From an uncultured Alphaproteobacteria bacterium (GTDB taxonomy: Bacteria > Pseudomonadota > Alphaproteobacteria > CAAGCB01 > CAG-977), in the NCBI GenBank assembly GCA_937912005.1, contig CALDOX010000001.1, positions 85,978 to 149,977 on the forward strand: DNA of 64,000 nt, in the 5' to 3' direction. How positions within the stretch are numbered: position 1 is the stretch's first letter; the number at the start of each line of letters is the position of its first letter. The notes below the pieces were generated by a model. It saw nothing but the letters and a program-made list of their open reading frames with translations. It searched no databases and had not been told where the DNA came from. Below are positions 1-64,000 of the stretch, in pieces. The translations under genes and the position numbers were made by a program.

Positions 1-873
1 CAATCCGATGCCGCGCTGAGGGCGTTTTTGAAAAAAAATTTGCAGCCTTTTTTGGTAAATAACGGACAAAAAGGTTTATTTACAGGTTATTATGAACCGG
101 AAATAGAAGGATCTTTGGTTAAAACAAAAGAATATGACACGCCGGTTTACGGACTTCCGCAGGATATTGTTCGAATTGATTTGGGGAAATTTAATTCAAA
201 ATATAAAGGCGAAGTCTTGTTCGGCAAACTGGAAGGAAAAGAAATAGCGCCCTATTTGACGCGAAAAGAAATAGAAACAGGAAAGGTAAAGTTTCCTGCG
301 GATATTATCGCTTGGGTCAAAGAACCTGTCGATTTGTTTATTCTGCAAATTCAGGGGTCCGGAATTTTAAAATTGCCTGACGGCAATAAAATAGGAATAG
401 GCTATGATGGCAATAACGGCCATGCTTTTACCGGAATCGGAAGCGTTATGGCAAAAAAAGGATTATTGAAAAAAGGCGTTTATACGATGTCGGAAATCAG
501 GGATTGGCTGATCGCTAACCCTCAACAGGCTCAAAACATGATGCATGAAAATAAACGTTATATCTTTTTTAAAAAATTGAACAAACCGGGAGCAATAGGA
601 GCAATGGGCCTTCCTTTAACAACAGGCAGAAGTTTAGCCGTTGATCCGGCTTATATTCCTTTAGGCAGTTTTTTATGGCTGCAGACAGATCATAATAAAA
701 CGTCGTTGAATCGTCTGATGACGGCGCAGGACACCGGCAGCGCAATCAAAGGCGCCGTTCGGGGGGATTTTTTTTGGGGGACCGGAAAACAAGCTTTGAA
801 AGAAGCCGGGAGTATGAGGAGCCAGGGAACCTATTTTTTACTGTTGCCGAAAGGGGCATATCAAAATGAATAA
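1..873 (+). CDS. mltA: Membrane-bound lytic murein transglycosylase A (MltA family), 5'-partial. The frame is open to the window start.
   Basis: Frame is open from base 1. It has the TGYYEP motif near the N-terminus and the 3D-domain-like C-terminus (DTGSAIKG...DFFWG) typical of MltA. Confidence 0.7.
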   Translation, partial: QSDAALRAFLKKNLQPFLVNNGQKGLFTGYYEPEIEGSLVKTKEYDTPVYGLPQDIVRIDLGKFNSKYKGEVLFGKLEGKEIAPYLTRKEIETGKVKFPADIIAWVKEPVDLFILQIQGSGILKLPDGNKIGIGYDGNNGHAFTGIGSVMAKKGLLKKGVYTMSEIRDWLIANPQQAQNMMHENKRYIFFKKLNKPGAIGAMGLPLTTGRSLAVDPAYIPLGSFLWLQTDHNKTSLNRLMTAQDTGSAIKGAVRGDFFWGTGKQALKEAGSMRSQGTYFLLLPKGAYQNE

Positions 874-1360
874 ATTTTCCATACAACCGCCGACGCGGGA
901 AGACATGGTCGTTTTTCAGGGCCTTCAGCGCGCTTTGGTCGAAAGAAAGGCTTTTATCAGAGTTGATTTTAAAAAACTGAACAAATTTAAATCCCCGTTT
1001 TTCAACCCGTGGGAAAATGTGTTGCCGTTGTTGTTTATTTTAATTATTTCTTTGCTGCTGATGATCTTTCGCAATTTGATTATAGGAACAACGGCGCTGT
1101 TGGTTTTATGTGTCGTATATGCTCTTTCAATGCCTTATTTTTTAGAACCGTTTATGCAAAACCGTGTCACAAAGCGCATTGTTCCCAGAATAGAAAAATT
1201 TTTAATTGCCTGGCGATACGGCGGGATTTCCATTGTACTGACGGCTGATTCCAAGTATTCCTGTCAGGCGCCTTTAGGAAATTGGCAGTATTTCACACGA
1301 ACTTATTTTTCGGATTTGATTCCGCAGGATATGATAGAAGATGAAGAAAAAAATGCCTGA
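866..1360 (+). CDS. Hypothetical membrane protein with two predicted TM helices
   Basis: 164-aa ORF with hydrophobic stretches (LPLLFILIISLLLMIF, TALLVLCVVYAL). It overlaps the mltA stop by 8 nt and overlaps the start of the Smr gene, consistent with operon coupling. Confidence 0.45.
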   Translation: MNKFSIQPPTREDMVVFQGLQRALVERKAFIRVDFKKLNKFKSPFFNPWENVLPLLFILIISLLLMIFRNLIIGTTALLVLCVVYALSMPYFLEPFMQNRVTKRIVPRIEKFLIAWRYGGISIVLTADSKYSCQAPLGNWQYFTRTYFSDLIPQDMIEDEEKNA

Positions 1361-1874
1361 AGACAACGACGATCAGGCTTTATGGAAAGCGGTAACTGAA
1401 ACAGTCAAGCCTTTAAATTCAAAGACGCCTGCCAAAAAAGCGGAATATGTTTCTTTGCGTAAAAAACTGACGGTTGATGTTCATCCGTCCCGCCACAGTC
1501 CCGATTTCGACTATACGGTTTGCGATCCTTTGACCGAAGGCGATCTGCACGCGATGGATAAAAAAACGGGGCAGCGTTTCAAAAGCGGCGCGATGCCAAT
1601 CGACGCGCGGTTGGATATGCATGGCTATACGTTGGAAAAAGGTTTTGAAGTGCTGAAGAATTTTATTCACGATCAAAGCCGCCGGAACGCCAGATGTCTG
1701 CTGATAATCACCGGAAAGGGCGGTATGCTCGGCCGCGGCGTTTTAAAAGCCGAAATGCCGGTCTGGATGAATTCGGCGGAAATACGAAGCCTGATTTTGT
1801 CTTATACGACGGCTCAACCGAAAGACGGCGGCGACGGGGCTTTTTATGTTCTTTTAAAACGGAACAGAACGTGA
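1341..1874 (+). CDS. Smr-domain protein (MutS2 C-terminal-like DNA nicking domain)
   Basis: C-terminal LDMHGYTLEKGFEVL...CLLIITGKG matches the Smr LDLHG / TGKG signature. Confidence 0.7.
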   Translation: MKKKMPEDNDDQALWKAVTETVKPLNSKTPAKKAEYVSLRKKLTVDVHPSRHSPDFDYTVCDPLTEGDLHAMDKKTGQRFKSGAMPIDARLDMHGYTLEKGFEVLKNFIHDQSRRNARCLLIITGKGGMLGRGVLKAEMPVWMNSAEIRSLILSYTTAQPKDGGDGAFYVLLKRNRT

Positions 1875-1911
1875 TAAGACAGGTTCGACAAAGGTTTTAA
1901 GGGATTACAAA

Positions 1912-3219
1912 ATGAGTGCCACGATTTTTGCGCCGGCGACGGCTTTGGGAAAAGCGGGAGTGGCCGTTGTGCGCATTTCCGGTCCGCAGGCTTTGCAGGC
2001 GGTTCACCTGATGACGCCGATTCAAAATCCCGTTCCGCGGAAGGCGGTTTTGTCTGAAATTCATACACTTGACGGTGTTCAGATCGACGAAGCTCTGGTT
2101 ATATTTTTTCCGACGCCGAACAGCTTTACGGGCGAGGACGTGGTCGAATTTCAAACGCACGGCGGACGGGCGATTACGGCGATATTGTTGGCTGAATTGG
2201 CAAAGATAGACGGTTTCAGACCGGCGGAACGCGGCGAATTCACCAGACGCGCGGTTGAAAACGGAAAAATGGATCTGACGGCCGCCGAAGGGTTGGCCGA
2301 TTTGGTCGATGCCGAAACGGAACAACAAAGACGGCAGGCTTTACGTCAGATGAACGGGGCTTTGGCCGGAATTTATGAACGTTGGCACGCGGAGCTGATG
2401 CACGTTCTGGCATGGATGGAAGCGTACATCGATTTTCCGGAAGAGGAAATTCCCGAAAGCGTTTCCGCCGAAGTCCGCGGAAAAATAACGGCTTTGAAAG
2501 AAGAGATCGAAAAACATCTGAACGATGGACGACGCGGGGAAAGATTGCGCGACGGGCTTCAAATCGCAATCATCGGCGCGCCGAACGCGGGCAAGTCCAG
2601 TTTGATGAACCGTTTGGCGCAACGTGATGTGGCTATCGTCTCTTCCACGGCGGGAACGACGCGCGACGTGATAGAGGTGCGGTTGGACATCAACGGCTAT
2701 CCGGTGATCGTCGCGGATACCGCGGGACTGCGCGACACGGCGGAGGAAATCGAAGCCGAAGGCGTGCGTCGCGCCAAAGCCAGAGCGGAAGAGGCCGACC
2801 TCGTCTTGTGGCTGACGGACGCAAATGCGGCAAAGGACGAAACGGAAACGCTCGGACTGAATCCTGAAAAAATCATTCCGATTATGAACAAAGCCGATCA
2901 GGTTCCGGCGCAAAACGACGGCAATTTCTGGATTTCCGCCAAAACGGGGCAGGGGCTTGACGCTTTGTTGAAAAAAATCGGAAAGTATGTCGAAGACACG
3001 CTTTCAATGCGTGAAGAACCGTCTTTAACCCGTTTGCGCCACCGCAAAGCGTTGGAGGAATGCGTCGGATTTTTAAATTCCTCTTTAAACGCGCCAGAAA
3101 TAGAGTTAATGACGGAAGACCTGCGTATGGCGATGCGTTCTTTGGGGAAAATCACCGGTCAGGTGCAGGTGGAAGAATTGCTTGATGTTATTTTTAAAGA
3201 TTTTTGCATAGGAAAATGA
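1912..3219 (+). CDS. mnmE: tRNA modification GTPase MnmE (TrmE)
   Basis: G1 motif [14 protein letters not shown] motif, NKAD motif and the C-terminal CIGK tetrapeptide characteristic of MnmE. Confidence 0.95.
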
Positions 3220-5081
3220 TGACGGATACGTTTGATGTGATTGTTGTCGGCGGCGGACACGCCGGTTGTGAAGCGGCGGCGGCGGCGGCGCGTATGGGCG
3301 CGAAAACGGCTTTGGTAACGCATAAGATTTCCACGCTGGGGGAAATGTCGTGCAATCCGGCGATCGGCGGATTGGGAAAAGGCCATCTGGTGCGTGAAAT
3401 CGACGCTTTGGACGGTGTGATGGGACGTGTCGCCGACAAAGCCGGAATCCAATTCCGTATGTTGAACAGTTCTAAAGGTCCGGCCGTTCAGGGATTGCGC
3501 ACGCAGGCGGACAGAAAGCTTTACCGGCAAGCCATGCAGGCGGAACTGCTGAATTATGAAAACCTGACCGTCATCGAAGCCGCCGTCGAAGGCCTGATGT
3601 ACCGCGAAAATCCGGCACAAGTAACAGGCATTGTTACATCGGATGGAACGCAATACGCGGCGGGGGCTGTCGTCCTGACGGCCGGAACGTTTCTGCACGG
3701 ACTGATGCACGTCGGGGAAACAAAGACGGTCGGCGGCCGTGTCGGCGAAATTTCCTGTGAACATTTGTCCGATTTTCTGTTGCGTCTGGGATTGCGTGTC
3801 GGCCGGTTGAAAACGGGAACTCCGGCAAGATTGGACGGCAAAACGATCAATTATGATATATTACAGCGGCAGGAAGGGGACGCCGATCCCGAACCGTTCT
3901 CTTTTCTGGACGATAAAATCACGACGCCGCAGATCGCTTGCTATATCACGGCAACAAATGCGAAAACGCATGAAATCATTCGCGCCAATATGCACCGCGC
4001 GCCTCTGTTTTCGGGACAAATCAAAGGAGTCGGCCCGCGTTACTGCCCCAGTATCGAAGACAAACTGGTCAAATTCGCCGACAGGGATTCCCATCACGTT
4101 TTTCTGGAACCGGAAGGGTTGGACGACGATACGGTTTATCCGAACGGCATTTCCACCTCTTTGCCCGCCGATGTGCAGGACGCGATGATCCATTCGATCA
4201 AAGGCTTGGAAAACGTGCGGATCATTCGCCCGGGATATGCGATTGAGTATGACTATGTCGATCCTTTGGAAATGCGGACGACTTTGGAAACGAAAAAAGT
4301 ATCCGGCTTGTTCATCGCAGGGCAGCTGAACGGCACGACCGGATACGAGGAAGCCGCCGCTCTGGGGCTTTTGGCGGGCATTAATGCCGCTTTGAAGGCA
4401 GGCGGTTCGGACAGGGAATTTACGCTTGACCGCGCGGACGCTTATTTGGGCGTGATGATCGATGATCTGACGACCAAAGGTGTGGATGAACCGTATCGCA
4501 TGTTCACATCGCGCGCGGAATACAGGCTTCTGTTGCGTTCGGACAACGCGGATATGCGCCTGACGCCGAAAGGCATTGATATCGGCTGTGTCGGCGCAAA
4601 ACATCGGAAGGCTTTTGAAGAAAAAGCCGAAGCGTTGAAAATTGCGCGTGAAAAACTGAACGGTATCGGCGGGACTCCGCGTGAATTGGAAAAGCTCGGT
4701 TTTGAAGTGAATAAAGACGGTTCTCACCGTAACGGTTTTGATTTGCTGGCTTACGAACAAATCGACTGGGAAAAGCTGTCCGCCGTCTGGCCGGAATTGA
4801 AAGACACGCGCGCCGATGTCGTCGAACAGCTGGAAATCGAAGCAAGATACCGCGGTTATCTGCAACGGCAGGAATCGGATATTGCCGCATTCCGTAAAGA
4901 TGAGGCGTTGAAGATTCCCAAAGACATCGATTATAAAAAAATCGGCGGTTTATCGAACGAAGTGATTATGAAGCTGTCCAAAGTTCGCCCCGAAACACTG
5001 GGCGCGGCATCTCGTATTTCAGGCATTACGCCCGCGGCGGTAACGGCGGTTCTGGGCTATATCAAATCAGCTAAAGGTTAA
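3216..5081 (+). CDS. mnmG: tRNA uridine 5-carboxymethylaminomethyl modification enzyme MnmG (GidA)
   Basis: FAD-binding [15 protein letters not shown]-terminus. Length and conserved blocks match GidA. The ATG at 3216 overlaps the mnmE TGA as ATGA; the ORF track lists a TTG at 3204. Confidence 0.95.
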
Positions 5082-6334
5082 ACGTTTTTATCGCACATAA
5101 AACGTTTGATCTGGGCGTTGATAAAATTTCTCAGCCATTCCAGATCTTCTTTGGACAATCCGCGCCCGATATGAGTCGTTTGCCCGTCTGCGCCGATAAC
5201 AAGCGTATATTTTGAATCATAGCTGTTATGGACAACATAGATATATTCCAACTGTTCCGGTTTAATCAAAAAGCCGATTGACGGAAAGAAAAGCCATTTT
5301 GATTTGATGCGGATTCCCTGAGAAGAAACTATAATTCTTTTGCGTCTGAAAAAAAGAGCCAGCGGCACGGCAATAAACAATATCAATCCTGCGAACAATA
5401 AAGGCAAATATGATAACGGAAGTCTGAAAACAAAACTGAAAAAGACGATTGCAAAAAAGGTTGAAAAGCACAATATTCCGGAAAAAACAGAAAAAGCGCT
5501 GTCACGAATTTGCGGATCAATTTGGCAGTTTTCCGAATCTTCTATAATTTTAAAAGACTGCGGAATTTTATAAAGATTATGGTCGGATACTTCGATTTTC
5601 CCTTCTGAAATTAAATCGGGCAAGGCTTTCTGGATATTCTGTAATTCAATTTCTATAATACCGTCCGCCGTATTAAAAATAGCCGGCATTTCAAGCTGTC
5701 TTACCAATTCTTCCCATTTTTGAGAAATGTTTTCGCCATTTTTGGTAATGTAAAGCGGAATGGTTTTTGTTTCGTTGGGATGTTGTAAATCAATGATATG
5801 CTGCGTAAAAGAAGTTAGCCCCAGAACGTTAACGACGCGCGTACGATAACGCACGCCGATATATTCGTTCAGAGAATCGGCCATTCTTTTACTGTGTTCA
5901 AACGGTTTTTGGATAACAACCGCGGCAAACTTGTGACCGATAAAAAAATCACGGCCGTAAGAAAGCAGCATTAATCGGGTTACAATTAAAAAAAGTCCTA
6001 ATGCAACGAACAGCCAGGCAGCCGAAAAAGAACTGGCGACGTTGGAAGAGTCCGAAGATTCTATTTTGGAAAACAAGGAATTGTCAACCGTACCGAAATC
6101 GCCCAAAAAGCCCAATGCGATCAGAATGATTCCCAACAGAATACCAAGATAAATGTTTCGTTTGGATACACGATCTTTTGCCTGAGTCGGACGGCGGGAA
6201 ACATCAAATTCCAAAAAAGACGACAGCGGGCGCAATCGTCTGGTTTCAATGGCTTCTTCATTATCAGACAGGCTTTCCAGCTCGTCTAAATTTGTGTTTT
6301 CCAGTAATTCGTCCTGAACCATTCCGTTCCTCAA
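5078..6334 (-). CDS. Hypothetical 4-TM membrane protein, 418 aa, in a low-GC stretch
   Basis: Long ORF, AT-rich. Two pairs of hydrophobic helices separated by a domain of about 180 aa. No recognisable motifs. Confidence 0.5.
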
Positions 6335-6369
6335 AACAATGTTTTTTTACATTTATGACAAATTCGGCT

Positions 6370-6386
6370 TTGCTCTGCAAGAGCAA
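6370..6386. promoter_or_regulatory. Perfect inverted repeat TTGCTCT-GCA-AGAGCAA in a divergent promoter region, next to a TATAAAT-like element. Candidate operator.
   Basis: Read directly from the sequence. It lies between the divergent membrane-protein gene and the GGDEF gene. Confidence 0.3.
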
Positions 6387-6436
6387 TATACTATAAATAG
6401 AAGAGGAAAAAAATATTTTTTCGTAACGGATACTTT

Positions 6437-8968
6437 ATGGAAACAGCTCTTACTTCGACGACAGGCCTTATTCCGATGATGCTCAGTTTGGTGGGCGTAT
6501 TGGTCGCGCTGCAATATTTAAAAGGGATGTCCGATTTTTCCGACGCCATTCGATTTATTTTTTGGGGATTTGTTTTTGTCTTTTTATCAAAAATACTGAT
6601 TTTCTGTTCCCGTTCCATAGGGGTGGAATATTATTATTTTGCATCATTAATGCTGCACTTGTTGTCGGCTGTTTTGTTGACTGCGGGAGCTGCAAGCATC
6701 AGAGGAAGCAAGTTTTTCAGCCGAACGGTTGTTATTTTTTTAAGTTTGCTTGCCGGAGTGTGGAGCTGGTATGTCGTTATTATTACGCGTGACGGCAGTT
6801 CTCTGACGTTTTCTTTAGCCGCTTCAGTCGTGGGATATGCTTTTTTATCAGCTTCTTTATGGCGCAAAAAGATGCTGCGCAACTCTATCGGTTTTGTTAT
6901 TACAGGCTGGTTCTGCGTTTTTTTGGCGTTGTATAATTTATTGATATTGATGTCATGGGGACAAAGTCTTGTATCTCCGGCCTTTGAAACATTTTTGTAT
7001 ATCGCGATTATGTGCGGTTGGATTTTGATTTCCAACAATTTGATGGCGCATCAATTTGATACGCTGGAGCAGGAAGCGGAAGAAAATAAAGAGCGTCTGC
7101 GTTTGATGATTCAAATGTCGCCTTTCCCGATTATCATTTCCAGATTGAAAGACGATCAACTGATGATGATTAATAATAAAGCGGGCGCTTTATTCGGATT
7201 GGATGTCAAGCATCCGGGCAACTTTAAAACAGTGGATTATTTTGCGGAGCCTGAAAAAAGAACGGAATTACTGGCTAAATTGGAAAAACATCCGGTAGTT
7301 GACGATTTCGAATTTTTGGTTAAACCGCGCAAAGGCGAACCGTTCTGGCTTTTGCTGTCAGCGCGGGTGATCGACTTTGAATATGAAATCGCTTTGTATA
7401 TGGCGTTTCAGGATATTACAGATCGTAAGAAGAAAGAATTGCAGCTGTTTGATCAGGCAACACGCGATCCTTTGACAAAATGTTATAACCGTCGCCAATT
7501 TGACGAATTGGCAAAGAAGGAAATTCAACGTTCCCGTCGTTATCATCATCCGTTCTGTCTGTTTATGATCGACGCCGACCACTTTAAAAATGTCAATGAT
7601 ACGCACGGCCATGCGGTCGGCGACTTGGTATTGCAGGCTTTGGCCGATTGTTGCCGCAGAACGCTGCGCGAATCTGATATTGTGGCGCGTTTCGGCGGGG
7701 AAGAGTTTGTTATTCTGCTGCCTGAGTCAACCATTGAAAACGCTTTTCGTGTGGCGGAACGCCTGAGAATCAAAATTTCTAAACTGGTTGTGAAAAACGA
7801 ACAGGATCAAAACGTTCAGTTTACGGTCAGTATCGGCTTGGTTTCTTCAACGGTGACGGATGATATTCCGGAAATGTTGAAAATGGCGGACGAGTCTTTG
7901 TATGTTGCAAAAGAAAACGGCAGAAATCAGGTCGTCGTTTATGAAGCAACGGGCCCGAATAAAGATTTGCCGCGTCCGGAAGGCGAAGATATCGAAAAAG
8001 TCAAAGCCGAACCGTTGTATTACTTTAAACCTTCCTCTGCGCCGGTTATTATGAACAGAACCGATGAAGAACCTGTCGAAACCGGTGTCGTCGGGTTAAG
8101 CGGAGATGCGCCGGCAGAAGAAATGTATCTTGACGATGACGAGGAAGAAAATGAAACTTCAAAAGGCGTTTCTTTGAATTCTTTGTATGATGAGGAAGAG
8201 GATTCGGGATTTATACCGACATCTAAACCGGTAGCTCCGCCGATTGCCGTAGCTCCGCCCGTATTTGATGAGGAAGCTGAGCTGCCGCAGGATATTGATA
8301 CGGGTTTTTCGGATGAAGAGCTGCAGGGATTGCCTGTGGAAAATGAAGCATTATCGTTTGAAGAAAACCAATATTCCGCAGATGAAGATATATTGCCGCC
8401 GGAAGAAGAATTGCCGGTTGAAGAAGCGTCGTCTGAATTTGATCAGACAGAACAAGGTGCGGAAGAAAACGATTTGCCGTTGGAAGACGAACCGCTTCCG
8501 CCGGAAGAGAACGTGTCGGCGGCAGATTTACCGTTGCCGGAAGAAGATAATGAATTGCCGCTTGATGACGAAGAAACATTTTCCGGTCAATCGGTTTCCG
8601 CGTCCGATAATGAGTTTTTGGAACCGGTACCGCCGGCGGTTGCCGAATATACGGAATCTGAAGAGGATATCCCGCCGCTTTCGATTGATGATAATAAAGA
8701 AGAATTATCTGAATCGGAAACAGAAAATTTTGCTCCTCCGTCTCCGACTGTTTCACCTGTTCCGGTAAAAATGCCGCAGCCTCCTCAGCCGCCGCCGGTA
8801 GGTATTCCTATGGCAAAAGCACCGATAATTAAAATGCCGGTTTTGGCTAAAATGCCGCCGGGAATGATTAAGGTTCCTAAAATGCCCGGTGTTGTGCGGG
8901 TTAAGATTCCCAAATCGATACACCAGGGAGAAGCGCCTGTTCCTCCCAAGCCGCCCGGTCAGCAATAA
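6437..8968 (+). CDS. Membrane-anchored PAS-GGDEF diguanylate cyclase with a long acidic, repeat-rich C-terminal tail
   Basis: N-terminal multi-TM region, PAS-like segment, then a GGDEF domain with an intact RFGGEEF active-site motif and RxxD-like context. The final ~330 aa are D/E/P-rich with LP..E repeats and end in xKMP repeats. Confidence 0.8.
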   Translation: METALTSTTGLIPMMLSLVGVLVALQYLKGMSDFSDAIRFIFWGFVFVFLSKILIFCSRSIGVEYYYFASLMLHLLSAVLLTAGAASIRGSKFFSRTVVIFLSLLAGVWSWYVVIITRDGSSLTFSLAASVVGYAFLSASLWRKKMLRNSIGFVITGWFCVFLALYNLLILMSWGQSLVSPAFETFLYIAIMCGWILISNNLMAHQFDTLEQEAEENKERLRLMIQMSPFPIIISRLKDDQLMMINNKAGALFGLDVKHPGNFKTVDYFAEPEKRTELLAKLEKHPVVDDFEFLVKPRKGEPFWLLLSARVIDFEYEIALYMAFQDITDRKKKELQLFDQATRDPLTKCYNRRQFDELAKKEIQRSRRYHHPFCLFMIDADHFKNVNDTHGHAVGDLVLQALADCCRRTLRESDIVARFGGEEFVILLPESTIENAFRVAERLRIKISKLVVKNEQDQNVQFTVSIGLVSSTVTDDIPEMLKMADESLYVAKENGRNQVVVYEATGPNKDLPRPEGEDIEKVKAEPLYYFKPSSAPVIMNRTDEEPVETGVVGLSGDAPAEEMYLDDDEEENETSKGVSLNSLYDEEEDSGFIPTSKPVAPPIAVAPPVFDEEAELPQDIDTGFSDEELQGLPVENEALSFEENQYSADEDILPPEEELPVEEASSEFDQTEQGAEENDLPLEDEPLPPEENVSAADLPLPEEDNELPLDDEETFSGQSVSASDNEFLEPVPPAVAEYTESEEDIPPLSIDDNKEELSESETENFAPPSPTVSPVPVKMPQPPQPPPVGIPMAKAPIIKMPVLAKMPPGMIKVPKMPGVVRVKIPKSIHQGEAPVPPKPPGQQ

Positions 8969-9003
8969 AAAAACGCCGCAATGGTTCTTGCGGCGTTTTT
9001 TTA
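8966..9003. terminator. Bidirectional rho-independent terminator between the GGDEF gene and gmk
   Basis: AACGCCGCA-loop-TGCGGCGTT hairpin flanked by an A-run and a T-run. Confidence 0.6.
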
Positions 9004-9016
9004 GGTTCGTTTTTAC

Positions 9017-9655
9017 TCAAGCTGTTTGTGAACGCATATTGTTGACGAATCCGGCTAAGCCGTTTTGACGCTGGCGTTTTAAACGTTCGGCCTGAATAAT
9101 GGAGCGGACGTTTTTGACGCTTTCCTCAAAATCGATATTAACAATTACATAGTCGTATTCGTTCCAATGACTCATTTCCGCGGCGGCGGTTGCCATACGC
9201 TGGCGAACGATTTCTTCGGAATCTTGCGCGCGCGAAAACAGACGGCGTTCCAATTCGGCCATAGACGGAGGCAGGATAAAGACGCTGACAAGATCTTCCC
9301 GCGCATTTTCGGCAATTTGCTGTGTGCCCTGCCATTCAATATCAAACAGAATGTCTTTTCCGTCTTCCAACGCTTTGCGGACGGGTTCACGCGGCGTTCC
9401 GTAGCAGTTGCCGCAGAATTTGGCATGCTCTAAAAATTCATTGCGTTGAACCATGCCTTCAAAAGCGGGCATGTCAACGAAGAAATAATCTTTACCGTTA
9501 ATTTCGCCGGGACGAGGGGGACGCGTTGTCACGGAAACGGAAAGGGACATATTTTCTTCCGTTTCAAGAATACGATGAGCGATGGCCGTTTTTCCGGCAC
9601 CGGACGGCGACGATAAAACCAACATAAATCCTCTGCGTTTAATGGAATCTGACAT
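9017..9655 (-). CDS. gmk: Guanylate kinase
   Basis: P-loop SSPSGAGKT. Length and conserved blocks match Gmk. Confidence 0.9.
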   Translation of the reverse strand: MSDSIKRRGFMLVLSSPSGAGKTAIAHRILETEENMSLSVSVTTRPPRPGEINGKDYFFVDMPAFEGMVQRNEFLEHAKFCGNCYGTPREPVRKALEDGKDILFDIEWQGTQQIAENAREDLVSVFILPPSMAELERRLFSRAQDSEEIVRQRMATAAAEMSHWNEYDYVIVNIDFEESVKNVRSIIQAERLKRQRQNGLAGFVNNMRSQTA

Positions 9656-9664
9656 GCAACCCTC

Positions 9665-10537
9665 CTATTCAATATTTTGGATTTGTTCTCTTAATTGGTC
9701 AATAACGGATTTTAAAGCCATTCCCGTTCTGGTTAATTCGATGTCCATAGATTTGGAACAAAGCGTATTGGCTTCCCGATTAAATTCCTGACACAAAAAA
9801 TCCAATTTTCTGCCAATCGGGCCCTTTTCTTCAAACAGTTCGCGTGCCGTGTGAACATGAGCCGCTAAACGATCCAACTCTTCGCGCACATCCGCTCTGA
9901 GCATGCAAGCGGTGACTTCCTGCATAAAGCGTTCTTCGGACAATTCTGTGTCTTCTTTAAGCAGATCCAACCCTTCTTTGAGTTTTTTCTTAATTCGTTC
10001 GGGTTGAACCGCGGCCAGATTTTTAGCTTCGATTACGAGCCGTTCGATTTGGTTAACCTGATCATTCAGACAGACGGCGATTTTGGCTCCTTCGGCTAAA
10101 CGGGCCTTTTTTAACGATTCGGCGGCTTCTTCTAAAGAAGAAAGGAATAAAGCCGTTATTTCTGAACGATCTGCCGGCGGCTTAGAATCGATTTCCGCTA
10201 CGCCGCGCACATTCATCAAACCGTCAATGCGGGCCGGTTCCAAAGCGGGAAATTTTTTCTGCAGCTGTTCGGATAAAGAGCATAATTCTTCCAAAAAGGC
10301 ATAATTGATTTGAGGCTTTTGATCCGCCTGATCAAGCGTTATATCCAATGAAACGGAAAAACTGCCGCGAGTGAAAAAGGAACGTAAACAATCGCGAATC
10401 TTTTGTTCCAATTCTTCGTACCCTTGCGGATAGCGGCATCGTATTTCCAGTCCTTTGTTGTTAATGCTGCGCAGCGTCCATGTCCAGGAAGCGCCGTTTT
10501 GTCCTGAAAAGGAACTGAATCCCGTCATACTTTCCAT
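9665..10537 (-). CDS. yicC: YicC-family stress-induced protein (DUF1732)
   Basis: N-terminal MTGFS...G.W..ELRSVN-like motif. The yicC-gmk arrangement is conserved. Confidence 0.8.
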   Translation of the reverse strand: MESMTGFSSFSGQNGASWTWTLRSINNKGLEIRCRYPQGYEELEQKIRDCLRSFFTRGSFSVSLDITLDQADQKPQINYAFLEELCSLSEQLQKKFPALEPARIDGLMNVRGVAEIDSKPPADRSEITALFLSSLEEAAESLKKARLAEGAKIAVCLNDQVNQIERLVIEAKNLAAVQPERIKKKLKEGLDLLKEDTELSEERFMQEVTACMLRADVREELDRLAAHVHTARELFEEKGPIGRKLDFLCQEFNREANTLCSKSMDIELTRTGMALKSVIDQLREQIQNIE

Positions 10538-10608
10538 GCTAAAGCCTCTTTATTTATTAAGTCGTTTGCATTACCTTACATAAAACTATTCAAAACGGGA
10601 ATTTAAAA

Positions 10609-11376
10609 ATGAAAAATCCGCATCATATTTTAATCACGGGAGCTTCCAGCGGGATAGGAGAAGCTTTGGCTTTATACTATGCTCAAAAAAACGTCACGTT
10701 GTTTTTATGCGGGCAGAATATAAATCGTTTGGGAGATGTGGCTCAGCGCTGCCGTGAAAAAAGAGCGGAAGTTTTTGCGGAAAAGATTGATGTGACGGAT
10801 GCGGCCGCAATGGAAAATTGGATAAACCGATGCGATAAAATAGCAGAATTGGATTTGGTTGTTGCCAATGCGGGCGTTTCCGCCGGTCCGGGGAAAAATG
10901 GCGAATCCGTTGAAGTGACGCGGAAGATTTTTGCCGTCAATGTCGGCGGTGTTTTAAATACGGTTTTGCCCGCTTTGGAAAAAATGAAAAAACGCGGCAA
11001 AGGACAAATCGCTGTGTTGAGTTCGTTGGCCGGATACAGGGGATTGCCTTCGGCGCCGGCGTATTCGGGATCCAAAAATGCCGTGCGCGCTTGGGGCGAA
11101 GCTTTGCGGGGTCATTTGAAACCGCAGGGAATCGAAGTTAATGTCATTTGTCCGGGATTTGTTGTTTCGCGCATTACGGAAAAAAATAAATTTCCTATGC
11201 CTTTTTTAATGCCGGCGGATAATGCCGCCATTATTATTGCCGAAGGTTTAAGAAAAAACAAAGGACGGATTACTTTTCCGCCCCTGTTGGCTTTCAGCGC
11301 CTGGCTGATGAGCTGTTTGCCTTCCGGCATCGCTGAATTTATTTTAACGAAACTGCCTAATAAAGGATCCGATTAA
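10609..11376 (+). CDS. Short-chain dehydrogenase/reductase (SDR) family oxidoreductase
   Basis: TGASSGIG cofactor-binding motif and a YSGSK catalytic motif. Confidence 0.8.
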   Translation: MKNPHHILITGASSGIGEALALYYAQKNVTLFLCGQNINRLGDVAQRCREKRAEVFAEKIDVTDAAAMENWINRCDKIAELDLVVANAGVSAGPGKNGESVEVTRKIFAVNVGGVLNTVLPALEKMKKRGKGQIAVLSSLAGYRGLPSAPAYSGSKNAVRAWGEALRGHLKPQGIEVNVICPGFVVSRITEKNKFPMPFLMPADNAAIIIAEGLRKNKGRITFPPLLAFSAWLMSCLPSGIAEFILTKLPNKGSD

Positions 11377-11828
11377 TCCAGTAAACGTCCCCACGGGAAA
11401 ACACGGCGCAGATCTTTGTAATCATCTGTCATTTGGTTAAAAGCTTCATTCAATTCGTTGCCGAATACGTCAAAATCTATGCGGTCTTCAATTTCAAATT
11501 CATCCAACAGAGAAAGCAATAAATATTCCGCAAAAATTCGCGCGGCAGAAGTTTTTGAAACAAATCCCAAAATCCTGAATTCAGTCAACAGAATTTGTTT
11601 GTAATCTTTTAAATTTTCCAGTGATTTCAATTTATTGGCCAAAAGAGGATCCAAATCTTTTCTGACATGCAATGCCGTGTCAACCATAGCGTTAACGCGC
11701 AGGGCGCGCTCATCTTCTTCGGATAAATCGCTTTCGTCAGATTTTTCCATTAAATCAATTAATGTTTCTTCATACATATCCATAAATTCCTGACGAACAG
11801 GATCTGTGACGGGAGTTTGTGCGTTCAT
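11373..11828 (-). CDS. Hypothetical acidic protein, 151 aa
   Basis: ORF with coding-like composition. No recognisable motif. Confidence 0.4.
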   Translation of the reverse strand: MNAQTPVTDPVRQEFMDMYEETLIDLMEKSDESDLSEEDERALRVNAMVDTALHVRKDLDPLLANKLKSLENLKDYKQILLTEFRILGFVSKTSAARIFAEYLLLSLLDEFEIEDRIDFDVFGNELNEAFNQMTDDYKDLRRVFPWGRLLD

Positions 11829-11901
11829 GTTTCAACCTTTAAAAAAATAATTATGAAAAGCATAACATCTTTAAATAAAAGATACAAAGCTAAAAAAGCT
11901 G

Positions 11902-12432
11902 TTATTGAAAGCCGGTCGGCTGACGACACAAGCGGTTAATCGCATCCATCGCGTTGTTAAAGCCTTTCAATGAAAAAACATCATGTGTTTCAACACCTTC
12001 TATCGTTAATCCGCGAACGGTAACCCGGACGGCTTTATTCATTGCTTTGGCGATGTCATCGTCGGTTTTCAGGTTTTTGGCCCAGGCGGTATCTTCACTG
12101 GTAAACAGGTTTGCTTTAACGTTTCCGACCCGGAATTGTACTTCGGAGCGGGGCATATAGGTATAGCCGGCAACAAATGTCAAAACGTCAAACATTTGTT
12201 CATTCGGGCGGTGAGAAACAATTAAAAACACATCTCCGCGGCGGGTGTATTCTCCCGTCGATTTTAAAGGCTGTGAGGAAACGAAGCAGACTTTGTCTTT
12301 TTTATCTTTAAAAATATATGCGTTCCAATCGTCAAAAACACCAATATGGTCGACTTTTTTAGCATCTATCAAATTTTGAGCGCTGCAGGGAACGGAAAAC
12401 AGCATCAAAAAAAAGAACAAAAACTTTTTCAT
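11902..12432 (-). CDS. Secreted periplasmic protein, possibly of the IalB (invasion-associated locus B) family
   Basis: Signal peptide MKKFLFFFLMLFSVPCSAQ. Size of about 175 aa and the conserved C-terminal region resemble alphaproteobacterial IalB-like proteins. Confidence 0.4.
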   Translation of the reverse strand: MKKFLFFFLMLFSVPCSAQNLIDAKKVDHIGVFDDWNAYIFKDKKDKVCFVSSQPLKSTGEYTRRGDVFLIVSHRPNEQMFDVLTFVAGYTYMPRSEVQFRVGNVKANLFTSEDTAWAKNLKTDDDIAKAMNKAVRVTVRGLTIEGVETHDVFSLKGFNNAMDAINRLCRQPTGFQ

Positions 12433-12446
12433 GCCATATTCTCCTT

Positions 12447-13085
12447 TTAATTTTTATTCAAGACACCGGTAATTTTACTCAGATCAGGTTTAACAAATAA
12501 TGAAGCATACAATTCAATCCAGAAATCAACCGTGTTTTTCAGGGATGTTTCTTTATTCAGATTTTCGGGAATGTTTTGCGCTTCCGGAGCCAACAGTGCC
12601 GAAAAAGAAAGGCGCCTGGGCAGTTTTTGTCGGATTTCTTCGTTGCGGCAGATGACTTTTTTACTGTCCGCCAGCATTAAAGAGGCATAACGGGAGAATT
12701 TTTCATTTTCCTGAACCAAAGTTACAAAGGGGACGCGATTCATTTTGGATGTGTTTCCCCAACATAAAAGAGACAACACATCAGGACAATGCATCACATT
12801 GATTTGATGGGATTTGAAATAAAAAAAGGAAAAAATGGCGGAACGAATTAATTTGAACAGAACGGTTAAATAAAAATCCCGGGAACCGACAGGTGCCGCG
12901 AATGCGACTTCCTCATAAGAAAGGCCCGCTTTTTTCAAAGCATCCGAAGTCCGCCCGGGTTTATCAACCGTAATCAGTAAATCGACAGCGCGTTTTTGTT
13001 TTAATCGAGAAAGGATTTCAATGAAATTCAAAGTGTTTTCCGAAAAGCTGTCTTCCATAAAAGGGTATAAGACCGTTAATTTCAT
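12447..13085 (-). CDS. Hypothetical protein, possibly a glycosyltransferase-like N-terminal-domain fragment
   Basis: 212-aa ORF. Its start overlaps the rsmB stop by 4 nt. Weak resemblance only. Confidence 0.35.
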   Translation of the reverse strand: MKLTVLYPFMEDSFSENTLNFIEILSRLKQKRAVDLLITVDKPGRTSDALKKAGLSYEEVAFAAPVGSRDFYLTVLFKLIRSAIFSFFYFKSHQINVMHCPDVLSLLCWGNTSKMNRVPFVTLVQENEKFSRYASLMLADSKKVICRNEEIRQKLPRRLSFSALLAPEAQNIPENLNKETSLKNTVDFWIELYASLFVKPDLSKITGVLNKN

Positions 13086-14392
13086 GCTTTTTTCTCCTTT
13101 TTTCTTAATCGAGCCGCGTAAAATCCGTCGCAGCCGCCGCTGGTTTCATAAAAGAAGGGAAGAATCAGCAGATCTCCGTCTTTTGTGATCATTTCTTTCG
13201 GAACCTCGGAAGGTTCCAAGGGAATTCGTTCAACCAATCCGGATCGGACAGCTTTATCAATAAGTCCGCGCCCTTCTTCAGGCAAAATCGAACAAACGCA
13301 GTAAACCATTTCCGCGTCATCCGTCATCATTTGGACGGCCGTTTCCAATAATTGCTTTTGAGTTATTTGCAGTCTGGAAATATCTTGAAGCGTGCGATGC
13401 CACACGACATCAGGATGACGGCGCAAAGTTCCGGTTGCCGAACATGGGGCGTCCAATAAAACAATGTCGAATTTTTCATTTTTGTTCCATTCGCGCATAT
13501 CCGTGCAGATTGTTTTGGCGGAAAAATGAAGACGGTCGAGATTTTCTTTCAATCGTTTGATTCTGTTTTCTGAAATGTCGATAGCGGTAACTTCGGCTCC
13601 GGCTAAAATCATTTGAGCCGTTTTTCCGCCTGGCGCAGCGCAAATATCAGCCGCTTTTTTGCCTTTTAAAGAATGAAACAGCCGCGCGGGCACAGCGGCG
13701 GATAAATCCTGTATCCACCAAGCTCCCTCTTCATATCCGGGAAGTTGGGGAACGGAAGCTTGTTTTTCCCTTCTCAGAGAGCCTGTCGGCATTAAAATCG
13801 CTTCCAATCGATCAGACCATATTTCCGAATCGGCTTTTATGCTGAAATCCAAAGGCGCTTCCCGTAATCCGGTATTCGCTATTTTTTCGGCATTCTGCTG
13901 TCCGTATTCCTTAACCCATTTTTCAAACAGCCATGTGGGAATGTTAAGTCTTGCCGTATTCTGTTTTTCAGCGATTTTTTTTCCTTCTTTGGCAATCCTG
14001 CGCAGGACGGCATTGGCTAATCCCGAAAATCCGCTGTATTTTCTGCTGTTTTTAATCAGGGAAACGCCCGTTGAAACGGCTGCATGTGCCGGAGTATCCA
14101 AAAAAACAAGCTGTGCTGCACTGATTCTGAGAACGTCAAAAACGTAAGCGGTTTTTTCCGGCAGGGGTTTTTTCAGAAATCGGAAAAGAATATCGTCAAT
14201 CTGTCCCAACCGACGCAATAAAGTCGTAACCAAAAGACGGACAAATGTCCGATCTCTGTTTTCTAAAGGTTCCTTTTTTTCCTGATAATTCATACAGGCC
14301 GCATATTCTTCTTCCAACCCTTTGCCATGTCTGAAAACGGCGTCAAAAATTCCGACAGCTAAATGACGCGTCAGTAAATCAGGATTGTTCAT
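13082..14392 (-). CDS. rsmB: 16S rRNA (cytosine967-C5)-methyltransferase RsmB/Sun
   Basis: NusB-like N-terminus, AdoMet motif DICAAPGGKT and catalytic DAPCSATG. Start placed at the MNNPDLL methionine; the ORF track extends to 14431 over a poly-K run. Confidence 0.85.
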   Translation of the reverse strand: MNNPDLLTRHLAVGIFDAVFRHGKGLEEEYAACMNYQEKKEPLENRDRTFVRLLVTTLLRRLGQIDDILFRFLKKPLPEKTAYVFDVLRISAAQLVFLDTPAHAAVSTGVSLIKNSRKYSGFSGLANAVLRRIAKEGKKIAEKQNTARLNIPTWLFEKWVKEYGQQNAEKIANTGLREAPLDFSIKADSEIWSDRLEAILMPTGSLRREKQASVPQLPGYEEGAWWIQDLSAAVPARLFHSLKGKKAADICAAPGGKTAQMILAGAEVTAIDISENRIKRLKENLDRLHFSAKTICTDMREWNKNEKFDIVLLDAPCSATGTLRRHPDVVWHRTLQDISRLQITQKQLLETAVQMMTDDAEMVYCVCSILPEEGRGLIDKAVRSGLVERIPLEPSEVPKEMITKDGDLLILPFFYETSGGCDGFYAARLRKKEKKA

Positions 14393-15530
14393 CGTTCTGT
14401 TTTCCTTTTTTTTCTTCCTTTTTTTTCTCATAAGTTCCTTTTAAAAAGGAAACAGCCGAAACAGTTTCCGTAATGCCTGTCTGTGCGGTTTCTTTCGCGC
14501 CTTTAACCAGATCTATAATGCCCGTTTTGTTGTCAGAAATCATAATATTCAGATACATTTTGAGGAACAACAGTACGGTCAAAAGGATCATTTGAAACTG
14601 TAAGTCACTGATAATTAAGATAAAAATCGTTATATCTGTTAAAAGATTATAACGAAGAACCACACGGATGACTGTTGCTTTATATGGCGTTCTGTTCATT
14701 AAATTTTCGAAAAAGAACAAAGGCTCTTTTTGTCTTTTGAGCAAGTTGGAGAAAAAGCGAAAAAGAACAACAACAAGTTCAAAGATAATATATCCGATCA
14801 GCAAAAAACTCATTCCCCAATTTTTTGTAGGAAGTGCAAAAAAAGCGAATCCCGTCAACAACAGACAAAAAATATTCCGTACGGCATTTTGTATCGGCAA
14901 TTTATAATGGAGAACGCAATAAAACGGGGTCAGCATCAGCATGATAGGAAACAACACGCCGATAACCTGCAATAAAGAAACGGGAGAGTAGCTCAAAAAG
15001 AAAAGTATCGGCAATACCGCGAATCCCATATGCAGAGATTGAATGACGACAATTCCTTCAAACCGGTCGGCCAATATGCAGAAAAACTTGTAACAGATAA
15101 ACCATCCTAATCCGGTCAGGGCTTGGACGGCTTCCGGAGGCAAAGAAGTTTTGAATGGCAGACTGTCTTTCGGCAGTATAAAAACGAATCCCAGAATGCC
15201 GGCCAATTCTAAAAGAGAGCTTAAAACGGTTCCGCCTTTTAATTTATTTAAAAGACCGGATATAATGAACAGGAGAACTAATCCTAAGAAATATAAAAAT
15301 TTTATTTCATAAAACCAAGTTTTGTCTTCTGAAAAGCAAAACAAAGCGCCATAGCCGATTAAAAGGCTGATCGCTTGAATGAGGTAGGCGTATTTTAAAG
15401 TTGGAACGACGTGTTCGTTATAAATATGTTCATTTAATCGGCTTTGATAAAACAAAAAATAGCCATATAACGCGATAATGTTGAAAAACAGCAGGCATGC
15501 TGTAAAAATAAGATAAAAGGTGATTGTCAT
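14379..15530 (-). CDS. Hypothetical polytopic membrane protein, about 10 TM, AT-rich
   Basis: Highly hydrophobic 383-aa ORF. Overlaps the rsmB start. Confidence 0.5.
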   Translation of the reverse strand: MTITFYLIFTACLLFFNIIALYGYFLFYQSRLNEHIYNEHVVPTLKYAYLIQAISLLIGYGALFCFSEDKTWFYEIKFLYFLGLVLLFIISGLLNKLKGGTVLSSLLELAGILGFVFILPKDSLPFKTSLPPEAVQALTGLGWFICYKFFCILADRFEGIVVIQSLHMGFAVLPILFFLSYSPVSLLQVIGVLFPIMLMLTPFYCVLHYKLPIQNAVRNIFCLLLTGFAFFALPTKNWGMSFLLIGYIIFELVVVLFRFFSNLLKRQKEPLFFFENLMNRTPYKATVIRVVLRYNLLTDITIFILIISDLQFQMILLTVLLFLKMYLNIMISDNKTGIIDLVKGAKETAQTGITETVSAVSFLKGTYEKKKEEKKGKQNDEQS

Positions 15531-15576
15531 TGATGACTCCGTTTTTCAGATTATCCGCAAAAAAATTAACAAACCT

Positions 15577-16080
15577 CTATAATCTGCAAAGATAACACAG
15601 TATACAGCAATTTTCTTTTGTTTTTGAAATATATTCCGTCCTTTCCGAAAAAAAAGAAAATCCGGCTTTTTCGAAGGCGCTTAAAGAAGCACGGTTTCCT
15701 TTGCGAATATCGGCGGTCAAAAGGGTGACGTTTTTCGCTTTCATATAATGTTGTAAAGAAATCAGAGCTTCCGTTCCTATTCCTTCCCCGCGCCGATGCG
15801 GAGAAATATTGATCATCACTTCAATTGCGGTTTGATCGGGATATTCGGAAAGAGAAGTCGGTTCAAACCGGATAAAACCGACCGGTTCGCCGCCTTCAAC
15901 AACAAAAACGGGATCAAACGGCGGATTTTCGAAGTAACCCGCATTATATTCCAGCCAGAACGAATCCCAGCTTTTAGGCAAAGCAATATAAGAAGAAGCG
16001 ATTGTTGCCGGATCATTGCGCCACGCAAAAACAATGCGGGCGTCTTCTTTTTTATTTTGGCACGGCTGCAGAGTAATCAT
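15577..16080 (-). CDS. GNAT family N-acetyltransferase
   Basis: Conserved acetyl-CoA binding core (RRGEGIGTEAL). Confidence 0.7.
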   Translation of the reverse strand: MITLQPCQNKKEDARIVFAWRNDPATIASSYIALPKSWDSFWLEYNAGYFENPPFDPVFVVEGGEPVGFIRFEPTSLSEYPDQTAIEVMINISPHRRGEGIGTEALISLQHYMKAKNVTLLTADIRKGNRASLSAFEKAGFSFFSERTEYISKTKENCCILCYLCRL

Positions 16081-16140
16081 TGTTCTAACCTATCCTTTCG
16101 TGCTAAAATCCAGTTTAAATGATTAAAGGAAATAAGCAAT

Positions 16141-16395
16141 ATGTTCAGAGTATTGTACAGTGTTCTTTTGCCGTTTATACTGCCGTTCGTATTCTATTGG
16201 ATATATCGGCGGCGGCGCGGTATGAAACAGGAATTTTATCCCGTACAGACACTAACGGCGGCGGGATTGGGGCTCGTTTTGGTTTTTTTATTTATGTTTT
16301 CCATACCGGATAAAGCGCCTGCCGACAGTGCCTATGTACCGCCTAAATTTGAAAACGGGCAGATTGTTCCGGCAACGCTGCAGACCAGGAATTAA
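16141..16395 (+). CDS. Small membrane protein, 84 aa
   Basis: Two hydrophobic helices. A plausible start lies after the divergent intergenic region. Confidence 0.35.
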   Translation: MFRVLYSVLLPFILPFVFYWIYRRRRGMKQEFYPVQTLTAAGLGLVLVFLFMFSIPDKAPADSAYVPPKFENGQIVPATLQTRN

Positions 16396-17867
16396 AATCC
16401 GTCTGTTTGATTTGAAGTCTGACCGATCCAATCGCCGAAGCGGGTGAACTGGCCTTCGAAAGATAAGTCGATCGTTCCTAAAGAACCATGACGCTGTTTA
16501 GCTATAATCAATTCAGCTTTTTTTTCTAAATCAACCAAGGATTTTTCCCATTTCCGCATACGGTCATTGAATTTATCGTCAGTTTCGTTTTGCTTTTGAA
16601 CAGGCATATTGCTTTTTAAGTAGTAATGTTCCCGAAAAACGAACATAACGATATCCGCGTCTTGTTCGATAGAACCGGAATCACGCAGGTCTGAAAGAAG
16701 CGGACGTTTGTCATCCCGTTGTTCTACCGCGCGGTTCAACTGGGAAAGAACCAGAACGGGAACATTTAAATCTTTGGCCATGATTTTTAGCAGACGAGTC
16801 GTTTCCGTTAAACCGCGCACCATATCTCCTTTGTAGGCGGAGGTTGACATATCGATTAACTGCAAATAGTCAATGACAACCAATCCCAATCCTTTGTTTT
16901 GATCGCGCTTCAGGCGGCGGCAGCGGTTGTGAATGGCGGCAACGGTCAATCCCGGCGTATCGTCAACATATAAAGGAACTTTTTCCCGTTCGCCGACAAA
17001 AGTGACAATGCGTCGAAATTCGTCATCGGTAATTTTACCGCTGCGCAGTTTTTCGGAAGAAATCTGCGTTTCCATCGAAAGGATACGGCTGGCTAATTGG
17101 GAAGAAGACATTTCCAAAGAAAAGAAAGCGACTCCGCGGCGCTCTTTAACACTTTCCATAAAGCTTCGTGCCGTGTTAAAAGCCAGACAAGTAGCAAAAG
17201 CCGTTTTTCCCATACCGGGACGCCCGGCCAGAATGATTAAATCTGAATTGTGCAGCCCGCTCATTTTCTTGTCTAAATCGCGGAATCCTGTCGGAACGCC
17301 GGAAAGACCATCCGGATTTTTTCGGGCTTCCGCGACTTCCTGTATGACTTCGTCCAAAGCGCTATGGAATGGTTTGGGGCCGCCGTCGATCTGCCCTTCT
17401 GTTCCCAATTCATACAATTTCTTTTCCGCCTGCGACATTTGGAGCTCGGCGTCGTTGTCTAAATTTACGGCATAAGCGCCATTGACAATATCTGTGCCGA
17501 TATTGATCAGCTGGCGGCGCAAATAGCGATCAAAGATCAGTTTGCCGTAATCTTCGGCATTAATAATTGTGACGGCAGCTGCGGCTAAATCCATTAAATA
17601 TTTAATGCCGCCGACCTCGTCCAGCAATCCGTCATTTGCCAAATATCCTTTTAAAGTGACGGGATCGGCCGTGTGTCCGCGCGAATGCAGCGTACAGATC
17701 GCCTGATAAATGGCGGCATGAACCGGGCTGGCAAAGTGAAAGGGTTTTAAAAATTCGGATACTTTTTCCAAAGCATGATTGTTGGCCAGAATCGCGCCCA
17801 GCAAAGCTTGTTCGGCTTCAATATTGCGCGGCGGCAGGCGGGCGGGGATTTCTTCTGCTGAGGTCAT
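16392..17867 (-). CDS. dnaB: Replicative DNA helicase DnaB
   Basis: Walker A GRPGMGKTAFA, characteristic N- and C-terminal domains. 491 aa. Confidence 0.95.
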   Translation of the reverse strand: MTSAEEIPARLPPRNIEAEQALLGAILANNHALEKVSEFLKPFHFASPVHAAIYQAICTLHSRGHTADPVTLKGYLANDGLLDEVGGIKYLMDLAAAAVTIINAEDYGKLIFDRYLRRQLINIGTDIVNGAYAVNLDNDAELQMSQAEKKLYELGTEGQIDGGPKPFHSALDEVIQEVAEARKNPDGLSGVPTGFRDLDKKMSGLHNSDLIILAGRPGMGKTAFATCLAFNTARSFMESVKERRGVAFFSLEMSSSQLASRILSMETQISSEKLRSGKITDDEFRRIVTFVGEREKVPLYVDDTPGLTVAAIHNRCRRLKRDQNKGLGLVVIDYLQLIDMSTSAYKGDMVRGLTETTRLLKIMAKDLNVPVLVLSQLNRAVEQRDDKRPLLSDLRDSGSIEQDADIVMFVFREHYYLKSNMPVQKQNETDDKFNDRMRKWEKSLVDLEKKAELIIAKQRHGSLGTIDLSFEGQFTRFGDWIGQTSNQTDGF

Positions 17868-17947
17868 AATCGGTATCCTTTGTGATAAAATGACGGCGGG
17901 AGGTTTGTTTGAAATCCCCCCGCCCTCGTTCTGTGACAGTTTAAAGA

Positions 17948-18490
17948 TTAAGCTTCGGCTGCGGCCGCTTCTTCAACAACAGCAACTTCCGCAGCAGCTT
18001 TGGCGGCGGCTTTGGCAGCAGCCTTAGCATTGCGTTCGGCTTCTTCGGCAGAACGGGCAACCATAACGTTGACCATACGGCTGACATCCGGATGCAAAAC
18101 GATGCGGACGCTGAATGAACCGATTTCTTTCAGCGGCTGATCCAAAACAACCTGACGGCGTTCAATGGTGTAACCGGCTTCGCGAATCGCATCGCGAACG
18201 TCACGCCCTGTCACCGATCCGTACAATTGTCCTGTTTCGGCAGCCTGACGAATGATTACCAGATTCAAACCTTCCATTTTGGCGGCGATCTGTTCGGCTT
18301 CTTCTTTGCGTTTCAGATTGGCGGCTTCCAGCTGAACTTTGCGCGTTTCAAACAAAGCTAAATTTTCTTTGTTTGAACGCAAAGCCTTCGCCTGAGGCAG
18401 CAGGTAATTGCGGGCAAATCCGGGTTTTACCTTGACGATATCGCCCATTTGTCCGAGCTTTTCAATGCGTTCCAGCAAAATAACTTCCAT
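17948..18490 (-). CDS. rplI: 50S ribosomal protein L9 with an Ala/Lys-rich C-terminal extension
   Basis: MEVILLERIEKLGQMGDIVKVKPGFARNYL N-terminus. Confidence 0.9.
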   Translation of the reverse strand: MEVILLERIEKLGQMGDIVKVKPGFARNYLLPQAKALRSNKENLALFETRKVQLEAANLKRKEEAEQIAAKMEGLNLVIIRQAAETGQLYGSVTGRDVRDAIREAGYTIERRQVVLDQPLKEIGSFSVRIVLHPDVSRMVNVMVARSAEEAERNAKAAAKAAAKAAAEVAVVEEAAAAEA

Positions 18491-18505
18491 AATCCTACTC
18501 CTTCC

Positions 18506-18742
18506 TTAGTCCATGACATAAGGCAGCAGACCCAGAAAACGGGCGCGCTTGATCGCTTTGGCCAATTCGCGCTGTTTCTTGACGGAAACGGCGGTAATGC
18601 GGCTGGGAACAATCTTGCCGCGTTCGGAAATGAAGCGCTGCAACAACTTAATATCTTTATAATCGATTTTCGGGGCGTCCTTGGCCGCGAACGGACAAGC
18701 CTTGCGGCGGCGGAAGAACGGACGGCGTGCTACTGTAGCCAT
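18506..18742 (-). CDS. rpsR: 30S ribosomal protein S18
   Basis: Conserved [18 protein letters not shown] block. Confidence 0.9.
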
Positions 18743-19137
18743 TAGAATTCCTCGCTTTCATCTTCAATATCAAACTTGTCATCAAATTTTCTGGCACGGC
18801 TTCTGATATCTTTTCCTTTATAAGACATCATCGCGGACGGGCCGTCTTCCAATTCGTCAACGCGGACGGACAGGTAACGGATCACATCTTCATCAAAACG
18901 CATTTGGCGTTCCAATTCCATGATCGCTTTTGCCGGAGCGTCAATATTGAACAGGACATAGTGTCCTTTGCGGTTTTTCTTCATACGGTAAGCCAGAGAA
19001 CGCAATCCCCAGTTTTCCTTTTTTGTCACTTTGCCGCCGTTGGCCGTGATCACGCCTTCAAAGCGTTCGATCAAAGCGTCAACCTGAGAAGCGGCAATAT
19101 CCTGACGTGCGATAAACACGTTTTCATATAAAGCCAT
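18742..19137 (-). CDS. rpsF: 30S ribosomal protein S6
   Basis: [14 protein letters not shown] start preceded by an AAAGGAG RBS. The ORF track extends upstream to an alternative start. Confidence 0.9.
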
Positions 19138-19363
19138 TAAAATTCTCCTTTTGGCTTCTCTCAACTTCAAAAAAACAACAATCCCCCATGGACGGCCGCT
19201 TCGAAGCATAGCCGGTCCGTTATGCCGGCAAGGAGTAAACGGAAGCTGAACTATACTCAATCTTTATCTTAAATGCAAGAAAATGATTCCGAGATTGACA
19301 AAACCGACTCTTTCATTTTAAATCGGAAACCCTAAAGTTAATTTTTTCAGAAGGACTTATAAA

Positions 19364-20593
19364 ATGAGCAAACCCAGAGTCGTTTTAGCCTATTCCGGCG
19401 GATTGGATACGTCGGTCATTTTAAGATGGCTGATCAACAAAGGCTTTGACGTTATTACCTATACGGCTGACGTCGGACAAGACGATGATTTTAAAGCGAT
19501 TGAAGAAAAAGCGTTGAAATGCGGTGCAATTAAGGCTTATGTGCTTGATTTAAAACGCGAATTCGTCACGGACTATATTTATCCCAGCTTTAAAGCCGCG
19601 GCGATTTACGAGGACCGCTATCTGTTGGGCACGTCGATTGCGCGTCCCGTTATCATCAAGCACCATGTTCGTATTGCTGCGGAAGAAGGTGCGGAATATA
19701 TCGCGCACGGCGCAACTGGCAAAGGAAACGATCAGGTTCGCTTTGAATTGGGAGCTTATGCGTTAAATCCGGCGATCAAGATTATTTCTCCGTGGAAAGA
19801 TCCCGAATTTTTGAATGAATTCCAGGGGCGTCCGGACATGCTGGCCTATGCCGAAAAATATGGCATCGAAATCAAAAAGCATGCGGGAAAAGCGTACAGC
19901 GAAGACGACAACCTGCTGCATATCAGTCACGAATCCGGCATTTTGGAAGATCCGGATACGGAATGTCCGCAAAGCGTTTATTCCAAATCCGTTTCTCCGC
20001 AGGAAGCGCCGGATAAGACAACGAAAATCGCCTTGTCTTTTGAAAAAGGGATTCCTGTAAAGCTGGAAAATCTTTCCGATGGCACGGTTGTGACAGATCC
20101 TTTGGATTTATTCGTATATTTGGATAAATTAGGCAGCGAAAACGGTATCGGACGGCTGGATATGGTTGAAAACCGTTTCGTCGGCATCAAGTCTCGCGGT
20201 GTGTACGAAACGCCGGGGGGAACGATTTTACATGCGGCACATATCGATTTGATGGGTTTGTGCGTCGATCGCGAAGTTTATCGCCTGAACCAGCAATTCG
20301 GCATTAAAATCGCTGATTTGATTTACAACGGTTTCTGGTTCTCGCCGGAAATGGAAGTGCTGATGAAATCCGTTGATGTTTGCCAGCAGAACGTCAACGG
20401 CCGTGTTGTTGTCGAATTGTACAAAGGCAACGTTTATCCGGTGGCGCGTTCCAGTGAAACGACTCCATACGACGCAAATATTGCTTCTATGGACATTCAC
20501 GGCGGATTTAACCAGATGGATTCCTGGGGCTTTATTAAAATCAATGCCGTTCGCTTGACGGGCGATTACAGAATGAAACATCAGAAAAAATGA
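19364..20593 (+). CDS. argG: Argininosuccinate synthase
   Basis: [11 protein letters not shown]-loop. Full length, 409 aa. Confidence 0.95.
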
Positions 20594-21963
20594 GCAAAGT
20601 CAATCAAATGTGGGGCGGGCGTTTTGACCTGCCCCCGTCTGAGTTAATGCAGGAAATCAATGCCTCTTTGCCATACGACAGACGTTTGTATGCGCAGGAT
20701 ATACGCGGATCGAAAGCGCATGCGGCGATGTTGGCGAAGCAGGGGATTTTGACTTCCGAAGAAGAAAAGAAAATACAGGAAGGACTGTCTTTGATTTTAA
20801 AGGAAATCCAAGACGGTCGTTTTGAATTCCGCCGCGAATTGGAAGACATTCATATGGCTGTCGAAGCCAGATTAAAAGAACTGATCGGCGAAACGGGCGG
20901 AAAACTGCACACGGCGAGATCGCGCAACGATCAGGTTGCCGTCGATATGAAGTTGTTTGTGCGGGAAGAATGCGAAAAAGCGATAGCTTTATTAAAGGAT
21001 TTACGGCGTGTGTTGAAAAAGCGGGCGGCGGAAAATGTTGAAACGATTATGCCCGGTTTTACGCATCTACAAGTGGCGCAGCCTGTTTCTTTCGGTTTTT
21101 ATCTGCACGCCTATTATGAAATGTTCGGGCGCGATATCAGACGGTTCGAAAATGCTTTTGACGTGATGGCCGAATGTCCGTTGGGTGCGGCGGCTCTGGC
21201 CGGAACGCCGTACGATACGGACCGTTTCTTTACGGCGGAAAAGCTTGGCTTTAAAGCGCCGACCAAGAACGCTTTGGACAGTGTATCCGATCGTGATTTT
21301 GTGTTGGAATATTTGTCCTGCGTGTCAATCTGCGCAATGCACCTGTCCCGTTTGGCCGAAGAAATGGTCGTATTTTCTTCTCAACCGTTCGGATTTGTGA
21401 AAATGCCGCAGGAATACACTTCGGGCAGCTCGATCATGCCGCAAAAGTGCAATCCTGATGCAGCTGAGTTGCTGCGCGCAAAAACGGGACGGATTTATGG
21501 CAGTCTGACGACTTTATTGACCGTTATGAAAGGACTTCCTCTGGCCTATTCCAAAGATATGCAGGAAGATAAAGAGTGTTTGTTTGACGCATGCGATACG
21601 TTGGCATTGGAATTAAAAGTGATGACGGCAGTCGTCAACGAACTGACGGTACACGCGGACAATATGCGCAAAGCTTTGGAAAACGGGTTCCCGACGGCAA
21701 CCGATTTAGCTGATTGGCTGGTAAAAAAAGCCGGCGTTCCTTTCCGTGAAGCGCATCATATTACAGGACTGATCGTCAAGTTTGCCGAACAAAAAGGATT
21801 GCGGCTGATGGACATTCCTTTGGCGGAAATGCAAAAAATTTGTCCGCAAATTGCGCAAGACGTTTACGCTGTTCTGAATGTCGAAGCATCATTAAACGCT
21901 CGGAAAAGCTATGGCGGAACGGCGCCGGATCAACTTCGGCAGAGATTGGCGGAAGAAGTTTAG
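20590..21963 (+). CDS. argH: Argininosuccinate lyase
   Basis: Fumarate-lyase signature [16 protein letters not shown] overlap with argG. Confidence 0.95.
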
Positions 21964-22071
21964 CCTTTTTTTGTGAAAAAATAGAGAAAATTTTGTCAAA
22001 AAAAAGCTTTTCCTTTTGAAAAAGTTTTTATATGATAAAGGGAATGTTTTATCATTAGTGATGGTGACGCA

Positions 22072-22962
22072 ATGGTTGAAATGGCGGGCAGCGGCATTGA
22101 GCTAAAAGGTTTATCTTTAAAACGGGAAACGTTGGAACAATTTTTGTCTTTGACGGCGCGCGGCGTTATGAACGTTAAGGAACGCCTGAAGCAAAAGGAA
22201 AATAAGATTGTTCAGTCTGTTCCTGTTTTGAAAAAGCTGAGCGAAAAATGGCATGCTTTTGATTCCAAAATGGAAATGAAGCATGGGCAGGTTTATACTA
22301 AAATTCGCGACAGCGCCAAAAATATTGCCCGTACCGTTTTAGCAGCTAAAGCTTTCGGTTTGCCGGGGGTTGTCGGCATGTGCGCTTATAAAACATGCGA
22401 AAAGGCGATGTCTTTATTGGAACCGGCGCAAAGAGCAAAAGAAAACGGCGAAACGAACAGCGTTTTGGATTACCTGAAGGAAAATAAGGAAGAAAGCCGT
22501 TTTACAACGGTTTCCGGTGCTATCAGTATTTGCACGGCGGCTTGTGATGTGGCGGGAGCGCCTTTGGTTAAAGGGGCGTTTCGTGTCGGAAAAGCCTCAT
22601 GGTTAATTGCTCCGGAAGTTAAGCAGTTGGCTGAGACAACCGGTAAATGGCTGCGCGGCGAAGAATCTTTTGTTGAGGTTAAGCGTGATGCCGCTGTAAT
22701 GGGGATAACATTCGGCACATATTTTGTTTCCGGTGTTCCGATGACGCATGGATCGGGAAAACCGAAAGAAACGGATGAAGCTAAACTGGAAAAAGCTAGA
22801 CGGGCTGAAAGAGAAGATCCAAAGGCTGAAAAAATAAAAGTCGTTCTAAACAAAGGGCAGGAATATGCCAATCAGGTGCGTGATTTAATTAATAAAGGCA
22901 TCGGCAATCCTGGCGGAATGGTGACGCTTTATGATATAAAGAGTAAAAAAGGAGGCCGCTGA
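22072..22962 (+). CDS. Hypothetical protein, 296 aa, orphan
   Basis: ORF after an AT-rich promoter-like region. No motifs recognised. Confidence 0.4.
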   Translation: MVEMAGSGIELKGLSLKRETLEQFLSLTARGVMNVKERLKQKENKIVQSVPVLKKLSEKWHAFDSKMEMKHGQVYTKIRDSAKNIARTVLAAKAFGLPGVVGMCAYKTCEKAMSLLEPAQRAKENGETNSVLDYLKENKEESRFTTVSGAISICTAACDVAGAPLVKGAFRVGKASWLIAPEVKQLAETTGKWLRGEESFVEVKRDAAVMGITFGTYFVSGVPMTHGSGKPKETDEAKLEKARRAEREDPKAEKIKVVLNKGQEYANQVRDLINKGIGNPGGMVTLYDIKSKKGGR

Positions 22963-22978
22963 GCCTTCTTTTTTTATT
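22948..22978 (+). terminator. Putative rho-independent terminator overlapping the stop of the 22072 gene
   Basis: GGAGGC-CGCTGA-GCCTTC hairpin followed by T7. Confidence 0.45.
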
Positions 22979-23037
22979 TGTTTTCAGCAAATGATTTCTT
23001 ATACTGACAACAATTTTTTCAAACGCGGAGAACAAAT

Positions 23038-23748
23038 ATGGATTTTGCGGAAAAAACGGAACAGGAGCTGATAGCTGAATATGTGTCCGCTAAAGAATCA
23101 AACGATACACAGCAAATTGAAGCTTTGCAAAACGAAGCGCTTGCTCGTTTGACGGCTTACTTGGCAGGGGAACTTCCTGTTGCGGAAGACGAATCGCCGT
23201 TATTTTTCAGTTTTGTCAGAATTTTTTCCAAAACGGATAACGTTGATTTAAACCTGTCGGCCAAAAAGGCAGAGGCAAAAATTACACCGTTTTTGAAGGC
23301 ATTTGATAAAACAATCGGGCTTGACCGCTTGGCTGATTTGTCTGCTGAAAAAATCGAAAAAAACATTGCTGCTTTGGAAGATTTCGATACGATAGACCCG
23401 TTTGAAACTCAGGATGGCAAATCGCTTTATCCGCAGTTTGAAAATGCGCGGAAAGTGATTGACGCCGTTGTTTTGATGGATGATGATCTGCCAGTGGAAC
23501 AGCAGGAACAGGAATCCGAAACGTTTAAGGAAACAATTGTTGAAACGGCAAAACTGAAAGCGTATATGCGCTTGTGCGTTTATGGCGAAGAATTGACGCA
23601 AAAACTGTATTTGGATCAACTGCAGTTTGAAATCGAAAAAGCATTGGTCACGCTGTTTATGATGGAACAAACGACGGAATTGATTCAAGATCAAACCGAC
23701 ATTGAAGGCGTTCAAAAAGCCTTTGATAAGTTGGTGGAAGCCCTTTAA
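23038..23748 (+). CDS. Hypothetical acidic protein, 236 aa
   Basis: ORF with GGAG-like RBS. Followed by a strong terminator. Confidence 0.45.
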   Translation: MDFAEKTEQELIAEYVSAKESNDTQQIEALQNEALARLTAYLAGELPVAEDESPLFFSFVRIFSKTDNVDLNLSAKKAEAKITPFLKAFDKTIGLDRLADLSAEKIEKNIAALEDFDTIDPFETQDGKSLYPQFENARKVIDAVVLMDDDLPVEQQEQESETFKETIVETAKLKAYMRLCVYGEELTQKLYLDQLQFEIEKALVTLFMMEQTTELIQDQTDIEGVQKAFDKLVEAL

Positions 23749-23777
23749 AAAAAAGCCCCGTTTTCGGGGCTTTTTTG
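23749..23777. terminator. Bidirectional rho-independent terminator between the 23038 gene and htpG
   Basis: AAAAAAAGCCCCG-TTTT-CGGGGCTTTTTT. Confidence 0.8.
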
Positions 23778-23818
23778 TAAAGCGAAACCTACGCGCTTGG
23801 CGCATGGGTATCTATTGC

Positions 23819-25678
23819 TTAATTGACCGCGTTCATCATAAAGTCCGTTACGCGTTGTGAAAACGCCGCGGGGTCGTTGATCGGTTCGCCTTCGATGATT
23901 TTGGCCTGGTCGAACAACACCTGCACCAACGCTTTGTTCGTGTCGTCCGTATCGCCCGCCGCGACTTTCGCCGCCAGCTTTTTGATCAGCGGGTGGCGCG
24001 GGTTGATGTCGAAATAACGGTTGCTGACATACAAAGACGGCTGATTGTGCTGACGCATCAGGCGTTCCAGATGAATGGACGCTTCGCCGTCGCCGGTCGA
24101 AAGCGCGACGGGGCTTTTTGTCAGACGTTCCGTTGTGCGGACTTCCTTGACTTCGTCGCCGACGATTTCCTTCATAAATTTTTTCAAGGCTTCCAATTCC
24201 TTTTCATCGGCTTTTTCGATTTTATCGGATTGGTCGGTGATTAACAACGTTTCCAGTTCCTGCGCGCCGGCGTTGACGGATTTGATCGGCTTTTCCTTGT
24301 ATTGAGTCAGGTTCTGCGGCCAGAATTCGTCGATCGGATCGGTCAGCAGAAGTACTTCGATTCCGCGGGAAGCAAAGCCTTCCAGCTGTGGGTTGTTGCG
24401 CAAAACGCCCAGATTGTCGCCCGTGATGTAGTAAATGCTCTTCTGTCCATCTTTCATACGGGAAATGTAATCCGCCAACGTCGTCAAACCATCGCCGTTC
24501 GTCGAATAAAAACGGCACAGTTCGGCGATTTCCTCGCGGTTCGAGAAGTCTTCGAAAATGCCTTCTTTCAGCACGGCGCCGAAAGCGTCCCAGAATGTCA
24601 GATATTCTTTTTCGTTTTCACTGCGTTTTTTCAGTTCGTTTAAAATGCGGCGGACGACGCCCGTCTTGATCTTTGCCAGAACGGGGGTCTTTTGCAACAT
24701 TTCACGCGACACATTCAAAGGCAGTTCCTTCGTGTCGATGACGCCCTGCACGAAACGCAGGTAGTTCGGCAGCATATCGGGAACCTGGTCGGTGATGAAA
24801 ACGCGGTTGATATACAGCTTGATTTGCGCGTTGCGGTTGGGTTGGAAGATGTCGAACGGCGTTTTTGTCGGAATGTACATCAAAGCCGTGTATTCGATCG
24901 TGCCTTCTGCCTTGTAGTGCAGAATGTCCCACGGGTCGTCGAAAGCGTGCGAGATATGGCGGTAAAAGTCCTTGTATTGCGCTTCGGTGATGTCGGCTTT
25001 GTTGCGCGTCCACAAAGCGCTGGCCAGATTGATCGTTTCCGTTTCGCCCATATAGTGCATGATCACGGGGAAGGAAATGTGGTCGGAGAACTGCCGAACG
25101 ATGCGGCGGACTTCGGCGGCTTCGGCGTAGTTGTAAGAGGATTCTTTCAGATACAGCGTGATTTTCGTGCCGCGGGCGACGTCTTTTTCTTCCGTGATCG
25201 TGAAAGATCCTTTGCCGGTGGACGTCCACAGCCAGCCTTCTTCCTCTCCGGCTTTGCGGGAACGGACTTCAACCTTGTCGGCCACCATGAACGCCGAATA
25301 AAAACCGACGCCGAACTGCCCGATGATCGTCGCGTCTTTTTGTTTGTCGCCTGTCAGATTGTTCAGAAACTCGGCGGAACCGGAACGACCGATGGAGCCT
25401 AAATCCTTGATTAAGTCCTGCTTGTTCATTCCGATGCCGTTATCGGAAATCGTCAGGGTGTGCGCGTCCTTGTCGGGCGTGATGTGGATTTGGAATTCCC
25501 CGTCTCCTTTGGCGATGTCCGGTTTCATGATCGCGGCGTAGCGCAGCTTGTCGCACGCATCCGAAGCGTTCGACACCAATTCGCGCAGGAAAATGTCCGT
25601 ATCCGAATAAAGCGCGTTGACGACGATATCCAAAACCTTGCCGACTTCGGCTTGAAATTGCATTTTTTCTTCTGACAT
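23819..25678 (-). CDS. htpG: Molecular chaperone HtpG (Hsp90)
   Basis: N-terminal ATPase motifs (ELVSNASDA, GQFGVGFYS). 619 aa. Confidence 0.95.
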   Translation of the reverse strand: MSEEKMQFQAEVGKVLDIVVNALYSDTDIFLRELVSNASDACDKLRYAAIMKPDIAKGDGEFQIHITPDKDAHTLTISDNGIGMNKQDLIKDLGSIGRSGSAEFLNNLTGDKQKDATIIGQFGVGFYSAFMVADKVEVRSRKAGEEEGWLWTSTGKGSFTITEEKDVARGTKITLYLKESSYNYAEAAEVRRIVRQFSDHISFPVIMHYMGETETINLASALWTRNKADITEAQYKDFYRHISHAFDDPWDILHYKAEGTIEYTALMYIPTKTPFDIFQPNRNAQIKLYINRVFITDQVPDMLPNYLRFVQGVIDTKELPLNVSREMLQKTPVLAKIKTGVVRRILNELKKRSENEKEYLTFWDAFGAVLKEGIFEDFSNREEIAELCRFYSTNGDGLTTLADYISRMKDGQKSIYYITGDNLGVLRNNPQLEGFASRGIEVLLLTDPIDEFWPQNLTQYKEKPIKSVNAGAQELETLLITDQSDKIEKADEKELEALKKFMKEIVGDEVKEVRTTERLTKSPVALSTGDGEASIHLERLMRQHNQPSLYVSNRYFDINPRHPLIKKLAAKVAAGDTDDTNKALVQVLFDQAKIIEGEPINDPAAFSQRVTDFMMNAVN

Positions 25679-25755
25679 AGTATAACCTCCCGTAAACGAA
25701 GTTTTAGTTAGGTTCTTATACGTCGGATTTCAACCCTTTTAAAGAAAGATTTTTT

Positions 25756-28284
25756 ATGGCGGATTCTGTGATAACGGCGGTGCTGGGGCCCACAAACACG
25801 GGCAAGACGTATCTGGCGATCGAAAAGATGATGACGCATAAAACCGGCATGATCGGTTTCCCTTTGCGTCTGCTTGCCCGCGAGAATTACGATAAAATCG
25901 TCCGCCTTAAAGGGGCAAACAATGTTGCTCTGATTACGGGGGAGGAAAAAATCCTGCCCGAAAATCCGTCTTACTATGTCTGCACGGTCGAAGCGATGCC
26001 TTTGGAACAGCCGGTCGATTTTTTGGCTGTTGACGAAATTCAGATGGCGGCGGACGTTGAACGCGGCCATATCTTTACGGACAGACTGCTTTACGCCAGA
26101 GGGATGAGGGAAACGATGTTTCTCGGCGCGGAAACGATCAAGCCGCTGTTAAAGCAGCTGATTCCCGAAACCGTCATCGAAACGCGGCCGCGGTTTTCCA
26201 AACTGACCTATACGGGAATCAAGAAAATCACCCGCCTGCCGGCAAGGTCGGCGATCATCGGCTTTTCCGTGCAGGACGTTTACGCTCTGGCGGAACTGAT
26301 CCGGCGGCAAAAGGGCGGCGCGGCGGTCGTGATGGGGGCTTTGAGTCCGCGCACCCGAAACGCGCAGGTCGATATGTTCCAGTCGGGCGAAGTCGATTAT
26401 CTGGTCGCGACGGATGCGATCGGTATGGGATTGAATATGGACATCGGGCACGTTTGTTTTACGTCTTTAAGAAAATTCGACGGACGGAGGATGCGGGCGT
26501 TGTCGGCGGCTGAACTGGCGCAAATCGCGGGACGCGCGGGGCGGTATATGACGGACGGCACGTTCGGCGCGGCGGCGGAAGCCTCGGCGATGACGCAGGA
26601 CGTGATTGACAGAATCGAAGAACACCGTTTTGAAAACCTGCCGAATCTGTTCTGGCGCAATCACGATCTGAAAACGACGTCTTTGGACGCCCTTGTTTAC
26701 AGTCTGAACGTCCGACCGACGCAAGCGGGGTTGATTACGGCCAGAAAAGCCGAAGACCAGCAGGTTTTGGAAGTGCTGATGCAGGATTCGGGCATTGAAA
26801 AACTGGCGAATCACTCTTCCCGCGTAAAACTTTTATGGGACATCTGCCAGATTCCGGACTTTCGCAAAGTTTCCCCGCAGGCACACGCGAAACTGGCGGG
26901 ACAGCTGTTCCGTATGATACTGGACAAGGGGAAAATCGATCAGGATTGGTTTGCTAAACAAGTCAAAACGCTGGATAATACGAACGGCGATATCGATGTT
27001 GTTACGGGACGTATTGCAGGAATCAGAATTTGGACGTATATTGCCCAAAGAAAAGAATGGATCGACCGGTCGTCGCACTGGCGGGACATAACTAGGGCTG
27101 TCGAGGACAGGCTTTCGGACGCTTTGCACTTAAAGCTTTCCCAACGGTTCGTGGATAAACGCACATCTGTTTTGGTTAAGGGTATGAAAACACAAGTGGA
27201 TTTAGAAGCTCAAATCGGTGAAGACGGCACGGTTGCCGTCGAAGGACAAACAATCGGAAAACTGGAAGGGCTGCGCTTTATGCCTGATACCGGCAACGGC
27301 AGGTTTGCCGACCGCGTTCTGATAAATGCGGCGGACAAGGCTTTGCAGGCGGAATTTCAAACCAGAATCGCGGAAATCCTCAATCCCGAAAAGGACGATC
27401 TGACGTTGGAAAACGATGCGCGTATTTTGTGGAAAGGGCAGGCTTTGGGCAAAGTCGTCAAAGGGCGCGACATTCTGCACCCCGCTGTTTCCTTAACCGT
27501 TCAGGAAAATATTGACCAGTCTTATATTGATCAGCTGAAAACCCGCTTGAACGGTTGGTTGGAAGTTTACCTGAACAATAAAATCATGCCGTTGTTTAAA
27601 GCGTTGCGAACGATCGACGAGGAAGGCGCGTCCGGTTCCGTGCGCGGCATTCTGTACCAAGCGGCCGACCAGTTGGGAACGATCAGGCGCGAAAAAGTGC
27701 TGGAACTCGTCAAAGGCTTGAATGAAGCGGATAAAAAGATTCTGGCGAAAACCGGCGTGCGTATGGGGTATGAATATATTTTCTTCCCGATGCTGTTGAA
27801 ACCGGCGGCTCAGCGCGTTTGCGCCATTTTATGGAAGATCTGGAACGAAAAAACGCAATATGCGACCGGTTTTGCGATTGACGGTAAAATGTCCTTTGCC
27901 GTTGAAAAAGGAATCCCTTGGGCTTTATATCTGGTGCAAGGCTATGTTTTGGCCGGAACGCGGGCAATTCGCGTCGATGTAATGGAGAGATTTACATCAA
28001 AACTGCGCGAAATCACACGTCAGGACAAAGGAAAACCGCAAGTCCTGCCGTTGGAGCTGTTGTCGATTGCCGGACTGAAACGCGATGAAGCGGCGGAAGT
28101 ATTCGGTTTCTTGGGCTTTAATGTAACGAAGGAAACGCAAACCGTTACGGTCGGCGAAGAAACGAAGGAAACGGAAACGCTGATGATTCAGCCAAAATTC
28201 AAAAAGCACAAAAAAGCGCCGAAAGAAGAAAAGATTGACGAAACGTCTCCTTTTGCGGCGTTGGCTTCTTTGAAGAAGAAATAA
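25756..28284 (+). CDS. Suv3-like superfamily 2 RNA/DNA helicase with a long C-terminal extension
   Basis: Walker A GPTNTGKTY and a DEIQ box (Walker B), then a helicase C domain. The Suv3-type GPTNSGKT signature is conserved in alphaproteobacterial helicase-related proteins. Confidence 0.6.
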   Translation: MADSVITAVLGPTNTGKTYLAIEKMMTHKTGMIGFPLRLLARENYDKIVRLKGANNVALITGEEKILPENPSYYVCTVEAMPLEQPVDFLAVDEIQMAADVERGHIFTDRLLYARGMRETMFLGAETIKPLLKQLIPETVIETRPRFSKLTYTGIKKITRLPARSAIIGFSVQDVYALAELIRRQKGGAAVVMGALSPRTRNAQVDMFQSGEVDYLVATDAIGMGLNMDIGHVCFTSLRKFDGRRMRALSAAELAQIAGRAGRYMTDGTFGAAAEASAMTQDVIDRIEEHRFENLPNLFWRNHDLKTTSLDALVYSLNVRPTQAGLITARKAEDQQVLEVLMQDSGIEKLANHSSRVKLLWDICQIPDFRKVSPQAHAKLAGQLFRMILDKGKIDQDWFAKQVKTLDNTNGDIDVVTGRIAGIRIWTYIAQRKEWIDRSSHWRDITRAVEDRLSDALHLKLSQRFVDKRTSVLVKGMKTQVDLEAQIGEDGTVAVEGQTIGKLEGLRFMPDTGNGRFADRVLINAADKALQAEFQTRIAEILNPEKDDLTLENDARILWKGQALGKVVKGRDILHPAVSLTVQENIDQSYIDQLKTRLNGWLEVYLNNKIMPLFKALRTIDEEGASGSVRGILYQAADQLGTIRREKVLELVKGLNEADKKILAKTGVRMGYEYIFFPMLLKPAAQRVCAILWKIWNEKTQYATGFAIDGKMSFAVEKGIPWALYLVQGYVLAGTRAIRVDVMERFTSKLREITRQDKGKPQVLPLELLSIAGLKRDEAAEVFGFLGFNVTKETQTVTVGEETKETETLMIQPKFKKHKKAPKEEKIDETSPFAALASLKKK

Positions 28285-28658
28285 TGGGCGCGTCCCAAAG
28301 AATCGACAAATGGCTGTATTTCACGCGCTTTGCGAAAACGCGGATGGTGGCGCAGGAATTGATCGAAGGGGGACACGTTGCCGTCAACGATGAAAAAGTC
28401 CTGAAATGCAGTCGGGATATCAAAATCGGCGATGAATTGGAAATTTTGCGCGGTACGATGAAGTTTTTCGTCCGCGTAACGGGCTTTGTCGAAAAACGGG
28501 TCGGCGCGCCGGTCGCGAAAACGCTTTACGAGCAGACGAAAGAGCCGGAAAATTTGGCTCCGCCGCCGAAAAAAGCGTTCGAATACCGCGCCGCCGGCTC
28601 CGGCCGCCCGACCAAACGCGACAGACGGGCGTTAAACAGATTGAAGGGGAAGTTTTAA
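28284..28658 (+). CDS. hslR: S4-domain RNA-binding protein, ribosome-associated heat shock protein Hsp15-like
   Basis: S4 fold signature RIDKWLYFTRFAKTR...GHVAVN. TAATG overlap with the helicase gene. Confidence 0.7.
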   Translation: MGASQRIDKWLYFTRFAKTRMVAQELIEGGHVAVNDEKVLKCSRDIKIGDELEILRGTMKFFVRVTGFVEKRVGAPVAKTLYEQTKEPENLAPPPKKAFEYRAAGSGRPTKRDRRALNRLKGKF

Positions 28659-28662
28659 CCTT

Positions 28663-31248
28663 TCAAACTTTTTGCTCTTTGAGCCATAAAAGTAAGTTTT
28701 TTAACACAAGCTTTTGCTGTGCCGTAATGAATGATTTCATAAAGGAAAAATCAATTTCATTTGAAGCTGTAACAGGAAGATGCACTGTTAGTTTTGCCGC
28801 TGTTTTTCGATTAAATTTATTAGCGTAATCAAAACGTCCTGCCGCACTTTTTTTAAACAATGACACAAAATATAATAAAGATTTTTCACTCCATTTATCT
28901 GAATGAAGCGGATATAAACCTTGAACATGCGGATATCCTATAAAATCAGTTGGTTGATAAAAAATACCGTCTGATGTTGTTGTATCGCTGTATGTGATTA
29001 TATTCCCTTTTTCTGTCGGAGAAAGACTACTATAACCAATAACACCGTTGTTTAAACTTGAATTGGAAATGACGGGTGTTTTTCCGTACTCTTTAAATAA
29101 GTAAAAATTAGTTAGTTTATATGCTTTCGTAGGATGTATATTAAATAAATCGCCTATTTTAAATTCTTTGAATAATGGAGATTCTTTCTTAAAATCACTA
29201 TGTGCATCTTTATTATTTGATAGCTTTTCTGAAGTAGTTGTTTTAAGAAAGCTTTCAAATAATCCTTCTTCCTTTAAAATTGTTGATACTTTCCACGATA
29301 AATAATCCGCTACCGTTTTTCTGAAATCCGCTTCGGTTGGGATGGTATCGATTTTTTTATGTTGCGCATATGTCCAATCATTTCCGTTTAAGGTGATTGT
29401 GTCTTTAATGACACAGTTGTCAAAATAGTGCGTTGTTTGTTTACGGTTCAAAACGATATCGACGATTTCCCGATAACGGCCGCGGGCGTTGCCGGTATCT
29501 TTCAAATTAACGTCTGCGCTTGCTTTTTTCTTGTTTTGCCTTGTATAGCCGTCGTTTGAAAAATCAATAAAAGTGACCAAACCGTCAACATTATGCGGTT
29601 TTCCGACGTCAAAAACATAAATTGCCGTCTGAACCCCCGCTTTGCCGCAGAAAATATCGCTCATATGAATTGACGCGATAAGAGAGTTGTTTTTCAGAAT
29701 CTCTTTTGTGTATGGCAGACCGTTTCCGCTTCCCGCATTTTCCTGTATCAGAATCGCCGCTCGTCCGTGTGTCATTTTTCCTAACGCCTTTTCGACGAAG
29801 ACAAAACCTTTCCCGTCAGCGGAATAGGGAGGATTTAACAGGAATACATCGGCGGGAAACGGTTCGTCTTTTTTAGTCCCCTGTTCATATTTGCCGTTAA
29901 AATCTTTCAGAGAATCTTTGTGCAGAATATTGCACGAACCGTCTCCCATCAGAATCATGTTTAAAACCGCTAGCATATAAATATCGGCACGCACCTCAAC
30001 ACCCAGAAGTTGGAAATATTTAATGCACGCGATTTTTTCCTGTAGTTTTTGAGGACTGTTGATACTTTTTTCGGCATCGCCGATCATTTGCTTCATCGCT
30101 GAAATCAGAAAGCCTGCACTTCCCGTCGCATAATTCCAGACATAACTGTCTTTGTTGACTTGACACAATTTAGCCATCAATTCGCAAACATAACGCGGCG
30201 TTAAAACAACATCGTTTTTCTCGCCGTCCGGAATATCAACCCATTCGTTTAAAACGTTAAAAAGTCTGCCCGTAAAATCCAGATGACGCGCCGAAGTGAA
30301 AATCGGCATAATATCGTTTTTAATAACGGTATAGACTGTTTTGATCGCACTTTCCCCGTTTATCGGCATATAAATTCGGGAATAAATAAAAACCTGCGAT
30401 AAATCGGAAACAATCAAATCCTTTTTCTCTTTAGGAAGATTTTTTTCACTTAAAAAATCGGCAATTTTATTGATGACAAGCTTGCCATCATTGGAATAAT
30501 TTCCCGTTTCGCCTTTTAAATCCGTTATTTCCAACGGCGAAACCCGATTCTCAACCCCCAATGCAGCCATAATCAATCCCGCAACCAGTTGGACACGAGA
30601 ACCGACGGAGATTTTTAATTCATCATGCATTTTTTGGTTTAACGCCTTTAATTTGATTTCGATCTGATTTTCGAAATCTTTGGCACGGCTTTCTTTTTCC
30701 TCGTCCGTTAAAGAAAGCACATCAACTTTTTTGATAAAATTTTCAAAATTGTTTTGATTCAAAAAGCTCAAGCCACTGTAATCATCTACTTTTTTAGGAA
30801 TACAAAAGTTATCTGCGGAAACATAATAAACGCCTAATTCCGTTTTAATCCCGCCGGCATCTTCATATCCGTTAAAACCAATCGCGATGACTTCTTTATA
30901 GGATTGCGTGTGTTTTATAATCGCGTCTGCATAATGTAGGGCTCCATTGACAGCGTACTTTTGAATGTTTGAAGATTTGGAATTGTCGATTTCGCCTGTT
31001 TCGGTTGTTTTAATCAAATATCCTTGTTTCCCCTTAACTTCAATCATAACGGGAATTTTTCGATTTGTTTTTGTCGTCAAAAACAACTTGATATCAGGAT
31101 AATTATTTCCTTTTCCCCCGTTTTTGGACGGAGCCTTTTTTAAAGCCTCATCAATTTCGGGATTGATACTTTCTGTTTTTGTATAGGTTTTGCAGTCTTT
31201 CAGTTGCGCTTTGGCGATGTCTTCGATTTTTTCTTCAATGCTTTTCAT
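28663..31248 (-). CDS. Single-polypeptide Type IIG-like restriction-modification enzyme: N-terminal PD-(D/E)xK nuclease-like region, gamma-class N6-adenine DNA methyltransferase, C-terminal HsdS-like target recognition domain
   Basis: YPDIKLF...MIEVKGK (PD...ExK) near the N-terminus. AdoMet motif WNYATGSAGFL followed about 80 aa later by the catalytic NPPY. C-terminal FKIGDLF...GKTPVISNS... resembles an HsdS TRD. 861 aa and very AT-rich. Confidence 0.55.
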   Translation of the reverse strand: MKSIEEKIEDIAKAQLKDCKTYTKTESINPEIDEALKKAPSKNGGKGNNYPDIKLFLTTKTNRKIPVMIEVKGKQGYLIKTTETGEIDNSKSSNIQKYAVNGALHYADAIIKHTQSYKEVIAIGFNGYEDAGGIKTELGVYYVSADNFCIPKKVDDYSGLSFLNQNNFENFIKKVDVLSLTDEEKESRAKDFENQIEIKLKALNQKMHDELKISVGSRVQLVAGLIMAALGVENRVSPLEITDLKGETGNYSNDGKLVINKIADFLSEKNLPKEKKDLIVSDLSQVFIYSRIYMPINGESAIKTVYTVIKNDIMPIFTSARHLDFTGRLFNVLNEWVDIPDGEKNDVVLTPRYVCELMAKLCQVNKDSYVWNYATGSAGFLISAMKQMIGDAEKSINSPQKLQEKIACIKYFQLLGVEVRADIYMLAVLNMILMGDGSCNILHKDSLKDFNGKYEQGTKKDEPFPADVFLLNPPYSADGKGFVFVEKALGKMTHGRAAILIQENAGSGNGLPYTKEILKNNSLIASIHMSDIFCGKAGVQTAIYVFDVGKPHNVDGLVTFIDFSNDGYTRQNKKKASADVNLKDTGNARGRYREIVDIVLNRKQTTHYFDNCVIKDTITLNGNDWTYAQHKKIDTIPTEADFRKTVADYLSWKVSTILKEEGLFESFLKTTTSEKLSNNKDAHSDFKKESPLFKEFKIGDLFNIHPTKAYKLTNFYLFKEYGKTPVISNSSLNNGVIGYSSLSPTEKGNIITYSDTTTSDGIFYQPTDFIGYPHVQGLYPLHSDKWSEKSLLYFVSLFKKSAAGRFDYANKFNRKTAAKLTVHLPVTASNEIDFSFMKSFITAQQKLVLKNLLLWLKEQKV

Positions 31249-31260
31249 CAGTTTCTTTTC

Positions 31261-31500
31261 CCGGACTAAAAAAGTCGCCTGATGAAGGCGACCGGAAGTT
31301 GGAAACTACTCTAATGAAATAGTGCGACATATTGACATATACCAAAAACGCTGCGGATTAACTAGTATACCGCAGTGTTTTGCTTATGCTTATTCTGTCG
31401 CCTTCCGGTCGTTAAACCAGAAGGCGTGCAAAATTTTCGTCTTCGCACAAGACGCATCAGAGGGGTTTCCACACCCCGGAACATTCATCAGATGTTCCGA
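31261..31500. other. Hairpin-dense intergenic region with at least six perfect stem-loops in 240 bp. Candidate structured ncRNA or stacked terminators.
   Basis: Stems GTCGCC/GGCGAC, CTGCGG/CCGCAG, CGCCTTC/GAAGGCG, CGTCTT/AAGACG, GGGG/CCCC and GGAACAT/ATGTTCC, read directly from the sequence. Confidence 0.4.
31267..31292 (-). terminator. Rho-independent terminator on the minus strand, 19 nt upstream of the Type IIG start codon
   Basis: Minus-strand reading: GTCGCC-TTCATCA-GGCGAC followed by TTTTTT. Confidence 0.5.
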
Positions 31501-31547
31501 AAGAAAGTATAAAGAGAACTTGTTATTTAGTGGTTAATGGAAAAATT

Positions 31548-31853
31548 TTAACTTTTCGCGTTGTCTAAAAAGATAAGGTCTTTTTCGATCAGTTTGTAAA
31601 AGTCGGCATCAATCTTATGAAAATCGCAGAAATTAACGATATACGGCAAGCGGCTGTCATCGCATTTTTGTTTGATTTCTTCCAATGTTTCAAAGGGCAT
31701 AGGCTCTTTGCCGCAAATCAGGATATCCAGATCGGACGTTTTTTCAAATCCGCCTTTGACGCGGGAACCGTAGCAGGCAAATCGAAACTCCCGCTGATAC
31801 GGTTCAAAAATGTTTTTTAGAATATTCAGTTCATCCGAAGTGATGCCGATCAT
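31548..31853 (-). CDS. Minimal nucleotidyltransferase (MNT) antitoxin-like protein
   Basis: GSRVKGG...SDLDILI nucleotidyltransferase motif. ATGA overlap with the upstream HEPN gene. The ORF track extends further 5' in a frame overlapping HEPN. Confidence 0.65.
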   Translation of the reverse strand: MIGITSDELNILKNIFEPYQREFRFACYGSRVKGGFEKTSDLDILICGKEPMPFETLEEIKQKCDDSRLPYIVNFCDFHKIDADFYKLIEKDLIFLDNAKS

Positions 31854-32266
31854 TGACGACCTGCGGCTTTTTTGAAGGACGCAACCAAGATTTCTGCATC
31901 GGCGATAAATCGGGGAATGACGGTTAAAACGGAACGCGATTTTTCGATATTGTATTCGTGTGCCGTTTCGTTGCGTTTGATATAATACTCTTTCCAATTT
32001 TCCCAGTTGCCGATCATATTATAGCTGCTCATCAGCCGGAAAATGTCGTTGACGGTCAATTCCTCGTCCGACTTTCCGTATGTCAGTTTTAAGTATTTTT
32101 TCATCAGCTTCCAAGCCGTTTCCAAAGTATATTCGTATCTTTGAATACAGGAATCAGCGATAATGGAGGTCAGCGTTTCGTCTCTGTTATTTTGGTAGAC
32201 TGTCCACGCTTTGCGCAAAGTCTGCAAAAATTTTTCCAAAGCGTCCGTTTTAAGTTCTGCCGTCAT
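31850..32266 (-). CDS. HEPN-domain protein (HI0074-family nucleotidyltransferase substrate-binding protein), putative toxin
   Basis: 138 aa with a conserved RYEYTLETAWK block typical of the HI0074 family. Paired with the MNT gene. Confidence 0.65.
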   Translation of the reverse strand: MTAELKTDALEKFLQTLRKAWTVYQNNRDETLTSIIADSCIQRYEYTLETAWKLMKKYLKLTYGKSDEELTVNDIFRLMSSYNMIGNWENWKEYYIKRNETAHEYNIEKSRSVLTVIPRFIADAEILVASFKKAAGRQ

Positions 32267-32295
32267 AAGAAGCCCTCAATATTTTTAATGCAGAT

Positions 32296-32324
32296 ATATT
32301 AGTGTATCATTGTCTTTTTGCCAA
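32296..32324 (-). promoter_or_regulatory. Sigma70-type promoter for the HEPN-MNT operon (TTGGCA-N17-TAATAT)
   Basis: Minus-strand -35 TTGGCA, 17-nt spacer, -10 TAATAT, about 30 nt upstream of the HEPN ATG. Confidence 0.45.
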
Positions 32325-32345
32325 GAAGACATAAGCACGTAAATT

Positions 32346-32684
32346 TTATTTTTTTTCTTTCAAATTTTTTAACGCTTCAAAATTATTTGAAATAACAGTG
32401 CCGACCGTAGGACATTTCTCCAACATCGGGCAAGCGCCGCAGGTTTCAACGCTTTTTTTCATCGCGCATTGGCGAATGGCGCACAGGCTTTCGCAATAAA
32501 CCGTTTTGACGCCGTTCGCGCGGCAGCCTTGGCAGTTAATTTGTTCGGGCAGAATGGGAACGTTGTTCAGTTCCGACCATAATTTGGCCGTTTTTTCCCG
32601 TAGAGCTTGGTCGTTGTTGACTGTTGCCAGATATGCGTCGCATTTTTCGCAGTCCAATCCGCAATAAGCGATCATTTTTTCCAT
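32346..32684 (-). CDS. Cys-rich DUF3795-family protein
   Basis: CGLDCEKC...CQGC...CESLC...CGAC cysteine pattern. Start taken at MEKMIAYCG with an AAAGGA RBS. Confidence 0.5.
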   Translation of the reverse strand: MEKMIAYCGLDCEKCDAYLATVNNDQALREKTAKLWSELNNVPILPEQINCQGCRANGVKTVYCESLCAIRQCAMKKSVETCGACPMLEKCPTVGTVISNNFEALKNLKEKK

Positions 32685-32843
32685 TATTAAATCCTTTTGA
32701 GCTTTTTCTTTGAAAAATAAATTCTTAAAGGCTGAATGTAAATCCGATAAATACAAAATTTAACCTTTTGGCGATTTGATGTTGAAAATCCGCGAAAAGT
32801 GTTTATATTTTCTAAGTCATACAAATTTTTGAGGAGATTAAAT

Positions 32844-33071
32844 ATGCCTTCAGTCGTTAATGATTCTTGTGTCAAGTGTCTGACCTGTGTCGAAGCTTGT
32901 CCGGTTGGCGCGTTCGTCGAATTGGAAACGCAAGTTGTTGTTAATCCCGAAACCTGCATTGATTGCGGCGTGTGCATTTCCGAATGCCCGCAGGGTGCAA
33001 TCGCTTCCGATGGCGACGCCGATGAAAAATGGGTGAAGTTCAACGCCGAAAAAGCGGCTGCTGCCGGCTAA
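32844..33071 (+). CDS. 2x[4Fe-4S] ferredoxin
   Basis: Two CxxCxxCxxxCP motifs (CVKCLTCVEACP, CIDCGVCISECP). GAGGAG RBS before the ATG at 32844. Confidence 0.8.
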   Translation: MPSVVNDSCVKCLTCVEACPVGAFVELETQVVVNPETCIDCGVCISECPQGAIASDGDADEKWVKFNAEKAAAAG

Positions 33072-33090
33072 GCCGTTTTCGAAACCATTA

Positions 33091-33125
33091 AAAAGCCCTT
33101 CAAATGAAGGGCTTTTCTATTTTAT
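33091..33125. terminator. Rho-independent terminator after the ferredoxin gene, bidirectional with the small minus-strand ORF
   Basis: GCCCTTCA-AA-TGAAGGGC hairpin followed by TTTTCTATTTT. Confidence 0.6.
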
Positions 33126-33129
33126 GTGC

Positions 33130-33291
33130 TTACTCAAACTTTGTTTCTTTAATTTTTCTATCCGTCGCAAAGTCGGATGTACGTTGTACCGTACTGTTAA
33201 AACTTTCCAAAAACGAATCAAAGAAACCGTTGCTATACAGGAAATAACCGGCTCCGCCGAGTAAAACAATTAAAACAACAAAGGCTTTCAT
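33130..33291 (-). CDS. Small hydrophobic peptide, 53 aa (MKAFVVLIVLLGGAGYFLY...). Not in the ORF track.
   Basis: GGAGAATGATT-ATG RBS and start. Single TM helix. Ends at the shared terminator. Confidence 0.35.
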   Translation of the reverse strand: MKAFVVLIVLLGGAGYFLYSNGFFDSFLESFNSTVQRTSDFATDRKIKETKFE

Positions 33292-33606
33292 AATCATTCT
33301 CCAAAAACAAAACGTTCTTTTTTAATATTTTTTTTCGCTGAGGCTGTCAACACGAATAAAAATCAAAAAAAATATACTTTGAAGTAGGTGTGGTATAAGA
33401 ACAATCGTTGGCGTCAAGGACAAGGCCTGCAGCGGCTGCGCAGACGATACATAAAAACGGTCGCAGCCTGTGAGTTTCTTTATAAAGGAATTAAAAAAAC
33501 GCCCTCTGAATTTCCGGAGAGCGTTTCTGTATTGAAAAAATAAAAATTCAAAGGTAAAAACTTTAAAAACGGTTTTTATTTTTAAAAACGGGAAAAGGGC
33601 TGATTG

Positions 33607-34695
33607 ATGAACTATATCGGAAGCAAAAAAACGTTGATTCCGTTTTTAAAAGAAACAATTTTGAAAATAATTTCGCCGGATTCCCATGTTTTTTGCGATT
33701 TGTTTGCCGGTACGGGAACGGTCGGAAGCTGTTTTAAAAGAGAAGGTTTCAAAGTTATTTCCAACGATTTGCAGTATTATTCTTTCGTTTTAAACAGAAA
33801 CTATGTCGGCAATCATAAGGCGCTGGAATTTAACGGACTGACGGCAGAAATAGAACAGGCGGCAAAAAACGTATCGAACGATCAGATGAGGTTGTTCGGC
33901 GATAAATCGAAAAAAGAGTATGTAATTGAATATCTGAACAATTTAAAGGGCGAGGAAGGTTTCGTATATTCAAATTATACGTTGTCCGGCACAAGAGGGC
34001 AGCAATTTGAAAGAAATTATTATTCCGAAGACAATGCGAAAAAGTGCGATGCCGTTCGGATGAAAATCGAAGAATGGAAAGAAGAAAAGCGAATTACGGA
34101 AGACGAATATTTCTTTCTTTTGGCGTCTTTGCTGGAAGCGATAGACAGTGTGGCGAATACGGCTTCCGTTTACGGCGCTTTTTTGAAAAAGCTGAAAAAC
34201 TCAGCTGCCAGAGCGATGAAAATTGTTCCGGCCGATTTTTCGATTACGGATGAAGAACATTGTGTTTATAACAAAGACGCCAACGAGCTGATCAGGGAAA
34301 TTTCATGCGATATTTTGTATCTTGATCCGCCGTATAACGAGCGTCAGTATTCTGCAAACTATCATATTTTGGAAACGATCGCCAAATATGACGATCCCGT
34401 TATCAAAGGAAAAACAGGTCTGCGCGATTATAAAGACCAAAAATCAAAATACTGCTCAAAAGCCGATGTAAAAAGGGCTTTTGAGGAGCTGATTCAAAAC
34501 GCCAAAGCAAAATATATTTTTTTAAGCTATAACAACGAAGGTTTGTTAAGCATTGATGACGTGAAGGAAATTTTTTCCAGAAAAGGAACTTACGGAACAG
34601 CAACGCAGGCGTATAACCGCTTTAAAGCTGATTCATCCAGAAAATACAGTGCGGATAAAACGGTGGAATATTTACATTACTGCATTTGTAAATAA
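33607..34695 (+). CDS. D12-class (Dam-like, alpha-group) N6-adenine DNA methyltransferase
   Basis: Motif I DLFAGTGTVG precedes the catalytic DPPY. MMNYIGSKK N-terminus typical of Dam-family MTases. 363 aa. Confidence 0.8.
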   Translation: MNYIGSKKTLIPFLKETILKIISPDSHVFCDLFAGTGTVGSCFKREGFKVISNDLQYYSFVLNRNYVGNHKALEFNGLTAEIEQAAKNVSNDQMRLFGDKSKKEYVIEYLNNLKGEEGFVYSNYTLSGTRGQQFERNYYSEDNAKKCDAVRMKIEEWKEEKRITEDEYFFLLASLLEAIDSVANTASVYGAFLKKLKNSAARAMKIVPADFSITDEEHCVYNKDANELIREISCDILYLDPPYNERQYSANYHILETIAKYDDPVIKGKTGLRDYKDQKSKYCSKADVKRAFEELIQNAKAKYIFLSYNNEGLLSIDDVKEIFSRKGTYGTATQAYNRFKADSSRKYSADKTVEYLHYCICK

Positions 34696-34711
34696 TGTTC
34701 CGGACAGCGTT

Positions 34712-35611
34712 TTATATTTCCATTCCCGAAGTGCGGGCAGCGCCTGCCGCGCCGTGTTGCGCGACTTTTTTAGCCGCTTCATAGGCATCCAGCTGGCGGG
34801 TCATTGCTTCGGGAAACCAGGAAGCGGCGGCGGAAACTTTTTCCGAGGATGTGTTCGGCAGATTCGGACGTTTATATCCGAAACCTTCGGAGCTGACCTG
34901 TTCGCGGATAGCTTCCGGATTGATAGCGGGTTTTTGTGCTAAGGTTGTATTTGTTTCATTAATCGCTTTTGTTTTTGCCTGCTGTTTCATTTCTTCGATC
35001 CGAAGCTGTTTAGCCTGATCCGCTGCGCTGGCGGTCAAAGGCTGAGCCACACCGAATTTTGTTTGGTTGTTTCTGAAACGGGCAGCGTTGTCCATAGAGA
35101 AAACTTTTGCGTTTCCCGGACCTTTCAATGTTTTTGTTTCTTGAGCGGCTTCGCGTGCTTTGGCTTTTTCTTCGGACATATTATAAGGAGATTCTTTGCC
35201 GAAAAGCCTATTTGTTTTTTTGGAAAAAGTCGTGCGTTCCAGCTGTTCATTCAAACGTGTTCCCGGTTTTGAAGCGGTGTCCGCGCTGACAACAAAAGGC
35301 GTCAAATCAACAACGTCCGCCAAAGCGGAAGGTATTTCCTGCACGTTTTGTTCCTGCGCGGCTAAAGAAACGGGTGGGGTAATAGGAGAGTGAACGGCGG
35401 CGATTTTCTCGGGTTCGGAAACGGGCGTTTCTTTTAATTGCTGCGCAAAAGACGGACGATTTTCCGAACGCGGCGTTTCCGCTTTGATGTTTTGGGCGGT
35501 TTCTGATTGAAAAGTAATGCCGTCTTGCCAAACAGACAGATCAACAGTAAAATCCATATATAACATAAGCGCCTCCATTTTTTCTTTTTTAAGATGCAAT
35601 GTTCGTGCCAT
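34712..35611 (-). CDS. Hypothetical low-complexity (A/Q/K/T-rich) protein
   Basis: 299-aa ORF. Divergent from the regulator gene. No motif recognised. Confidence 0.4.
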   Translation of the reverse strand: MARTLHLKKEKMEALMLYMDFTVDLSVWQDGITFQSETAQNIKAETPRSENRPSFAQQLKETPVSEPEKIAAVHSPITPPVSLAAQEQNVQEIPSALADVVDLTPFVVSADTASKPGTRLNEQLERTTFSKKTNRLFGKESPYNMSEEKAKAREAAQETKTLKGPGNAKVFSMDNAARFRNNQTKFGVAQPLTASAADQAKQLRIEEMKQQAKTKAINETNTTLAQKPAINPEAIREQVSSEGFGYKRPNLPNTSSEKVSAAASWFPEAMTRQLDAYEAAKKVAQHGAAGAARTSGMEI

Positions 35612-35642
35612 TTATCGAAGAAAGTTTTTTAAGGAAACAGCT

Positions 35643-36284
35643 ATGCGTCGGATTTTGATTTATTCTTTACAGGAAAAACCCAGACAAGCTTTGGCGGGAG
35701 AGATCCGCGCGCTAAATATTGCCGATGAAGTCGATGAAACGGCTTCTTTTGAAGAAATAAAGACGTTGACGGAACAGGAAAGTTTTTCCGCGTTTATCAT
35801 TGACGAAGCGTTGCTGGAACAGATCCGACTGTTGACGGATTTGCTGACAAAAGTTCCTGTTTTTTATTTGGCCGGACAGCCGTTTACGCCGGAAAACGGC
35901 CAATATGTCCAAAAGCCGTTCCGTTTGTCCGTATTTTTGACGGCTCTGATTGCCGCGATAGCTCAATTTGAACAAAGCGATCATGCATGCGTTTTCTTAA
36001 ACGGGTGGAAGTTCAATTTCGCCGGAAAAATTCTGAACCGTGAAAATGAAGAAATTAAGTTGACCGATAAGGAAGCGGCATTGCTGAATTATTTGTATAA
36101 TCAGCCGGAGCCGGTCGATAAGGAAACGCTTCTGCGTGAAATCTGGGGATACGGCGAGGGCATTTCCACGCATACGTTGGAAACTCATATTTATCGTTTG
36201 CGGCAAAAACTGGAAACGACGGGTATTACGTTTTCCGCAGCTAATGGCGAAGGTTATCGATTGGTTTTTGAAGAACCTATTTAA
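35643..36284 (+). CDS. OmpR/PhoB-type winged-helix transcriptional regulator with an atypical receiver-like N-terminus
   Basis: C-terminal trans_reg_C-like LTDKEAALLNYL...THTLETHIYRLRQKL. Start at MRRILIY. Confidence 0.55.
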   Translation: MRRILIYSLQEKPRQALAGEIRALNIADEVDETASFEEIKTLTEQESFSAFIIDEALLEQIRLLTDLLTKVPVFYLAGQPFTPENGQYVQKPFRLSVFLTALIAAIAQFEQSDHACVFLNGWKFNFAGKILNRENEEIKLTDKEAALLNYLYNQPEPVDKETLLREIWGYGEGISTHTLETHIYRLRQKLETTGITFSAANGEGYRLVFEEPI

Positions 36285-38259
36285 TATAATTATCGCGCAT
36301 TTTCCGCAGACGGCGGGCTTTTTCCGTCGGCGTTTCATCCATATCGCGGTCGCGGATGCGGACTTTTAACGCGTCAAAAGCATCGCCGATCGGAATAAAG
36401 CCGTCGCGGCTGTCTATTAAGCTTTTTCCCGCATGAGCCAATCCGATCGCGTTCCCGTTATCATCTACCAGGATACCGCCCAGAGTGACACTTTGTACGT
36501 TTGTGTTTGTTAAAATGTCAACACCGGTATTGCTGAAACGATAACCGGCCACTTTGCCGTGTTCCATCGCTCCTTCATATCCGCCGCGCATCGGCGTGCC
36601 GATCGCGTAGAATTTTTCACCGACGGCCGGCAAATCCAACCGTAGCGGAATGGGCCAGTTATATTCGTCAAATTCGCTGGGCGGCATATACAATAAAGCG
36701 ACGTCTTTGTCTTTGTTGACGCGCAAAACCATAGAAGGCACGATGCGTCCGTCTAAAAATTCGGTTTTGACATATGTCGTTTTCTTGGCAATTTCATAAT
36801 TGGTCAAAACCAAGGAAGGAGAAATAATTAAACCGGATCCGACTTCTTCTTCATTTGTAACGGCAACAACGCTTGAACGAATGCGGTAAATGCGAATTGG
36901 CGACAAATAGCGGAACGGTTTTTGGTTGTCGATTGTAATCCAACCGTCTACGGGTGAAACGGCAAAACCGAACTTATTGTTTTCTTTTTCCAAATCGGAT
37001 GAAAGGGTGAACTCTTCCAAAAACCGGCCCAACGGTACGGTACGCAGAACCTGACCGAAAACTCCTTTGGTTAAAGGCGGCTCTGTTAATAAACGGGCAA
37101 AGATGCCGCTTCCATCGCCTTTATCTCTTAAACCGCGTCCCGCAATGCCTGATCCGACGGAGTCGTCCAAATCTTGTTCTGTTTGTGGTTCTTCCGCTAA
37201 AGGAACACCCGATAACTCTTTGCGCATCGCCTGCAGACGTTCCAGTTCTTCCGGAGTCAGTGCTTCTCCGTCGGCAAAGCGACGCTCCAGCTCCCGCAGT
37301 TCCCGCATATCGCCGTCGCCCTTTTCCATTTCTTCGGTTAAAGAACGGCCGCCCAGATCCATTTTTTCGAGATTGTCCTGCAAATGTTCGCGATCTATAT
37401 AGAATTTCATTCGTTTGCGGCGATAGGAAGACTGCAGTCTTTTATACTTTTTATGTTCATAAACCAAGGCATCAAATTCCGCTTTGGCTTTCCTCAGCTC
37501 TTCAGGATTGGGAACCGTACGCATCGTTTCCAGGAATCCCGGCATGCCGATCAGACGAATCAAAGCGTCCGCAAACGCTTTTTCAATCAGGCGCACTTCG
37601 CCGTCACGAACGGGCGTTTGAATTTCCGCATAACCGCGCGTTGTGTCTTCCCAATACAATTTGCGGTTAAAAGGCGTCATCACGCGCCAAAGCACCTGAA
37701 TTTCCGAAGATCCGCTGCGTAATTGTGAATATGTCCTGGTGCGCCAATCATACTGATCGCAAACGTTGATAAATAAATCTTTGATTTCTGCGGTAATAAC
37801 GTAGCCGGGCAGCAAATCCGGTCTTTCCGCGCTGATTGAATAGGGAAAATAAGGATTGTCTTTGCGGACAATGACGGGAAACAGTTCGTTCAGCTCTTCA
37901 AAGAACACGTTGTCAAATTTTATGTCGCGGCGCATAGCGCGGCCTTCGTTTAAAACGACGTTTTTTTCGGCTCTTTTGCAGCCGAACAATTTGAAATTAT
38001 AACGACCGATATCTTTACCCCATTCTTCCGCCGTTCTGTTGCGGTTGATTTTAAAATCGACGTATTCCAATTTTATCGGAGCCAGTTTCGGATCAAAAGT
38101 AAACAGCCGTTCCGCTAATTCGGTTGCCGCATCACCGTAAACGGGCGTCGCGTGATCACCGTCAATGACGACGGTTGTTTTTTCAATGGCAGAAACGGTT
38201 TCAGGCATCTGACACAGGCAGAAAATCAATGTGAATAAGAAAAAATGTTTCAATTTCAT
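36277..38259 (-). CDS. Secreted protein with a central coiled-coil and a C-terminal trypsin-like serine peptidase-like domain
   Basis: Signal peptide MKLKHFFLFTLIFCLCQMPETVSA. The C-terminal SGLIISPSLVLTNYE ... GGILVDDNGNAIGLAHAG resembles an S1-family fold. Confidence 0.4.
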   Translation of the reverse strand: MKLKHFFLFTLIFCLCQMPETVSAIEKTTVVIDGDHATPVYGDAATELAERLFTFDPKLAPIKLEYVDFKINRNRTAEEWGKDIGRYNFKLFGCKRAEKNVVLNEGRAMRRDIKFDNVFFEELNELFPVIVRKDNPYFPYSISAERPDLLPGYVITAEIKDLFINVCDQYDWRTRTYSQLRSGSSEIQVLWRVMTPFNRKLYWEDTTRGYAEIQTPVRDGEVRLIEKAFADALIRLIGMPGFLETMRTVPNPEELRKAKAEFDALVYEHKKYKRLQSSYRRKRMKFYIDREHLQDNLEKMDLGGRSLTEEMEKGDGDMRELRELERRFADGEALTPEELERLQAMRKELSGVPLAEEPQTEQDLDDSVGSGIAGRGLRDKGDGSGIFARLLTEPPLTKGVFGQVLRTVPLGRFLEEFTLSSDLEKENNKFGFAVSPVDGWITIDNQKPFRYLSPIRIYRIRSSVVAVTNEEEVGSGLIISPSLVLTNYEIAKKTTYVKTEFLDGRIVPSMVLRVNKDKDVALLYMPPSEFDEYNWPIPLRLDLPAVGEKFYAIGTPMRGGYEGAMEHGKVAGYRFSNTGVDILTNTNVQSVTLGGILVDDNGNAIGLAHAGKSLIDSRDGFIPIGDAFDALKVRIRDRDMDETPTEKARRLRKMRDNYIK

Positions 38260-38341
38260 CAGATACCTTTATTATTGATTCAGTCTATTTTACATAATCA
38301 GAAAAAAATTAAAAAAGGTTTAGTTTTTAAAGGATTTTGTC

Positions 38342-39064
38342 ATGTATTTGCTGCCGGCGATAGATTTGAAGGAAGGACGCTGCGTCCGTTTGAAACAAGG
38401 CGATATGAACCAGTCTACGGTTTTTAACGATTCTCCCGCGAATCAAGCTGAAGCGTTTATGAAAGAAGGAACCGAATGGATTCACGTCGTCGATTTGGAC
38501 GGCGCTTTTGCCGGAAAGCCGGTCAATATATCGGCTGTGGAAGAAATTTTAAAAGCAGCTGATGTAAAAATCGAACTGGGTGGCGGCATCCGATCGCTTG
38601 ATACGATCAGACTGTGGTTGGAAAAAGGTGTCGCGCGCGTCATTTTGGGAACGGCGGCTTTGCGCAATCCGGAACTGGTCAAACAAGCCTGCCGCGAATT
38701 TCCGAATAAAATTGCTGTTGGTATCGACGCCAAAGACGGCTTTGTTGCCGTGGAAGGGTGGGCGGAAACTTCAACAATCAAAGATATAGATTTGGCGCGT
38801 CGGTTTGAATCGGTTGGAGTCAGCGCGATTATTTATACGAACGTGGCGCGGGACGGCGTTTTGGAAGGGCCTGATTTGGAAGCGACTTTAAATTTGGCAA
38901 AGTCCGTTTCGATTCCGGTGATCGTATCGGGCGGCGTTTCTTCTTTGGACGATATTAAAGCCTGTCAAAAGATCGGAATTTTTGAAGGCGTTATTGCCGG
39001 CCGCGCGATTTACGAAGGACGCTTTACGGTATCGGAAGCAATTTCAGCATTGAAAGGGGAATAG
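38342..39064 (+). CDS. hisA: HisA (ProFAR isomerase)
   Basis: MYLLPAIDLKEGRCVRL N-terminus. 240 aa. Confidence 0.9.
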   Translation: MYLLPAIDLKEGRCVRLKQGDMNQSTVFNDSPANQAEAFMKEGTEWIHVVDLDGAFAGKPVNISAVEEILKAADVKIELGGGIRSLDTIRLWLEKGVARVILGTAALRNPELVKQACREFPNKIAVGIDAKDGFVAVEGWAETSTIKDIDLARRFESVGVSAIIYTNVARDGVLEGPDLEATLNLAKSVSIPVIVSGGVSSLDDIKACQKIGIFEGVIAGRAIYEGRFTVSEAISALKGE

Positions 39065-39388
39065 ATGACGGCGGAAGTTTTAGAACGTTTGTTCCATACG
39101 ATTGAAAGCCGCAGAGACGCGGATCCGCAAACTTCGTACACGGCGAAGTTGTTTTCAAAAGGGACGCAGCGGATTGCGCAAAAGGTCGGCGAAGAAGCGG
39201 TTGAAACGGTGATTGCGGCGGTTGCCAAAGATAAAGAACACGTCGTTTCGGAAAGCGCCGATTTGCTTTATCATTTATGCGTATTATGGGCGGACGCGGG
39301 CGTTTGTCCCACAGACGTTTTTCAGACATTGGAAAAAAGAGAGGGCGTTTCCGGCATAGCGGAAAAAAACGCCAGACCGAAGGAGTGA
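39065..39388 (+). CDS. hisE: Phosphoribosyl-ATP pyrophosphatase HisE
   Basis: KVGEEAVE...LLYHL motif. 107 aa. Immediately abuts hisA. Confidence 0.85.
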   Translation: MTAEVLERLFHTIESRRDADPQTSYTAKLFSKGTQRIAQKVGEEAVETVIAAVAKDKEHVVSESADLLYHLCVLWADAGVCPTDVFQTLEKREGVSGIAEKNARPKE

Positions 39389-39391
39389 AAA

Positions 39392-39742
39392 ATGAAAGTT
39401 TATGATGAAAATAATGTTTTTGCCAAAATGTTGAAAGGGGATATTCCCGTCAATAAAATTTACGAAGACGAATACGCGATCGCTTTTGCGGACATTCATC
39501 CGAAAGCGCCGGTTCATCTGTTGGTGATTCCGAAAGGCGCTTATACGGATTTTTCCGATTTTACCGCTAAAGCTTCCGCAGATGAGGTTTCCGGTTTTTT
39601 CAAAGCGGTCGGAAAAGTGGCCGAAAAGCAGGGACTATCCGAAAACGGCTATCGCCTGGTAATGAATACGGGACGCGACGGCGGGCAGGAAGTGCCGCAT
39701 TTGCACGTTCATATTCTGGCGGGCAAAAAATTAGCTTTTTAG
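39392..39742 (+). CDS. HIT-family histidine triad protein
   Basis: HLHVHIL histidine triad. Confidence 0.85.
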   Translation: MKVYDENNVFAKMLKGDIPVNKIYEDEYAIAFADIHPKAPVHLLVIPKGAYTDFSDFTAKASADEVSGFFKAVGKVAEKQGLSENGYRLVMNTGRDGGQEVPHLHVHILAGKKLAF

Positions 39743-39776
39743 AAAAAAACTCCCCTTGAAAAAGGGGAGTTTTTAA
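39743..39776. terminator. Bidirectional rho-independent terminator
   Basis: CTCCCCTT-GAAA-AAGGGGAG flanked by A/T runs. Confidence 0.8.
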
Positions 39777-39793
39777 TATGAAGAACAATCGCG

Positions 39794-40579
39794 TTATTGC
39801 TTTTCAAAAACGCTTTTCGGCTGTTGGCAAATCGGACAGACATAGTCTTCCGGCAATTTTTCAAACGGAATATCGCCGTCATAAACATAACCGCAAACAG
39901 AGCAAACCCATTTTTCGGCAGTCGGCTTGACAGCCGGTTTTTCTTCGACTTTTTCAAATTCTTCCGGCCCGACGCCGCAGACGGGACAGACGTAATCCGC
40001 CGGCAATTCATCGCCTTCGTATTCATAACCGCAAACTTTGCATACCCATTTTGTCATCTTTTTTCCTCCTGTTTCGTTTGTGATTGAGCATTTTCCAGAT
40101 TTGAAAGCTTCCATGACTTTCGGCTTCCATGTTTCCTGATAAGTTGTATAGCTTAACGCTTTTGTATCGCCGTCAACGGCTTCGATAATATCGCAGAAAA
40201 ACAACGTATGCGTTGAAAGTTCTTTGACTTCAGTGACGCGACAGCGCAGATAAGCCGCCGCATGGTCTAAAACCGGCAGACCGTTCATAAAATGATGCGG
40301 CACTTTTTCCCATTTTTCGGCTGCCCGGCAGGATTGAAAGCCGAAATTGGCAATGATGAATGGATCCGTTGTTTCGGATAAAACGGACAGCGTGAATTCT
40401 TTTGTTTCCCGGATACATTCGTTTGTTTTGGTGCATTTATTGCAAGAAATCACCAAAGCCGGCGGTTCAACGGTTGTCTGCATAACCGCATCAACAACAC
40501 AGCCGCCGAATTTTTCCCCGTTTTTAACGCCGATGACGTAAAGGCCGTAAGTTAATTTAAAAAAAGCTTTTGTATCCAT
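39794..40579 (-). CDS. Flavin reductase-like domain fused to two tandem rubredoxin domains (high-molecular-weight rubredoxin-like)
   Basis: N-terminal FMN-binding split-barrel-like region. Two CxxCG...CPxC rubredoxin motifs (CKVCGY...CPVCG and CSVCGY...CPICQ). GAGGAT RBS. Confidence 0.8.
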
Positions 40580-40609
40580 AATATCCTCTGGATGAAAAAA
40601 GGGTTCAGG

Positions 40610-41131
40610 CTAAAATTCCAATCGTATTTTCAACAAAACGGCGTCTGTACGCAAGTCGGATTTTTCATTAAACTTTTTGATGTCTTTGGAAGATTGGATG
40701 TGTTTGTATTCCAAGCCTAAATTGATAATGCCGATACCGTATTCCACGCCAAGCATCCCTTGATAAACAGGCGTTGTTTTGCTTTTGACGGAGGCATATC
40801 CGGCTCCTGCGCCCGCATAGAGGCCGATTACCGGAATACGGGCGAAGGCATTTACAAAAGCGGCGTCTGTCGTCATATGGCTGTCTGCTTTTTTCATTTT
40901 TGTCCTGTTGTGCAATCCTTCGATTTCAACGCGTACGATCGGGAAAGCATATCCGACGGATGCGGATAACAGTGAGGAATTGTCATATTTAAAATCAGCG
41001 TTTCCGAATGTTGTTTTACTGTCGTTATTAAAGCTCCATCCGAAACCGCCGGAAACATACATACCGGCCTGAGCCGTTGACGTTAAAAGTAAAAAAGCCA
41101 GGATTAAAAAAAAGTTTTTCATGAAAAACAC
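40610..41131 (-). CDS. Outer-membrane beta-barrel protein (Omp25/OmpA-like porin family)
   Basis: Signal peptide ending AQA, alternating amphipathic strands, C-terminal F. Confidence 0.55.
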   Translation of the reverse strand: MFFMKNFFLILAFLLLTSTAQAGMYVSGGFGWSFNNDSKTTFGNADFKYDNSSLLSASVGYAFPIVRVEIEGLHNRTKMKKADSHMTTDAAFVNAFARIPVIGLYAGAGAGYASVKSKTTPVYQGMLGVEYGIGIINLGLEYKHIQSSKDIKKFNEKSDLRTDAVLLKIRLEF

Positions 41132-41153
41132 TCCGTTTTATAAAAGACGTTTT

Positions 41154-41954
41154 TCAGTTTAATCCCAAAACATCAGACATTGTATATAAATTTTTGGCTT
41201 TTCCCTGTCCCCATAAAGCGGCGCGGATGGCTCCGTCCGCAAATATTTCCCGGGAGGACGCTTTATGAGTCAATTCGATGCGTTCGCCCAATCCGGCAAA
41301 AACAACCGTGTGATCACCGACTACGTCTCCGCCGCGCAAAGCCGCAAAGCCGATTTCTCCCGTCGGACGGACGCCCGTATTGCCATGACGTTCATAACGG
41401 GCTGTGTCATTTAAAGTTGTCTGCCGTCCTTCGGCGGCGGCTTTTCCCAAACCTAACGCCGTTCCGGAAGGAGCGTCCGCTTTGTTGCGGTGATGCATTT
41501 CAACGATTTCAATATCATAAGACGGATCCAAAATTGCGGCGGCTTTTTTGACTAAGGAAAACAACAAATTGACGCCGACGCTCATATTCGGGGAAGCGAT
41601 AATCACCGTTTTTTCAGCGCATTTTTTCAGAAAATCCATTTGTTCCGCCGTCAATCCCGTCGTGCCGGTGACTAAAATTTTACCCGTTTCGGCGGCGATT
41701 TTCGCATGTTCGATCGTTGCGGCGGGCGCGGTGAAGTCAATTACGGCATCACTGGCTTCAAACAGTTCAAACGGATAAGCCGTCACAGTTAAATTCAACG
41801 GCCGCACACCGATGATTTCACCGATATCACGGCCGATAAAGCCGCTTTCCCGACGTTCCGAACCGCCGGATAATTCACATTCTTTGTTTGTTAAAATGCG
41901 GTTGAGCAGCATTTTGCCCATTCTGCCCGCGCAGCCCGTTACGCCTATTTTCAT
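41154..41954 (-). CDS. dapB: 4-hydroxy-tetrahydrodipicolinate reductase
   Basis: MKIGVTGCAGRMG NAD-binding N-terminus. Confidence 0.9.
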   Translation of the reverse strand: MKIGVTGCAGRMGKMLLNRILTNKECELSGGSERRESGFIGRDIGEIIGVRPLNLTVTAYPFELFEASDAVIDFTAPAATIEHAKIAAETGKILVTGTTGLTAEQMDFLKKCAEKTVIIASPNMSVGVNLLFSLVKKAAAILDPSYDIEIVEMHHRNKADAPSGTALGLGKAAAEGRQTTLNDTARYERHGNTGVRPTGEIGFAALRGGDVVGDHTVVFAGLGERIELTHKASSREIFADGAIRAALWGQGKAKNLYTMSDVLGLN

Positions 41955-41981
41955 TTTAATCAACCTTTCCTGTTTATGCGC

Positions 41982-43121
41982 TTATTTCAGCAAGTCTTTG
42001 ATTTTTTCAAAAAATCCGTTGGATTCCGGACTGCTTTCTTCTTCAAATTGTTTCAGCAGTTCTTTTTGTTTTGCCGTCAGTTTTGTCGGCGTTTCGACTT
42101 TGAACCGCACGAACAAATCGCCCAACCCTTTGCTTTGCAGAACGGACATACCTTTCTTGCGTAAGCGGACTTCGTCGCCGGATTGCGTTCCCGCGCTGAT
42201 CGTGACTTTTTCTTTTGTGCCGTCGATGCAGGGGATTTCAATCGTTCCGCCCAAAGCCGCCGTAACCATAGAAACGGGAATGTCGCAATACAAATCCGTC
42301 GCTTCCCGTTTAAACAAAGCGTGCGGTTTGACGTGTACGAAAATATATAAATCGCCGTTCGGGCCGCCGTTCAAACCGGCTTCGCCCTGTCCGGCCAACC
42401 GCATCCTGTTTTCGGAATCAATGCCGGCCGGAATATTGACTTCCAACACTTTCTTTTGAGAAACTTTGCCGGTTCCTTTGCATTTTTTGCAAGGATTTTT
42501 AATGACTTTTCCCGTGCCGTGACAAGTCGGGCACATTCTTTCTTCAATGAAAAAGCCGGATTGCCGACGCACGCGTCCCGAACCGTGACACATGTCGCAA
42601 GTTTCCGCTTTCGATCCTTTTTCGGCGCCTGTTCCGTCGCATTCGTCGCAGCGAACGGCTGTTTGAATTTCAATTTCTTTTTTCAGGCCGGTATAGGCTT
42701 CTTCCAAAGAAATTTCCAAATCATAGCGAATATCCGCGCCACGCTGTCCCTGCTGGGAAGTTCTTCCCCGTCCGGCGGCCGCTCCCATAAATTCGCTGAA
42801 AATATCGTCAAAGATACCGCCAAAGCCGCCTGCGCTGCCAAAGCCGAAATTAAATCCGCCGAATCCGCCTCCAAACCCGCCGGTTCCGCCGCCCTGAGCA
42901 AACGCCGCATGACCGTATTGATCATAAGCGGCGCGTTTTTGGCCGTCTTTCAGGACTTCATAAGCTTCGGTTACTTCTTTGAATTTCAGTTCGGCCTCTT
43001 TATCTCCGGGGTTGCGGTCGGGGTGGTATTTCATTGCCAAAGAACGGTATGCTTTTTTAATTTCAACGTCTGAAGCTTCTTTGGTGACGCCTAAAAGCTC
43101 ATAATAATCCTGTTTAGCCAT
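41982..43121 (-). CDS. dnaJ: Chaperone DnaJ
   Basis: J-domain with HPD, G/F region, four CxxCxGxG zinc-finger repeats. Confidence 0.95.
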
Positions 43122-43154
43122 ATTCGTAAAAGCCTTATCCTAAGTATGCAAAAA

Positions 43155-43188
43155 CCGTCCGGAGGGGAATTTTTCCTCTCCGAACGGT
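43155..43188 (-). other. Imperfect hairpin in the dnaK-dnaJ intergenic region (possible attenuator)
   Basis: CCGTCCGGAGGGG...CCTCTCCGAACGG inverted repeat with mismatches. Confidence 0.25.
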
Positions 43189-43204
43189 TATATATCAGAA
43201 AAGA

Positions 43205-45121
43205 TTAGTCTTTTTTGACTTCTTCAAAATCAGCATCAACAACGCCTTCATCAGGTTTTGCTTCGGCGGATGCCGATGCATCAGCTTCCGGCTGCGATCC
43301 GGCGGAAGCGCCGGCCTGCTGCGCTTTATACAACGCCTCGCCGATCTTCATGGAAGACTGCATCAACGCTTCGGATTTCGCATTGATCGTCGCGACATCG
43401 CCTGATTCCAGAACGTCCTGCAACGCTTTAATATCAGCTTCGACTTTTTCTTTGTCGGAAGCGGAAACTTTATCGCCTAAGTCCTTGAGGTTCTTTTCCG
43501 TTGTGTGAATCAATGTTTCAGCTTTATTTTTCGCTTCGACGGCTTCTTTTTTCTTTTTATCTTCGGAAGCATGAGCCTCGGCATCTTTGACCATTTTGTC
43601 AATATCGGCTTCGCTCAATCCGCCGGAAGACTGAATCCGGATTGTCTGTTCTTTTCCGGTCGCTTTGTCTTTGGCGGAAACGTTCACAATGCCGTTTGCG
43701 TCAATATCGAAAGTGACTTCAATCTGCGGCATGCCGCGCGGCGCGGCCGGAATACCCACCAAATCAAATTGACCGAGCAGTTTATTATCCGCCGTCATTT
43801 CGCGTTCGCCCTGGAACACACGAATCGTCACGGCTGTCTGTCCGTCTTCAGCGGTTGAGAAGACTTGAGATTTACGCGTCGGAATCGTCGTGTTGCGGTC
43901 GATCAAACGGGTGAACACGCCGCCAAGCGTTTCAATACCCAAAGATAACGGCGTAACGTCCAGCAGCAGAACGTCTTTCACGTCGCCTTTCAAAACGCCG
44001 CCCTGAATCGCCGCGCCCAAAGCGACGACTTCATCGGGGTTTACACCTTTGTGCGGTTCGCGGCCAAAGAATTCTTTGACGATTTCCTGAACTTTAGGCA
44101 TACGGGTCATACCGCCGACCAAGATGACTTCGTCAATGTCGGAAGCTTTTAAGCCGGCGTCTTTTAACGCTTTTTCGCACGGAACTTTGGTGCGTTCCAA
44201 CAAATCTTCAACCAGAGATTCCATTTTCGCGCGCGTCAGCTTGACGTTTAAATGCTTCGGTCCGCTCGCGTCCGCCGTAATGAACGGCAGGTTGATTTCC
44301 GTTTGCTGTGCGGAAGACAATTCGATTTTGGCTTTTTCGGCGCCTTCTTTCAAACGCTGCAGAGCCAATTTATCCTGCCGCAGATCGATGCCTTGTTCTT
44401 TCTGAAATTCATCGGCCAGATAGTTGATAATGCGCGCGTCAAAGTCTTCGCCACCCAGGAATGTATCGCCGTTTGTGGATTTTACTTCAAAAACGCCGTC
44501 GCCGATTTCCAGAATGGACACGTCGAACGTGCCGCCGCCCAAGTCGTAAACCACAATCGTACCGCTGGCTTTTTTATCCAAACCGTAAGCCAAAGCTGCC
44601 GCAGTCGGTTCGTTGATGATGCGCAGAACTTCCAAACCGGCGATTTTGCCCGCGTCTTTCGTCGCCTGACGCTGAGAGTCGTCAAAGTAAGCCGGAACCG
44701 TGATGACGGCCTGCGTAACGGGTTCACCTAAGTAAGCTTCGGCGTCTTCTTTTAATTTCTGCAGAATAAAAGCGGAAACCTGACTGGGAGCGTATTTTTT
44801 ATCGTGCGCTTCTACCCAGGCATCGCCGTTTTCGCCGGAAATAATATGATACGGCACTAACGTTTTGGCTTTTTCAACCTGCTTATCCGTAAAACGACGA
44901 CCGATCAGACGTTTAATTGCAAAAAACGTTCCTTCCGGATTGGTAACAGCTTGGCGTTTGGCCGACTGTCCGACCAGCCTTTCTCCGTTTTGCGTGAATG
45001 CGACCATTGACGGAGTTGTGCGGGCGCCTTCTGCGTTTTCGATCACGCGGGCGTCTTTGCCGTCCATAATGGCGAAACAAGAATTTGTTGTTCCTAAGTC
45101 AATTCCTATAACTTTTCCCAT
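43205..45121 (-). CDS. dnaK: Chaperone DnaK (Hsp70)
   Basis: GIDLGTTNS and DLGGGTFD signatures. 638 aa. Confidence 0.97.
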
Positions 45122-45173
45122 AAAAAAGACCTCTTTTCGTTTTAAATTTTGCCGGTTCCGGCTTTTTGTCGCT

Positions 45174-45206
45174 GTCTATATAGGCGCGTTGTTCCGTTTT
45201 CGCAAG
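45174..45206 (-). promoter_or_regulatory. RpoH (sigma32)-type heat-shock promoter upstream of dnaK
   Basis: Minus strand CTTGCG-N-CCTATAT, matching the alphaproteobacterial CTTG-N17-18-CYTATNT consensus. Confidence 0.4.
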
Positions 45207-45288
45207 CGGCGAAAACAATTTTTTTACAAAAAATTTTTTAAGGGACTTTTTTATCGGCATCGGGTATGATGCTTTAGAATGTTTTTTT

Positions 45289-46359
45289 ATGTGCGGGATG
45301 CCGGAAATGAAAGAAAAAATTCGTCAGACAATCCAAAGTGTTAAAGAAAAAATATCAAAGGAATATTTTCCTTCGGCAAAAACGCGGGTCGTGCGGCTTT
45401 ATGATGCGGGACGCGTTTTTTTTAAAAAAGGGAAAGAGCGTTTGCCCGAATGGAAAAACAAGGCGGCTGCTTTTGTTTTGAAATGGTGGCATCTGGCGGT
45501 AGGCGCTCTGTTCGCCTTTTTGGTGCTGTATTATCCGACGGGAGCTTTTTTGACGCATCATATTGATGTTAATCCGGATTTTTCTTCTTCTCGTTCGGAT
45601 GATCCTGCGCTGCCGGGGACAATGTCCGCTTTAATCGGGCGGGAAATCACAACTCATACGTTTACGCCGAATAAACCTTTTTTTTATCCGGCCGCCGTAT
45701 TGGATGACATGCCCGCTTTTCAGACAGGGATAATGACGGGTATCCTAAACACTGTTCGTATTTTAAGTGTTGTTAACGCGCAGTCGGAAATGCTGACGGA
45801 TGCGGCGGAACGTCTGACGTATCCGATGGATATATGGCATATCGAAAATTGGAAGCCGGCCGTTTCCTCCGTTAAAAAATACAAAAAAGCACAAAATTTG
45901 TTGTCGGCGTATCAAAAAAATGCAGCGGAAGGGAAGGAAGCATACAATCGTTCTGCGGAGGCTATGCGTTCCATTGTGGAACAAATAATACAGGATACGG
46001 AATATATGACGGATCTTTTGGATTCCACCGTGCGTTCCGGCGCTAAAAAAGTATGGTATCTTAAGGCGGATGACCGGTTTTATGCGGTTAAAGGATGGGC
46101 GTATGTTTATCTTTTGGTTCTGCGCGATTTGAAAAAGGATTTTGCGGATGTATTCGCCAATGAAAAGCTGGAACAATATCGTCGCAATGCGGAATCGTTT
46201 TTGCGGCAGGCGGTTCTTTTGCGTCCCGTTTTCGTCGCGAACGGTTCTCCGGAATCTCAAATGGTGCCGAATCATTTGCTGAACGTTGGATTTTATTTAT
46301 CCAGAGCCGTTTTGGAACTGAAAGAACTGGAAAATACAATGCAGGACGAAAATGAATAA
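45289..46359 (+). CDS. Hypothetical membrane-anchored protein (possibly DUF2333-like)
   Basis: 356 aa with a single N-terminal TM. Translationally coupled to the downstream glucosaminidase-like gene. Confidence 0.4.
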   Translation: MCGMPEMKEKIRQTIQSVKEKISKEYFPSAKTRVVRLYDAGRVFFKKGKERLPEWKNKAAAFVLKWWHLAVGALFAFLVLYYPTGAFLTHHIDVNPDFSSSRSDDPALPGTMSALIGREITTHTFTPNKPFFYPAAVLDDMPAFQTGIMTGILNTVRILSVVNAQSEMLTDAAERLTYPMDIWHIENWKPAVSSVKKYKKAQNLLSAYQKNAAEGKEAYNRSAEAMRSIVEQIIQDTEYMTDLLDSTVRSGAKKVWYLKADDRFYAVKGWAYVYLLVLRDLKKDFADVFANEKLEQYRRNAESFLRQAVLLRPVFVANGSPESQMVPNHLLNVGFYLSRAVLELKELENTMQDENE

Positions 46360-47281
46360 AAAGGCGCTTTATCTTCTGATTGCTGTCATTTTTTTCTCCG
46401 CTGTGGCGGGAATCGGTTATTATCTGTATTTCAGAAACGATTTGCCGGCTGTTTGGGAAACAGAAGAAGGCTTGTTTGTTTCGGCGGCAAAAACGGATCA
46501 GCTTCAGCGGTATTTCAAAAAAATCGGTTATAATATGCTGCCTCATCTGAAAGAAAAAAGGCCGTTGCCGCGTCTTTTCGTTCAATCTGTCCCGAAAGAT
46601 TTTAACAAAGAAAAATATGATGATGTTCGTCCGGCGCTGTTTTTTGAAATGATGACGCCGATTATTTTAAAAGCAAACGAAGTGTTGGCATCGGAACGTG
46701 AGCAAGTGCTTTCGCTGCGCAAAGAATTTGATGAAAACGGTGATTTGACCCCCGAATCCATGGAAGAATTAAATAAATGGATTACACGCTACGATGTTAA
46801 GCCTTCGGATGACATAGATACTTTGTTCAACATCTTAATTCCCCGCGTGGACGGTGTGACGCCGACTTTGCTGCTGACAATGGCCGCGGAGGATTCAGGT
46901 TTCGGAACCAGCCGTTATGCACGGGAATACAATGCGGTTTTTAATCAAAGGGATTGGAACGGCAACGGGGCGATTCCGGATGAAAAGCAAAAAGAGGGTC
47001 CGCAATACCGCATTAAAATATTTCCGTCCTTGTATGAGGCGGTTGTAAGTCAAATTCATTACCTGAATACAAACGGCTATTTTGAAAATTATAGAATGGC
47101 ACGGGCAAAATACAGACGGTCTCGTAATTTGATGCGAGGGTATTCTGTAGCCCATTTATTAATAAATTTCCCCTATCGTCCGATGAAATATCCTGATATT
47201 ATCAAACACTTAATATTGCAGTATGAAATAACGCCGTTGGATTCACAAATTTTGGAATCTGTGAAAACGACGACAGAATAA
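46352..47281 (+). CDS. Glucosaminidase-domain protein (Bax/FlgJ-like)
   Basis: N-terminal TM. AAEDSGFGTSRYA resembles the glucosaminidase AxESGWGxSxxA motif. Confidence 0.5.
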   Translation: MNKKALYLLIAVIFFSAVAGIGYYLYFRNDLPAVWETEEGLFVSAAKTDQLQRYFKKIGYNMLPHLKEKRPLPRLFVQSVPKDFNKEKYDDVRPALFFEMMTPIILKANEVLASEREQVLSLRKEFDENGDLTPESMEELNKWITRYDVKPSDDIDTLFNILIPRVDGVTPTLLLTMAAEDSGFGTSRYAREYNAVFNQRDWNGNGAIPDEKQKEGPQYRIKIFPSLYEAVVSQIHYLNTNGYFENYRMARAKYRRSRNLMRGYSVAHLLINFPYRPMKYPDIIKHLILQYEITPLDSQILESVKTTTE

Positions 47282-47294
47282 TTTTTTAGGACGA

Positions 47295-48422
47295 TTGATG
47301 TCAGCAAAAGTTATTTTAAAAAAAAATCCGGATCGTTCGGCGGAAATTTCTTTTTCCGGAATATGGAAATTGAATGCGCCCGCAGAAAATAATGCGACGG
47401 TTCTCGCGGCATTCAAAAATCCTGATTTTGATCGTCTGCTGTTGAATGGTCGGGATATTGCGCAATGGGACAGTCGATTAACGGCGTTTGTAGTTCATCT
47501 TGCCGGAATATGCAAAGAGAAAAATATTTCCTATTATTTTAAGGATTTCCCGCAGGGCGCAGAGGCGCAGGTCGTTTTGGCGCTTGCTGTTCCGGAACAT
47601 ACGAATCCTGTTCAAACGGTTTATCGGGAGTCTTTTTTAACAGTTTTGGGAAATGTTGTTTTGCGGTTTTGGGAAAAAACCAAAAGTGTAAGTCGTTTTT
47701 CCCGTCAAATATATGAATCGTTTAAACGTCTTGTGTCCCGCCGCGCGGTCGTGCGTAGAAAAGATATTTGGCTTGAAATGCAGCATGCCGGAGCTGAAGC
47801 GTTCGGAATAGTTTCTTTGATTTGTTTTCTGGTCGGGCTGATTTTGGCTTTTGTCGGTTCGATCCAGTTGAAATTGTTCGGCGCTCAAATTTATGTGTCA
47901 AGCCTTGTTGCCATTGCCGTTACCCGTGTGATGGGCGCTATTATGAGCGGTGTGATTATGGCCGGTCGAACCGGGGCGTCTTATGCGGCGACGTTGGGAT
48001 CAATGCAGGTGAACGAAGAAGTTGATGCGTTGAAAACGATGGGGATTTCTCCGTTTGAGTTTCTGGTGCTGCCTCGCGTGTTGGCTTTGTCTTTGATGAT
48101 GCCGTTATTGGTTGTTTACGCGGATTTGATGGGGATATTAGGCGGCGCTTTTGTCGGGCTTTTTATGTTGGGATTGTCGCCGGAAGACTATATCCGTATG
48201 ACGATGAAAGCGTTATTGATGCGCAATATTATCATCGGCATTGTTCATGGCGCCGTTTACGGTGTGATTATTGCTGTTTGCGGATGCTATCAGGGAATTA
48301 ATTGCGGTCGGAACGCTTCTGCCGTCGGAACGGCAACAACTTCCGCCGTGGTCTATTCAATCGTCTGGATGACGATCGCGACGGCTTTTCTGACGTTTAT
48401 TTTCAGCGTATGCGGAGTGTAA
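47295..48422 (+). CDS. MlaE-family ABC transporter permease with an N-terminal STAS-like extension
   Basis: MAGRTGASYAATLGSMQVNEEVDAL matches the MlaE signature. Confidence 0.8.
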   Translation: MMSAKVILKKNPDRSAEISFSGIWKLNAPAENNATVLAAFKNPDFDRLLLNGRDIAQWDSRLTAFVVHLAGICKEKNISYYFKDFPQGAEAQVVLALAVPEHTNPVQTVYRESFLTVLGNVVLRFWEKTKSVSRFSRQIYESFKRLVSRRAVVRRKDIWLEMQHAGAEAFGIVSLICFLVGLILAFVGSIQLKLFGAQIYVSSLVAIAVTRVMGAIMSGVIMAGRTGASYAATLGSMQVNEEVDALKTMGISPFEFLVLPRVLALSLMMPLLVVYADLMGILGGAFVGLFMLGLSPEDYIRMTMKALLMRNIIIGIVHGAVYGVIIAVCGCYQGINCGRNASAVGTATTSAVVYSIVWMTIATAFLTFIFSVCGV

Positions 48423-48423
48423 A

Positions 48424-49179
48424 ATGACGGAAGCTTTTTTGGAAATTTCCGATTTTACGGTCGCGTATGATGAAAATGTCATTATGCATGATGTCAGCTT
48501 TACCGTGAATAAAGAAGACGTTTTTATCATTATGGGCGGCAGCGGCTGCGGCAAAAGTACGCTTTTATCCGTTTTAACGGGTTTAAAACAACCGGCAAAA
48601 GGAACGGAAACATTTGCCGGAAAGCCTTTTTGGGGAAAAGGCGCAACAAAAGAAAATCGGGACGCTTTGATGCGAAAAGCCGGGATTCTATATCAAAGCG
48701 GCGCTTTATGGTCGTCTATGACGTTGGCGGAAAATGTAGCGTTGCCTCTGGAGCAGTACACCGATTTATCGACTGAGGAAATAGAAGAAATTGTCGCTTT
48801 GAAACTGGATTTGGTCGGTTTGGGCGGATTCCAAAATTATTATCCGGCGGAAATCAGCGGCGGTATGAAAAAACGGGCGGGTTTGGCACGGGCACTGGCT
48901 TTGGATCCCGAAATCGTTTTTTTTGACGAACCTTCGGCAGGATTGGATCCGATCAGTTCTAAAAATCTGGACGATTTGATTTTACAGGTTAAAGATAATC
49001 TGCATACGACGATCGTTATGGTTACGCATGAGCTTCCTTCAATTTTTGCGGTCGGCACGAATTCGATTTATCTGGACGCATCATCGAAAACGATTATTGC
49101 CCGAGGCGATCCGAAAGAATTATTAAAAAATCCGCCGAACGAAACATTGAAGCATTTCTTAACTCGCGGAGAAAAATAA
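48424..49179 (+). CDS. MlaF-like ABC transporter ATP-binding protein
   Basis: Walker A GGSGCGKST, signature SGGMKKR, Walker B IVFFDEP. Confidence 0.85.
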   Translation: MTEAFLEISDFTVAYDENVIMHDVSFTVNKEDVFIIMGGSGCGKSTLLSVLTGLKQPAKGTETFAGKPFWGKGATKENRDALMRKAGILYQSGALWSSMTLAENVALPLEQYTDLSTEEIEEIVALKLDLVGLGGFQNYYPAEISGGMKKRAGLARALALDPEIVFFDEPSAGLDPISSKNLDDLILQVKDNLHTTIVMVTHELPSIFAVGTNSIYLDASSKTIIARGDPKELLKNPPNETLKHFLTRGEK

Positions 49180-49189
49180 GGAAAACGGT

Positions 49190-50020
49190 ATGGTTCAAAA
49201 ACAAGCAAATCCCAAATTAATCGGTTCTTTTATTTTAGCGGCTTTTTTTATTTTTATCGCTGTTTTTTTTATGATAAACAAAAACCGTTTTTTTTCACAT
49301 TCGATTAAGTATGTCCTTTATTTTCAGGGATCCATTAAAGGATTAAATGTCGGGTCTCCGGTTGTTTTCAATGGTGTTCCGATCGGTCGGGTTATCAGTA
49401 TTTCTTTGATTACCAATATCGAAACCATGGAAATCCAGACGCCGGTTTATATCGAAACAAACCAGAACAGTTTTGTTGTGACGAATACGCATGGCCGGTC
49501 TAAAAATGAGGTAAAGAAGTTTACGGACAAAATGATCGAAAAGGGATTGCGGGCAAAGCTGGAAAATCAAAGTCTGTTGACCGGGCAGATGATCGTTGCT
49601 ATGGGCTTTTATCCCGATACGCCGGTTGTTTTGCAGGAAAAGCAGACCAAAATTCTTGAAATTCCGACATTGCCCTCTACCAGTCAGGAAGTACTGAAAA
49701 CATTTCAAAAATTGCCGCTGCAGGAAACATTCGCAAATTTGAATCGGGTCTTAACCGAAACAATGCGCTTGGTTCAAACGGTCAATTCCGATTCTCCGAA
49801 AGTGATGAAGAATATAGTCGAAATTTCTTCAAATTTGGCCGATGTTTCCGAAAAAGCGGAAAAAGCGTTAAATTCATTCAATGAAGATTCAAGGACAATG
49901 ATGGATTTAAATAAAATGCTGCGCGATTTCAGTTCGGCAGCTCAATCTTTACGGAACTGGGCGGATTATCTGGAACGCCATCCCGAAGCGTTGTTAAGAG
50001 GAAAAGGGGGTATTCGATGA
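49190..50020 (+). CDS. MlaD/MCE-family substrate-binding protein
   Basis: N-terminal TM followed by an MCE domain (GSPVVFNGVPIGRV). Confidence 0.8.
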   Translation: MVQKQANPKLIGSFILAAFFIFIAVFFMINKNRFFSHSIKYVLYFQGSIKGLNVGSPVVFNGVPIGRVISISLITNIETMEIQTPVYIETNQNSFVVTNTHGRSKNEVKKFTDKMIEKGLRAKLENQSLLTGQMIVAMGFYPDTPVVLQEKQTKILEIPTLPSTSQEVLKTFQKLPLQETFANLNRVLTETMRLVQTVNSDSPKVMKNIVEISSNLADVSEKAEKALNSFNEDSRTMMDLNKMLRDFSSAAQSLRNWADYLERHPEALLRGKGGIR

Positions 50021-50619
50021 AAAAATTTTTCGGTTTAACAGTGATTCTTTCTTTGTTGACAAGCGCTTGTGGTTTTTCAAGGCCGTCAACGTTTTATGTT
50101 TTGGACAGCAATGATCTGCCGGAACAAAGCATAACGCTGACCGATGCGAATAAAATGCTGATCGGGATTGAACCGGTTTTTCTTCCGACATACCTGGATA
50201 AGCCTCAGATTATCATTCGACAGCCGGATTCCGTAACATTGACGGCTTCGGAATTTAACCGTTGGGCCGAACTGTTGTCTGATGTCTTCCCGCGCGTTTT
50301 GGCTGACGCCATTTCCAAAAACATGGGATATCCGGCCGCTAAACAGATCAATCTGAACAGAGATTTGTTCCCTTATCGTTTATATGTTGAAATTTTACGG
50401 TTTGATGCCGCTTTCGGAAAAGACGCTTTATTGGATACATGGTGGACAATTATGACAAACTCTGGCAATGTTATATACAGAACGCGTTCGGTTTTGATTG
50501 AACCGACCGGGGATGATTATGACAGCGTCGTTCAATCCGAACAAAAGCTGCTGCAAAAATTGGGGCAGGTCATTGCCGAGTATGCGAAAAAAAATTTGGA
50601 AAAAGGAAAAAATAAATGA
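50017..50619 (+). CDS. ABC-transport auxiliary lipoprotein (PqiC/DUF330-like)
   Basis: Lipobox LLTSACG. Translationally coupled to the MCE gene. Confidence 0.5.
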   Translation: MKKFFGLTVILSLLTSACGFSRPSTFYVLDSNDLPEQSITLTDANKMLIGIEPVFLPTYLDKPQIIIRQPDSVTLTASEFNRWAELLSDVFPRVLADAISKNMGYPAAKQINLNRDLFPYRLYVEILRFDAAFGKDALLDTWWTIMTNSGNVIYRTRSVLIEPTGDDYDSVVQSEQKLLQKLGQVIAEYAKKNLEKGKNK

Positions 50620-51587
50620 CGGGATTAAAACAAGGATTTGAACAGTCCGTTCCTGTTTGCAAAGCAGATGAGTTAAAACAAAATTTAAACCCGCCGTTTG
50701 AAATAGTCGGCGACGAAAACACGCAGCTTCGCATTACGGCGATGATTAATCAGATCGTTGAATCCGATACGGGGCGCCGAATGCTCGAGATTGCCAGCAA
50801 AGCCGGATATAAACTTGGCATGGAGTTCGGGTTCGGCTGTAACGGCGGATGCAATAAGGAAAAGAAAAATATTGTTTTAAATCCGGTCAGTCGGGACGAT
50901 GTACTGGTTGGCGTTTTGATTCATGAATGCCGCCATGCCGGTCAGTTTGAACGCGGCGAATACGATGCCAGCGATGATAAAAGGCCGCGCAACGAAACGA
51001 TTAAAACGAATGTGATGCGTACCCGCGCGGTTGAAGCCGATGCCCAGGCAACGGCAATTCAGGTTTTGGGTGAAATGATGGAAAAGGGCAACGAACAGCC
51101 TTTGTTTGCTTTTTGCCGTCAGCCGGACAATCAAGCGATCGGCAAGGCTTTTGAACGCGCTTTATATGAAGAAAATGCTTTGGAAAACGGGAAAGCCCGG
51201 ACGGCGGCTTTTTTGGCGTGGTATGAAAATGAACCGGTCAAAAAAGCTTATGATGAGGCTTATCAGGTCGAAATGATGACGAGACGCGAAGCGCGCGGCG
51301 ACAATAGAACGGATACATACGCTGTTTCTCAGCCGGCCGCAAAAATAGTGAAAGATTTGTGTTTAAACAATGACGGCAGCTGCTATTTTTCGGAAGATCC
51401 CAAGGTATTGGAAAGCGGGCATTATGTTGCGGTTCATAGAGAAACTGCCGAAAAAATCGGCGCATTGATCAGTCGGGCTCCGGCGGCAAAGAAAAGCGCG
51501 GAAAACATTCCGCCGTTTCATCAGTCCGTTCGGGACACTTTATCCGTGAAAATGATGCGGACGGCATTGGCAAAAAAGGAACGTTGA
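50616..51587 (+). CDS. Hypothetical protein with an HExxH motif (putative metallopeptidase-like)
   Basis: LIHECRHAGQFERGE contains HECRH. No other family assignment is possible by eye. Confidence 0.4.
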   Translation: MTGLKQGFEQSVPVCKADELKQNLNPPFEIVGDENTQLRITAMINQIVESDTGRRMLEIASKAGYKLGMEFGFGCNGGCNKEKKNIVLNPVSRDDVLVGVLIHECRHAGQFERGEYDASDDKRPRNETIKTNVMRTRAVEADAQATAIQVLGEMMEKGNEQPLFAFCRQPDNQAIGKAFERALYEENALENGKARTAAFLAWYENEPVKKAYDEAYQVEMMTRREARGDNRTDTYAVSQPAAKIVKDLCLNNDGSCYFSEDPKVLESGHYVAVHRETAEKIGALISRAPAAKKSAENIPPFHQSVRDTLSVKMMRTALAKKER

Positions 51588-51589
51588 TA

Positions 51590-51618
51590 AAAAAGCCTCT
51601 TGAACAGAGGCTTTTTTC
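51590..51618. terminator. Bidirectional rho-independent terminator
   Basis: AGCCTC-TTGAACA-GAGGCT followed by TTTTTT. Confidence 0.75.
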
Positions 51619-51625
51619 AGGTTGC

Positions 51626-51844
51626 TTATTTTAAGCAAATATGTTTTGCGGCGTCTTCGTCAGAGGACAATCGGCGCAATGTTTCGCAGTATTCGCACCA
51701 TTCATCCATAGCGTTGGTTAATAACTGCTCAATAAAATCATTTAATCCGACACCTGTTTCGTTGGCCTGTTTTTCCAAAAAAGAGTAAAGCGGCGCGTCT
51801 ATTTTTAAAGAAAGTTTCTTTTGAGCAGGAAATGCGGCTGTCAT
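51626..51844 (-). CDS. Small protein, possible ribbon-helix-helix regulator/antitoxin-like
   Basis: 72 aa. Beta-strand-like LSLKIDAPLYSFL followed by helices. Weak. Confidence 0.3.
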   Translation of the reverse strand: MTAAFPAQKKLSLKIDAPLYSFLEKQANETGVGLNDFIEQLLTNAMDEWCEYCETLRRLSSDEDAAKHICLK

Positions 51845-51941
51845 AACATTTGTCCTTGAATTAACTCGGTTTTAAGTTCTTCAGACCTATGGTTTAATTC
51901 TGTTCTAAGTTTGTTAACAAATAGTAACTCCATATCAGAAG

Positions 51942-53819
51942 ATGACCAAAAAGACAAAAAAAACGGACAAAAAGCGCAGACAATCCGCCGAGTCGGAAAA
52001 AAAACCGAAAGATCGGGAAAAGAATCGGATTTTAAAAGGAATCGGAAACTTTTTTCCGTTTTGGATGCGTCCGTATCTGCTTAGAATCGGAGCGGGTATT
52101 GTCGGAACGTTTTTTTTATATATCGGTTATTGCGCCGCAACGCTGCCGGATATTGAAAAAGCGATTAAAGCATCACGGGCGCCGCAGATTACAATTCTGG
52201 CTTCTGACGGAGAAGAAATCGCTTCTTACGGTTCGCAGCATGGCCGTCCGATTGAATTAAAACGTCTTCCGGCTTATGTGCCGCAGGCTGTGATAGCGAC
52301 CGAAGATAGGCGTTTTTATTCTCATTTCGGCGTGGATTTTCGTTCCGTTCTTCGGGCGGTTACGGTCAATTTGATAAAACGGCGCAAAGCGCAGGGAGCC
52401 AGCACGCTGACACAGCAAGTGGCAAAAAACTTATTTCTTTCTTCCGAAAAAACGCTGCGTCGTAAGGTACAGGAATTGCTTCTTTCTTTTTGGCTGGAAC
52501 ATAAACTGACAAAAGATCAGATTTTGACGATCTATTTGAATCGTGTTTATTTCGGCGCGGGAACTTACGGAATTGAGGCCGCGGCGCAAAAATATTACGG
52601 CGTGAGAGCCCGGCGTTTGAGTTTATATCAATCCGCCGTCCTGGCCGGTTTGCTGAAAGCGCCGACCCGTTATAATCCGCTGACGCATCCGGATCGTGCC
52701 AATCAACGGGCGCAGCAGGTCTTGATTAATATGGTCAAAGCCGGCTTCGTGTCGGCAAAAGACGCTTTGAATGCAGCCGAAACGGGAGCAAAAGCCGGCA
52801 TTGTCCGAGATAAATCCGTTTTTTATTTTACGGATTGGATCGCCGACGAAGCAGAGGCTTATTTGGGCAAAGTCAATCAGGATATTGTCGTTAAAACGAC
52901 TCTTGTTCCGCAAATGCAAACGATTCTGGACGATAAGATTCAGCAAAGTTTGGCTTCCGAAGAAGCTAAAATGAAAAAAGTATCGCAAGCCGCCGGAATT
53001 ATTATGGATTCCAGCGGAGCCGTTTTGGCAATGAACGGCGGCAAGGATTATCGCCAAAGTCAATTCAACCGCGCTGTTGAAGCCAAACGTCAGATCGGTT
53101 CGACAATCAAGCCTTTTGTATATTTGACCGCTTTTGAAAAAGGAGCTTCCGCAGACGATGTGGTTGAAGACCAACCGATTTATTTAAACGGATGGAATCC
53201 GAAAAATTTTAACGGGAAATATTATGGCCGCATTTCTTTGCATGATGCTTTGGTTCATTCGGTGAATACGGTAGCCGTGGCAACGGCAATTAAAACAGGC
53301 GTCCGTTCCGTTTTAAAAACAGCGCGGCGTTTCGGTATTGTCGGTTCGGATTGTGAAGCCAACGGCGCGATCGCTTTGGGGGTTTGTCAGACACGCTTGA
53401 TTGACGCTGTTTCCGCTTATGCCTCTTTATTGAACGGAGGATTCGCCGTAACGCCTTACGGAATTTCTGAAATTACGGGCAAAGACGGCAAAGTTTTTTA
53501 TTCCAGAACAGACGGCGGGCGGGCAAGGCTTGTTCATCCGCGCTATGTGGCGGCGTTGGATTCCGTTTTGATTGATGTTATTCAAAGAGGAACCGGCAAA
53601 AAAGCTAATCCCACTGTTTTGGCAAAAGGGAAAACGGGAACGACGCAAAACTATCGTGACGCGTGGTTCGTCGGTTACACGCAGGATATTGCCGCCGGGA
53701 TCTGGGTCGGCAATGATGATGAAACGCCGATGGATAAAGTTACGGGCGGCAGTTTGCCGGCCGAGATATGGGGCGCAGTTGTTCACGATATTTCTTTGCC
53801 GCCGGAAGAAGAAGATTAA
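51942..53819 (+). CDS. Bifunctional penicillin-binding protein 1A family (glycosyltransferase 51 + transpeptidase)
   Basis: GT51 motif ATEDRRFYSHFGVD. Transpeptidase STIK and KTGTT motifs. Lys-rich N-terminal tail and TM. Confidence 0.85.
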   Translation: MTKKTKKTDKKRRQSAESEKKPKDREKNRILKGIGNFFPFWMRPYLLRIGAGIVGTFFLYIGYCAATLPDIEKAIKASRAPQITILASDGEEIASYGSQHGRPIELKRLPAYVPQAVIATEDRRFYSHFGVDFRSVLRAVTVNLIKRRKAQGASTLTQQVAKNLFLSSEKTLRRKVQELLLSFWLEHKLTKDQILTIYLNRVYFGAGTYGIEAAAQKYYGVRARRLSLYQSAVLAGLLKAPTRYNPLTHPDRANQRAQQVLINMVKAGFVSAKDALNAAETGAKAGIVRDKSVFYFTDWIADEAEAYLGKVNQDIVVKTTLVPQMQTILDDKIQQSLASEEAKMKKVSQAAGIIMDSSGAVLAMNGGKDYRQSQFNRAVEAKRQIGSTIKPFVYLTAFEKGASADDVVEDQPIYLNGWNPKNFNGKYYGRISLHDALVHSVNTVAVATAIKTGVRSVLKTARRFGIVGSDCEANGAIALGVCQTRLIDAVSAYASLLNGGFAVTPYGISEITGKDGKVFYSRTDGGRARLVHPRYVAALDSVLIDVIQRGTGKKANPTVLAKGKTGTTQNYRDAWFVGYTQDIAAGIWVGNDDETPMDKVTGGSLPAEIWGAVVHDISLPPEEED

Positions 53820-55582
53820 TTTGGTTTATAAACCGGGTATCTGCCGGCTAAAACATCGTCGATTGAAGATAAATCTTCGCCGAACAGACTGCGGTAAATC
53901 CAATAATTAGCGGCGACTTTTTTTACAAAACCGCGAGTTTCCCGGGACGGAATGGCTTCAACAAACATAATCGGATCGTTTCGGAAATCTTCGCGCTTTT
54001 TCCATTTAACCGTGTTGCGCGGTCCGCAATTATAGGAAGCGATCATCATCAGCAAATTACCGTCAATCGCCGGATAATTCAAAAGCGTTTTTATCAGCTC
54101 CTGACCGATCATTAAATTGTAAGGAATTTTATGCAGTCGGCTGAGTTGATAGGGCTGCTTTAATTTGCGGGCCATCAGTTTGGCCGTAGCGGGCATCAGC
54201 TGCATAACGCCGCGGGCGCCGGCTTTACTGAACGCTTTATTTTTAAAACAGGATTCCTGACGAACAAACGCGTAAACAAGGGATTTATCTGTTTGCCAGC
54301 CATTAATAGGCGTCCAATTCGGATAAGGATAAAGAGCGTTGTCTCCGTCAGGTGTTTCCACTTGGCCGGATAACGCGGCTAATCGGACGCTTAGGTCCGG
54401 ATATTCGACAATAGATTCCGTGTAAGCCAGCAGTTGTTTTCTTAAACTTTTTTTCTCGGCATAGAGTTTAATCAGCTCTTTTTCAGCAAATTCCATTTGT
54501 CCGATTTGCACTAAAGCAACAGCGCGCCGTCCGGCTGGTTCTGCTAAAATAACTTTCATATCAGGCTTTTCCAAATCGGAATTTTTCCATGAATGATTTA
54601 TCGGCCAGCCGAGAGCTCTTTGCGCTAAAATTCCGTAAAACGAATTTGGGGAAGCTGCCGCGGCCTGTCGTAAGTAAAAAGATACATCCTTGTATTTTTC
54701 TGTTTTCAGCAGTACGCGGGTTGTCCAAAAAGCTGCCGCCGCTTGTTGTGTCGGAATGGCTTTCGGGTGGACGGTCAGCGTTTTAAATGCTTTTTCCGCT
54801 TCTTCCCACTTTTGCAGACGGAAAGCAGTCAGTCCGGCAACCCAATATGCTGTCGGGTTTCGCGATTCCGCGCGTTTCAAAGGTTCTTGAATCGTTTCCC
54901 ATGCTTTTTGATCCTGTCGGTCGATGAAATAAGCGAAAGCCAGCGCCGTTAAAGAATCATCGCGGTCTTTTTGCGACAAATATTTTTTGACCAATCTGTC
55001 GTTTAAATGCAATTTGGCAGCCAAAGTCTTTCCGTTTCGAATGGCTGAAGAAAAGTATAACATAGCTTTGCGCACGTCTTTTTTATATTTTTCCGGAACA
55101 TAGAAAGCCCGTTTGAAGAAAACCAGATCTATCGGATCGGATATTCGTGTGGAAGTACAGGCGCCGGCTGTTATATGTGCCGCCGGGTCGGATGGTTTTT
55201 TAGAAGGCAGAGGCGCTTTTTTTTCGACGGCCAGGGTGTAAACAGATTCGGCAATTGGCAGATCGGCATATTTTTTCAGCCAGTCTCCCAACTGCTTTTT
55301 GGTCGGCTGCGCATTTTCCGCCAGATAAATCTGTGCTAAAGCGTATCCTTTCAGAATATCGTTATCCGCTGTTTTCAATAAAATTTCCGCTTGTGAAATA
55401 TCGCCGTTATCCAAGTCTGAAAAGATTTGAGAATATAATTCCTTGTCCGAAGGAGACAATACTTCCGCATCGGATGAAAGACTTTGCGGCGGAATTAACC
55501 GTATGGTTTCTTCCGCATAACCGGAAAAAACAGGCAAAACCGAACCTGCGAAAACAATCATCGCGAAAAACAGGCGGAACAC
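53816..55582 (-). CDS. slt: Soluble lytic murein transglycosylase (Slt family)
   Basis: Signal peptide, superhelical N-domain, catalytic GARGVMQLMPATA motif. Confidence 0.85.
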   Translation of the reverse strand: MFRLFFAMIVFAGSVLPVFSGYAEETIRLIPPQSLSSDAEVLSPSDKELYSQIFSDLDNGDISQAEILLKTADNDILKGYALAQIYLAENAQPTKKQLGDWLKKYADLPIAESVYTLAVEKKAPLPSKKPSDPAAHITAGACTSTRISDPIDLVFFKRAFYVPEKYKKDVRKAMLYFSSAIRNGKTLAAKLHLNDRLVKKYLSQKDRDDSLTALAFAYFIDRQDQKAWETIQEPLKRAESRNPTAYWVAGLTAFRLQKWEEAEKAFKTLTVHPKAIPTQQAAAAFWTTRVLLKTEKYKDVSFYLRQAAAASPNSFYGILAQRALGWPINHSWKNSDLEKPDMKVILAEPAGRRAVALVQIGQMEFAEKELIKLYAEKKSLRKQLLAYTESIVEYPDLSVRLAALSGQVETPDGDNALYPYPNWTPINGWQTDKSLVYAFVRQESCFKNKAFSKAGARGVMQLMPATAKLMARKLKQPYQLSRLHKIPYNLMIGQELIKTLLNYPAIDGNLLMMIASYNCGPRNTVKWKKREDFRNDPIMFVEAIPSRETRGFVKKVAANYWIYRSLFGEDLSSIDDVLAGRYPVYKPN

Positions 55583-55597
55583 GAGAATTTGCCTTGA

Positions 55598-56344
55598 TTA
55601 TTTTACAACAAGATATTTTGCGCAGTCTTGATCGGTCAAAGGACCGAATTTACATTTTGTAACGCCTATCTTGGGCTTTATGCGGGACATTGCCGGGCAT
55701 TTGGGCGAATAAAAGGCATGGTTGATAACAGTTGATGCATTTGGCGCAAGTTTTGTGACTCCGGCTGCAGAAATCATATCCAGGAGCGTATAAGAAAGGC
55801 TTAATGAGGTAATAGCCGTATCCGTTCGATTTTGGATAACAACCTTCCAGTCACAATTCATCGTTTTTCCCGTTCGATCCCGGTAAGCAAAATCAGCGAT
55901 GTAAAACCAAATTTCTCCTTTGGGCGGGGGAGGCGGAGGAACATTTTGTGCCGCTTGGTTCGTGCCCGTCGCCGATCCTTTTTTTCCTTCCAAAGCGTCA
56001 AACGACGGCAATTCATCATCATCGGAGGAGGCTGTTTCAGGCGCTTGAGGCCGAGGGCGGAAAACGGCTTGAGTCGGTTTTGCCTGCGCAGTCGGAGCTG
56101 TAGTGTTGGAATTTGTTGTATAGGATGTTTTGGCTTTTGGGACAGAATTTCCCGTATAGGGATTCCCTTGCTTTGCTTGAGACGTCGGAGCGGCAGACGG
56201 CTTGGCGGCAGGTTGAGCTGTTTGTGCCGTGTTTTGAGTATATCCCGAAGACGAAGCCGCCGATTTTGAGGTATATTGGGCTTTGGCCGGAACGGATATT
56301 CCGATAAAAACGGCGAAAAGTAGAATTAAACGACCTGGACACAT
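55598..56344 (-). CDS. Secreted protein with an S/T/A/P-rich linker and a conserved C-terminal domain of unknown function
   Basis: Signal peptide. Low-complexity middle. The C-terminal 110 aa are Cys-containing and globular. Confidence 0.4.
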   Translation of the reverse strand: MCPGRLILLFAVFIGISVPAKAQYTSKSAASSSGYTQNTAQTAQPAAKPSAAPTSQAKQGNPYTGNSVPKAKTSYTTNSNTTAPTAQAKPTQAVFRPRPQAPETASSDDDELPSFDALEGKKGSATGTNQAAQNVPPPPPPKGEIWFYIADFAYRDRTGKTMNCDWKVVIQNRTDTAITSLSLSYTLLDMISAAGVTKLAPNASTVINHAFYSPKCPAMSRIKPKIGVTKCKFGPLTDQDCAKYLVVK

Positions 56345-56451
56345 ATCAAGCTCCTCCGAAAATAAGGAAATTTATTTATTCCAGTTTACCTTAAATTATC
56401 CTTTTTTACAGTATAAAAAAAATATTTTATGCATAGAATCGGGAGAGGATT

Positions 56452-57819
56452 ATGAAGAAGTATTTCTTTTGCGGTATCGGCGGCAGCGGAATGAGCCCGT
56501 TGGCATTGACGCTGAAAAATAAAGGACTGAATATCAGCGGTTCGGACAGAGCGCGTGACGCGGGATTTTATGTCGATAAATTTAAAATGTTGGAAAATCA
56601 GGGAGTTCGTTTGTTCGCGCAGGACGGAAGCGGGGTGGATGAACAAACGGACGCTTTAATTGTTTCTTCCGCGGTGGAAGAAACGATTCCCGATGTGATT
56701 AAAGCCCGAGAATTGAACATTCCCGTTTATACTCGCGCTCAAATATTAGCTGATTTTTTGCATGAACATAACGGTATTGCTGTCGGCGGCACCAGCGGAA
56801 AAACAACCACTGCCGGTATGATCGGACATATTTTGAAAGAAGCCGGCGTTGATCCCAGTGTGATTAATGGCGGAGTGATGTTAAATTATGCCGATTCTTT
56901 AGGCGTGGGCAGCGCTATTGTCGGGCAGGGGGCTTTTTGTGTGATTGAAGCTGATGAAAGTGACGGATCCATAGAGCTGTATCATCCGGCGGTTTCGATC
57001 GTTACTTCTCTTTCTTTGGATCACAAACCGATTGAAGAATTAAAAATATTATTCGGCGATTTTGTGGAACGGGCAAGCGTCGGAGCCGTTTTGAATGCGG
57101 ATAATGCGGATACGGCGGCATTAAAAAACAGAAATTCGAATGTGCTTTCTTTTTCCGTTCAAGGCAAAGAGGCTGATTTAAAAGCAATCGATATTGTGCC
57201 GGAAGAAAACGGCGTTCATTTTAAATTAGACGGAGAACAAGTCTTTTTGCCCGTTATCGGCAGACATAATGTGGCCAATGCCCTGGCGGCGATCGCTGCG
57301 GTTGAACTGATCGGAATCACGCGGATGCAAGCGATACAGGCGCTGTCAACATTTAAAGGAATACATCGGCGCCTGGAAAAGGTCGGCGTAACAAAAAAGG
57401 GCATTACGGTTATTGATGATTTTGCTCATAATCCCGAAAAAATAGCCGCTTCCTTAGCTGCTTTGAAAGAATATGACGGACGATTGATTGTTGTTTATCA
57501 GCCGCACGGGTTCAAGCCGACAAAAATGCTGCGCGCCGGTATCGTTGAAGCGTTTGATCGTTTGCTCAGTTTGGATGATACTTTAATTATGCAGGAAATT
57601 TATTATGCCGGCGGAACGGCGCAGAAAGACATTTCCGCTGCGGATTTGGTCAAAGATTTGGAAAAAACCGGCAAAAGAGTCCATTTTATTCCCAACCGCA
57701 AAAAAATTACGGCTTTGATAAAAGGATTGGCTAAGAAAGGAGACAGAATCGTCATTATGGGAGCGCGGGATGAAACTTTAAGCGATTTTGCACATAACAT
57801 TTACGAGGCTGTTTCATGA
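56452..57819 (+). CDS. mpl: UDP-N-acetylmuramate:L-alanyl-gamma-D-glutamyl-meso-DAP ligase (Mpl), or MurC paralogue
   Basis: Mur ligase N-terminus GIGGSGMS...SGSD and the ATP motif GTSGKTTT. Adjacent to ldcA, supporting a recycling role. Confidence 0.55.
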   Translation: MKKYFFCGIGGSGMSPLALTLKNKGLNISGSDRARDAGFYVDKFKMLENQGVRLFAQDGSGVDEQTDALIVSSAVEETIPDVIKARELNIPVYTRAQILADFLHEHNGIAVGGTSGKTTTAGMIGHILKEAGVDPSVINGGVMLNYADSLGVGSAIVGQGAFCVIEADESDGSIELYHPAVSIVTSLSLDHKPIEELKILFGDFVERASVGAVLNADNADTAALKNRNSNVLSFSVQGKEADLKAIDIVPEENGVHFKLDGEQVFLPVIGRHNVANALAAIAAVELIGITRMQAIQALSTFKGIHRRLEKVGVTKKGITVIDDFAHNPEKIAASLAALKEYDGRLIVVYQPHGFKPTKMLRAGIVEAFDRLLSLDDTLIMQEIYYAGGTAQKDISAADLVKDLEKTGKRVHFIPNRKKITALIKGLAKKGDRIVIMGARDETLSDFAHNIYEAVS

Positions 57820-58694
57820 AAACGATCGGAGTATTGACGTCTTCCAGTTCCGTACCGCGAAAAGATTTGGCTGAAGGTATGGAATATTGGAAAAAACAGG
57901 GCTATACGGTTAAAGAATCATCACATCTGTATGAAAAAAGACGCTTTATTGCCGGTTCCGATGAAGAAAGAGCGGAAGACTTGCATACTTTTTTTTCGGA
58001 TGATGAAATTGATCTCATAATCGAAGCGGGCGGCGGAGACGGTTCTTCCCGTTTGTTAAGAAAAATTGACTACGATTTAATTTCCCGTCACAAAAAACCG
58101 TTTGTCGGACTAAGCGATATAACGGCGTTGCAATTGGCGTTATTGGCAAAAGCGAATTTGATTTCTTTTACGGGATATTTGATGAAGTCGAGATTCGGAC
58201 GAGCGATTGTCCCTTATACGGAACAGTCGCTGCGGGATTGTTTGGCCGGAAAAGATCAGGTCGTTTCGGGACTTGAAACAGACGATCGGGGAAAAACGAT
58301 CAAAGGGCGTCTGATCGGCGGTTGTTTAACGCTGGTCGCAAATGTATTGGGTACGCCGTATTTTCCCGATCCGACAGGAAGTATTTTAATTTTGGAAGAT
58401 GTGTCCGAAGAACCGTATGCGATTGACAGAATGCTGACCCAGTTGGAAAATGCCGGCGTTTTTGATCGGGCGGCCGCTGTCGTTTTCGGCGTGTTTCGTG
58501 ACTGCAAGTCAAAAAATCCAGAGGATGGAACAATAGACGATGTTTTAAACGAATGGAAGACGCGTATTAAAATTCCCGTTTTTTCAGGGCTTCCCTACGG
58601 GCATCAGGCGGGCTCTCTCGTTTGGCCGATCGGAGGAACAGGAATTTTGGAATCGGAACAACTGCTGATTAAAGGAGTATGTTTTAATGATTGA
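57816..58694 (+). CDS. ldcA: LD-carboxypeptidase (muramoyltetrapeptide carboxypeptidase, S66 family)
   Basis: GLSDITAL (Ser nucleophile context) and C-terminal conserved blocks. ATGA overlap with mpl. Confidence 0.8.
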   Translation: MKTIGVLTSSSSVPRKDLAEGMEYWKKQGYTVKESSHLYEKRRFIAGSDEERAEDLHTFFSDDEIDLIIEAGGGDGSSRLLRKIDYDLISRHKKPFVGLSDITALQLALLAKANLISFTGYLMKSRFGRAIVPYTEQSLRDCLAGKDQVVSGLETDDRGKTIKGRLIGGCLTLVANVLGTPYFPDPTGSILILEDVSEEPYAIDRMLTQLENAGVFDRAAAVVFGVFRDCKSKNPEDGTIDDVLNEWKTRIKIPVFSGLPYGHQAGSLVWPIGGTGILESEQLLIKGVCFND

Positions 58695-60984
58695 ACTGCT
58701 TGCTCCCGCCGGCCAGATTGAATCGGGATATGCGGCTTTTTCTTATGGCGCAGATGCTGTTTATTTAGGGTTGACGCGTTTTTCTGCTCGTGCCGAGGCC
58801 GAAAATTTTACGCCGGAAGCTCTTGTCGGATTTGTCCGTTACGCGCACGGTTTAAAGAAAAGGGTTTTAGTTGCGGTTAATACGGTTTTTTTTGAAGACG
58901 AAAAAGCAGATTTGATCGAAACATTGCAAAGTGTCCGCACAGCCGAAGCCGACGGGGTCATTGTTCAGGACTTGGGAACGGCGCGGCTGATTAAAAAATA
59001 TTTTCCGGAGCTGCGTCTGCACGCCAGTACCCAACTTGCCGTTCATAATCGTGACGGTGTGGAATTTTTGCGGGATATGGGGTTTAAGCGCGTCGTATTG
59101 GCGCGGGAACTGACGCTTGAAGAAATTAAGGATATTTGCCGTGTGCCCGGAATTGAAAAAGAGGTCTTTATTCATGGGGCGTTGTGTTATTGCTACAGCG
59201 GACTGTGTCTGTTTTCCTCGATTTATGCGGGACGCAGTGCGAACAGAGGCAAATGTGTCTATCCGTGTCGCGAAAACTTTTATATTGAAGGGCGGAACAA
59301 ACACGTTTTTTCAATGAAGGATATGGCGCAAAACGAAAATGTTTTGTTGCTTGAACAGGCCGGCGTCAACGCTTTGAAAATTGAAGGACGCAAAAAAAGT
59401 CCGTTATATGTGGCGGCGGTGACCGATTATTACCGTTCGATTTTGGACGGAGAAAAAAACAAAGCGGTTTTGCAGGAAAAACGCAATAAGATCAGCTGCA
59501 TTTTCAGTCGTCCGACGACGGAATTTTTTCTGAAAAACCGTAAAAATTATAATGTGGTTGATACGGATATTGTCGGACACAGAGGGCTTGCCTTAGGGCA
59601 AGTCAAGGCATGCACAGTTCATGGCGGCAATCGGTTCATCAGTTTTAAAACTGCGGCGGCGGTCGGCCGATATGACGGAATTCAAATCGATTTGCCCAAA
59701 GAAGAACGTCCGTTCGGCTTTTCGGCGGAAACGCTTCGAATAAACGGAAAAAATGTTTTTGAAGCCGGAGCCGGGCAAACAATAGAAATTGCTTTGCCGG
59801 AAAATGCGCCGTTTATTCCTGTCGGCGCAGCGGTTTATTTGTCGTCTTCCAATGCGGTTAAAAGTGCCTTCCCTTATTCTAAACCTAAAGAAACGGAACC
59901 ATTTATCGGAAAAATAAATGTAACGGTTGAAATTGAGGATCATCGCATTACGGCTTCCGCTATAGGGCAAACCGTGTCCGCGGAGGGAGATTTTTCATTG
60001 GCAAAATCTGTCGATACGGTTGAGAATGCTGTTAAAAAAGCGTTTGAAAAAACAGGCGGAACAGGGTTGTTTTTGGAATCTGTAAAAATTCGGAATCCGA
60101 ATAAATTATTTGTTCCTTTGTCGGTTTTAAATGATTTGCGCCGCCGTTTGTATGAACATGCGGGACAATCGTTGTTAAAATCAGGCATAGAACAAAAAAC
60201 GACGGAAAAGGAATTTATTTTAAAGCGCGAAGCTGTCGGGACAACGCAGACAAAACCCGAGAAAACGTTAAGCGTTAAAACGGATGACGAAGCTTTTTTC
60301 AAAACATTGATTGAATCAAAAGACATACCGCTTGATGAAGTCGTTTTTTTGCTTTCGCCGAAAACGGATTTAAATGTGTTTGATCTGAAAGAGTCTGGTA
60401 AAATCAGGTTTGCTTTGCCGACTGTGGCGCGGTCATGGGAAATATCGGCTTTAAAGCAAAAAATTGAAATGTTGACGGCAGCCGGATTTCAAAAATTTGA
60501 AATTGCCAATGTTTGGGGATTAAACGCGCTGAAAAATAAAAAAGTCGATTTTTCTTGTGATTGGCCGGTTTACGTCGCAAATCTGTCCGCAGCGCACGCT
60601 GTTTTGGAAACGGGAGCGTCTTCTTTTATCGTGTCGCCCGAAACGCCCGAACCCGATGAATTGTTTAAAGCTTTTCCGTTTCAGGCAACAGCCCTGATTT
60701 ATCAGGATCCTCCTTTGTTTATTTCCGAAGTCTGCCCGTATGCGGCATTGGAAAGCAAGTGTCGGCAATGCGGCGGAAACCGTTCAGAGCTTGTTGCTTC
60801 ACGCTATGGTACGTTTGTTTCCGTGATGAAAAATTGCCGCCATTTTTTGCTGGGCGAGAATCCGCGAATAAAAAAACGGGAAATGCTCTCGGAAGGGGCC
60901 TGTCGGCTGCGCGCGGAGTTTTTATATCGCCTTGAAAAACCGGAAGAGCGGCTGAATACATTGAAGAGGCTGATAAAAATGTAA
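58687..60984 (+). CDS. U32-family peptidase (collagenase-like), long form
   Basis: N-terminal MIELLAPAG...GADAVY U32 signature. 765 aa. Confidence 0.75.
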   Translation: MIELLAPAGQIESGYAAFSYGADAVYLGLTRFSARAEAENFTPEALVGFVRYAHGLKKRVLVAVNTVFFEDEKADLIETLQSVRTAEADGVIVQDLGTARLIKKYFPELRLHASTQLAVHNRDGVEFLRDMGFKRVVLARELTLEEIKDICRVPGIEKEVFIHGALCYCYSGLCLFSSIYAGRSANRGKCVYPCRENFYIEGRNKHVFSMKDMAQNENVLLLEQAGVNALKIEGRKKSPLYVAAVTDYYRSILDGEKNKAVLQEKRNKISCIFSRPTTEFFLKNRKNYNVVDTDIVGHRGLALGQVKACTVHGGNRFISFKTAAAVGRYDGIQIDLPKEERPFGFSAETLRINGKNVFEAGAGQTIEIALPENAPFIPVGAAVYLSSSNAVKSAFPYSKPKETEPFIGKINVTVEIEDHRITASAIGQTVSAEGDFSLAKSVDTVENAVKKAFEKTGGTGLFLESVKIRNPNKLFVPLSVLNDLRRRLYEHAGQSLLKSGIEQKTTEKEFILKREAVGTTQTKPEKTLSVKTDDEAFFKTLIESKDIPLDEVVFLLSPKTDLNVFDLKESGKIRFALPTVARSWEISALKQKIEMLTAAGFQKFEIANVWGLNALKNKKVDFSCDWPVYVANLSAAHAVLETGASSFIVSPETPEPDELFKAFPFQATALIYQDPPLFISEVCPYAALESKCRQCGGNRSELVASRYGTFVSVMKNCRHFLLGENPRIKKREMLSEGACRLRAEFLYRLEKPEERLNTLKRLIKM

Positions 60985-61076
60985 GTTTTATTTGAATTTT
61001 TTTGCTTCTTGTTTTAAAATAATTAACCGTTTCAGCAGAAACGCGCCATTCAAAGAAAAGGAAAAGCGTAAGAAAA

Positions 61077-61328
61077 ATGCAAAAATCTCCTGTACAGCCT
61101 AATGATGTCTATCAAAAAGCCAGCGGTTTGTCTTCCAAGTGGTTGGTGGAACGGATTATTGAATTTCCCGATTTGCCGCTGCATGTCCGTTTGAATGAAC
61201 AAGGCGGTAATGAAAGAACGGTTACCGTCGCTTTATCGGCTTTGTTGGATCCGCGTCAATGGAAACTGGTTAAAACGGCTGAACCGCAGGAAGAAGAACC
61301 TGTTTCGGAAAAACAAACAGAAGTTTAA
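61077..61328 (+). CDS. Hypothetical small protein, 83 aa
   Basis: ORF only. Weak. Confidence 0.3.
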   Translation: MQKSPVQPNDVYQKASGLSSKWLVERIIEFPDLPLHVRLNEQGGNERTVTVALSALLDPRQWKLVKTAEPQEEEPVSEKQTEV

Positions 61329-61341
61329 AAGTCGTTTTTTG

Positions 61342-61890
61342 TTACCAATAATAAAGCGGATATTCTGCTTCCGCACGATAGTATGAGCCGTCGCCGTCCG
61401 TTCGTGGATGGCTGGAATATAACGTAAAATGATCTATGTGAAATTCGTCTGAACGGAACAGATTGTTATATTCCAAGAACTTGTGCACGTCTTCAACGCT
61501 TGAGCCGTTCAGCTTGGCCAAAGTGCAGTGGGCGTGAAATTTGTGTTTATCCGGTGGCAGGCGGTTTCGGGAAACAATGCTTTCAATTTTGTCATGCAAA
61601 AAATCAAGCGCCTGGTAATTGCAAACGCCTGCCCATAAATGCCGCATCTGCATACCGTTGGCAAAAAAGCCGACTTGCGCCATCTGCAAATCAAAAGCCG
61701 GAGCGCGCATTTGCATAAAATCATCATGCAGATCGTTTGCGATATCCTCATCAATATTGCCGATAAAACGTAAAGTAATATGCAAATTATCACGTTCCAC
61801 CCATTTGGCGTTCGGAACGCCGCCGCGCAAAGAATAGAGCTGGTCTTTGATGTTTTCGGGCAGTTCAATGCCGGCAAAAAGGCGTATCAT
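61342..61890 (-). CDS. thpR: RNA 2',3'-cyclic phosphodiesterase / 2'-5' RNA ligase family (ThpR/LigT)
   Basis: Two HxT/SxR-type motifs (HITLRF and HCTLAK). MIRLFAGIELP start. Confidence 0.75.
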   Translation of the reverse strand: MIRLFAGIELPENIKDQLYSLRGGVPNAKWVERDNLHITLRFIGNIDEDIANDLHDDFMQMRAPAFDLQMAQVGFFANGMQMRHLWAGVCNYQALDFLHDKIESIVSRNRLPPDKHKFHAHCTLAKLNGSSVEDVHKFLEYNNLFRSDEFHIDHFTLYSSHPRTDGDGSYYRAEAEYPLYYW

Positions 61891-62105
61891 AAACGTTGTC
61901 TCCCTGCTGTTTTGTTTGAGATTCAGAATAAAATAAAAGATTTAAAAAATTCTTGCGGTAATCAGGAATGTAAAAGTTTATGGATAAGAAACGGAGATGT
62001 GTCCGGAAAACGTTTCGTAAACGGTGCGTTTTTTTTACAGCCGGAGCGCGTTTTGACATAGATGAAATCATTTTTATAACAAATCGTTCAAGTAGAACTG
62101 GCTAA

Positions 62106-62606
62106 AAAGGAGTTGGGGGACAAGTTCCATATAAAGGTTACCTGCGCCCCCATTTGGAAATTCAGGATGATGCGGATCCGGATCGTTTTGCAAAGTTGAG
62201 AGTGATCGCAAATTATACGCCTTGGTGGCACGCCGGAGACAAGGATATGGCGGTACCTTTGCTCGGTGAGGAAGGCGCCTTGAAGCTGTTCCGCTGCAAA
62301 ACGCTTTGGGACAGCGGCGCTCTTGTAACCTGGTCCAGCGACAACATCGTCTATATGGATTTCGGAACATGGCCCCTCTACCCCGGTATGGAAATCGGAA
62401 TGACCCGCCGTATTACCGAAAAGACAAAACTTCCTGAATTCTACAGAACCGACACGGTGTTTCCTTCTGCCAACGAAAGAATAGGCATTGAAGAAATGAT
62501 TCTCGGATATACGATCAACGGAGCCAAACAGCTTGGCATTGAAGCCTCTAAGGGCTCCAACAAACCGCAGGAAGTGTATTTTGGCGGCAAGAGGATAAAA
62601 AAATAA
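62106..62606 (+). pseudogene. C-terminal remnant of an amidohydrolase-family gene (truncated)
   Basis: An in-frame stop lies at 62103-62105, immediately upstream of an amidohydrolase-like C-terminal segment. No N-terminal half is present. Confidence 0.3.
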
Positions 62607-62637
62607 CGCCGGAATATTGTGAACGGATGTAATTTTT

Positions 62638-62669
62638 GGGGCAGCCTGCAAAGTTCAGGCTGCCCCTTT
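62638..62669 (+). terminator. Putative terminator hairpin
   Basis: GGGGCAGCCTG-loop-CAGGCTGCCCC followed by TTT. Confidence 0.4.
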
Positions 62670-62865
62670 AATATACCGGTATGTTCAAACCCTGTCGTAT
62701 TATAAACTCTCATATTTCTTCTCTTCGCTGTTCATGGCTGTTCCCCTTGCTTCGGGAACAGTCTGATCGTCCAAATTTAAATGGGGCGTCACAATGTTTT
62801 AAACGATCGGTTGACTTTTTCTTTTCTTTTAAGGAGAATAGAAAAAGCAAAAGAATGAGGATTTT

Positions 62866-63705
62866 ATGAGTGATGAGTCATTCATTACGTTTGAAAACGA
62901 AAAGCAAATAAAAGAGTCTTTGGAACGTTGGCAGGCTTCCGCGCTGGTGGATGCCGTTAAAGATCTGAAAGATTGCCAAAAACTGCGTCAAGCGGTAAAG
63001 GCTTTGGAAAAAACAAAATCTTCCGAGCTGTTAAAAGACAAGGATAATCCCGAAAAATGGTTGGAATTGTATCGGGCGCATCAGGTGCTGGACCAAAAAG
63101 CGATGGCTATGGGTGAAAAAGAGCAGCCATGGACGCACGAACAGTTTTTGTTTGACGCTTTATTATCCGCTGTCGTGCGCGGCGTGATGCATGAAAATCT
63201 GGATATAGATCCAGAGGAAGACGGACTGGATTTAAATGCGATCCTGGCGGAAATGGATGATCCGGCGGATTTTTTTGATGAGGAAATCGAAAAGGACGAA
63301 GTTTTTCAGGAAGCTTTGGAATCCGCTTCCGCCAACGATATGTTCAAAGTGCATTCCCGTCTGGCGCATATTTTAACCAAATGCAACAATGCATATACTT
63401 TAAAAAGATCGGATTATGTGGTTGAAACGGTCAAAATGCCGATGATGGGATTTCTGGGGAAAAGTCTTTTCCCGGTTTTCGGCAATGCGGTTAAAAAGGT
63501 GCAGTCCAAAACACCTAGCGGTAAAGGCCGCGGCGATTGGATTGATACGCCGACCTGTTTTATATTGGCCCGCACAAATGATTTGTTGCAGGAAGCCAAA
63601 GGCCGTCTGTCGGGATATGCCGAAAAAAAAGAGGAAGCGGAAGCCGCTCGTATCAGAAGAAAGAAAATCTGGTATAAAATAAAAAGAGTTTTCCGTAAAA
63701 GGTAA
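62866..63705 (+). CDS. Hypothetical acidic protein, 279 aa
   Basis: ORF with a basic C-terminal tail. No motifs. Confidence 0.45.
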   Translation: MSDESFITFENEKQIKESLERWQASALVDAVKDLKDCQKLRQAVKALEKTKSSELLKDKDNPEKWLELYRAHQVLDQKAMAMGEKEQPWTHEQFLFDALLSAVVRGVMHENLDIDPEEDGLDLNAILAEMDDPADFFDEEIEKDEVFQEALESASANDMFKVHSRLAHILTKCNNAYTLKRSDYVVETVKMPMMGFLGKSLFPVFGNAVKKVQSKTPSGKGRGDWIDTPTCFILARTNDLLQEAKGRLSGYAEKKEEAEAARIRRKKIWYKIKRVFRKR

Positions 63706-63718
63706 TCTTTTCAAGAAG

Positions 63719-64000
63719 TTACTTTTTAAACCATTTGGATAACAACAGCATCGGTTTTTGCAGAAAACGCGGCGCGTGAGTCACATACATAAAGCGTATG
63801 GCGATTAACGGAATGTTCATATCAATGCAAAACATAATCCGATGATGCCCCTGATAAATTGTGTCTTTGACGCCGAATGATCTGCAAAGCATAAGTTCTA
63901 TCGGAAATTTGTCATCGTAACCGTTTGTTTCCAGAGAATTTTTTAAATCGTTATATTGCTTTTGGCGCTGTTCTTCGGACAGCGGCCATTTTGCATAGCG
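63719..64000 (-). CDS. Hypothetical protein, 3'-terminal part only. The gene continues beyond the window end.
   Basis: Open minus-strand frame from the window edge to the TAA at 63719-63721 (...MLLLSKWFKK*). Confidence 0.35.
   Translation of the reverse strand, partial: RYAKWPLSEEQRQKQYNDLKNSLETNGYDDKFPIELMLCRSFGVKDTIYQGHHRIMFCIDMNIPLIAIRFMYVTHAPRFLQKPMLLLSKWFKK

Follow-up and report, generated by a model that had tools for sequence, protein, structure and literature searches.

A putative membrane diguanylate cyclase of gut and rumen Alphaproteobacteria with a long acidic tail and a conserved cationic C-terminal motif

The window analyzed here, the whole 64-kb stretch of DNA (64,000 nucleotides) from an uncultured alphaproteobacterium, carries the gene of a putative diguanylate cyclase with a long C-terminal tail, together with a divergent gene for a membrane protein and a hairpin (Table 1). 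Judging from its sequence, the hairpin, which separates the cyclase gene from the convergent gmk gene, probably acts as an intrinsic terminator in both directions.

Table 1. Features of the cyclase locus, in positions of the window.
Feature	Positions	Strand	Basis or remark
Divergent 414-aa membrane protein, no family	5078..6322	-	Conserved neighbor, candidate partner
Cyclase gene, complete	6437..8968	+	843-aa 7TM-PAS-GGDEF protein with tail; open reading frame
N-terminal membrane domain, aa 1-210	6437..7066	+	Seven TM helices (AF2)
PAS domain, aa 219-329	7091..7423	+	PAS_9 and TIGR00229 matches
GGDEF catalytic domain, aa 341-498	7457..7930	+	Pfam, NCBIfam, and fold matches
Proximal conserved tail, aa 505-590	7949..8206	+	Conservation, pLDDT, alignment with short-tailed relatives
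Acidic proline-rich linker, predicted disordered, aa 591-770	8207..8746	+	pLDDT <50, indels, degenerate E-L-P-x-E-E units
Cationic, aliphatic, proline-punctuated C-terminal motif, aa 771-832	8747..8932	+	Conservation, dN/dS; carries four xKMP
Overlapping open frames 8223-8756 (-) and 8265-8768 (+)	8223..8768		Not genes
Hairpin, 16-bp stem, A-tract and T-tract flanks	8966..9003		Consensus match only

The AF2 model of the cyclase placed TM helices at residues 8-28, 32-57, 63-89, 96-117, 120-143, 151-171, and 181-226, all with pLDDT values above 90, and the K/R-rich loops 89-96 and 143-151, as read off the sequence, agreed with the positive-inside rule. The predicted topology of the membrane domain has the N-terminus outside and the C-terminus inside, so that the PAS domain, the GGDEF domain, and the tail would all be cytoplasmic. 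No family was found for aa 1-210 in the Pfam and NCBIfam scans. The PAS region was matched by PAS_9 under the Pfam gathering score (E = 8.2e-5) and by TIGR00229 with 32.9 bits against a cut-off of 22.9 (NCBIfam), and in a structure search with the AF2 model the best fold matches were PAS-GGDEF structures of solved cyclases. The GGDEF domain matched PF00990 with 152.4 bits against a cut-off of 23.8 (E = 1.2e-44), covering profile positions 1-161 of 161, and TIGR00254 with 179.6 bits against a cut-off of 37.4 (E = 3.9e-53); the isolated GGDEF structures 3ign, 4zvf, and 4zmm gave target-normalized TM-scores of 0.90-0.92 and rmsd values of 1.5-2.1 against the model, whose pLDDT exceeded 90 for aa 10-533, the GGDEF domain included. 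The GGEEF active-site motif (aa 420-424) was invariant from G420 to F424 across 75 aligned sequences, as were R411 and D414 of the RxxD inhibitory site (RESD, aa 411-414) five residues upstream. Such a site is found in many, not all, GGDEF cyclases, and in its ordinary GGDEF core with an I-site the protein resembles canonical membrane PAS-GGDEF cyclases. The family matches, the invariant motif, and the modeled fold support the earlier annotation of the gene product as a diguanylate cyclase with an intact active-site motif.

The tail (aa 505-843, 339 aa) contained 56 E, 26 D, 55 P, and 19 K + R, with a net charge of about -60 per chain. Its charges are strongly segregated: the net charge per 20 residues was -4 to -8 over aa 545-764 and +1 to +5 from aa 765 on, with 75 D + E against 4 K + R in aa 537-770 and 10 K + R against 1 D + E in aa 771-843. 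Over aa 537-843, the charged fraction was 0.29, the net charge per residue -0.20, and the proline content 16%. Residues 505-533 were confidently modeled (pLDDT above 90) and packed on the folded body, while pLDDT fell below 50 throughout aa 537-843, a region that is accordingly predicted by the model to be disordered. The proximal tail carries the motifs GEDIEK..EPLYYFKP, TGVVGLSG, LDDDEE, and GVSLNSLYDEEE, and aa 505-590 aligned with the HPIF, EISLLDG, and PLDDD motifs of short-tailed relatives, whose proteins stop at about this point. The alignment shows that aa 505-590 represent the ancestral C-terminus of the cyclase family and that the linker (aa 591-770) is a lineage-specific extension past this older end. 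The acidic tail of about 330 residues described in the first-pass annotation thus stands in its length and D/E/P-rich composition, although its first ~30 residues are modeled as folded and aa 505-590 are ancestral; since these parts are modeled as folded with the body or conserved, the truly unusual part is aa ~591-843.

The tail was covered by no Pfam or NCBIfam model and had no sequence match in the PDB, where nothing but a chance match to RlmG (E = 2) came from a profile search, and so lies outside every family of these three resources, in line with the earlier remark that such tails are not part of canonical diguanylate cyclases. No C-terminal sorting signal (PEP-CTERM, GlyGly-CTERM, LPXTG, and similar) was matched in NCBIfam, and aa 771-843 lack a hydrophobic stretch. 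A search of the other open reading frames of the 64-kb window for similar tails found none, the next D/E/P-richest frames (62866-63705 and 36277-38259) being ordinary.

Tailed orthologues were found in at least 45 clusters from metagenome-assembled genomes of gut and rumen Alphaproteobacteria, with full-length identities of 42-98% and tails of 225-498 aa that contained 21-31% D + E and 9-22% P; the tail was kept in all 45 aligned clusters. The hosts are uncultured gut and rumen bacteria. The tail is thus common within the clade, but it bears no annotated function, the proteins being labeled only "diguanylate cyclase" or "hypothetical". The majority-residue fraction was 0.91 in the GGDEF domain, 0.65 in aa 505-545, 0.37 in the linker, with many indels, and 0.77 in aa 801-830. 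The dN/dS values, obtained at a dS of ~1-2 where synonymous sites are near saturation, were 0.01-0.04 for the GGDEF domain, 0.13-0.28 for aa 505-590, 0.22-0.57 for the linker, and 0.07-0.16 for the basic motif. The linker therefore combines low pLDDT and variable length and sequence with a composition kept across orthologues, suggesting that composition is what is conserved and that sequence and length are free, and it is followed by a short, conserved segment under purifying selection. Distant relatives have short tails from which the acidic/basic module is absent. In P0075, from a clade with just 37% identity, an acidic tail of ~520 aa with YDELPAEE repeats ends in KKVVIKKVVKKVVKVIKKP, so that the tail plan recurs there.

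An action of the tail in cis, with the acidic chain and the basic end controlling dimerization and activity of the GGDEF domain, seems unlikely to us. GGDEF cyclases act only as dimers, and chains of this net charge could repel each other until cations, polyamines, or a partner neutralize them; another possibility is a fold-back of the basic end onto the enzyme. Residues 505-533, which are conserved family-wide, are modeled as packed on the body, so that the C-terminal region does touch the enzyme. No contact of aa 537-843 with the body was observed in the AF2 monomer, however, and hence no intramolecular docking; moreover, the two-fold range of linker length (225-498 aa) would be unexpected for a defined fold-back contact, and in the distant relatives the cyclase functions with a short tail from which the module is absent.

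The repeats of the tail were examined at the protein and DNA levels. The four xKMP units of the first-pass annotation were confirmed (V777-KMP, I798-KMP, A804-KMP, and P814-KMP; none of 20,000 tail shuffles reached four KMP), as was the matching DNA unit, AAAATGCC, which occurs in frame at 8768, 8831, 8849, and 8879, so that 4 of its 12 copies in the 64-kb window fall inside 119 bp of the tail. These units do not form a free array, but belong to a motif of ~45 aa that is conserved among the orthologues. The LP repeats reported before were likewise enriched, with 10 LP dipeptides in the tail (z = 4.7; 33 of 20,000 shuffles reached 10), but at the DNA level they proved degenerate rather than tandem: nine copies of a 29-nt unit, TTGCCG..GAAGA, shared 62-72% identity, and TRF found no tandem repeat in 7900-9000 or elsewhere in the cyclase gene. 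The "repeat tail" is thus made of degenerate, interspersed units, and neither a tandem-repeat origin nor the recent repeat expansion once considered is supported for the window copy. In a sister species, by contrast with the window copy, the cyclase tail contains a 54-bp tandem array (92% identical), and proteins with identical cyclase bodies ranged from 748 to 838 aa, differing by whole 18-aa units; the copy number of this repeat appears to vary. We also considered E-L-P-x-E-E as an obligatory multivalent motif and rejected it, as strong LP enrichment (z up to 8.9) was confined to some orthologues, others showing none (z about 0), which indicates a lineage-specific repeat rather than a universal requirement.

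The overlapping open frames within the tail were explained by its composition. Stop codons were depleted in four of the five other frames, and every orthologue's tail had long open stretches of differing length and frame; these data support the earlier suggestion that the antisense and alternate-frame frames are artefacts. A functionless origin of the tail itself, as tolerated slippage-prone low complexity or as an assembly or annotation artefact, is a very improbable reading that is already largely refuted. The linker does evolve fast through indels, a sister species has tandem repeats, and one scaffold has a 100-N gap in the tail region, an indication that assemblies struggle there. The tail was nevertheless in frame in 45 of 45 aligned clusters, which stem from numerous independent samples and hosts, and another sample yielded a 98%-identical protein that is likewise 843 aa long. 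The gene ends at the putative terminator, and an assembler could not have been misled by a tandem repeat in the window copy, as there is none; selection also acts on the terminal motif (dN/dS 0.07-0.16), and the linker too stays below 1.

The terminal motif (aa 771-832) has the core KMPGVVRVKIPK, which is under strong purifying selection, and is most conserved at aa 801-830 (8837-8926), KMPPGMIKVPKMPGVVRVKIPK. The alignment of orthologues contained invariant K and P columns in it, and PKMPGVVRVKIPK was nearly invariant within the window clade despite the saturated synonymous sites. An exhaustive profile search with the motif gave 8 matches at E <= 1e-3 among 1.84e9 representatives, all of them members of this cyclase family or fragments. 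A portable motif was rejected, as profile and word-index searches with the terminal 62 aa found this cyclase family only, and the short "stand-alone" matches could be traced to the ends of contigs, to a single scaffold interrupted by a 100-N gap, and to a probable chimera. The terminal motif is confined to one orthologous cyclase family. Modeled as a strand, the core is amphipathic: within the segment PGVVRVKIP, the 9-residue hydrophobic moment was 0.75-0.85 at 180 degrees against 0.16-0.22 at 100 degrees; the strand amphipathicity of the 17-residue core was unremarkable compared with shuffles (2126 of 10,000). In more distant clades the end remains cationic and aliphatic, but its sequence is not preserved (KKIIKKII, KKVVIKKVV). 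Phi-K-Phi-P units are typical of the window clade, whereas the ends of P0056 and P0065 are of the KKIIKKII type and that of P0075 is KKVVIKKVVKKVVKVIKK.

We tentatively favor, at a probability that falls a little short of even, a reading in which a disordered spacer and a conserved docking peptide tether the membrane cyclase to a partner and so place or cluster c-di-GMP synthesis. As predicted from its motifs, the cyclase would be a catalytically competent, product-inhibitable, membrane-embedded enzyme. Its C-terminus, cytoplasmic by the predicted topology, has been lengthened in one clade of gut and rumen Alphaproteobacteria by a two-part module that is predicted to be disordered. The first part (aa ~591-770), an acidic proline-rich chain, would serve as a highly extended, self-repelling spacer, the length of which would change by gain and loss of E-L-P-x-E-E-type repeat units. 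The second part (aa ~795-832, core PKMPGVVRVKIPK) would be a cationic aliphatic docking element that orders only on partner binding, the bound form likely being an extended segment or a beta-strand. Jointly, the two parts would link the cyclase to its partner over a distance and give rise to local c-di-GMP signaling. We infer that the terminal peptide binds a target and that the outcome is localization or clustering, not direct catalytic regulation; the localization or scaffold binding suggested in the first-pass annotation is plausible on this reading. The lack of peptide docking in the AF2 monomer and the unremarkable strand amphipathicity of the 17-residue core count against it.

The conservation in distant clades of no more than a cationic, aliphatic end fits a membrane, a polyanion, or another non-specific electrostatic target at least as well as a specific protein groove. 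The end might thus act as an anchor or sticker on an anionic surface, an alternative that we consider possible but less likely. If that surface is the cytoplasmic membrane at its inner leaflet, the cyclase would gain a second membrane attachment and the acidic chain would become a loop or brush; if it is instead formed by the acidic tails of neighboring molecules, the cyclase would be driven by its block-polyampholyte chains to cluster in two dimensions or to form a condensate. The strong charge segregation and the conservation of the acidic block by composition rather than sequence are consistent with such a role, as are the helical moments of the P0056 (0.68) and P0075 (0.41) ends, at which a test for an amphipathic helix would be positive. 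In the window motif, in contrast, the helical moment was 0.09 (aa 797-826), prolines recur every 3-4 residues, and aromatic residues are absent, so that it is not an amphipathic helix of the MinD or FtsA type. Further, the near-invariance of PKMPGVVRVKIPK exceeds the constraint usual for membrane-binding polybasic stretches, the cyclase is already held in the membrane by seven TM helices, and negative charges outnumber positive ones by about 8 to 1, far from the balance for self-coacervation.

As a candidate partner for the docking peptide we examined the divergent neighbor, whose start was set at M5, following its orthologues. Among ~30 genes at 1.9-40.6 kb of the window, which are housekeeping genes, nothing resembling a c-di-GMP effector or scaffold was found apart from this membrane protein, which also counts against the tethering reading. 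It has a disordered acidic N-terminus, four TM helices, a beta-rich domain, and a C-terminal PH-like domain (AF2 model, pLDDT 73), and 52 homologues but no Pfam or NCBIfam family. The fold matches of the model were weak (EROS, PTB/PH domains; none at E <= 0.001). Of 34 alphaproteobacterial loci, 31 had this gene next to the cyclase gene, among them loci with cyclases only 35-44% identical; neighbor identity fell to 24-27% among the paired loci, and the pair was also present in the locus L050. The neighbor of the window clade has an extra conserved acidic N-terminal peptide, DLDELESLS; that of the short-tailed clade lacks it and has a strongly basic central domain instead. Charge complementarity between the cyclase end and the neighbor's N-terminus was promising in two clades but was rejected because the P0075 clade contradicted it.

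A specific version of the favored tethering, in which the terminal peptide docks on this neighbor, either at its cytoplasmic PH-like domain or at its acidic N-terminal peptide, to form a two-protein membrane signaling unit, seems distinctly unlikely. Peptides that are extended or rich in proline are ligands of PTB and PH-superfold domains, and both the PH/PTB-like matches of the neighbor's C-terminal domain and the conserved gene pairing would suit such a unit, as would the presence of the acidic peptide in the tailed window clade and its absence from the short-tailed one. The pair is older than the tail module, however, as short-tailed cyclases are also paired with the neighbor. Conversely, the locus L025 has the basic motif with no adjacent neighbor gene, and P0075, despite its acidic tail and basic end, is paired with a neighbor that lacks the acidic N-terminal peptide; the lack of a neighbor fold match at E <= 0.001 also weighs against this version.

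The architecture on which the favored tethering reading is built has parallels in other bacterial proteins. The TonB spacer, (Glu-Pro)n followed by (Lys-Pro)n in a membrane-anchored protein, is thought to be extended, and the cyclase shares with it an acidic and then a basic proline-rich segment on a membrane-anchored protein. The TonB spacer, however, lies in the periplasm, is tens of residues long, consists strictly of dipeptide repeats, and leads into a folded C-terminal domain, whereas the cyclase tail extends ~250 aa past the ancestral end, is irregular and, like the GGDEF domain, cytoplasmic by predicted topology, and has nothing folded after it in the AF2 model, as the protein ends there. 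The linkers (CTL) of alphaproteobacterial FtsZ proteins are also long, acidic, and proline-rich. In FtsZ, a disordered linker connects the folded domain to a conserved C-terminal peptide, through which membrane-anchoring proteins are bound (bioRxiv 10.1101/171280; 10.1101/632075). The cyclase resembles it in the order of enzyme domain, disordered linker variable in length and sequence, and short conserved peptide, but the two ends share no sequence similarity, the FtsZ peptide (CTC) being a short helix or an acidic-hydrophobic peptide and that of the cyclase cationic and proline-punctuated; besides, FtsZ is soluble and reaches the membrane via its peptide, whereas the cyclase is already membrane-embedded. 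The cyclase tail may follow the linker-and-peptide logic of FtsZ, by analogy and not homology. HubP and FimV are membrane-anchored proteins with an acidic, repeat-rich cytoplasmic region and a conserved C-terminal element that recruit clients, and are defined by a LysM-like periplasmic domain and a C-terminal FimV TPR motif (PMC12918733). The cyclase shares the membrane anchor, the extensive acidic cytoplasmic region, and the conserved C-terminal element; the LysM domain and the FimV TPR were absent from it in the Pfam and NCBIfam scans, no homology was detected, and its acidic region sits on an enzyme rather than on a dedicated scaffold.

How each cyclase achieves specific outputs despite the same diffusible product is a standing question in c-di-GMP signaling, to which one favored answer is physical coupling. 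That individual cyclases can be coupled directly to the targets they serve is a well-established concept (local c-di-GMP signaling), and to our knowledge the known couplings use folded domains or helices. Our literature search on disordered or proline-rich diguanylate cyclase tails and on the host lineage found nothing comparable to a ~250-340-aa disordered acidic tail with a conserved cationic end. The cyclase family thus offers a natural, well-sampled case of an apparent built-in flexible tether with a docking peptide, in which linker length varies and the terminal motif is fixed across at least 45 orthologue clusters, a situation that suits swapping, shortening, and scrambling experiments. 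It also adds to the few bacterial long disordered regions in which composition is conserved, sequence is free, and a terminal motif is fixed. In a bolder and rather improbable form of the proposal, the tail would be an undescribed type of cytoplasmic tether, an E-L-P-x-E-E "ruler" joined to a family-specific docking peptide, that couples the cyclase to its target or nucleates membrane clusters. If so, repeat numbers that differ between strains would tune the reach or strength of local c-di-GMP signaling in gut Alphaproteobacteria.

The Pfam search of the cyclase returned a full-length GGDEF domain at aa 341–498 (E=1.2e-44); its PAS matches, at aa 219–329, were weak. In NCBIfam, TIGR00254 scored 179.6 bits and a PAS S-box model exceeded its own cut-off. 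The GGEEF motif at aa 420–424, described as intact in the first-pass annotation, was invariant across a 75-sequence alignment, as were R411 and D414 of the RxxD inhibitory site. The AlphaFold2 model built from this alignment, with pLDDT >90 from residue ~10 to ~533, has a PAS and then a GGDEF domain after seven transmembrane helices, and its best PDB fold matches were solved PAS-GGDEF and GGDEF cyclases. The seven helices, together with K/R-rich loops of the membrane domain at 89–96 and 143–151, predict that the catalytic domain and all downstream residues are cytoplasmic. Judged by its domains and motifs, the enzyme would be an ordinary diguanylate cyclase.

Features of the window and of relatives' loci discussed in the text
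Feature	Locus	Position	Strand	Description
Cyclase ORF	window	6437–8968	+	843 aa, single ORF
Cyclase tail	window	7949–8965	+	aa 505–843
Neighbour	window	5078–6322	-	414-aa membrane protein, divergent from cyclase gene
Hairpin at cyclase gene end	window			16-bp stem, A-tract and T-tract on flanks; shared with convergent guanylate kinase gene
Methyltransferase/specificity ORF	window	28663–31248	-	861 aa, with both N6_Mtase and Methylase_S (specificity) domains
Region between the two methyltransferase genes	window	31.2–33.6 kb		without ORF of at least 150 aa
D12-class adenine methyltransferase	window	33604–34695	+	near the N6_Mtase/Methylase_S ORF
Sister-species tandem array	L007	3784–4015		54-bp unit, in frame, 4.3 copies, 92% identity; one genome
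Cyclase-gmk spacer repeat	L007	4809–4930		36-bp tandem repeat, 3.1–3.4 copies, 82–85% identity; one MAG
P0075, distant cyclase	L050	5001–8084		37% identical to window cyclase

The 339 residues past the GGDEF domain contain 82 D+E, 55 P and 19 K+R, in agreement with the initial description of a D/E/P-rich tail, and their charges are segregated: D+E outnumber K+R by 75 to 4 in aa 537–770, whereas K+R outnumber D+E by 10 to 1 in aa 771–843. The net charge is -4 to -8 in each 20-residue block of aa 545–764 and +1 to +5 per block in the last ~80 residues. The four xKMP units noted earlier were located at aa 777–780, 798–801, 804–807 and 814–817, and four KMP were reached in none of 20,000 shuffles of the tail. 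The LP repeats were likewise recovered as 10 LP dipeptides, a count reached by 33 of 20,000 shuffles, with z=4.7 in the acidic linker by itself. The matching DNA unit proved to be the octamer AAAATGCC, which occurs four times in frame inside 119 bp, with just 8 further copies in the window, both strands counted. Long ORFs in alternate frames are artefacts, as supposed, since stop codons are depleted by composition, and their frame and length differ across orthologues. The suggestion of a recent repeat expansion did not hold for the window copy: Tandem Repeats Finder reported no tandem repeat in its tail, and the DNA repeat units share merely 62–72% identity, suggesting that the repeats in this genome are old and degenerate. 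Thirteen Pro-Pro dipeptides were counted in the tail and none in residues 1–504; these sites include contexts (PPP, PPG and PPE) whose efficient translation is generally known to depend on EF-P.

The full architecture was found in ~68 protein clusters (42–98% identity) from uncultured gut and rumen Alphaproteobacteria, with source records including "Acetobacter sp. CAG:977", UMGS, UBA, and rumen and horse-faeces MAGs. A comparison of 45 of these clusters divided the tail into three zones. The first, aa 505–590, is conserved (GEDIxK..EPLYYFKP, TGVVGLSG, LDDDEE, GVSLxSLYDEEE) and aligns with the whole 40–90-aa tail of distant relatives (35–45% identical), whose short tails carry HPIF, EISLLDG, PLDDD and an acidic end; this zone, of which aa 505–533 are modelled within the folded body, is the ancestral C-terminus. 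The second, aa ~591–770, is acidic and proline-rich, with a majority-residue conservation of 0.37 as against 0.91 in the GGDEF domain, common indels (total tail 225–498 aa) and dN/dS of 0.22–0.57. The third is a cationic motif at aa ~795–832, present in most orthologues as ..MKK[IL]PIKMPxGMVK[IV]PKMPGVVRVKIPKALHQ.., with a conservation of 0.77 and dN/dS of 0.07–0.16, synonymous sites being near saturation. AlphaFold2 predicted aa 537–843 to be disordered throughout (pLDDT <50). That the tail is junk or an artefact is largely excluded, since every orthologue keeps it in frame and since the selection pattern speaks against it; the original observation is upheld, with corrections. The disordered extension is real and conserved, and its distribution is limited to a single clade of uncultured gut/rumen Alphaproteobacteria. 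On these data it is a selected, lineage-specific, disordered module, in which an acidic spacer is constrained in composition and free in length, and a cationic terminal peptide is constrained in sequence.

The sister-species cyclases (P0009–P0035) shared residues 1–505 at 100% identity and differed just by whole 18-aa units, LPEEYPPVEAELPSEEEA, giving protein lengths of 748, 765/766, 784, 820 and 837/838 aa. These differences, together with the 54-bp array of one sister genome, suggested that the linker lengthens and shortens through repeat gain and loss, although the sequences are short-read assemblies, one scaffold (L048) has a 100-N gap exactly at the repeat, and some copy-number differences may be assembly artefacts rather than strain variation. 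The spacer repeat found downstream in the same sister genome was absent from the window. LP enrichment was not universal among orthologues (z -0.4 to 8.9), which argues against the repeat unit as an indispensable binding site. The distant cyclase P0075 has a ~520-aa acidic tail with long YDELPAEE-type repeats, ending in KKVVIKKVVKKVVKVIKKP, also given as KKVVIKKVVKKVVKVIKKPVPKP, a helix-compatible cationic end distinct from that of the window, suggesting that the plan of acidic ELP repeats and a cationic aliphatic end is broader than the exact motif. The short-tailed proteins P0093–P0119, P0095/P0104 and P0077–P0081 bear other conserved ends, EISLLDG then [YF]PILG[IV]D[ED]EDL[K], or D[ED]DIF[SA], and these suggest that C-terminal peptides peculiar to each clade characterise the cyclase family in general.

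The terminal motif was rejected as a known or shared module, because its matches were confined to this cyclase family. An exhaustive profile search of 1.84 billion representative proteins with the last 62 residues gave eight matches at E<=1e-3, all of them this cyclase or C-terminal fragments thereof, and from 5.8 billion proteins a word-index search recovered five short fragments only; those traced derived from a gapped scaffold and the end of a contig. The tail had no match among PDB sequences except a chance one (E=2), and no similar tail was found in other ORFs of the window. One 96-aa protein on a 762-bp contig (P0121) joins a response-regulator-like N-terminus (MESQMRIIICDDNIEFAKELSLLL...) straight to the terminal motif, and this short contig is probably chimeric.

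The most economical mechanism that we infer for the function of the tail, tentatively and at a little under an even chance, is a tether and docking peptide coupling the cyclase to a partner: the acidic chain would act as a spacer, the cationic peptide would dock on the partner, and c-di-GMP synthesis would become localised or clustered. Such a tether would follow the logic of FtsZ, in which a conserved C-terminal peptide ends a disordered linker (bioRxiv 10.1101/171280, 10.1101/632075), and it recalls the acidic cytoplasmic regions of the HubP/FimV hubs (PMC12918733). When extended as a strand, the core PGVVRVKIP is amphipathic (moment 0.75–0.85 at 180 degrees, ~0.2 at 100 degrees), a property that would favour binding a partner by beta-strand addition; as the amphipathicity of the 17-residue core was not outstanding against shuffles, this property is descriptive only. 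Alternatively, the cationic end might bind non-specifically, either to anionic membrane or to the acidic tails of neighbouring molecules, which we regard as unlikely, or the tail might regulate cyclase dimerisation in cis, which seems decidedly improbable.

If the tail tethers the cyclase to a partner, a candidate, on mixed evidence, is the divergent neighbour, the sole conserved association of a cyclase gene otherwise set in housekeeping surroundings, between mnmE-mnmG and gmk-yicC. It adjoins the cyclase in 31 of 34 alphaproteobacterial loci, even where the cyclase is just 35–44% identical, and the pairing is kept where the identity of the neighbour falls to 24–27%; it is also adjacent at the P0075 locus. 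The two genes form a conserved two-gene unit. The neighbour has only 52 homologues and matched no Pfam or NCBIfam family. In its AlphaFold2 model (pLDDT 73) an acidic, disordered N-terminus precedes four TM helices and a beta-rich domain, and the domain at the C-terminus is PH-like; the fold matches, to EROS (E=2.4e-3) and PTB/PH domains (E=0.07–1), were weak. Charge complementarity between the cyclase end and the neighbour was seen in two clades, but the pattern breaks down in the P0075 clade, the gene pair is older than the tail, and one locus (L025) carries the motif without the neighbour gene; we hold specific docking on this protein to be very improbable. A contig titled Limosilactobacillus gorillae (L014, CAVCSV010000008.1) carries the alphaproteobacterial mnmE-mnmG-membrane protein-cyclase block, and this bin is probably mislabelled or contaminated.

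Follow-up and report, generated by a model that had tools for sequence, protein, structure and literature searches.

The 6-kb stretch at 28659-34711 of the window (by which we mean the whole 64,000 nucleotides of DNA analysed) very probably comprises two adjacent accessory-gene hotspots within a conserved alphaproteobacterial block, helicase-hslR-fdx-p299, where cassettes are swapped. It is horizontally acquired, variable, largely defence-related DNA between conserved genes, and its host is a rumen/gut Alphaproteobacteria MAG lineage. At least five cassettes occupy the two slots, each with its own distribution among relatives, and their histories are separate. The locus is of an ordinary type, at which gut Alphaproteobacteria exchange defence and other accessory genes; the one thing out of the ordinary is an RNA-like leader, conserved and highly structured, ahead of the restriction enzyme gene. 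The features are listed below.

25756..28284, + strand: Suv3-like helicase; core left flank
28284..28658, + strand: hslR-like S4-domain (Hsp15-type) protein; core, left edge of slot A
28654..28663: left 10-bp direct repeat TTTAACCTTT, at and around the hslR stop codon
28659-32753: slot A, from the hslR stop codon to the fdx promoter; three independent cassettes, all on the - strand (fused R-M-S Type IIG/IIB-like enzyme with its leader, HepT/MntA pair, DUF3795 gene)
28663..31248, - strand: single-chain Type IIG/IIB-like restriction-modification (RM) enzyme, 861 aa
31262..31497, - strand: conserved, structured non-coding leader (236 nt) ahead of the RM gene
31548..31853, - strand: MntA-type minimal nucleotidyltransferase (antitoxin)
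31850..32266, - strand: HepT-type HEPN protein (toxin, HI0074 family), overlapping mntA by 4 bp
32346..32684, - strand: DUF3795 Cys-rich protein
32754..32843, + strand: ancestral hslR-fdx intergenic region with the fdx promoter
32759-32768, + strand: right 10-bp direct repeat TTTAACCTTT, within a vestigial hslR end upstream of fdx
32844..33071, + strand: 2x[4Fe-4S] ferredoxin in the fdxA position; core gene, not cargo
about 33079-34711: slot B, from fdx to p299; 53-aa peptide gene and orphan D12 methyltransferase
33091..33116: strong hairpin, a bidirectional terminator, separating fdx from the 53-aa peptide gene convergent with it
33130..33291, - strand: gene for a 53-aa small membrane protein
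33494..33531: what is left of the ancestral bidirectional terminator of fdx/p299, with the peptide cassette on one side and the D12 gene on the other
33607..34695, + strand: orphan D12-class N6-adenine DNA methyltransferase
34712..35611, - strand: p299, conserved hypothetical protein of 299 aa; core, right edge of slot B

Conserved genes and the edges of the slots

An earlier note on this DNA had described an AT-rich defence island set tightly between core genes, and much of that description was borne out. At 0.388, the GC content of 28659-34711 is below that of the window (0.452) and of the 6-kb flanks (0.498 and 0.461), and it is the lowest of all 6-kb windows (the lowest outside it is 0.414). 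Both junctions are convergent with the spacings given: on the left, the hslR-like stop (28656-28658, +) and the Type IIG stop (28663-28665, -) are 4 bp apart, and on the right, the D12 methyltransferase stop (34693-34695, +) and the p299 stop (34712-34714, -) are 16 bp apart. As the note had said of these two outer spacers, no terminator-like hairpin was found in them; the interior has strong terminators at 33091-33116 and 31273-31293 (- strand). PADLOC and HMM searches upheld the gene identities (RM enzyme, MNT/HEPN pair, DUF3795, ferredoxin, D12).

Acquired, variable cargo does lie between conserved genes, as the island reading holds, but it is not a single insert. In 70 of 74 alphaproteobacterial loci the ferredoxin gene comes after hslR in the same orientation, with a gap below 125 bp in most and of 74-90 bp in L010, L013, L014, L016, L017, and L018. 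Its product is 67-91% identical in amino acid sequence across L001-L018 (best NCBIfam match FdxA_Protbact, 4.5e-20, below cut-off), and the GC content of its coding sequence is 0.52, like that of the flanking core genes, in surroundings of 0.39; the IIG, peptide, and D12 genes have 0.37-0.39. The sequence just upstream (32754..32843), with a promoter-like site at 32782-32809, matches that of the empty-site loci L010 and L018 beginning at the hslR stop codon. The ferredoxin is vertically inherited, and 32754-33116, which takes in this gene, its promoter, and its terminator, belongs to the ancestral core. Because this gene in the middle is core, the region consists of two slots, hslR|fdx and fdx|p299. 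On the proposed check of whether hslR and the gene at 34712 adjoin in relatives, the cargo between them varies, and fdx lies there too. In DNA alignments, homology with every relative stops within a few bases of 28658, returns at 32754-33094, and returns again from about 34737.

The flanks themselves are conserved. The helicase is collinear and 60-96% identical in amino acid sequence in L001-L018, and the identical gene in L165 matches Pfam DEXQc_Suv3 and Helicase_C. The hslR-like protein matches Pfam S4 (1.1e-11) and, under the curated cut-off, NCBIfam Hsp15 (4.5e-14). On the right, p299 had no match in Pfam or NCBIfam; it is syntenic and 40-80% identical in amino acid sequence in relatives, and the distance between it and fdx is 46-160 bp in L001, L002, L003, L008, L013, L015, and L017. 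Right-flank genes are less identical across species than left-flank genes, which weaker constraint alone could explain.

Cassettes and their separate histories

The RM enzyme (PADLOC REase_MTase_IIG, 6.6e-185) fuses in frame a nuclease, a gamma-class N6-adenine methyltransferase, and one target-recognition domain (TRD). Pfam places N6_Mtase, Methylase_S (residues 693-842), and a weak VRR_NUC in it, and the motifs PD...EVK, ATGSAG, and NPPY are visible in the translation. Relatives have an RM subunit of 667-676 aa and a separate two-TRD S gene, overlapping in TTGA, whereas in the window enzyme a linker of ~30 aa joins RM to a single TRD; the same 861-aa protein occurs in the independent assembly L165. 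Family membership, with activity assumed from the motifs, suggests that the enzyme methylates and cuts a probably symmetric bipartite site, and by the same family likeness it would act as a dimer, with one TRD per chain.

In the neighboring pair, the MntA-type protein (Pfam Polbeta, NTP_transf_2) carries the GSX10DXD motif as GSRVKGGFEKTSDLD, and the HepT-type protein carries RX4HXY as RNETAHEY (motifs as defined in PMC7641770). The latter matches Pfam NTase_sub_bind (4.4e-24), TIGR01987 HI0074 (1.7e-16, above cut-off), and the PDB entries 1jog (HI0074, 8.5e-9) and 8xdj (HEPN toxin). If the pair behaves as its family and motifs indicate, MntA would AMPylate, and so neutralise, the HepT RNase. 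This toxin-antitoxin (TA) cassette is common to the window, L001, L003, L007, and L168. The DUF3795 protein (Pfam, 7e-19) has 12 Cys, including CX3CX2C, 10 of them invariant and one nearly so among 26 aligned homologues. Among 3313 homologues, those in gut bacteria (Firmicutes, including Lachnospiraceae) are 75-85% identical; in gut Firmicutes the gene is part of a cobalamin operon, flanked by cobD and a flavin reductase gene, and elsewhere it lies beside relaxase and Toprim genes in a conjugative-element-like region. The gene is horizontally acquired cargo from the gut Firmicutes gene pool.

In slot B, one cassette lies on each side of the old fdx/p299 terminator, whose remnant at 33494-33531 can be aligned to the terminator in the fdx-p299 spacer of L001, L002, and L003. 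The 53-aa peptide gene has a GGAGA ribosome-binding site 6 nt upstream and is annotated in L165-L167. Peptide homologues 77-98% identical occur elsewhere in the genome in sister-species MAGs, where a heavy-metal ATPase and an FMN reductase are encoded nearby; DNA homology to that locus in L183/L184 spans 33079-33350 and takes in the 33091-33116 hairpin, an 11-bp stem followed by a T run. The D12 methyltransferase (Pfam MethyltransfD12, 3.5e-44; PADLOC MTase_II, 4.2e-113) retains intact FAGTG and DPPY motifs, and its closest metagenome relative is 61% identical. Next to its relatives lie a further methyltransferase and a partner that is HNH-like or of ~470 aa, and the window shows no trace of such partners; judged by family and motifs, the enzyme may methylate host DNA without a cognate nuclease. 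Among 80 related species loci and the conspecific contigs, it was found only in the window species, and the earlier framing of an accessory system by a TA pair and a second methyltransferase is not supported as a meaningful one.

The other loci hold different cargo:

L001: TA pair and a CAT-family gene
L002: CAT-family gene and DUF3795
L003: BcgI-like RM and TA pair
L005, L011: ubiquitin-autotransporter
L009: 1023-aa secreted protein
L006, L015: IIG in slot A
L010, L012, L018: IIG in slot B

Conspecific strains also differ in the defence cassettes next to hslR, with all compared genomes being MAGs or metagenome contigs and strains being assigned by identity alone. L165 is collinear with the window (98.7% identical), whereas L166 and L167 are 98.2% identical to it from 31265 rightwards and have, where its enzyme would be, a BcgI-like RM (PDLC03602-type IIG with two half-S genes). 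In L168 (95-96% identical), PDC-S14 and AbiD stand where the window has the IIG gene. The breakpoints of these strain-level replacements, at 31265 and 31540, fall inside the array.

Two other accounts of the stretch fare poorly against this pattern. That a single 6-kb mobile defence island entered as a whole between hslR and the 34712 gene, with DUF3795, ferredoxin, and peptide as a new module, could draw on the tight junctions, on an AT-rich block contiguous except for fdx, and on the divergent, 160-bp-apart placement of DUF3795 and fdx, both Cys-rich and potentially Fe-S. It is already contradicted and very improbable, since the ferredoxin is core and hslR-adjacent across Alphaproteobacteria, each cassette is distributed on its own, and PADLOC returned nothing for the DUF3795 protein or the 53-aa peptide. 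The proposed trio is refuted by three separate histories, because the ferredoxin is core, DUF3795 turns up in 1 of the 18 related species loci, and homologues of the peptide are found at an unrelated locus; as to co-occurrence, DUF3795 accompanies fdx only in the window species and L002, and Firmicutes DUF3795 genes lack such a ferredoxin or peptide. A misjoin of foreign low-GC contigs into an alphaproteobacterial MAG would suit a metagenome-derived lineage and the sharp GC drop at gene boundaries, but it is scarcely credible, given that the junctions recur at 98-99% identity in independent assemblies from other samples and pipelines (L165 from Logan, L166 and L167 from ENA) and that related species have the same slots with other cargo.

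The leader ahead of the RM gene

The stretch at 33298-33603, taken as the earlier note's hairpin-dense, RNA-like region, folds only modestly better than shuffles (z of -2.1 and -2.5), and part of it is the ancestral fdx/p299 terminator. The truly structured element lies elsewhere, at 31262-31497, with a fold z of -7.6 on the - strand and -5.7 on the + strand. It ends in an intrinsic terminator (31293-31273, followed by T6) about 20 nt ahead of the RM start codon. The leader is nearly invariant in seven species-level loci, at ~90-97% identity between species, next to RM genes that are ~77% identical or of another family. It is unlikely to be coding because its copies differ by frameshifting indels. 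No family in Rfam matched it, no promoter was found, and RM genes of other taxa that are 74-76% identical had no copy in front of them.

We regard the leader as a candidate attenuator or leader RNA, which would probably gate RM transcription by a terminator/antiterminator choice, and as a candidate right-hand homology anchor for RM cassette swaps. It is also possible, though less likely, that the element acts solely as a DNA-level recombination anchor or recently spread sequence, or is a small RNA that stands alone and has nothing to do with RM control. Its high identity beside more divergent genes is what recent exchange would produce, the RM swap in L166 and L167 has its breakpoint on the right at this element, and copies were found only in the clade. 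Against this, RNAalifold predicts 84 pairs (-92.7 kcal/mol), with 98.6% of alignment cells paired and compensatory change in 7 pairs compared with 2.7 in shuffles and 0-2 in slid controls, a count matched by only 1 of 500 shuffles in a test based on few, little-varying sequences. Invariant G-U pairs favor one strand, and in all copies the canonical terminator precedes the RM ribosome-binding site by 6-20 nt. The 5' 86 nt are reused ahead of another gene in L005, and fragments persist in L005 and L011. Finally, the first hairpin loop, CUGAUGAA, is complementary over 8 nt to the terminator sequence UUCAUCAG, a pairing that is evident from the letters themselves and that the single-sequence fold uses.

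Turnover of the cassettes

As the earlier note had said, the region has no integrase or transposase; we also found no tRNA or flanking inverted repeats there, and no recombinase next to the slot in the window region or in 18 related loci. The best explanation of the swapping, we infer, is double homologous recombination on the conserved flanks, by which cassettes would be gained, lost, and exchanged, with helicase/hslR as the left arm and the leader, TA pair, or fdx as the right. Incoming DNA may arrive by transformation, conjugation, or transduction. The only direct sign of recombination is found at one contig end, where the final 216 bp of L166 hslR share 92.1% identity with the window (17 mismatches) and 94.5-94.9% with L001 and L003; the RM cassette of L166 is 87-94% identical to that of L003.

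The 10-bp repeat could have a site-specific or transpositional origin instead. It occurs exactly at both edges of slot A, which hold its two + strand copies, and has 3 copies in 64 kb where 0.5 are expected; its right copy is a vestigial hslR terminus with stop codon, and similar vestiges lie upstream of fdx in other filled loci. Close homologues of the IIG cassette in other taxa ride elements with serine and tyrosine recombinases. Slot A might then be, or have begun as, a site-specific element at the hslR 3' end, with TTTAACCTTT as attL/attR or a target-site duplication and an integrase or transposase that was lost or acts in trans. We consider this unlikely, since no recombinase accompanies the slot, the strain-level breakpoints lie away from the repeats, and slot B has no comparable repeat. 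Divergence of the vestigial copies from species to species suggests one old event and turnover of other kinds since then: slot A probably began with one old insertion at the hslR stop codon that left the 10-bp duplication. Such hotspots have parallels elsewhere: E. coli and P. aeruginosa have defence hotspots without an identifiable mobilisation mode (PMC10121019; PMC10250203), and many hotspots of horizontal gene transfer are without mobile elements, with raised recombination in their flanking core genes (PMC5635113).

The ferredoxin gene and two variable slots

The earlier note had described 28659-34711 as a single AT-rich defence island, and its coordinates and junction spacings proved accurate. 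On the left, 4 bp (CCTT) lie between the end of the S4-domain (Hsp15-type) gene at 28658 and that of the 861-aa opposite-strand gene at 28663; on the right, 16 bp separate the end of the D12 methyltransferase gene at 34695 from that of the next gene at 34712. The AT-richness also held, with a GC content of 0.388 for this stretch compared with 0.452 for the window and 0.498 and 0.461 for its 6-kb flanks. It is the lowest-GC 6-kb window of the 64 kb, the minimum elsewhere being 0.414. Profile searches and PADLOC backed the gene identities, confirming a Type IIG enzyme, a minimal nucleotidyltransferase, an HI0074-type HEPN protein, DUF3795, a 2x[4Fe-4S] ferredoxin and a D12 methyltransferase. With all ORFs of 28659-34711 accounted for, we found no recombinase, integrase, transposase, tRNA or terminal inverted repeats, in agreement with the absence of integrases and transposases first noted. 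Searches for long direct or inverted repeats (≥14 bp) flanking the stretch gave chance-level matches only, and no Rfam family reached its gathering threshold across the whole window. Low GC was also seen at 14000-16000 and 5000-7000 (0.37-0.41). These stretches encode a GNAT acetyltransferase, a PAS-GGDEF protein and a membrane protein with weak likeness to DUF2207, along with a 383-aa ORF that has no match in Pfam, and the genes scanned there include none for mobility.

Species-representative genomes were scanned with the flanking Suv3-like helicase, yielding 80 loci. The nearest are from rumen and gut Alphaproteobacteria MAGs (the best being sheep rumen RGIG6957, with 96% amino acid identity), and the set reaches as far as Reyranella, Afipia and Methylocella. 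Homologues led to four further contigs, from this species or one very close to it, namely L165 (98.7% identity over 14 kb), L166 and L167 (98.2%) and L168 (95-96%).

The ferredoxin gene, fdx, is found directly after hslR (the S4/Hsp15-type gene) on the same strand in 70 of the 74 loci having hslR, mostly with a gap of <125 bp (74-90 bp in L010, L013, L014, L016, L017 and L018). Coding GC is 0.52 for the window fdx, 0.52 for the helicase and 0.54 for hslR, and 0.36-0.39 for the IIG, peptide and D12 genes. DNA homology with every relative ends at 28658, comes back at 32754-33094 (fdx with its promoter and terminator), is lost again and returns from about 34737, while helicase-hslR, fdx and p299-RR-p660 are collinear across the related-species loci L001-L018. 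The ferredoxin gene is a core gene, and 28659-34711 is not one island. What stands of the island is variable acquired DNA between conserved genes; a single insert does not, since fdx is core. The two breaks in homology around it define two variable slots, separated solely by this gene with its 75-aa product:

28659-32753: slot A, between hslR and fdx
28659 to about 31264: IIG cassette in slot A, 861-aa RM enzyme with a single fused TRD (gene on the minus strand)
31262-31497 (-): structured leader of the IIG gene
about 33079-34711: slot B, between fdx and p299

Slot B is empty in L001, L002, L003, L008, L013, L015 and L017, where 46-160 bp with one bidirectional terminator remain. The gene on its right, p299 (299 aa; 34712-35611, -), is fast-evolving, with 40-80% identity where the helicase has 66-96%, and gave no match in Pfam or NCBIfam.

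Genes carried by the slots

BcgI-type Type IIB/IIG systems consist of an RM subunit and a two-TRD S subunit, and HaeIV, AloI and CjeI are single-chain relatives; enzymes of this class are expected to cut at fixed distance(s) from the recognition site, outside it, and to hemi- or fully methylate the site. The window enzyme resembles them in having an N-terminal PD-(D/E)XK nuclease and a gamma-class N6-adenine methyltransferase in one chain, together with a Type I-like TRD. It matches PADLOC REase_MTase_IIG over residues 4-660 (6.6e-185), has N6_Mtase and one Methylase_S domain, and its nuclease (PD...EVK) and methylase (ATGSAG and NPPY) motifs are intact. The cassette also occurs in slot A of L006 and L015 and in slot B of L010, L012 and L018. 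The RM subunit measures 667-676 aa in these loci and in the approximately 8000 homologues from databases; a two-TRD S subunit is encoded separately behind it, from a TTG start that overlaps the RM stop, so the enzyme's relatives keep the two-gene layout of the BcgI type. The window enzyme differs in carrying one fused TRD: where the usual layout is 676 aa plus a 382-aa S subunit, a linker of about 30 aa joins RM in frame to one TRD in the window and in L165. Among the best 120 of the roughly 8000 homologues only two (P0124 and P0160) have this form, which thus appears to be rare, and we place the window enzyme, as judged from its sequence, with the BcgI-like two-gene family, as a rare variant whose single TRD is fused to RM. 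Its homologues in gut bacteria such as Clostridium fermenticellae are 68-76% identical, the RM and S pair in other taxa adjoins AbiEii and recombinase genes, and no PDB relative was found by sequence. In two other loci a BcgI-like IIG is split at differing positions into two overlapping ORFs, of 399 and 342 aa (L003:14596-16505, -) and of 480 and 177 aa (L166:8778-10692, +), with the S function in two separate half-S genes. Such a split could reflect a pseudogene, a sequencing error or phase variation.

The TA pair of slot A is also present in L001, L003, L007 and L168. Class I HepT/MntA (type VII TA) is defined by the motifs RX4HXY and GSX10DXD (Yao et al. 2020, PMC7641770). The 138-aa HEPN protein contains the former as RNETAHEY (PF08780, 4.4e-24; TIGR01987 above cut-off), and the 101-aa MNT protein contains the latter as GSRVKGGFEKTSDLD. 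Like HI0073/HI0074, a PF08780 HEPN stands beside a PF01909-type MNT, with the two genes overlapping by 4 bp, and the PDB relatives of the HEPN protein are HI0074 and a HEPN toxin. In contrast, the window gene order is HEPN before MNT, and the MNT protein scores 20.8 bits against the 60-bit cut-off of the NCBIfam MntA model. The pair matches the sequence definition of class I HepT/MntA, and an RNase toxicity that AMPylation neutralises is predicted for it.

The DUF3795 protein, the ferredoxin and a micropeptide had been put forward as a trio and the best candidate for an undescribed accessory system, a proposal that the co-occurrence check overturned. Among the related species loci DUF3795 is found only in L002, and fdx stands without DUF3795 and the peptide in 16 of 18. 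Since exact-sequence look-up returned no identical DUF3795 or D12 protein on record, the gene contexts of both were obtained via homologues. DUF3795 has 3313 of these, with 75-85% identity in gut bacteria. Its gene lies within a cobalamin operon in Lachnospiraceae, with cobD on one side and a flavin reductase on the other, and in another lineage it adjoins Toprim, NikA-like and relaxase genes and a 2608-aa methylase-helicase, a conjugative-element context. These contexts point to metabolic or conjugative-element cargo and not to defence. The AlphaFold2 model of DUF3795 (mean pLDDT 50) was too poor for a fold search, no PDB relatives were found by sequence for the DUF3795 profile or the D12 protein, and one paper was found to name DUF3795, a single time and incidentally. 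A good ribosome-binding site precedes the 53-aa peptide gene (33130-33291), and the gene calls of independent assemblies include it. Its DNA homology is confined to 33079-33350, and its homologues (77-98%) occur only in related MAGs, at another locus that adjoins a heavy-metal ATPase and an FMN reductase and lacks both DUF3795 and this ferredoxin. Neither such a ferredoxin nor the peptide was seen in the Firmicutes DUF3795 contexts examined. A module of the three is therefore ruled out by their lack of co-occurrence or co-transfer in other genomes, and the separate cassette distributions resolve the trio into one core gene and two unrelated imports of separate origins.

A relic fdx/p299 terminator lies at about 33494-33531 in slot B, with the peptide cassette to its left and the D12 gene to its right. 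It accounts for part of the stretch 33298-33603, which had been described as a hairpin-dense RNA-like region. The hairpins exist, but the fold is only modestly beyond shuffles (z of only -2.1 and -2.5) and has no Rfam match, and we rejected the stretch as an RNA gene.

The D12 gene is missing from all 80 related loci, and the closest metagenome relative of its product is 61% identical. Its relatives mostly have two neighbours, one a second methyltransferase and the other an HNH-like or ~470-aa protein (a putative nuclease), and tblastn of the window found no remnants of the second methyltransferase, ~470-aa or HNH-like partners. With no partner remnant in the window, the D12 protein appears to be an intact orphan methyltransferase that has no cognate restriction gene adjacent, although a distant, unrecognisable cognate nuclease may be encoded elsewhere in the genome. 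It resembles solitary D12/Dam-class methyltransferases in its D12 fold, its FxGxG and DPPY motifs and the lack of a nuclease gene alongside, and it shares with solitary and multi-methylase Type II enzymes relatives of 35-51% identity on plasmids and phages. It is not a Dam orthologue, however (TIGR00571, 19 bits against a cut-off of 115), and unlike multi-methylase Type II systems it stands alone, between the relic terminator with the 53-aa gene and core p299. A phage or plasmid origin was considered and rejected: the best matches were 38% (phage) and 51% (plasmid), viral contigs gave one match of 44%, and there was no DNA-level source. A T run follows the terminator-like hairpin CGCGCCGTGTTGCGCG (34748-34763, +), which is located inside the 3' end of the convergent p299 and, at about 50 bp beyond the stop codon of the D12 gene, may terminate the transcript of that gene.

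The structured leader of the restriction-modification gene

On the minus strand, 236 nt lie between the MNT stop and the IIG start. This leader is almost invariant in seven species-level loci, whereas the adjacent RM genes are only about 77% identical at the DNA level, and it is still kept in L003, L166 and L167, where the adjacent RM gene is of a different IIG family. In every copy the 3' end is a canonical terminator, GGTCGCCTTCATCAGGCGAC followed by T6, located 6-20 nt upstream of the RM ribosome-binding site. RNAalifold returned 84 pairs in seven helices (-92.7 kcal/mol), and 98.6% of cells in the consensus fold were paired. Compensatory change was seen at 7 pairs, compared with a mean of 2.7 in shuffles (1 of 500 reaching 7) and 0-2 in slid controls, for a covariation signal drawn from 7 distinct copies with little variation, all of one clade. 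The single-sequence fold had a z of -7.6 on the minus strand and -5.7 on the opposite strand, and several invariant G-U pairs favour the minus strand. Complementarity links the loop of the first hairpin, CUGAUGAA, to UUCAUCAG in the terminator (its loop and 3' side), and in the minimum-energy fold of the window leader the pairing of these two replaces the terminator. This alternative would be the expected look of a terminator/antiterminator switch.

A coding role for the leader was rejected, because 1-nt indels shift the frame of its small ORF (MNVPGCGNPS...) in L012 and four other copies, leaving no conserved reading frame. Against Rfam 15, nothing reached the gathering threshold (best sub-threshold E=0.058), and neither an exact 31-mer search of viral contigs nor blastn against plasmids gave a match. 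With nhmmer and a covariance model, all loci compared yielded only the known copies and fragments in L005 and L011, which persist there with the RM gene gone. RM genes of 74-76% identity in other taxa lack the leader, for which no promoter was identified. The leader's high identity could come partly from recent exchange, and a role as recombination anchor is compatible with its being a regulatory RNA or not. On balance, we put the chance of a regulatory-RNA function somewhat short of even. Our fuller proposal, which we hold tentatively and as the less probable side of the question, is that the leader is a previously undescribed class of structured cis-regulatory RNA controlling Type IIG/IIB RM genes by a terminator/antiterminator switch, and that, being so nearly invariant, it may double as a portable homology arm for RM cassette swaps.

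To our knowledge, control by a leader RNA is absent from the known modes of RM regulation, which are C proteins, antisense RNA, methyltransferase autoregulation and phase variation. The leader resembles attenuators and riboswitches in being a structured 5' element with an intrinsic terminator just before the ribosome-binding site, and in having an alternative pairing that could disrupt this terminator. It differs from known attenuators and RM regulators in having no Rfam family and in being represented by 7 distinct copies from one clade. A review of RM regulation (PMC3874152) covers C proteins, antisense RNAs and methyltransferase autoregulation and does not mention riboswitches or attenuator-type leaders for RM genes. 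If the leader is a regulatory RNA, it would be a new way to control restriction enzymes and would help to locate RM cassettes in this clade; it is the one item here that might surprise a specialist.

Cassette turnover and comparison with known hotspots

The conspecific contigs differ in what adjoins hslR. L165 has the arrangement of the window. L166 and L167 are 98.2% identical to it from 31265 rightwards, and to the left of this point they carry another BcgI-sized Type IIG (PADLOC PDLC03602, two ORFs), two half-S genes and a 213-aa gene, in an RM cassette that is 87-94% identical to that of L003, a different species. In L168, 28674-31539 is replaced by PDC-S14 (DUF4357), AbiD and three small genes. 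Together, these contents show that the hslR-adjacent position holds three alternative defence cargos within one species. In L166, the last 216 bp of hslR match L001 and L003 (94.5-94.9% identity) better than the window (92.1%, against 98.2% beyond the cassette); this pattern, from one contig, is a hint that the cassette may have come with adjoining hslR sequence. Overall, at least nine different cargo sets were found in 18 species loci, and three alternative defence cassettes among conspecific contigs of 95-99% identity.

Across species, the slots also hold non-defence cargo, including a CAT-family acetyltransferase, a ubiquitin-autotransporter, a 1023-aa secreted protein and glycosyltransferases, and the description that fits them best is hotspots for accessory genes in general, with a bias towards defence. 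The CAT-family gene is in the hslR-fdx slot of three rumen MAGs (L001:13729-14352, L002:12910-13533 and L008:12883-13554, all on the minus strand); the L001 copy matches PF00302 (9e-17), and the L002 and L008 ORFs are assigned by likeness to it. The slot therefore also carries resistance-type cargo. The ubiquitin-autotransporter occupies the same slot in related gut MAGs (L005:5186-6577, - and L011:13914-15215, -) and joins a ubiquitin domain resembling those of eukaryotes (PF00240, 1e-25) to a signal peptide and an autotransporter beta-barrel (PF03797, 1e-34). Its make-up suggests a ubiquitin that gut Alphaproteobacteria secrete or display on their surface, and in L005 the first 86 nt of the RM leader element would drive it.

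A 10-bp repeat, spotted by eye in alignments and then tested, bears on how slot A arose. The 10-mer TTTAACCTTT has three copies in 64 kb where 0.5 are expected, and two of them mark the edges of the slot (28654-28663 and 32759-32768). The right copy lies immediately ahead of the fdx promoter, within a vestige of the hslR terminus that still has the stop codon. Vestigial hslR ends are also found in other filled loci, and in empty loci the same sequence is the real hslR end. From the duplication it seems that a single insertion at the hslR stop codon opened the slot. Such direct repeats duplicating the 3' end of a target are a feature of integrase islands, and the TTTAACCTTT pair has this form, but no tyrosine or serine recombinase lies at one end of the window island or of any related locus at the slot. 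An integron cassette array was also considered, given that the slot-A genes are co-stranded and that there is a weak match to the integron-linked sRNA-Xcc1. It was rejected, as there were no attC sites and no integrase; no family of imperfect-palindrome repeats was found between cassettes, with only 4 bp after the last one, and the sRNA-Xcc1 match scored 27 bits against a gathering score of 53. Current turnover would proceed by double homologous recombination on the conserved flanks, which we infer from the lack of mobility genes and from strain breakpoints that fall at conserved internal sequences and not at repeats. The same mechanism has been proposed for many HGT hotspots without mobile elements (PMC5635113; see also PMC10121019).

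These results show that an apparent island can conceal a core gene, and that guilt by association with defence neighbours fails unless the distribution of each gene is checked singly. They also document, for a lineage of uncultured Alphaproteobacteria from the rumen and gut, a hotspot of defence and accessory genes on a miniature scale, with conspecific cassette turnover but no mobility gene, and one that draws on the gene pool of gut Firmicutes, as seen from the homologues of the IIG enzyme and DUF3795.

Chromosomal hotspots of HGT and defence that are bounded by core genes and lack mobile-element genes have been described (Oliveira et al. 2017, PMC5635113), and the core defence hotspots of P. 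aeruginosa (PMC10250203) and hotspot #37 of E. coli (PMC10121019) are comparable. Like these, the window locus has a fixed place between syntenic core genes, cargo that varies with strain and species, enrichment in RM, Abi and TA genes, low GC, no integrase or transposase and a hint of imported flanking sequence. It differs in that its slots are tiny, with 1-5 genes each, and are parted only by the short ferredoxin gene; its cassettes abut stop codons, an internal anchor is provided by the conserved non-coding leader, the cargo extends beyond defence (CAT-family acetyltransferase, ubiquitin-autotransporter and DUF3795), and the host lineage is one of uncultured rumen and gut Alphaproteobacteria. 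With syntenic conserved flanks, varying content and no mobile-element hallmark, the locus is a new example of the well-described core-gene-flanked hotspot without mobile elements.

Follow-up and report, generated by a model that had tools for sequence, protein, structure and literature searches.

A conserved leader RNA upstream of a Type IIG restriction-modification gene, with a candidate terminator/antiterminator switch

Restriction enzymes endanger their own host, and the known controls that act on them are protein repressors, autoregulation by the methylase and antisense RNAs. In an uncultured gut alphaproteobacterial lineage that lies outside existing RNA family libraries, a 299-bp spacer (31249-31547) rich in inverted repeats separates a Type IIG restriction-modification (RM) gene from the MNT gene of a HEPN/MNT toxin-antitoxin (TA) pair. 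What does this spacer encode, on which strand, and to which of its neighbors does it belong? We address these questions in a 64-kb window, the whole stretch of DNA that was analyzed, and in related loci. The genes bordering the spacer are:

28663 to 31248, minus strand: 861-aa Type IIG gene, a fused RM enzyme with nuclease, N6 methylase and one specificity domain
31548 to 31853, minus strand: MNT gene of the HEPN/MNT pair, the upstream border of the spacer

The Type IIG cargo carries the Pfam domains N6_Mtase and Methylase_S and matches the PADLOC model REase_MTase_IIG with E = 6.6e-185. Exact look-ups of the window RM and HEPN proteins returned no matches; where they failed, the near-identical cluster representative P0001 was used.

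Fold, conservation and strand of the spacer

The minus strand of the spacer has a minimum free energy of -101.8 kcal/mol (z -7.6), and 0 of 200 shuffled sequences fold as well; the plus strand gives z -5.9. Among the 11 window spacers of at least 150 bp it is the sole folding outlier, the remaining ten having z of at least -3.3. The original prediction, that so much secondary structure is unusual for a simple spacer, therefore holds. It had described six perfect hairpins. All six inverted repeats are present, four of them perfect and two with one non-Watson-Crick position:

31274 to 31292: 7-bp stem with a 5-nt loop, preceded by A6 on the plus strand
31345 to 31381: 12-nt arms with one mismatch
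31399 to 31426: 11-nt arms with one G-T
31438 to 31454: 6 bp
31462 to 31477: GGGGT/ACCCC
31477 to 31499: 8 bp

As a picture of the RNA, a row of six hairpins needs correction, since the GGGGT/ACCCC repeat is the 5' strand of a long-range helix with 31294-31316 that encloses three of the other hairpins. The repeat preceded by A6 had been read as a minus-strand terminator, and the terminator scan scores 31274-31292 as such. A TTGACA hexamer, also pointed out earlier, is present on the plus strand (31332-31337); no -10 box accompanies it, and relatives do not keep it. The parts of the module, listed 5' to 3' on the minus strand, are:

31506 to 31511, minus strand: -10-like box TATACT, 6-7 nt upstream of the first hairpin, H6
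31477 to 31499, minus strand: H6, the 5'-terminal hairpin (CGGAACAU / CUGAUGA loop / AUGUUCCG)
31455 to 31475, minus strand: 5' strand of P1 (GGGUGUGGAAACCCCUCUGAUG), which pairs with 31294-31316 in the RNAalifold consensus
31438 to 31454, minus strand: H4 hairpin (CGUCUU / GUGCG / AAGACG)
31392 to 31434, minus strand: H3, the middle hairpin of 18 bp (core CGCCUUCUGGU / ACCGGAAGGCG), proposed anti-antiterminator
31402 to 31411, minus strand: proposed 5' strand of the antiterminator (CGACCGGAAG), the H3 3' arm plus one loop nucleotide
31335 to 31389, minus strand: H2, a long imperfect hairpin with the invariant loop AUACUAGUU
31317 to 31334, minus strand: J, a nearly invariant joining segment within the junction, (A/G)AAUAUGUCGCACUAUUU
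31294 to 31316, minus strand: 3' strand of P1 (CAUUAGAGUAGUUUCCAACUUCC), partner of 31455-31475
31289 to 31298, minus strand: proposed 3' strand of the antiterminator (CUUCCGGUCG)
31268 to 31293, minus strand: intrinsic terminator (GGUCGCCU / UCAUC / AGGCGACU), then U6
31246 to 31267, minus strand: 19-nt linker that includes a purine-rich ribosome-binding region, followed by the Type IIG AUG

Our comparative set consists of nine closely related alleles (leader A) and one divergent leader (leader B), all from one uncultured alphaproteobacterial lineage. The nine distinct leader A alleles from relatives are 86-99% identical, and their flanking genes are near saturation at silent sites. Between the window and its relatives the leader core is 86-89% identical, compared with 77-82% for adjacent coding DNA and 43-66% for four-fold degenerate sites; homology does not extend past the -10 box or, at the opposite end, past the U-tract. 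We conclude from these sequence comparisons that the leader is under purifying selection.

Across the nine alleles the 81 pairs of the fold are 98.6% paired and six of them have changed on both sides, a number that was reached by 1 of 500 shuffles, with 0-2 such pairs in slid controls. Conservation with compensatory change in relatives, whose absence had been named as counting against a structured RNA element, is found. The alleles are mosaic, the RM genes of L003 and L045 being 99% identical and their leaders 93%, so the covarying states are not all independent events. The comparative structure shows a four-way junction in which P1 encloses H4, H3 and H2 together with the invariant joining strand. 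G·U cells number 73 and A·C cells 3, and pairing is 98.6% on the sense strand versus 89.0% on the antisense strand. The G·U excess assigns the fold to the sense strand of the RM gene, which argues against the antisense RNA that had been suggested.

The two-sided changes fall in three helices. In H6, the pairs at A3 columns 14:34 and 15:33 covary from G-C to A-U, and a further three become G·U. In P1, whose 5' strand can alternatively fold on itself as a local GGGGU/ACCCC hairpin, column pairs 55:201 (A-U, C-G, G·U) and 58:198 (G-C, A-U, G·U) covary. H2 contributes 131:173 and 140:162, and seven further pairs change on one side with pairing kept. Covarying P1, H6 and H2 are combined with an invariant J, a pattern that could belong to a riboswitch aptamer, in a set of only nine near-identical alleles and one divergent leader. 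J, which could fold into a 5-bp A-U hairpin, hardly varies among the eight cargo-linked alleles.

Leader A shows no variation in H3, H4, the terminator or the antiterminator segments, and their comparative support comes from leader B only. The H3 stem departs from invariance through C·A and U·G changes in L047 and L048. The H4 stem does not vary and only its loop does, so the leader A alleles give it no covariation support; leader B has an equivalent helix of different sequence.

Several smaller features of the spacer were also considered. The invariant H6 loop UGAUGAA is complementary over 7 nt to the terminator loop UUCAUCA, a match with no equivalent in leader B. A hammerhead ribozyme, suggested by the CUGAUGA of the H6 loop, was rejected: the first C varies, the loop is closed and there is no Rfam hit. 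Repeats of CUGAUG were explained as one strand of the covarying P1, and relatives do not keep them as a motif. In relatives, 1-nt indels disrupt the two plus-strand open reading frames of the spacer (71 aa and 45 aa).

A candidate switch between terminator and antiterminator

The -10 column reads TATACT, TATCCT, TATCTT or TATCGT across alleles, that is, TATNNT in all, and the sequence upstream of it is unrelated between genomic contexts. This box is probably a promoter -10 element, which would place the 5' end of the RNA at about 31499-31501. In L051 it belongs to TTGACA-17-TATCGT, with 10 of 12 matches, which ends 6-7 nt upstream of H6. Most alleles, that of the window among them, have a poor -35 region, and in the window the promoter scan called no promoter at the box. 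An outer helix between the CU-rich 5' flank and the ribosome-binding site was discarded; this flank is the conserved -10 box, probably not transcribed, and the pairing fails in L003 and L051.

At the other end, the terminator hairpin has an energy of -11.9 kcal/mol, is invariant in all cargo-linked alleles with a U-tract of 5-7 nt, and is detected by the terminator scan in the window, in L051 and in leader B. As in attenuators, it precedes the start codon, the window AUG following 19 nt on, and likewise in L051 and leader B. The distance from U-tract to start codon is 19-21 nt in three junction types (the window RM gene, the L003-type RM gene and the L051 201-aa gene), whose linker sequences are mutually unrelated. 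Such linkers are too short for a separate promoter, so expression of the cargo would depend on read-through. Pairing between the terminator loop and the start-codon region is possible over 8 nt in the window and about 5-6 nt in L003-type alleles; being shorter in the latter, it is not relied on as a regulator.

The original prediction had also proposed stacked terminators that insulate a toxic RM gene. A real minus-strand intrinsic terminator does stand right before the potentially toxic RM gene; the stacking does not hold, as a conserved U-tract occurs at one hairpin only and the others are tied together by the covarying long-range helix.

A 10-nt segment in the H3 3' arm (31402-31411) is perfectly complementary to 31289-31298, a stretch that takes in the final two pairs of P1 and the initial 5 nt of the terminator 5' arm. 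Complementarity of this kind arose by chance in 4 of 5000 shuffles of the window leader and in 1 of 5000 for leader B. [quoted passage not shown] Nested-structure energies place the antiterminator state about 12 kcal/mol above the terminator state; given this deficit and the 18 bp of H3, the antiterminator may depend on a factor, or it may not form at all.

Leader B is a sequence-divergent second leader in a relative, with the same layout and antiterminator geometry (GUGGGCGGAU / AUCCGCCCAC). The covariance model found it over its full length with co-linear helices (40.3 bits, E about 1e-9), and a TATAAT stands at the place equivalent to the -10 box. On the model, 62 of 81 pairs are canonical and 24 have changed on both sides, in an alignment that is itself fitted to the structure. 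Reverse-complement hits of true leaders score 40.6 bits, equal to leader B, so we describe it as sharing the helix layout, with homology not proven.

We consider it probable that the spacer encodes a cis-acting minus-strand leader of about 230 nt that gates the downstream gene by conditional transcription termination. Transcription would begin just past the conserved -10 box, and the RNA would fold into H6, then the P1-closed four-way junction (H4, H3, H2 and J) and then the intrinsic terminator. By default, H3 would form first and the terminator would follow, so that most transcripts would end short and the Type IIG enzyme would remain low. If the upper part of H3 were opened or blocked, its 3' arm could pair with the segment overlapping the terminator 5' arm; this antiterminator would prevent the terminator, and RNA polymerase would read into the gene. 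The trigger could be a small ligand bound at the junction, a protein or another RNA. Complementarity of the two 10-nt segments and its conservation are observed, and from them we infer the switching; RNA ends, termination and read-through are likewise deduced from sequence.

The genes found behind the leader do not point to a common metabolite: they are the Type IIG enzyme, a 201-aa / TM2 / Ank operon and, behind leader B, two secreted cysteine-rich proteins. Functionally unrelated cargo is unusual for a metabolite riboswitch. A bolder reading, possible but doubtful, is that the leader represents a new RNA sensor class, either an orphan riboswitch or a factor-dependent antitermination switch, that serves as a portable gate for horizontally acquired cargo in the hot spot.

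Portability of the module and competing explanations

The element borders a hypervariable chromosomal slot. L003 has no TA operon yet retains the element upstream of its RM gene, and strains with only TA genes in the slot lack it, which argues against the supposed link to the TA operon. In L051 and L055 the element lies directly upstream of the 201-aa / TM2 / Ank operon, with the leader cut exactly at the U-tract before it. The spacer element is therefore a discrete minus-strand module that is neither TA-owned nor RM-specific, and the arrangement of these loci indicates that it is portable and reused before unrelated accessory genes in relatives.

Its distribution is narrow. At 19 genome loci of more distant RM homologues no leader was detected by nhmmer, the covariance model or folding (z +0.4 to -3.0), so it is not a general feature of the RM family. 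A pattern scan of metagenomes returned 21 stretches, of which four are real and all represent this locus, the rest being chance matches in coding DNA. The L057-type slot has a 535-nt spacer ahead of a 1023-aa gene; this spacer is rich in AT, lacks structure (z -1.06) and holds no leader.

The L048 locus holds an orphan copy that has lost its cargo and has no same-strand gene downstream, within flanks 99.6-100% identical to those of the cargo-linked allele L047. It has accumulated ten transitions and a shortened U-tract, and its J is mutated. This decay is as expected if constraint depends on a downstream gene; retention of the copy could instead reflect a function of the RNA itself.

The latter thought leads to the first alternative, that of an independent small RNA gene acting in trans through mRNA regulation or protein binding, with the cargo expressed by incidental read-through. 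We regard it as unlikely, and it can coexist with the cis model, as attenuator-derived small RNAs illustrate. The discrete unit with its conserved -10 box and strong terminator would suit such a gene, the invariant single-stranded J, H2 loop and H6 loop could be seed or binding sites, and the orphan persists without a gene to control. Three unrelated junctions that all place a start codon within reach of read-through speak for a cis role, however, and the terminator-overlapping antiterminator in two divergent leaders is hard to explain for a pure small RNA. Moreover, the orphan is gathering mutations at otherwise invariant positions, and strains with other cargo in the slot have no copy, so the RNA is not a core small RNA.

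A constitutive insulator or damper, which would block read-through from the TA operon and hold the toxic RM gene low without any sensing, seems improbable to us. Its attraction lies in the strong terminator immediately before the RM gene, in the terminator state being the thermodynamic minimum, and in an upstream gene that, in the window and L028, runs in the same direction and stops 22-48 nt short of the module. L003-type loci have a divergently oriented upstream gene, however, which leaves nothing to insulate from. One hairpin would suffice for damping, whereas about 230 nt are strongly constrained here, including a long-range helix with covariation and an unpaired stretch of 18 nt that hardly varies, and the 10-nt antiterminator geometry is conserved between the two divergent leaders.

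Very little speaks for a ribosome-mediated attenuator, in which the position of a ribosome on a leader peptide would select the helix. An open reading frame does run from the invariant H6-loop AUG (UGAUGAAUG, 31486-31488) across H3, with 32 codons in the window, about 47 in L026 and about 44 in L003 as read from the sequences, and its three-segment logic resembles the trp-type layout. Yet 1-nt indels shift the frame between alleles, so no leader peptide is conserved; the AUG lies inside a hairpin loop with no ribosome-binding sequence, the frame has no stop between segments 1 and 2, unlike classical attenuators, and the 5' hairpin of leader B has no AUG.

DNA-level elements (REP/BIME or MITE, integron attC, retron msr/msd remnant), of which REP-like, attC-like and retron-like ones had been suggested earlier, can be set aside almost entirely. 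In their favor, the inverted repeats are dense, the module borders a hypervariable slot, the minus-strand GTTTAAC at 31411-31417 agrees with the attC R'' consensus and there are weak covariance-model hits to a family that lies in integron cassettes. Against them, the attC R' box (GTTRRRY) is absent, GUCGCCU following the 3' arm, and relatives have TTCAAAC in place of R''. Each locus holds one copy; profile and covariance-model searches found no second one either in the 64-kb window or across about 400 kb of related loci, and there is no match in a pattern scan of viral contigs or in plasmid and phage BLAST searches, contrary to the REP prediction of further copies. No neighboring gene in any locus has a reverse transcriptase domain and no Rfam retron or msr model matches; the context is chromosomal, with no integrase among the genes examined around the slot and no tandem repeats; and the G·U pairs reflect RNA-level selection on one strand.

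Relation to known systems

The Rfam covariance search, suggested earlier as a check, gave 0 matches at gathering score in the window, and Rfam 15 holds no family that reaches it for the leader. The only recurrent hit is sRNA-Xcc1 (RF02221), at 27.2-27.4 bits for leader A and 30.9 for leader B, far below its gathering score of 53 and requiring a 59-nt insertion; the outer stem of the model always falls on the proposed antiterminator helix. sRNA-Xcc1 lies upstream of the toxin gene symE in Xanthomonas integron cassettes (bioRxiv 10.1101/2025.06.18.660453). Both are structured RNAs before a potentially toxic, horizontally moving gene. In contrast, the leader described here has no integron, attC or symE, belongs to another host lineage and spans about 230 nt rather than about 87 nt.

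Type III TA systems such as ToxI-ToxN are organized as promoter, structured non-coding RNA, terminator and harmful gene, and read-through sets the ratio of RNA to protein. Our leader has the same order of promoter, structured RNA, intrinsic terminator and potentially harmful gene. It differs in having no tandem repeat units, in downstream proteins that are neither endoribonucleases nor ToxN-like, and in the occurrence of the same RNA before unrelated cargo.

With the control of RM systems by C proteins, methyltransferase autorepression and antisense RNAs, the leader would share the presumed purpose of limiting or timing restriction activity. Those controls act at promoters or by antisense pairing, whereas here the element is a sense-strand leader with a terminator. 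In our searches of the literature, no RM gene turned up with an attenuator or riboswitch, which is an absence of match rather than proof. A sense-strand terminator/antiterminator leader would add RNA-gated control of restriction enzymes, and if the sensor reading is true, it would be the first RNA-based conditional control of an RM gene and would subject a restriction enzyme, along with other accessory genes, to a single signal, cellular or infection-related. Reuse in the hypervariable slot points to a plug-in regulatory cassette, in which a gene landing behind the leader inherits its control.

Processive-antitermination leaders, namely put RNA, EAR and the LoaP/UpxY/RfaH-dependent leaders, are conserved, precede accessory or horizontally acquired operons and have a terminator to overcome. 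As a possible parallel, the leader has a conserved sequence with a terminator before an accessory operon; it has no sequence similarity to the Rfam EAR model.

A close architectural parallel is to terminator/antiterminator leaders, namely riboswitch expression platforms and attenuators that depend on proteins or tRNA (such as L-box, T-box, PyrR and TRAP leaders). Like these, the leader is promoter-proximal, has a multi-helix domain closed by a long-range P1 and an intrinsic terminator immediately before the ribosome-binding site, and offers an alternative helix over the terminator 5' arm, with an upstream hairpin as the proposed anti-antiterminator. It is an orphan-riboswitch-type candidate whose putative switch is defined by two 10-nt segments. 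Its cargo consists of unrelated accessory genes rather than one metabolic pathway. While the known leaders use the 3' strand of P1 for the antiterminator, the proposed helix here would use the loop-proximal 3' arm of an internal hairpin, in a pseudoknot-like arrangement.

A structured leader ahead of the Type IIG gene

The feature is real and looks functional. Its best explanation is a cis-acting terminator/antiterminator leader RNA from a family absent from Rfam, which recurs ahead of different accessory genes within one hypervariable slot. In the window, this leader (leader A, ~230 nt) lies in the spacer between a HEPN/MNT pair (TA) and a Type IIG restriction-modification (RM) gene.

Spacer and neighbouring genes in the window
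28284-28658, plus: Hsp15-like S4 gene, one edge of the hypervariable slot
28663-31248, minus: Type IIG RM gene, 861 aa, downstream of the spacer; Pfam N6_Mtase and Methylase_S, PADLOC REase_MTase_IIG (E = 6.6e-185)
31249-31547: spacer, 299 bp, between two minus-strand genes
31548-31853, minus: MNT gene of the HEPN/MNT pair, 101 aa, upstream of the spacer in the direction of transcription
31850-32266, minus: HEPN gene, 138 aa, overlapping MNT by 4 nt
32844-33071, plus: small ferredoxin gene, other edge of the slot

The host chromosome, from an uncultured alphaproteobacterium, carries alpha-type DnaB, DnaK and MnmG, and the nearest named homologues of the S4 protein are from Rhodospirillaceae (~49% identity). 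A DUF3795 gene (32346-32684, minus) precedes the HEPN/MNT genes. Past the ferredoxin gene and ~2.3 kb from the Type IIG gene lies a D12-class Dam-like adenine methyltransferase gene (33604-34695, plus), for which no partner endonuclease was identified.

Compared with shuffled sequence, the spacer folds with z -7.6 on the minus and z -5.9 on the plus strand, which bears out the original prediction that so much structure is unusual for a simple spacer. It is the sole strongly structured one among the 11 window spacers of at least 150 bp, the remaining ones having z >= -3.3. All six inverted repeats listed at first sight are found in it, as is TTGACA at 31332-31337, and the A6-preceded hairpin scores as a minus-strand intrinsic terminator. 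Folding nine distinct alleles (alignment A3, minus strand) with RNAalifold gives the following consensus.

Consensus fold of the leader
31477-31499, minus: H6, 5' hairpin
31455-31475 with 31294-31316, minus: P1, long-range helix enclosing H4, H3 and H2
31438-31454, minus: H4
31392-31434, minus: H3, middle hairpin
31335-31389, minus: H2
31317-31334, minus: J, a nearly invariant 18-nt joining strand
31274-31293, minus: terminator hairpin, with U-tract at 31268-31273

Across the nine alleles, pairing at the 81 consensus pairs is 98.6% on the sense strand of the RM gene versus 89.0% on the opposite strand, and G·U cells number 73 versus 3 A·C cells; both figures assign the RNA to the minus strand. 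Both partners have changed at six pairs, two each in H6, P1 (145 nt apart) and H2, a number matched in 1 of 500 shuffles, although these covarying states are not all independent events because recombination has produced mosaic alleles (the L003 and L045 RM genes are 99.2% identical in DNA, their leaders 92.6%). When partners are slid by 1-3 columns as a control, 0-2 such pairs are found. Leader A alleles show no variation in H3, H4 or the terminator, which are hence uninformative for covariation. The local GGGGU/ACCCC hairpin noticed at first sight is the 5' strand of P1 folded on itself, and probably forms as an alternative to P1 during transcription.

Two invariant loops, UGAUGAA in H6 (31485-31491) and UUCAUCA in the terminator (31280-31286), are perfect complements of each other, a pairing with no equivalent in leader B, the sequence-divergent second leader of locus L048. 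The window terminator loop can also pair over 8 nt across the start codon (31244-31251, CUGAUGAA).

Conservation and cargo of the leader

We sampled the locus across strains via the neighbouring S4 gene and obtained further leader copies through a pattern scan of metagenomes and on contigs with RM homologues. The near-identical contig L001 has the same arrangement as the window. In a related organism (L003), the TA operon is absent, the upstream neighbour is a divergently oriented ferredoxin gene, the RM gene is divided in two, one part for a 667-aa RM subunit and one for a specificity (S) subunit, and ~250 nt upstream of the RM start are retained at ~86% identity. The RM, S4 and helicase coding DNA of the window and L003 is 77-82% identical and the four-fold degenerate sites 43-66%. 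The leader core of the window shares 86-89% identity with the other alleles, which reach 92-99% among themselves.

This strong conservation has sharp boundaries. Homology starts at a TATNNT box, 6-7 nt ahead of the first hairpin, and stops exactly at the terminator U-tract. Upstream of it, no fewer than four contexts differ in sequence (MNT, a ferredoxin gene in divergent orientation, an Fe-ADH gene in the same direction, and L051), and the 19-21 nt between U-tract and start codon are unrelated in sequence in three junction types, with the spacing kept. The interval from the S4 to the ferredoxin gene (window 28284-33071) is a hypervariable slot in this lineage (L047, L048, L051-L053, L057-L072).

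Slot contents and presence of the leader
RM and S genes: leader present (L047, L064, L069/70)
201-aa / TM2 / ankyrin operon: leader present, directly upstream (L051, L055)
No same-strand gene downstream: leader present, orphan copy (L048)
HEPN and MNT genes only: no leader (L063, L065-68, L071, L072)
Chloramphenicol acetyltransferase: no leader (L052/53)
1023-aa protein without domain match, after an unstructured AT-rich spacer: no leader (L057-62)
Two secreted Cys-rich proteins replacing the RM genes, opposite orientation (L048)

Since the leader occurs without TA genes, TA genes without the leader, and other cargo behind the leader, it is independent of the TA genes and not RM-specific; it is a 5' module able to precede different cargo. 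It is absent from 19 genomes with more distant RM homologues. Slot cargo also includes Type IIG RM genes with or without a separate S subunit. Where the HEPN/MNT pair stands alone, truncated copies (84 aa, 57 aa) also occur and suggest decay. Near the slot, some strains carry two to four 94-96-aa genes without domain match in tandem, ~160 nt apart, adjoining an Ntox44/Phage_Mu_F protein (L063 9271-10000, L066 8049-9225, L067 7895-9519).

In the window, one fused 861-aa protein carries a single specificity domain, while L003 (2664-5809), L045, L026 and L028 encode a 667-668-aa RM subunit and a separate, overlapping 397-444-aa S gene. The RM subunits are 94-99% identical and their S proteins only 28-68%, suggesting frequent specificity swapping; as these S subunits stand behind identical leaders, the leader does not track the DNA specificity of the enzyme.

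The orphan leader of L048 (4880-5122, minus) can be compared with the leader of L047 (9543-9785), which precedes RM genes. Flanking genes and the leader-adjacent spacer are 99.6-100% identical (spacer 126/126 nt), and the orphan's divergence is well above this: its 10 substitutions are transitions without exception, six being C to U on the sense strand; several lie at otherwise invariant positions, and its U-tract is 2 nt shorter. In this single case, the mutations fit lost constraint after cargo loss, and possibly transcription-associated deamination.

A candidate transcriptional switch

TATNNT is kept in all alleles (TATACT at 31506-31511 in the window). In L051 it belongs to TTGACA-17-TATCGT (10/12 matches), whose -10 box ends 6-7 nt ahead of H6, and leader B reads TTGCTT-17-TATAAT at the equivalent place. 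These elements point to a transcription start for the leader RNA. As the window -35 box is poor and a promoter scan of the window called none at the leader, transcription of the TA operon may also run into the leader. Between U-tract and AUG, no space is left for a promoter, so it follows directly from the sequence that every cargo transcript must pass the terminator.

Segment 31402-31411 (CGACCGGAAG), made up of the H3 3' arm and one nucleotide of its loop, has a perfect complement at 31289-31298 (CUUCCGGUCG). The latter segment extends over the final two pairs of P1 and nucleotides 1-5 of the terminator 5' arm; 4 of 5000 dinucleotide shuffles contain such a complement. An alternative 9-nt register pairs 31397-31405 with 31284-31292. 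The H3 stem has two G·U pairs at positions that are all Watson-Crick in the alternative helix. The natural reading of this conserved complementarity would be a three-part attenuator, in which H3 would serve as anti-antiterminator, its 3' arm and 31289-31298 as antiterminator, followed by the terminator, with termination as the default state. In nested folding only, the forced antiterminator helix is ~12 kcal/mol costlier than the terminator state, a gap that a pseudoknot keeping the lower H3 stem would presumably narrow. That the RNA terminates and switches, and the direction of regulation, we infer from this arrangement. A constitutive damper or a stand-alone sRNA is possible but less likely.

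No known riboswitch, T-box or ribozyme family reaches its Rfam gathering score, the check that had been proposed at the outset. The suggestion of stacked terminators is not supported, as a conserved U-tract follows one hairpin only. Every ORF frame is broken by 1-nt indels between alleles, and a leader peptide from the H6-loop AUG conserves neither frame nor length and has no ribosome-binding site. Nor is there support for three further identities: a retron (no RT gene, no Rfam match), attC (no R' box, R'' match not conserved, no integron) and a REP element or MITE (one copy per locus, none elsewhere in the window, related loci, or plasmid, phage and viral collections). Tandem repeats, as in ToxI-like elements, are absent.

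Leader B and resemblance to sRNA-Xcc1

Ahead of the two oppositely oriented genes for secreted cysteine-rich proteins that stand in place of the RM genes in L048 lies leader B (3585-3801, z -5.5). It comprises a TATAAT box, a 5' hairpin, a long-range helix around three hairpins and, 28 nt ahead of the AUG, a terminator with geometry identical to that of leader A (8 pairs, 5-nt loop). The covariance model R1, built from leader A, matches it full-length with co-linear helices at 40.3 bits, a score that speaks for a common arrangement of helices but does not prove common descent, since reverse complements of true leaders also reach ~40 bits. In the R1 alignment, which is structure-fitted and so favours the model, 62/81 pairs are canonical and 24 have changed on both sides; nhmmer similarity between the leaders is weak (E ~0.003). 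Most tellingly, GUGGGCGGAU, formed by the 3' arm of the middle hairpin and two nucleotides of its loop, has a perfect complement in AUCCGCCCAC, a segment that overlaps nucleotides 1-5 of the terminator arm. This putative antiterminator has the geometry of leader A in unrelated sequence (1/5000 shuffles).

The only recurrent Rfam match is to sRNA-Xcc1, at 27-31 bits versus a gathering score of 53 (window 31282-31410, minus; L048 3699-3787; L003 2503-2630; L044 204-331). The outer stem of its model aligns to the proposed antiterminator helix in leaders A and B. In Xanthomonas integron cassettes, this RNA precedes the symE toxin gene (bioRxiv 10.1101/2025.06.18.660453). The resemblance is an interesting parallel, not membership, and may reflect a distant relationship or convergent design.
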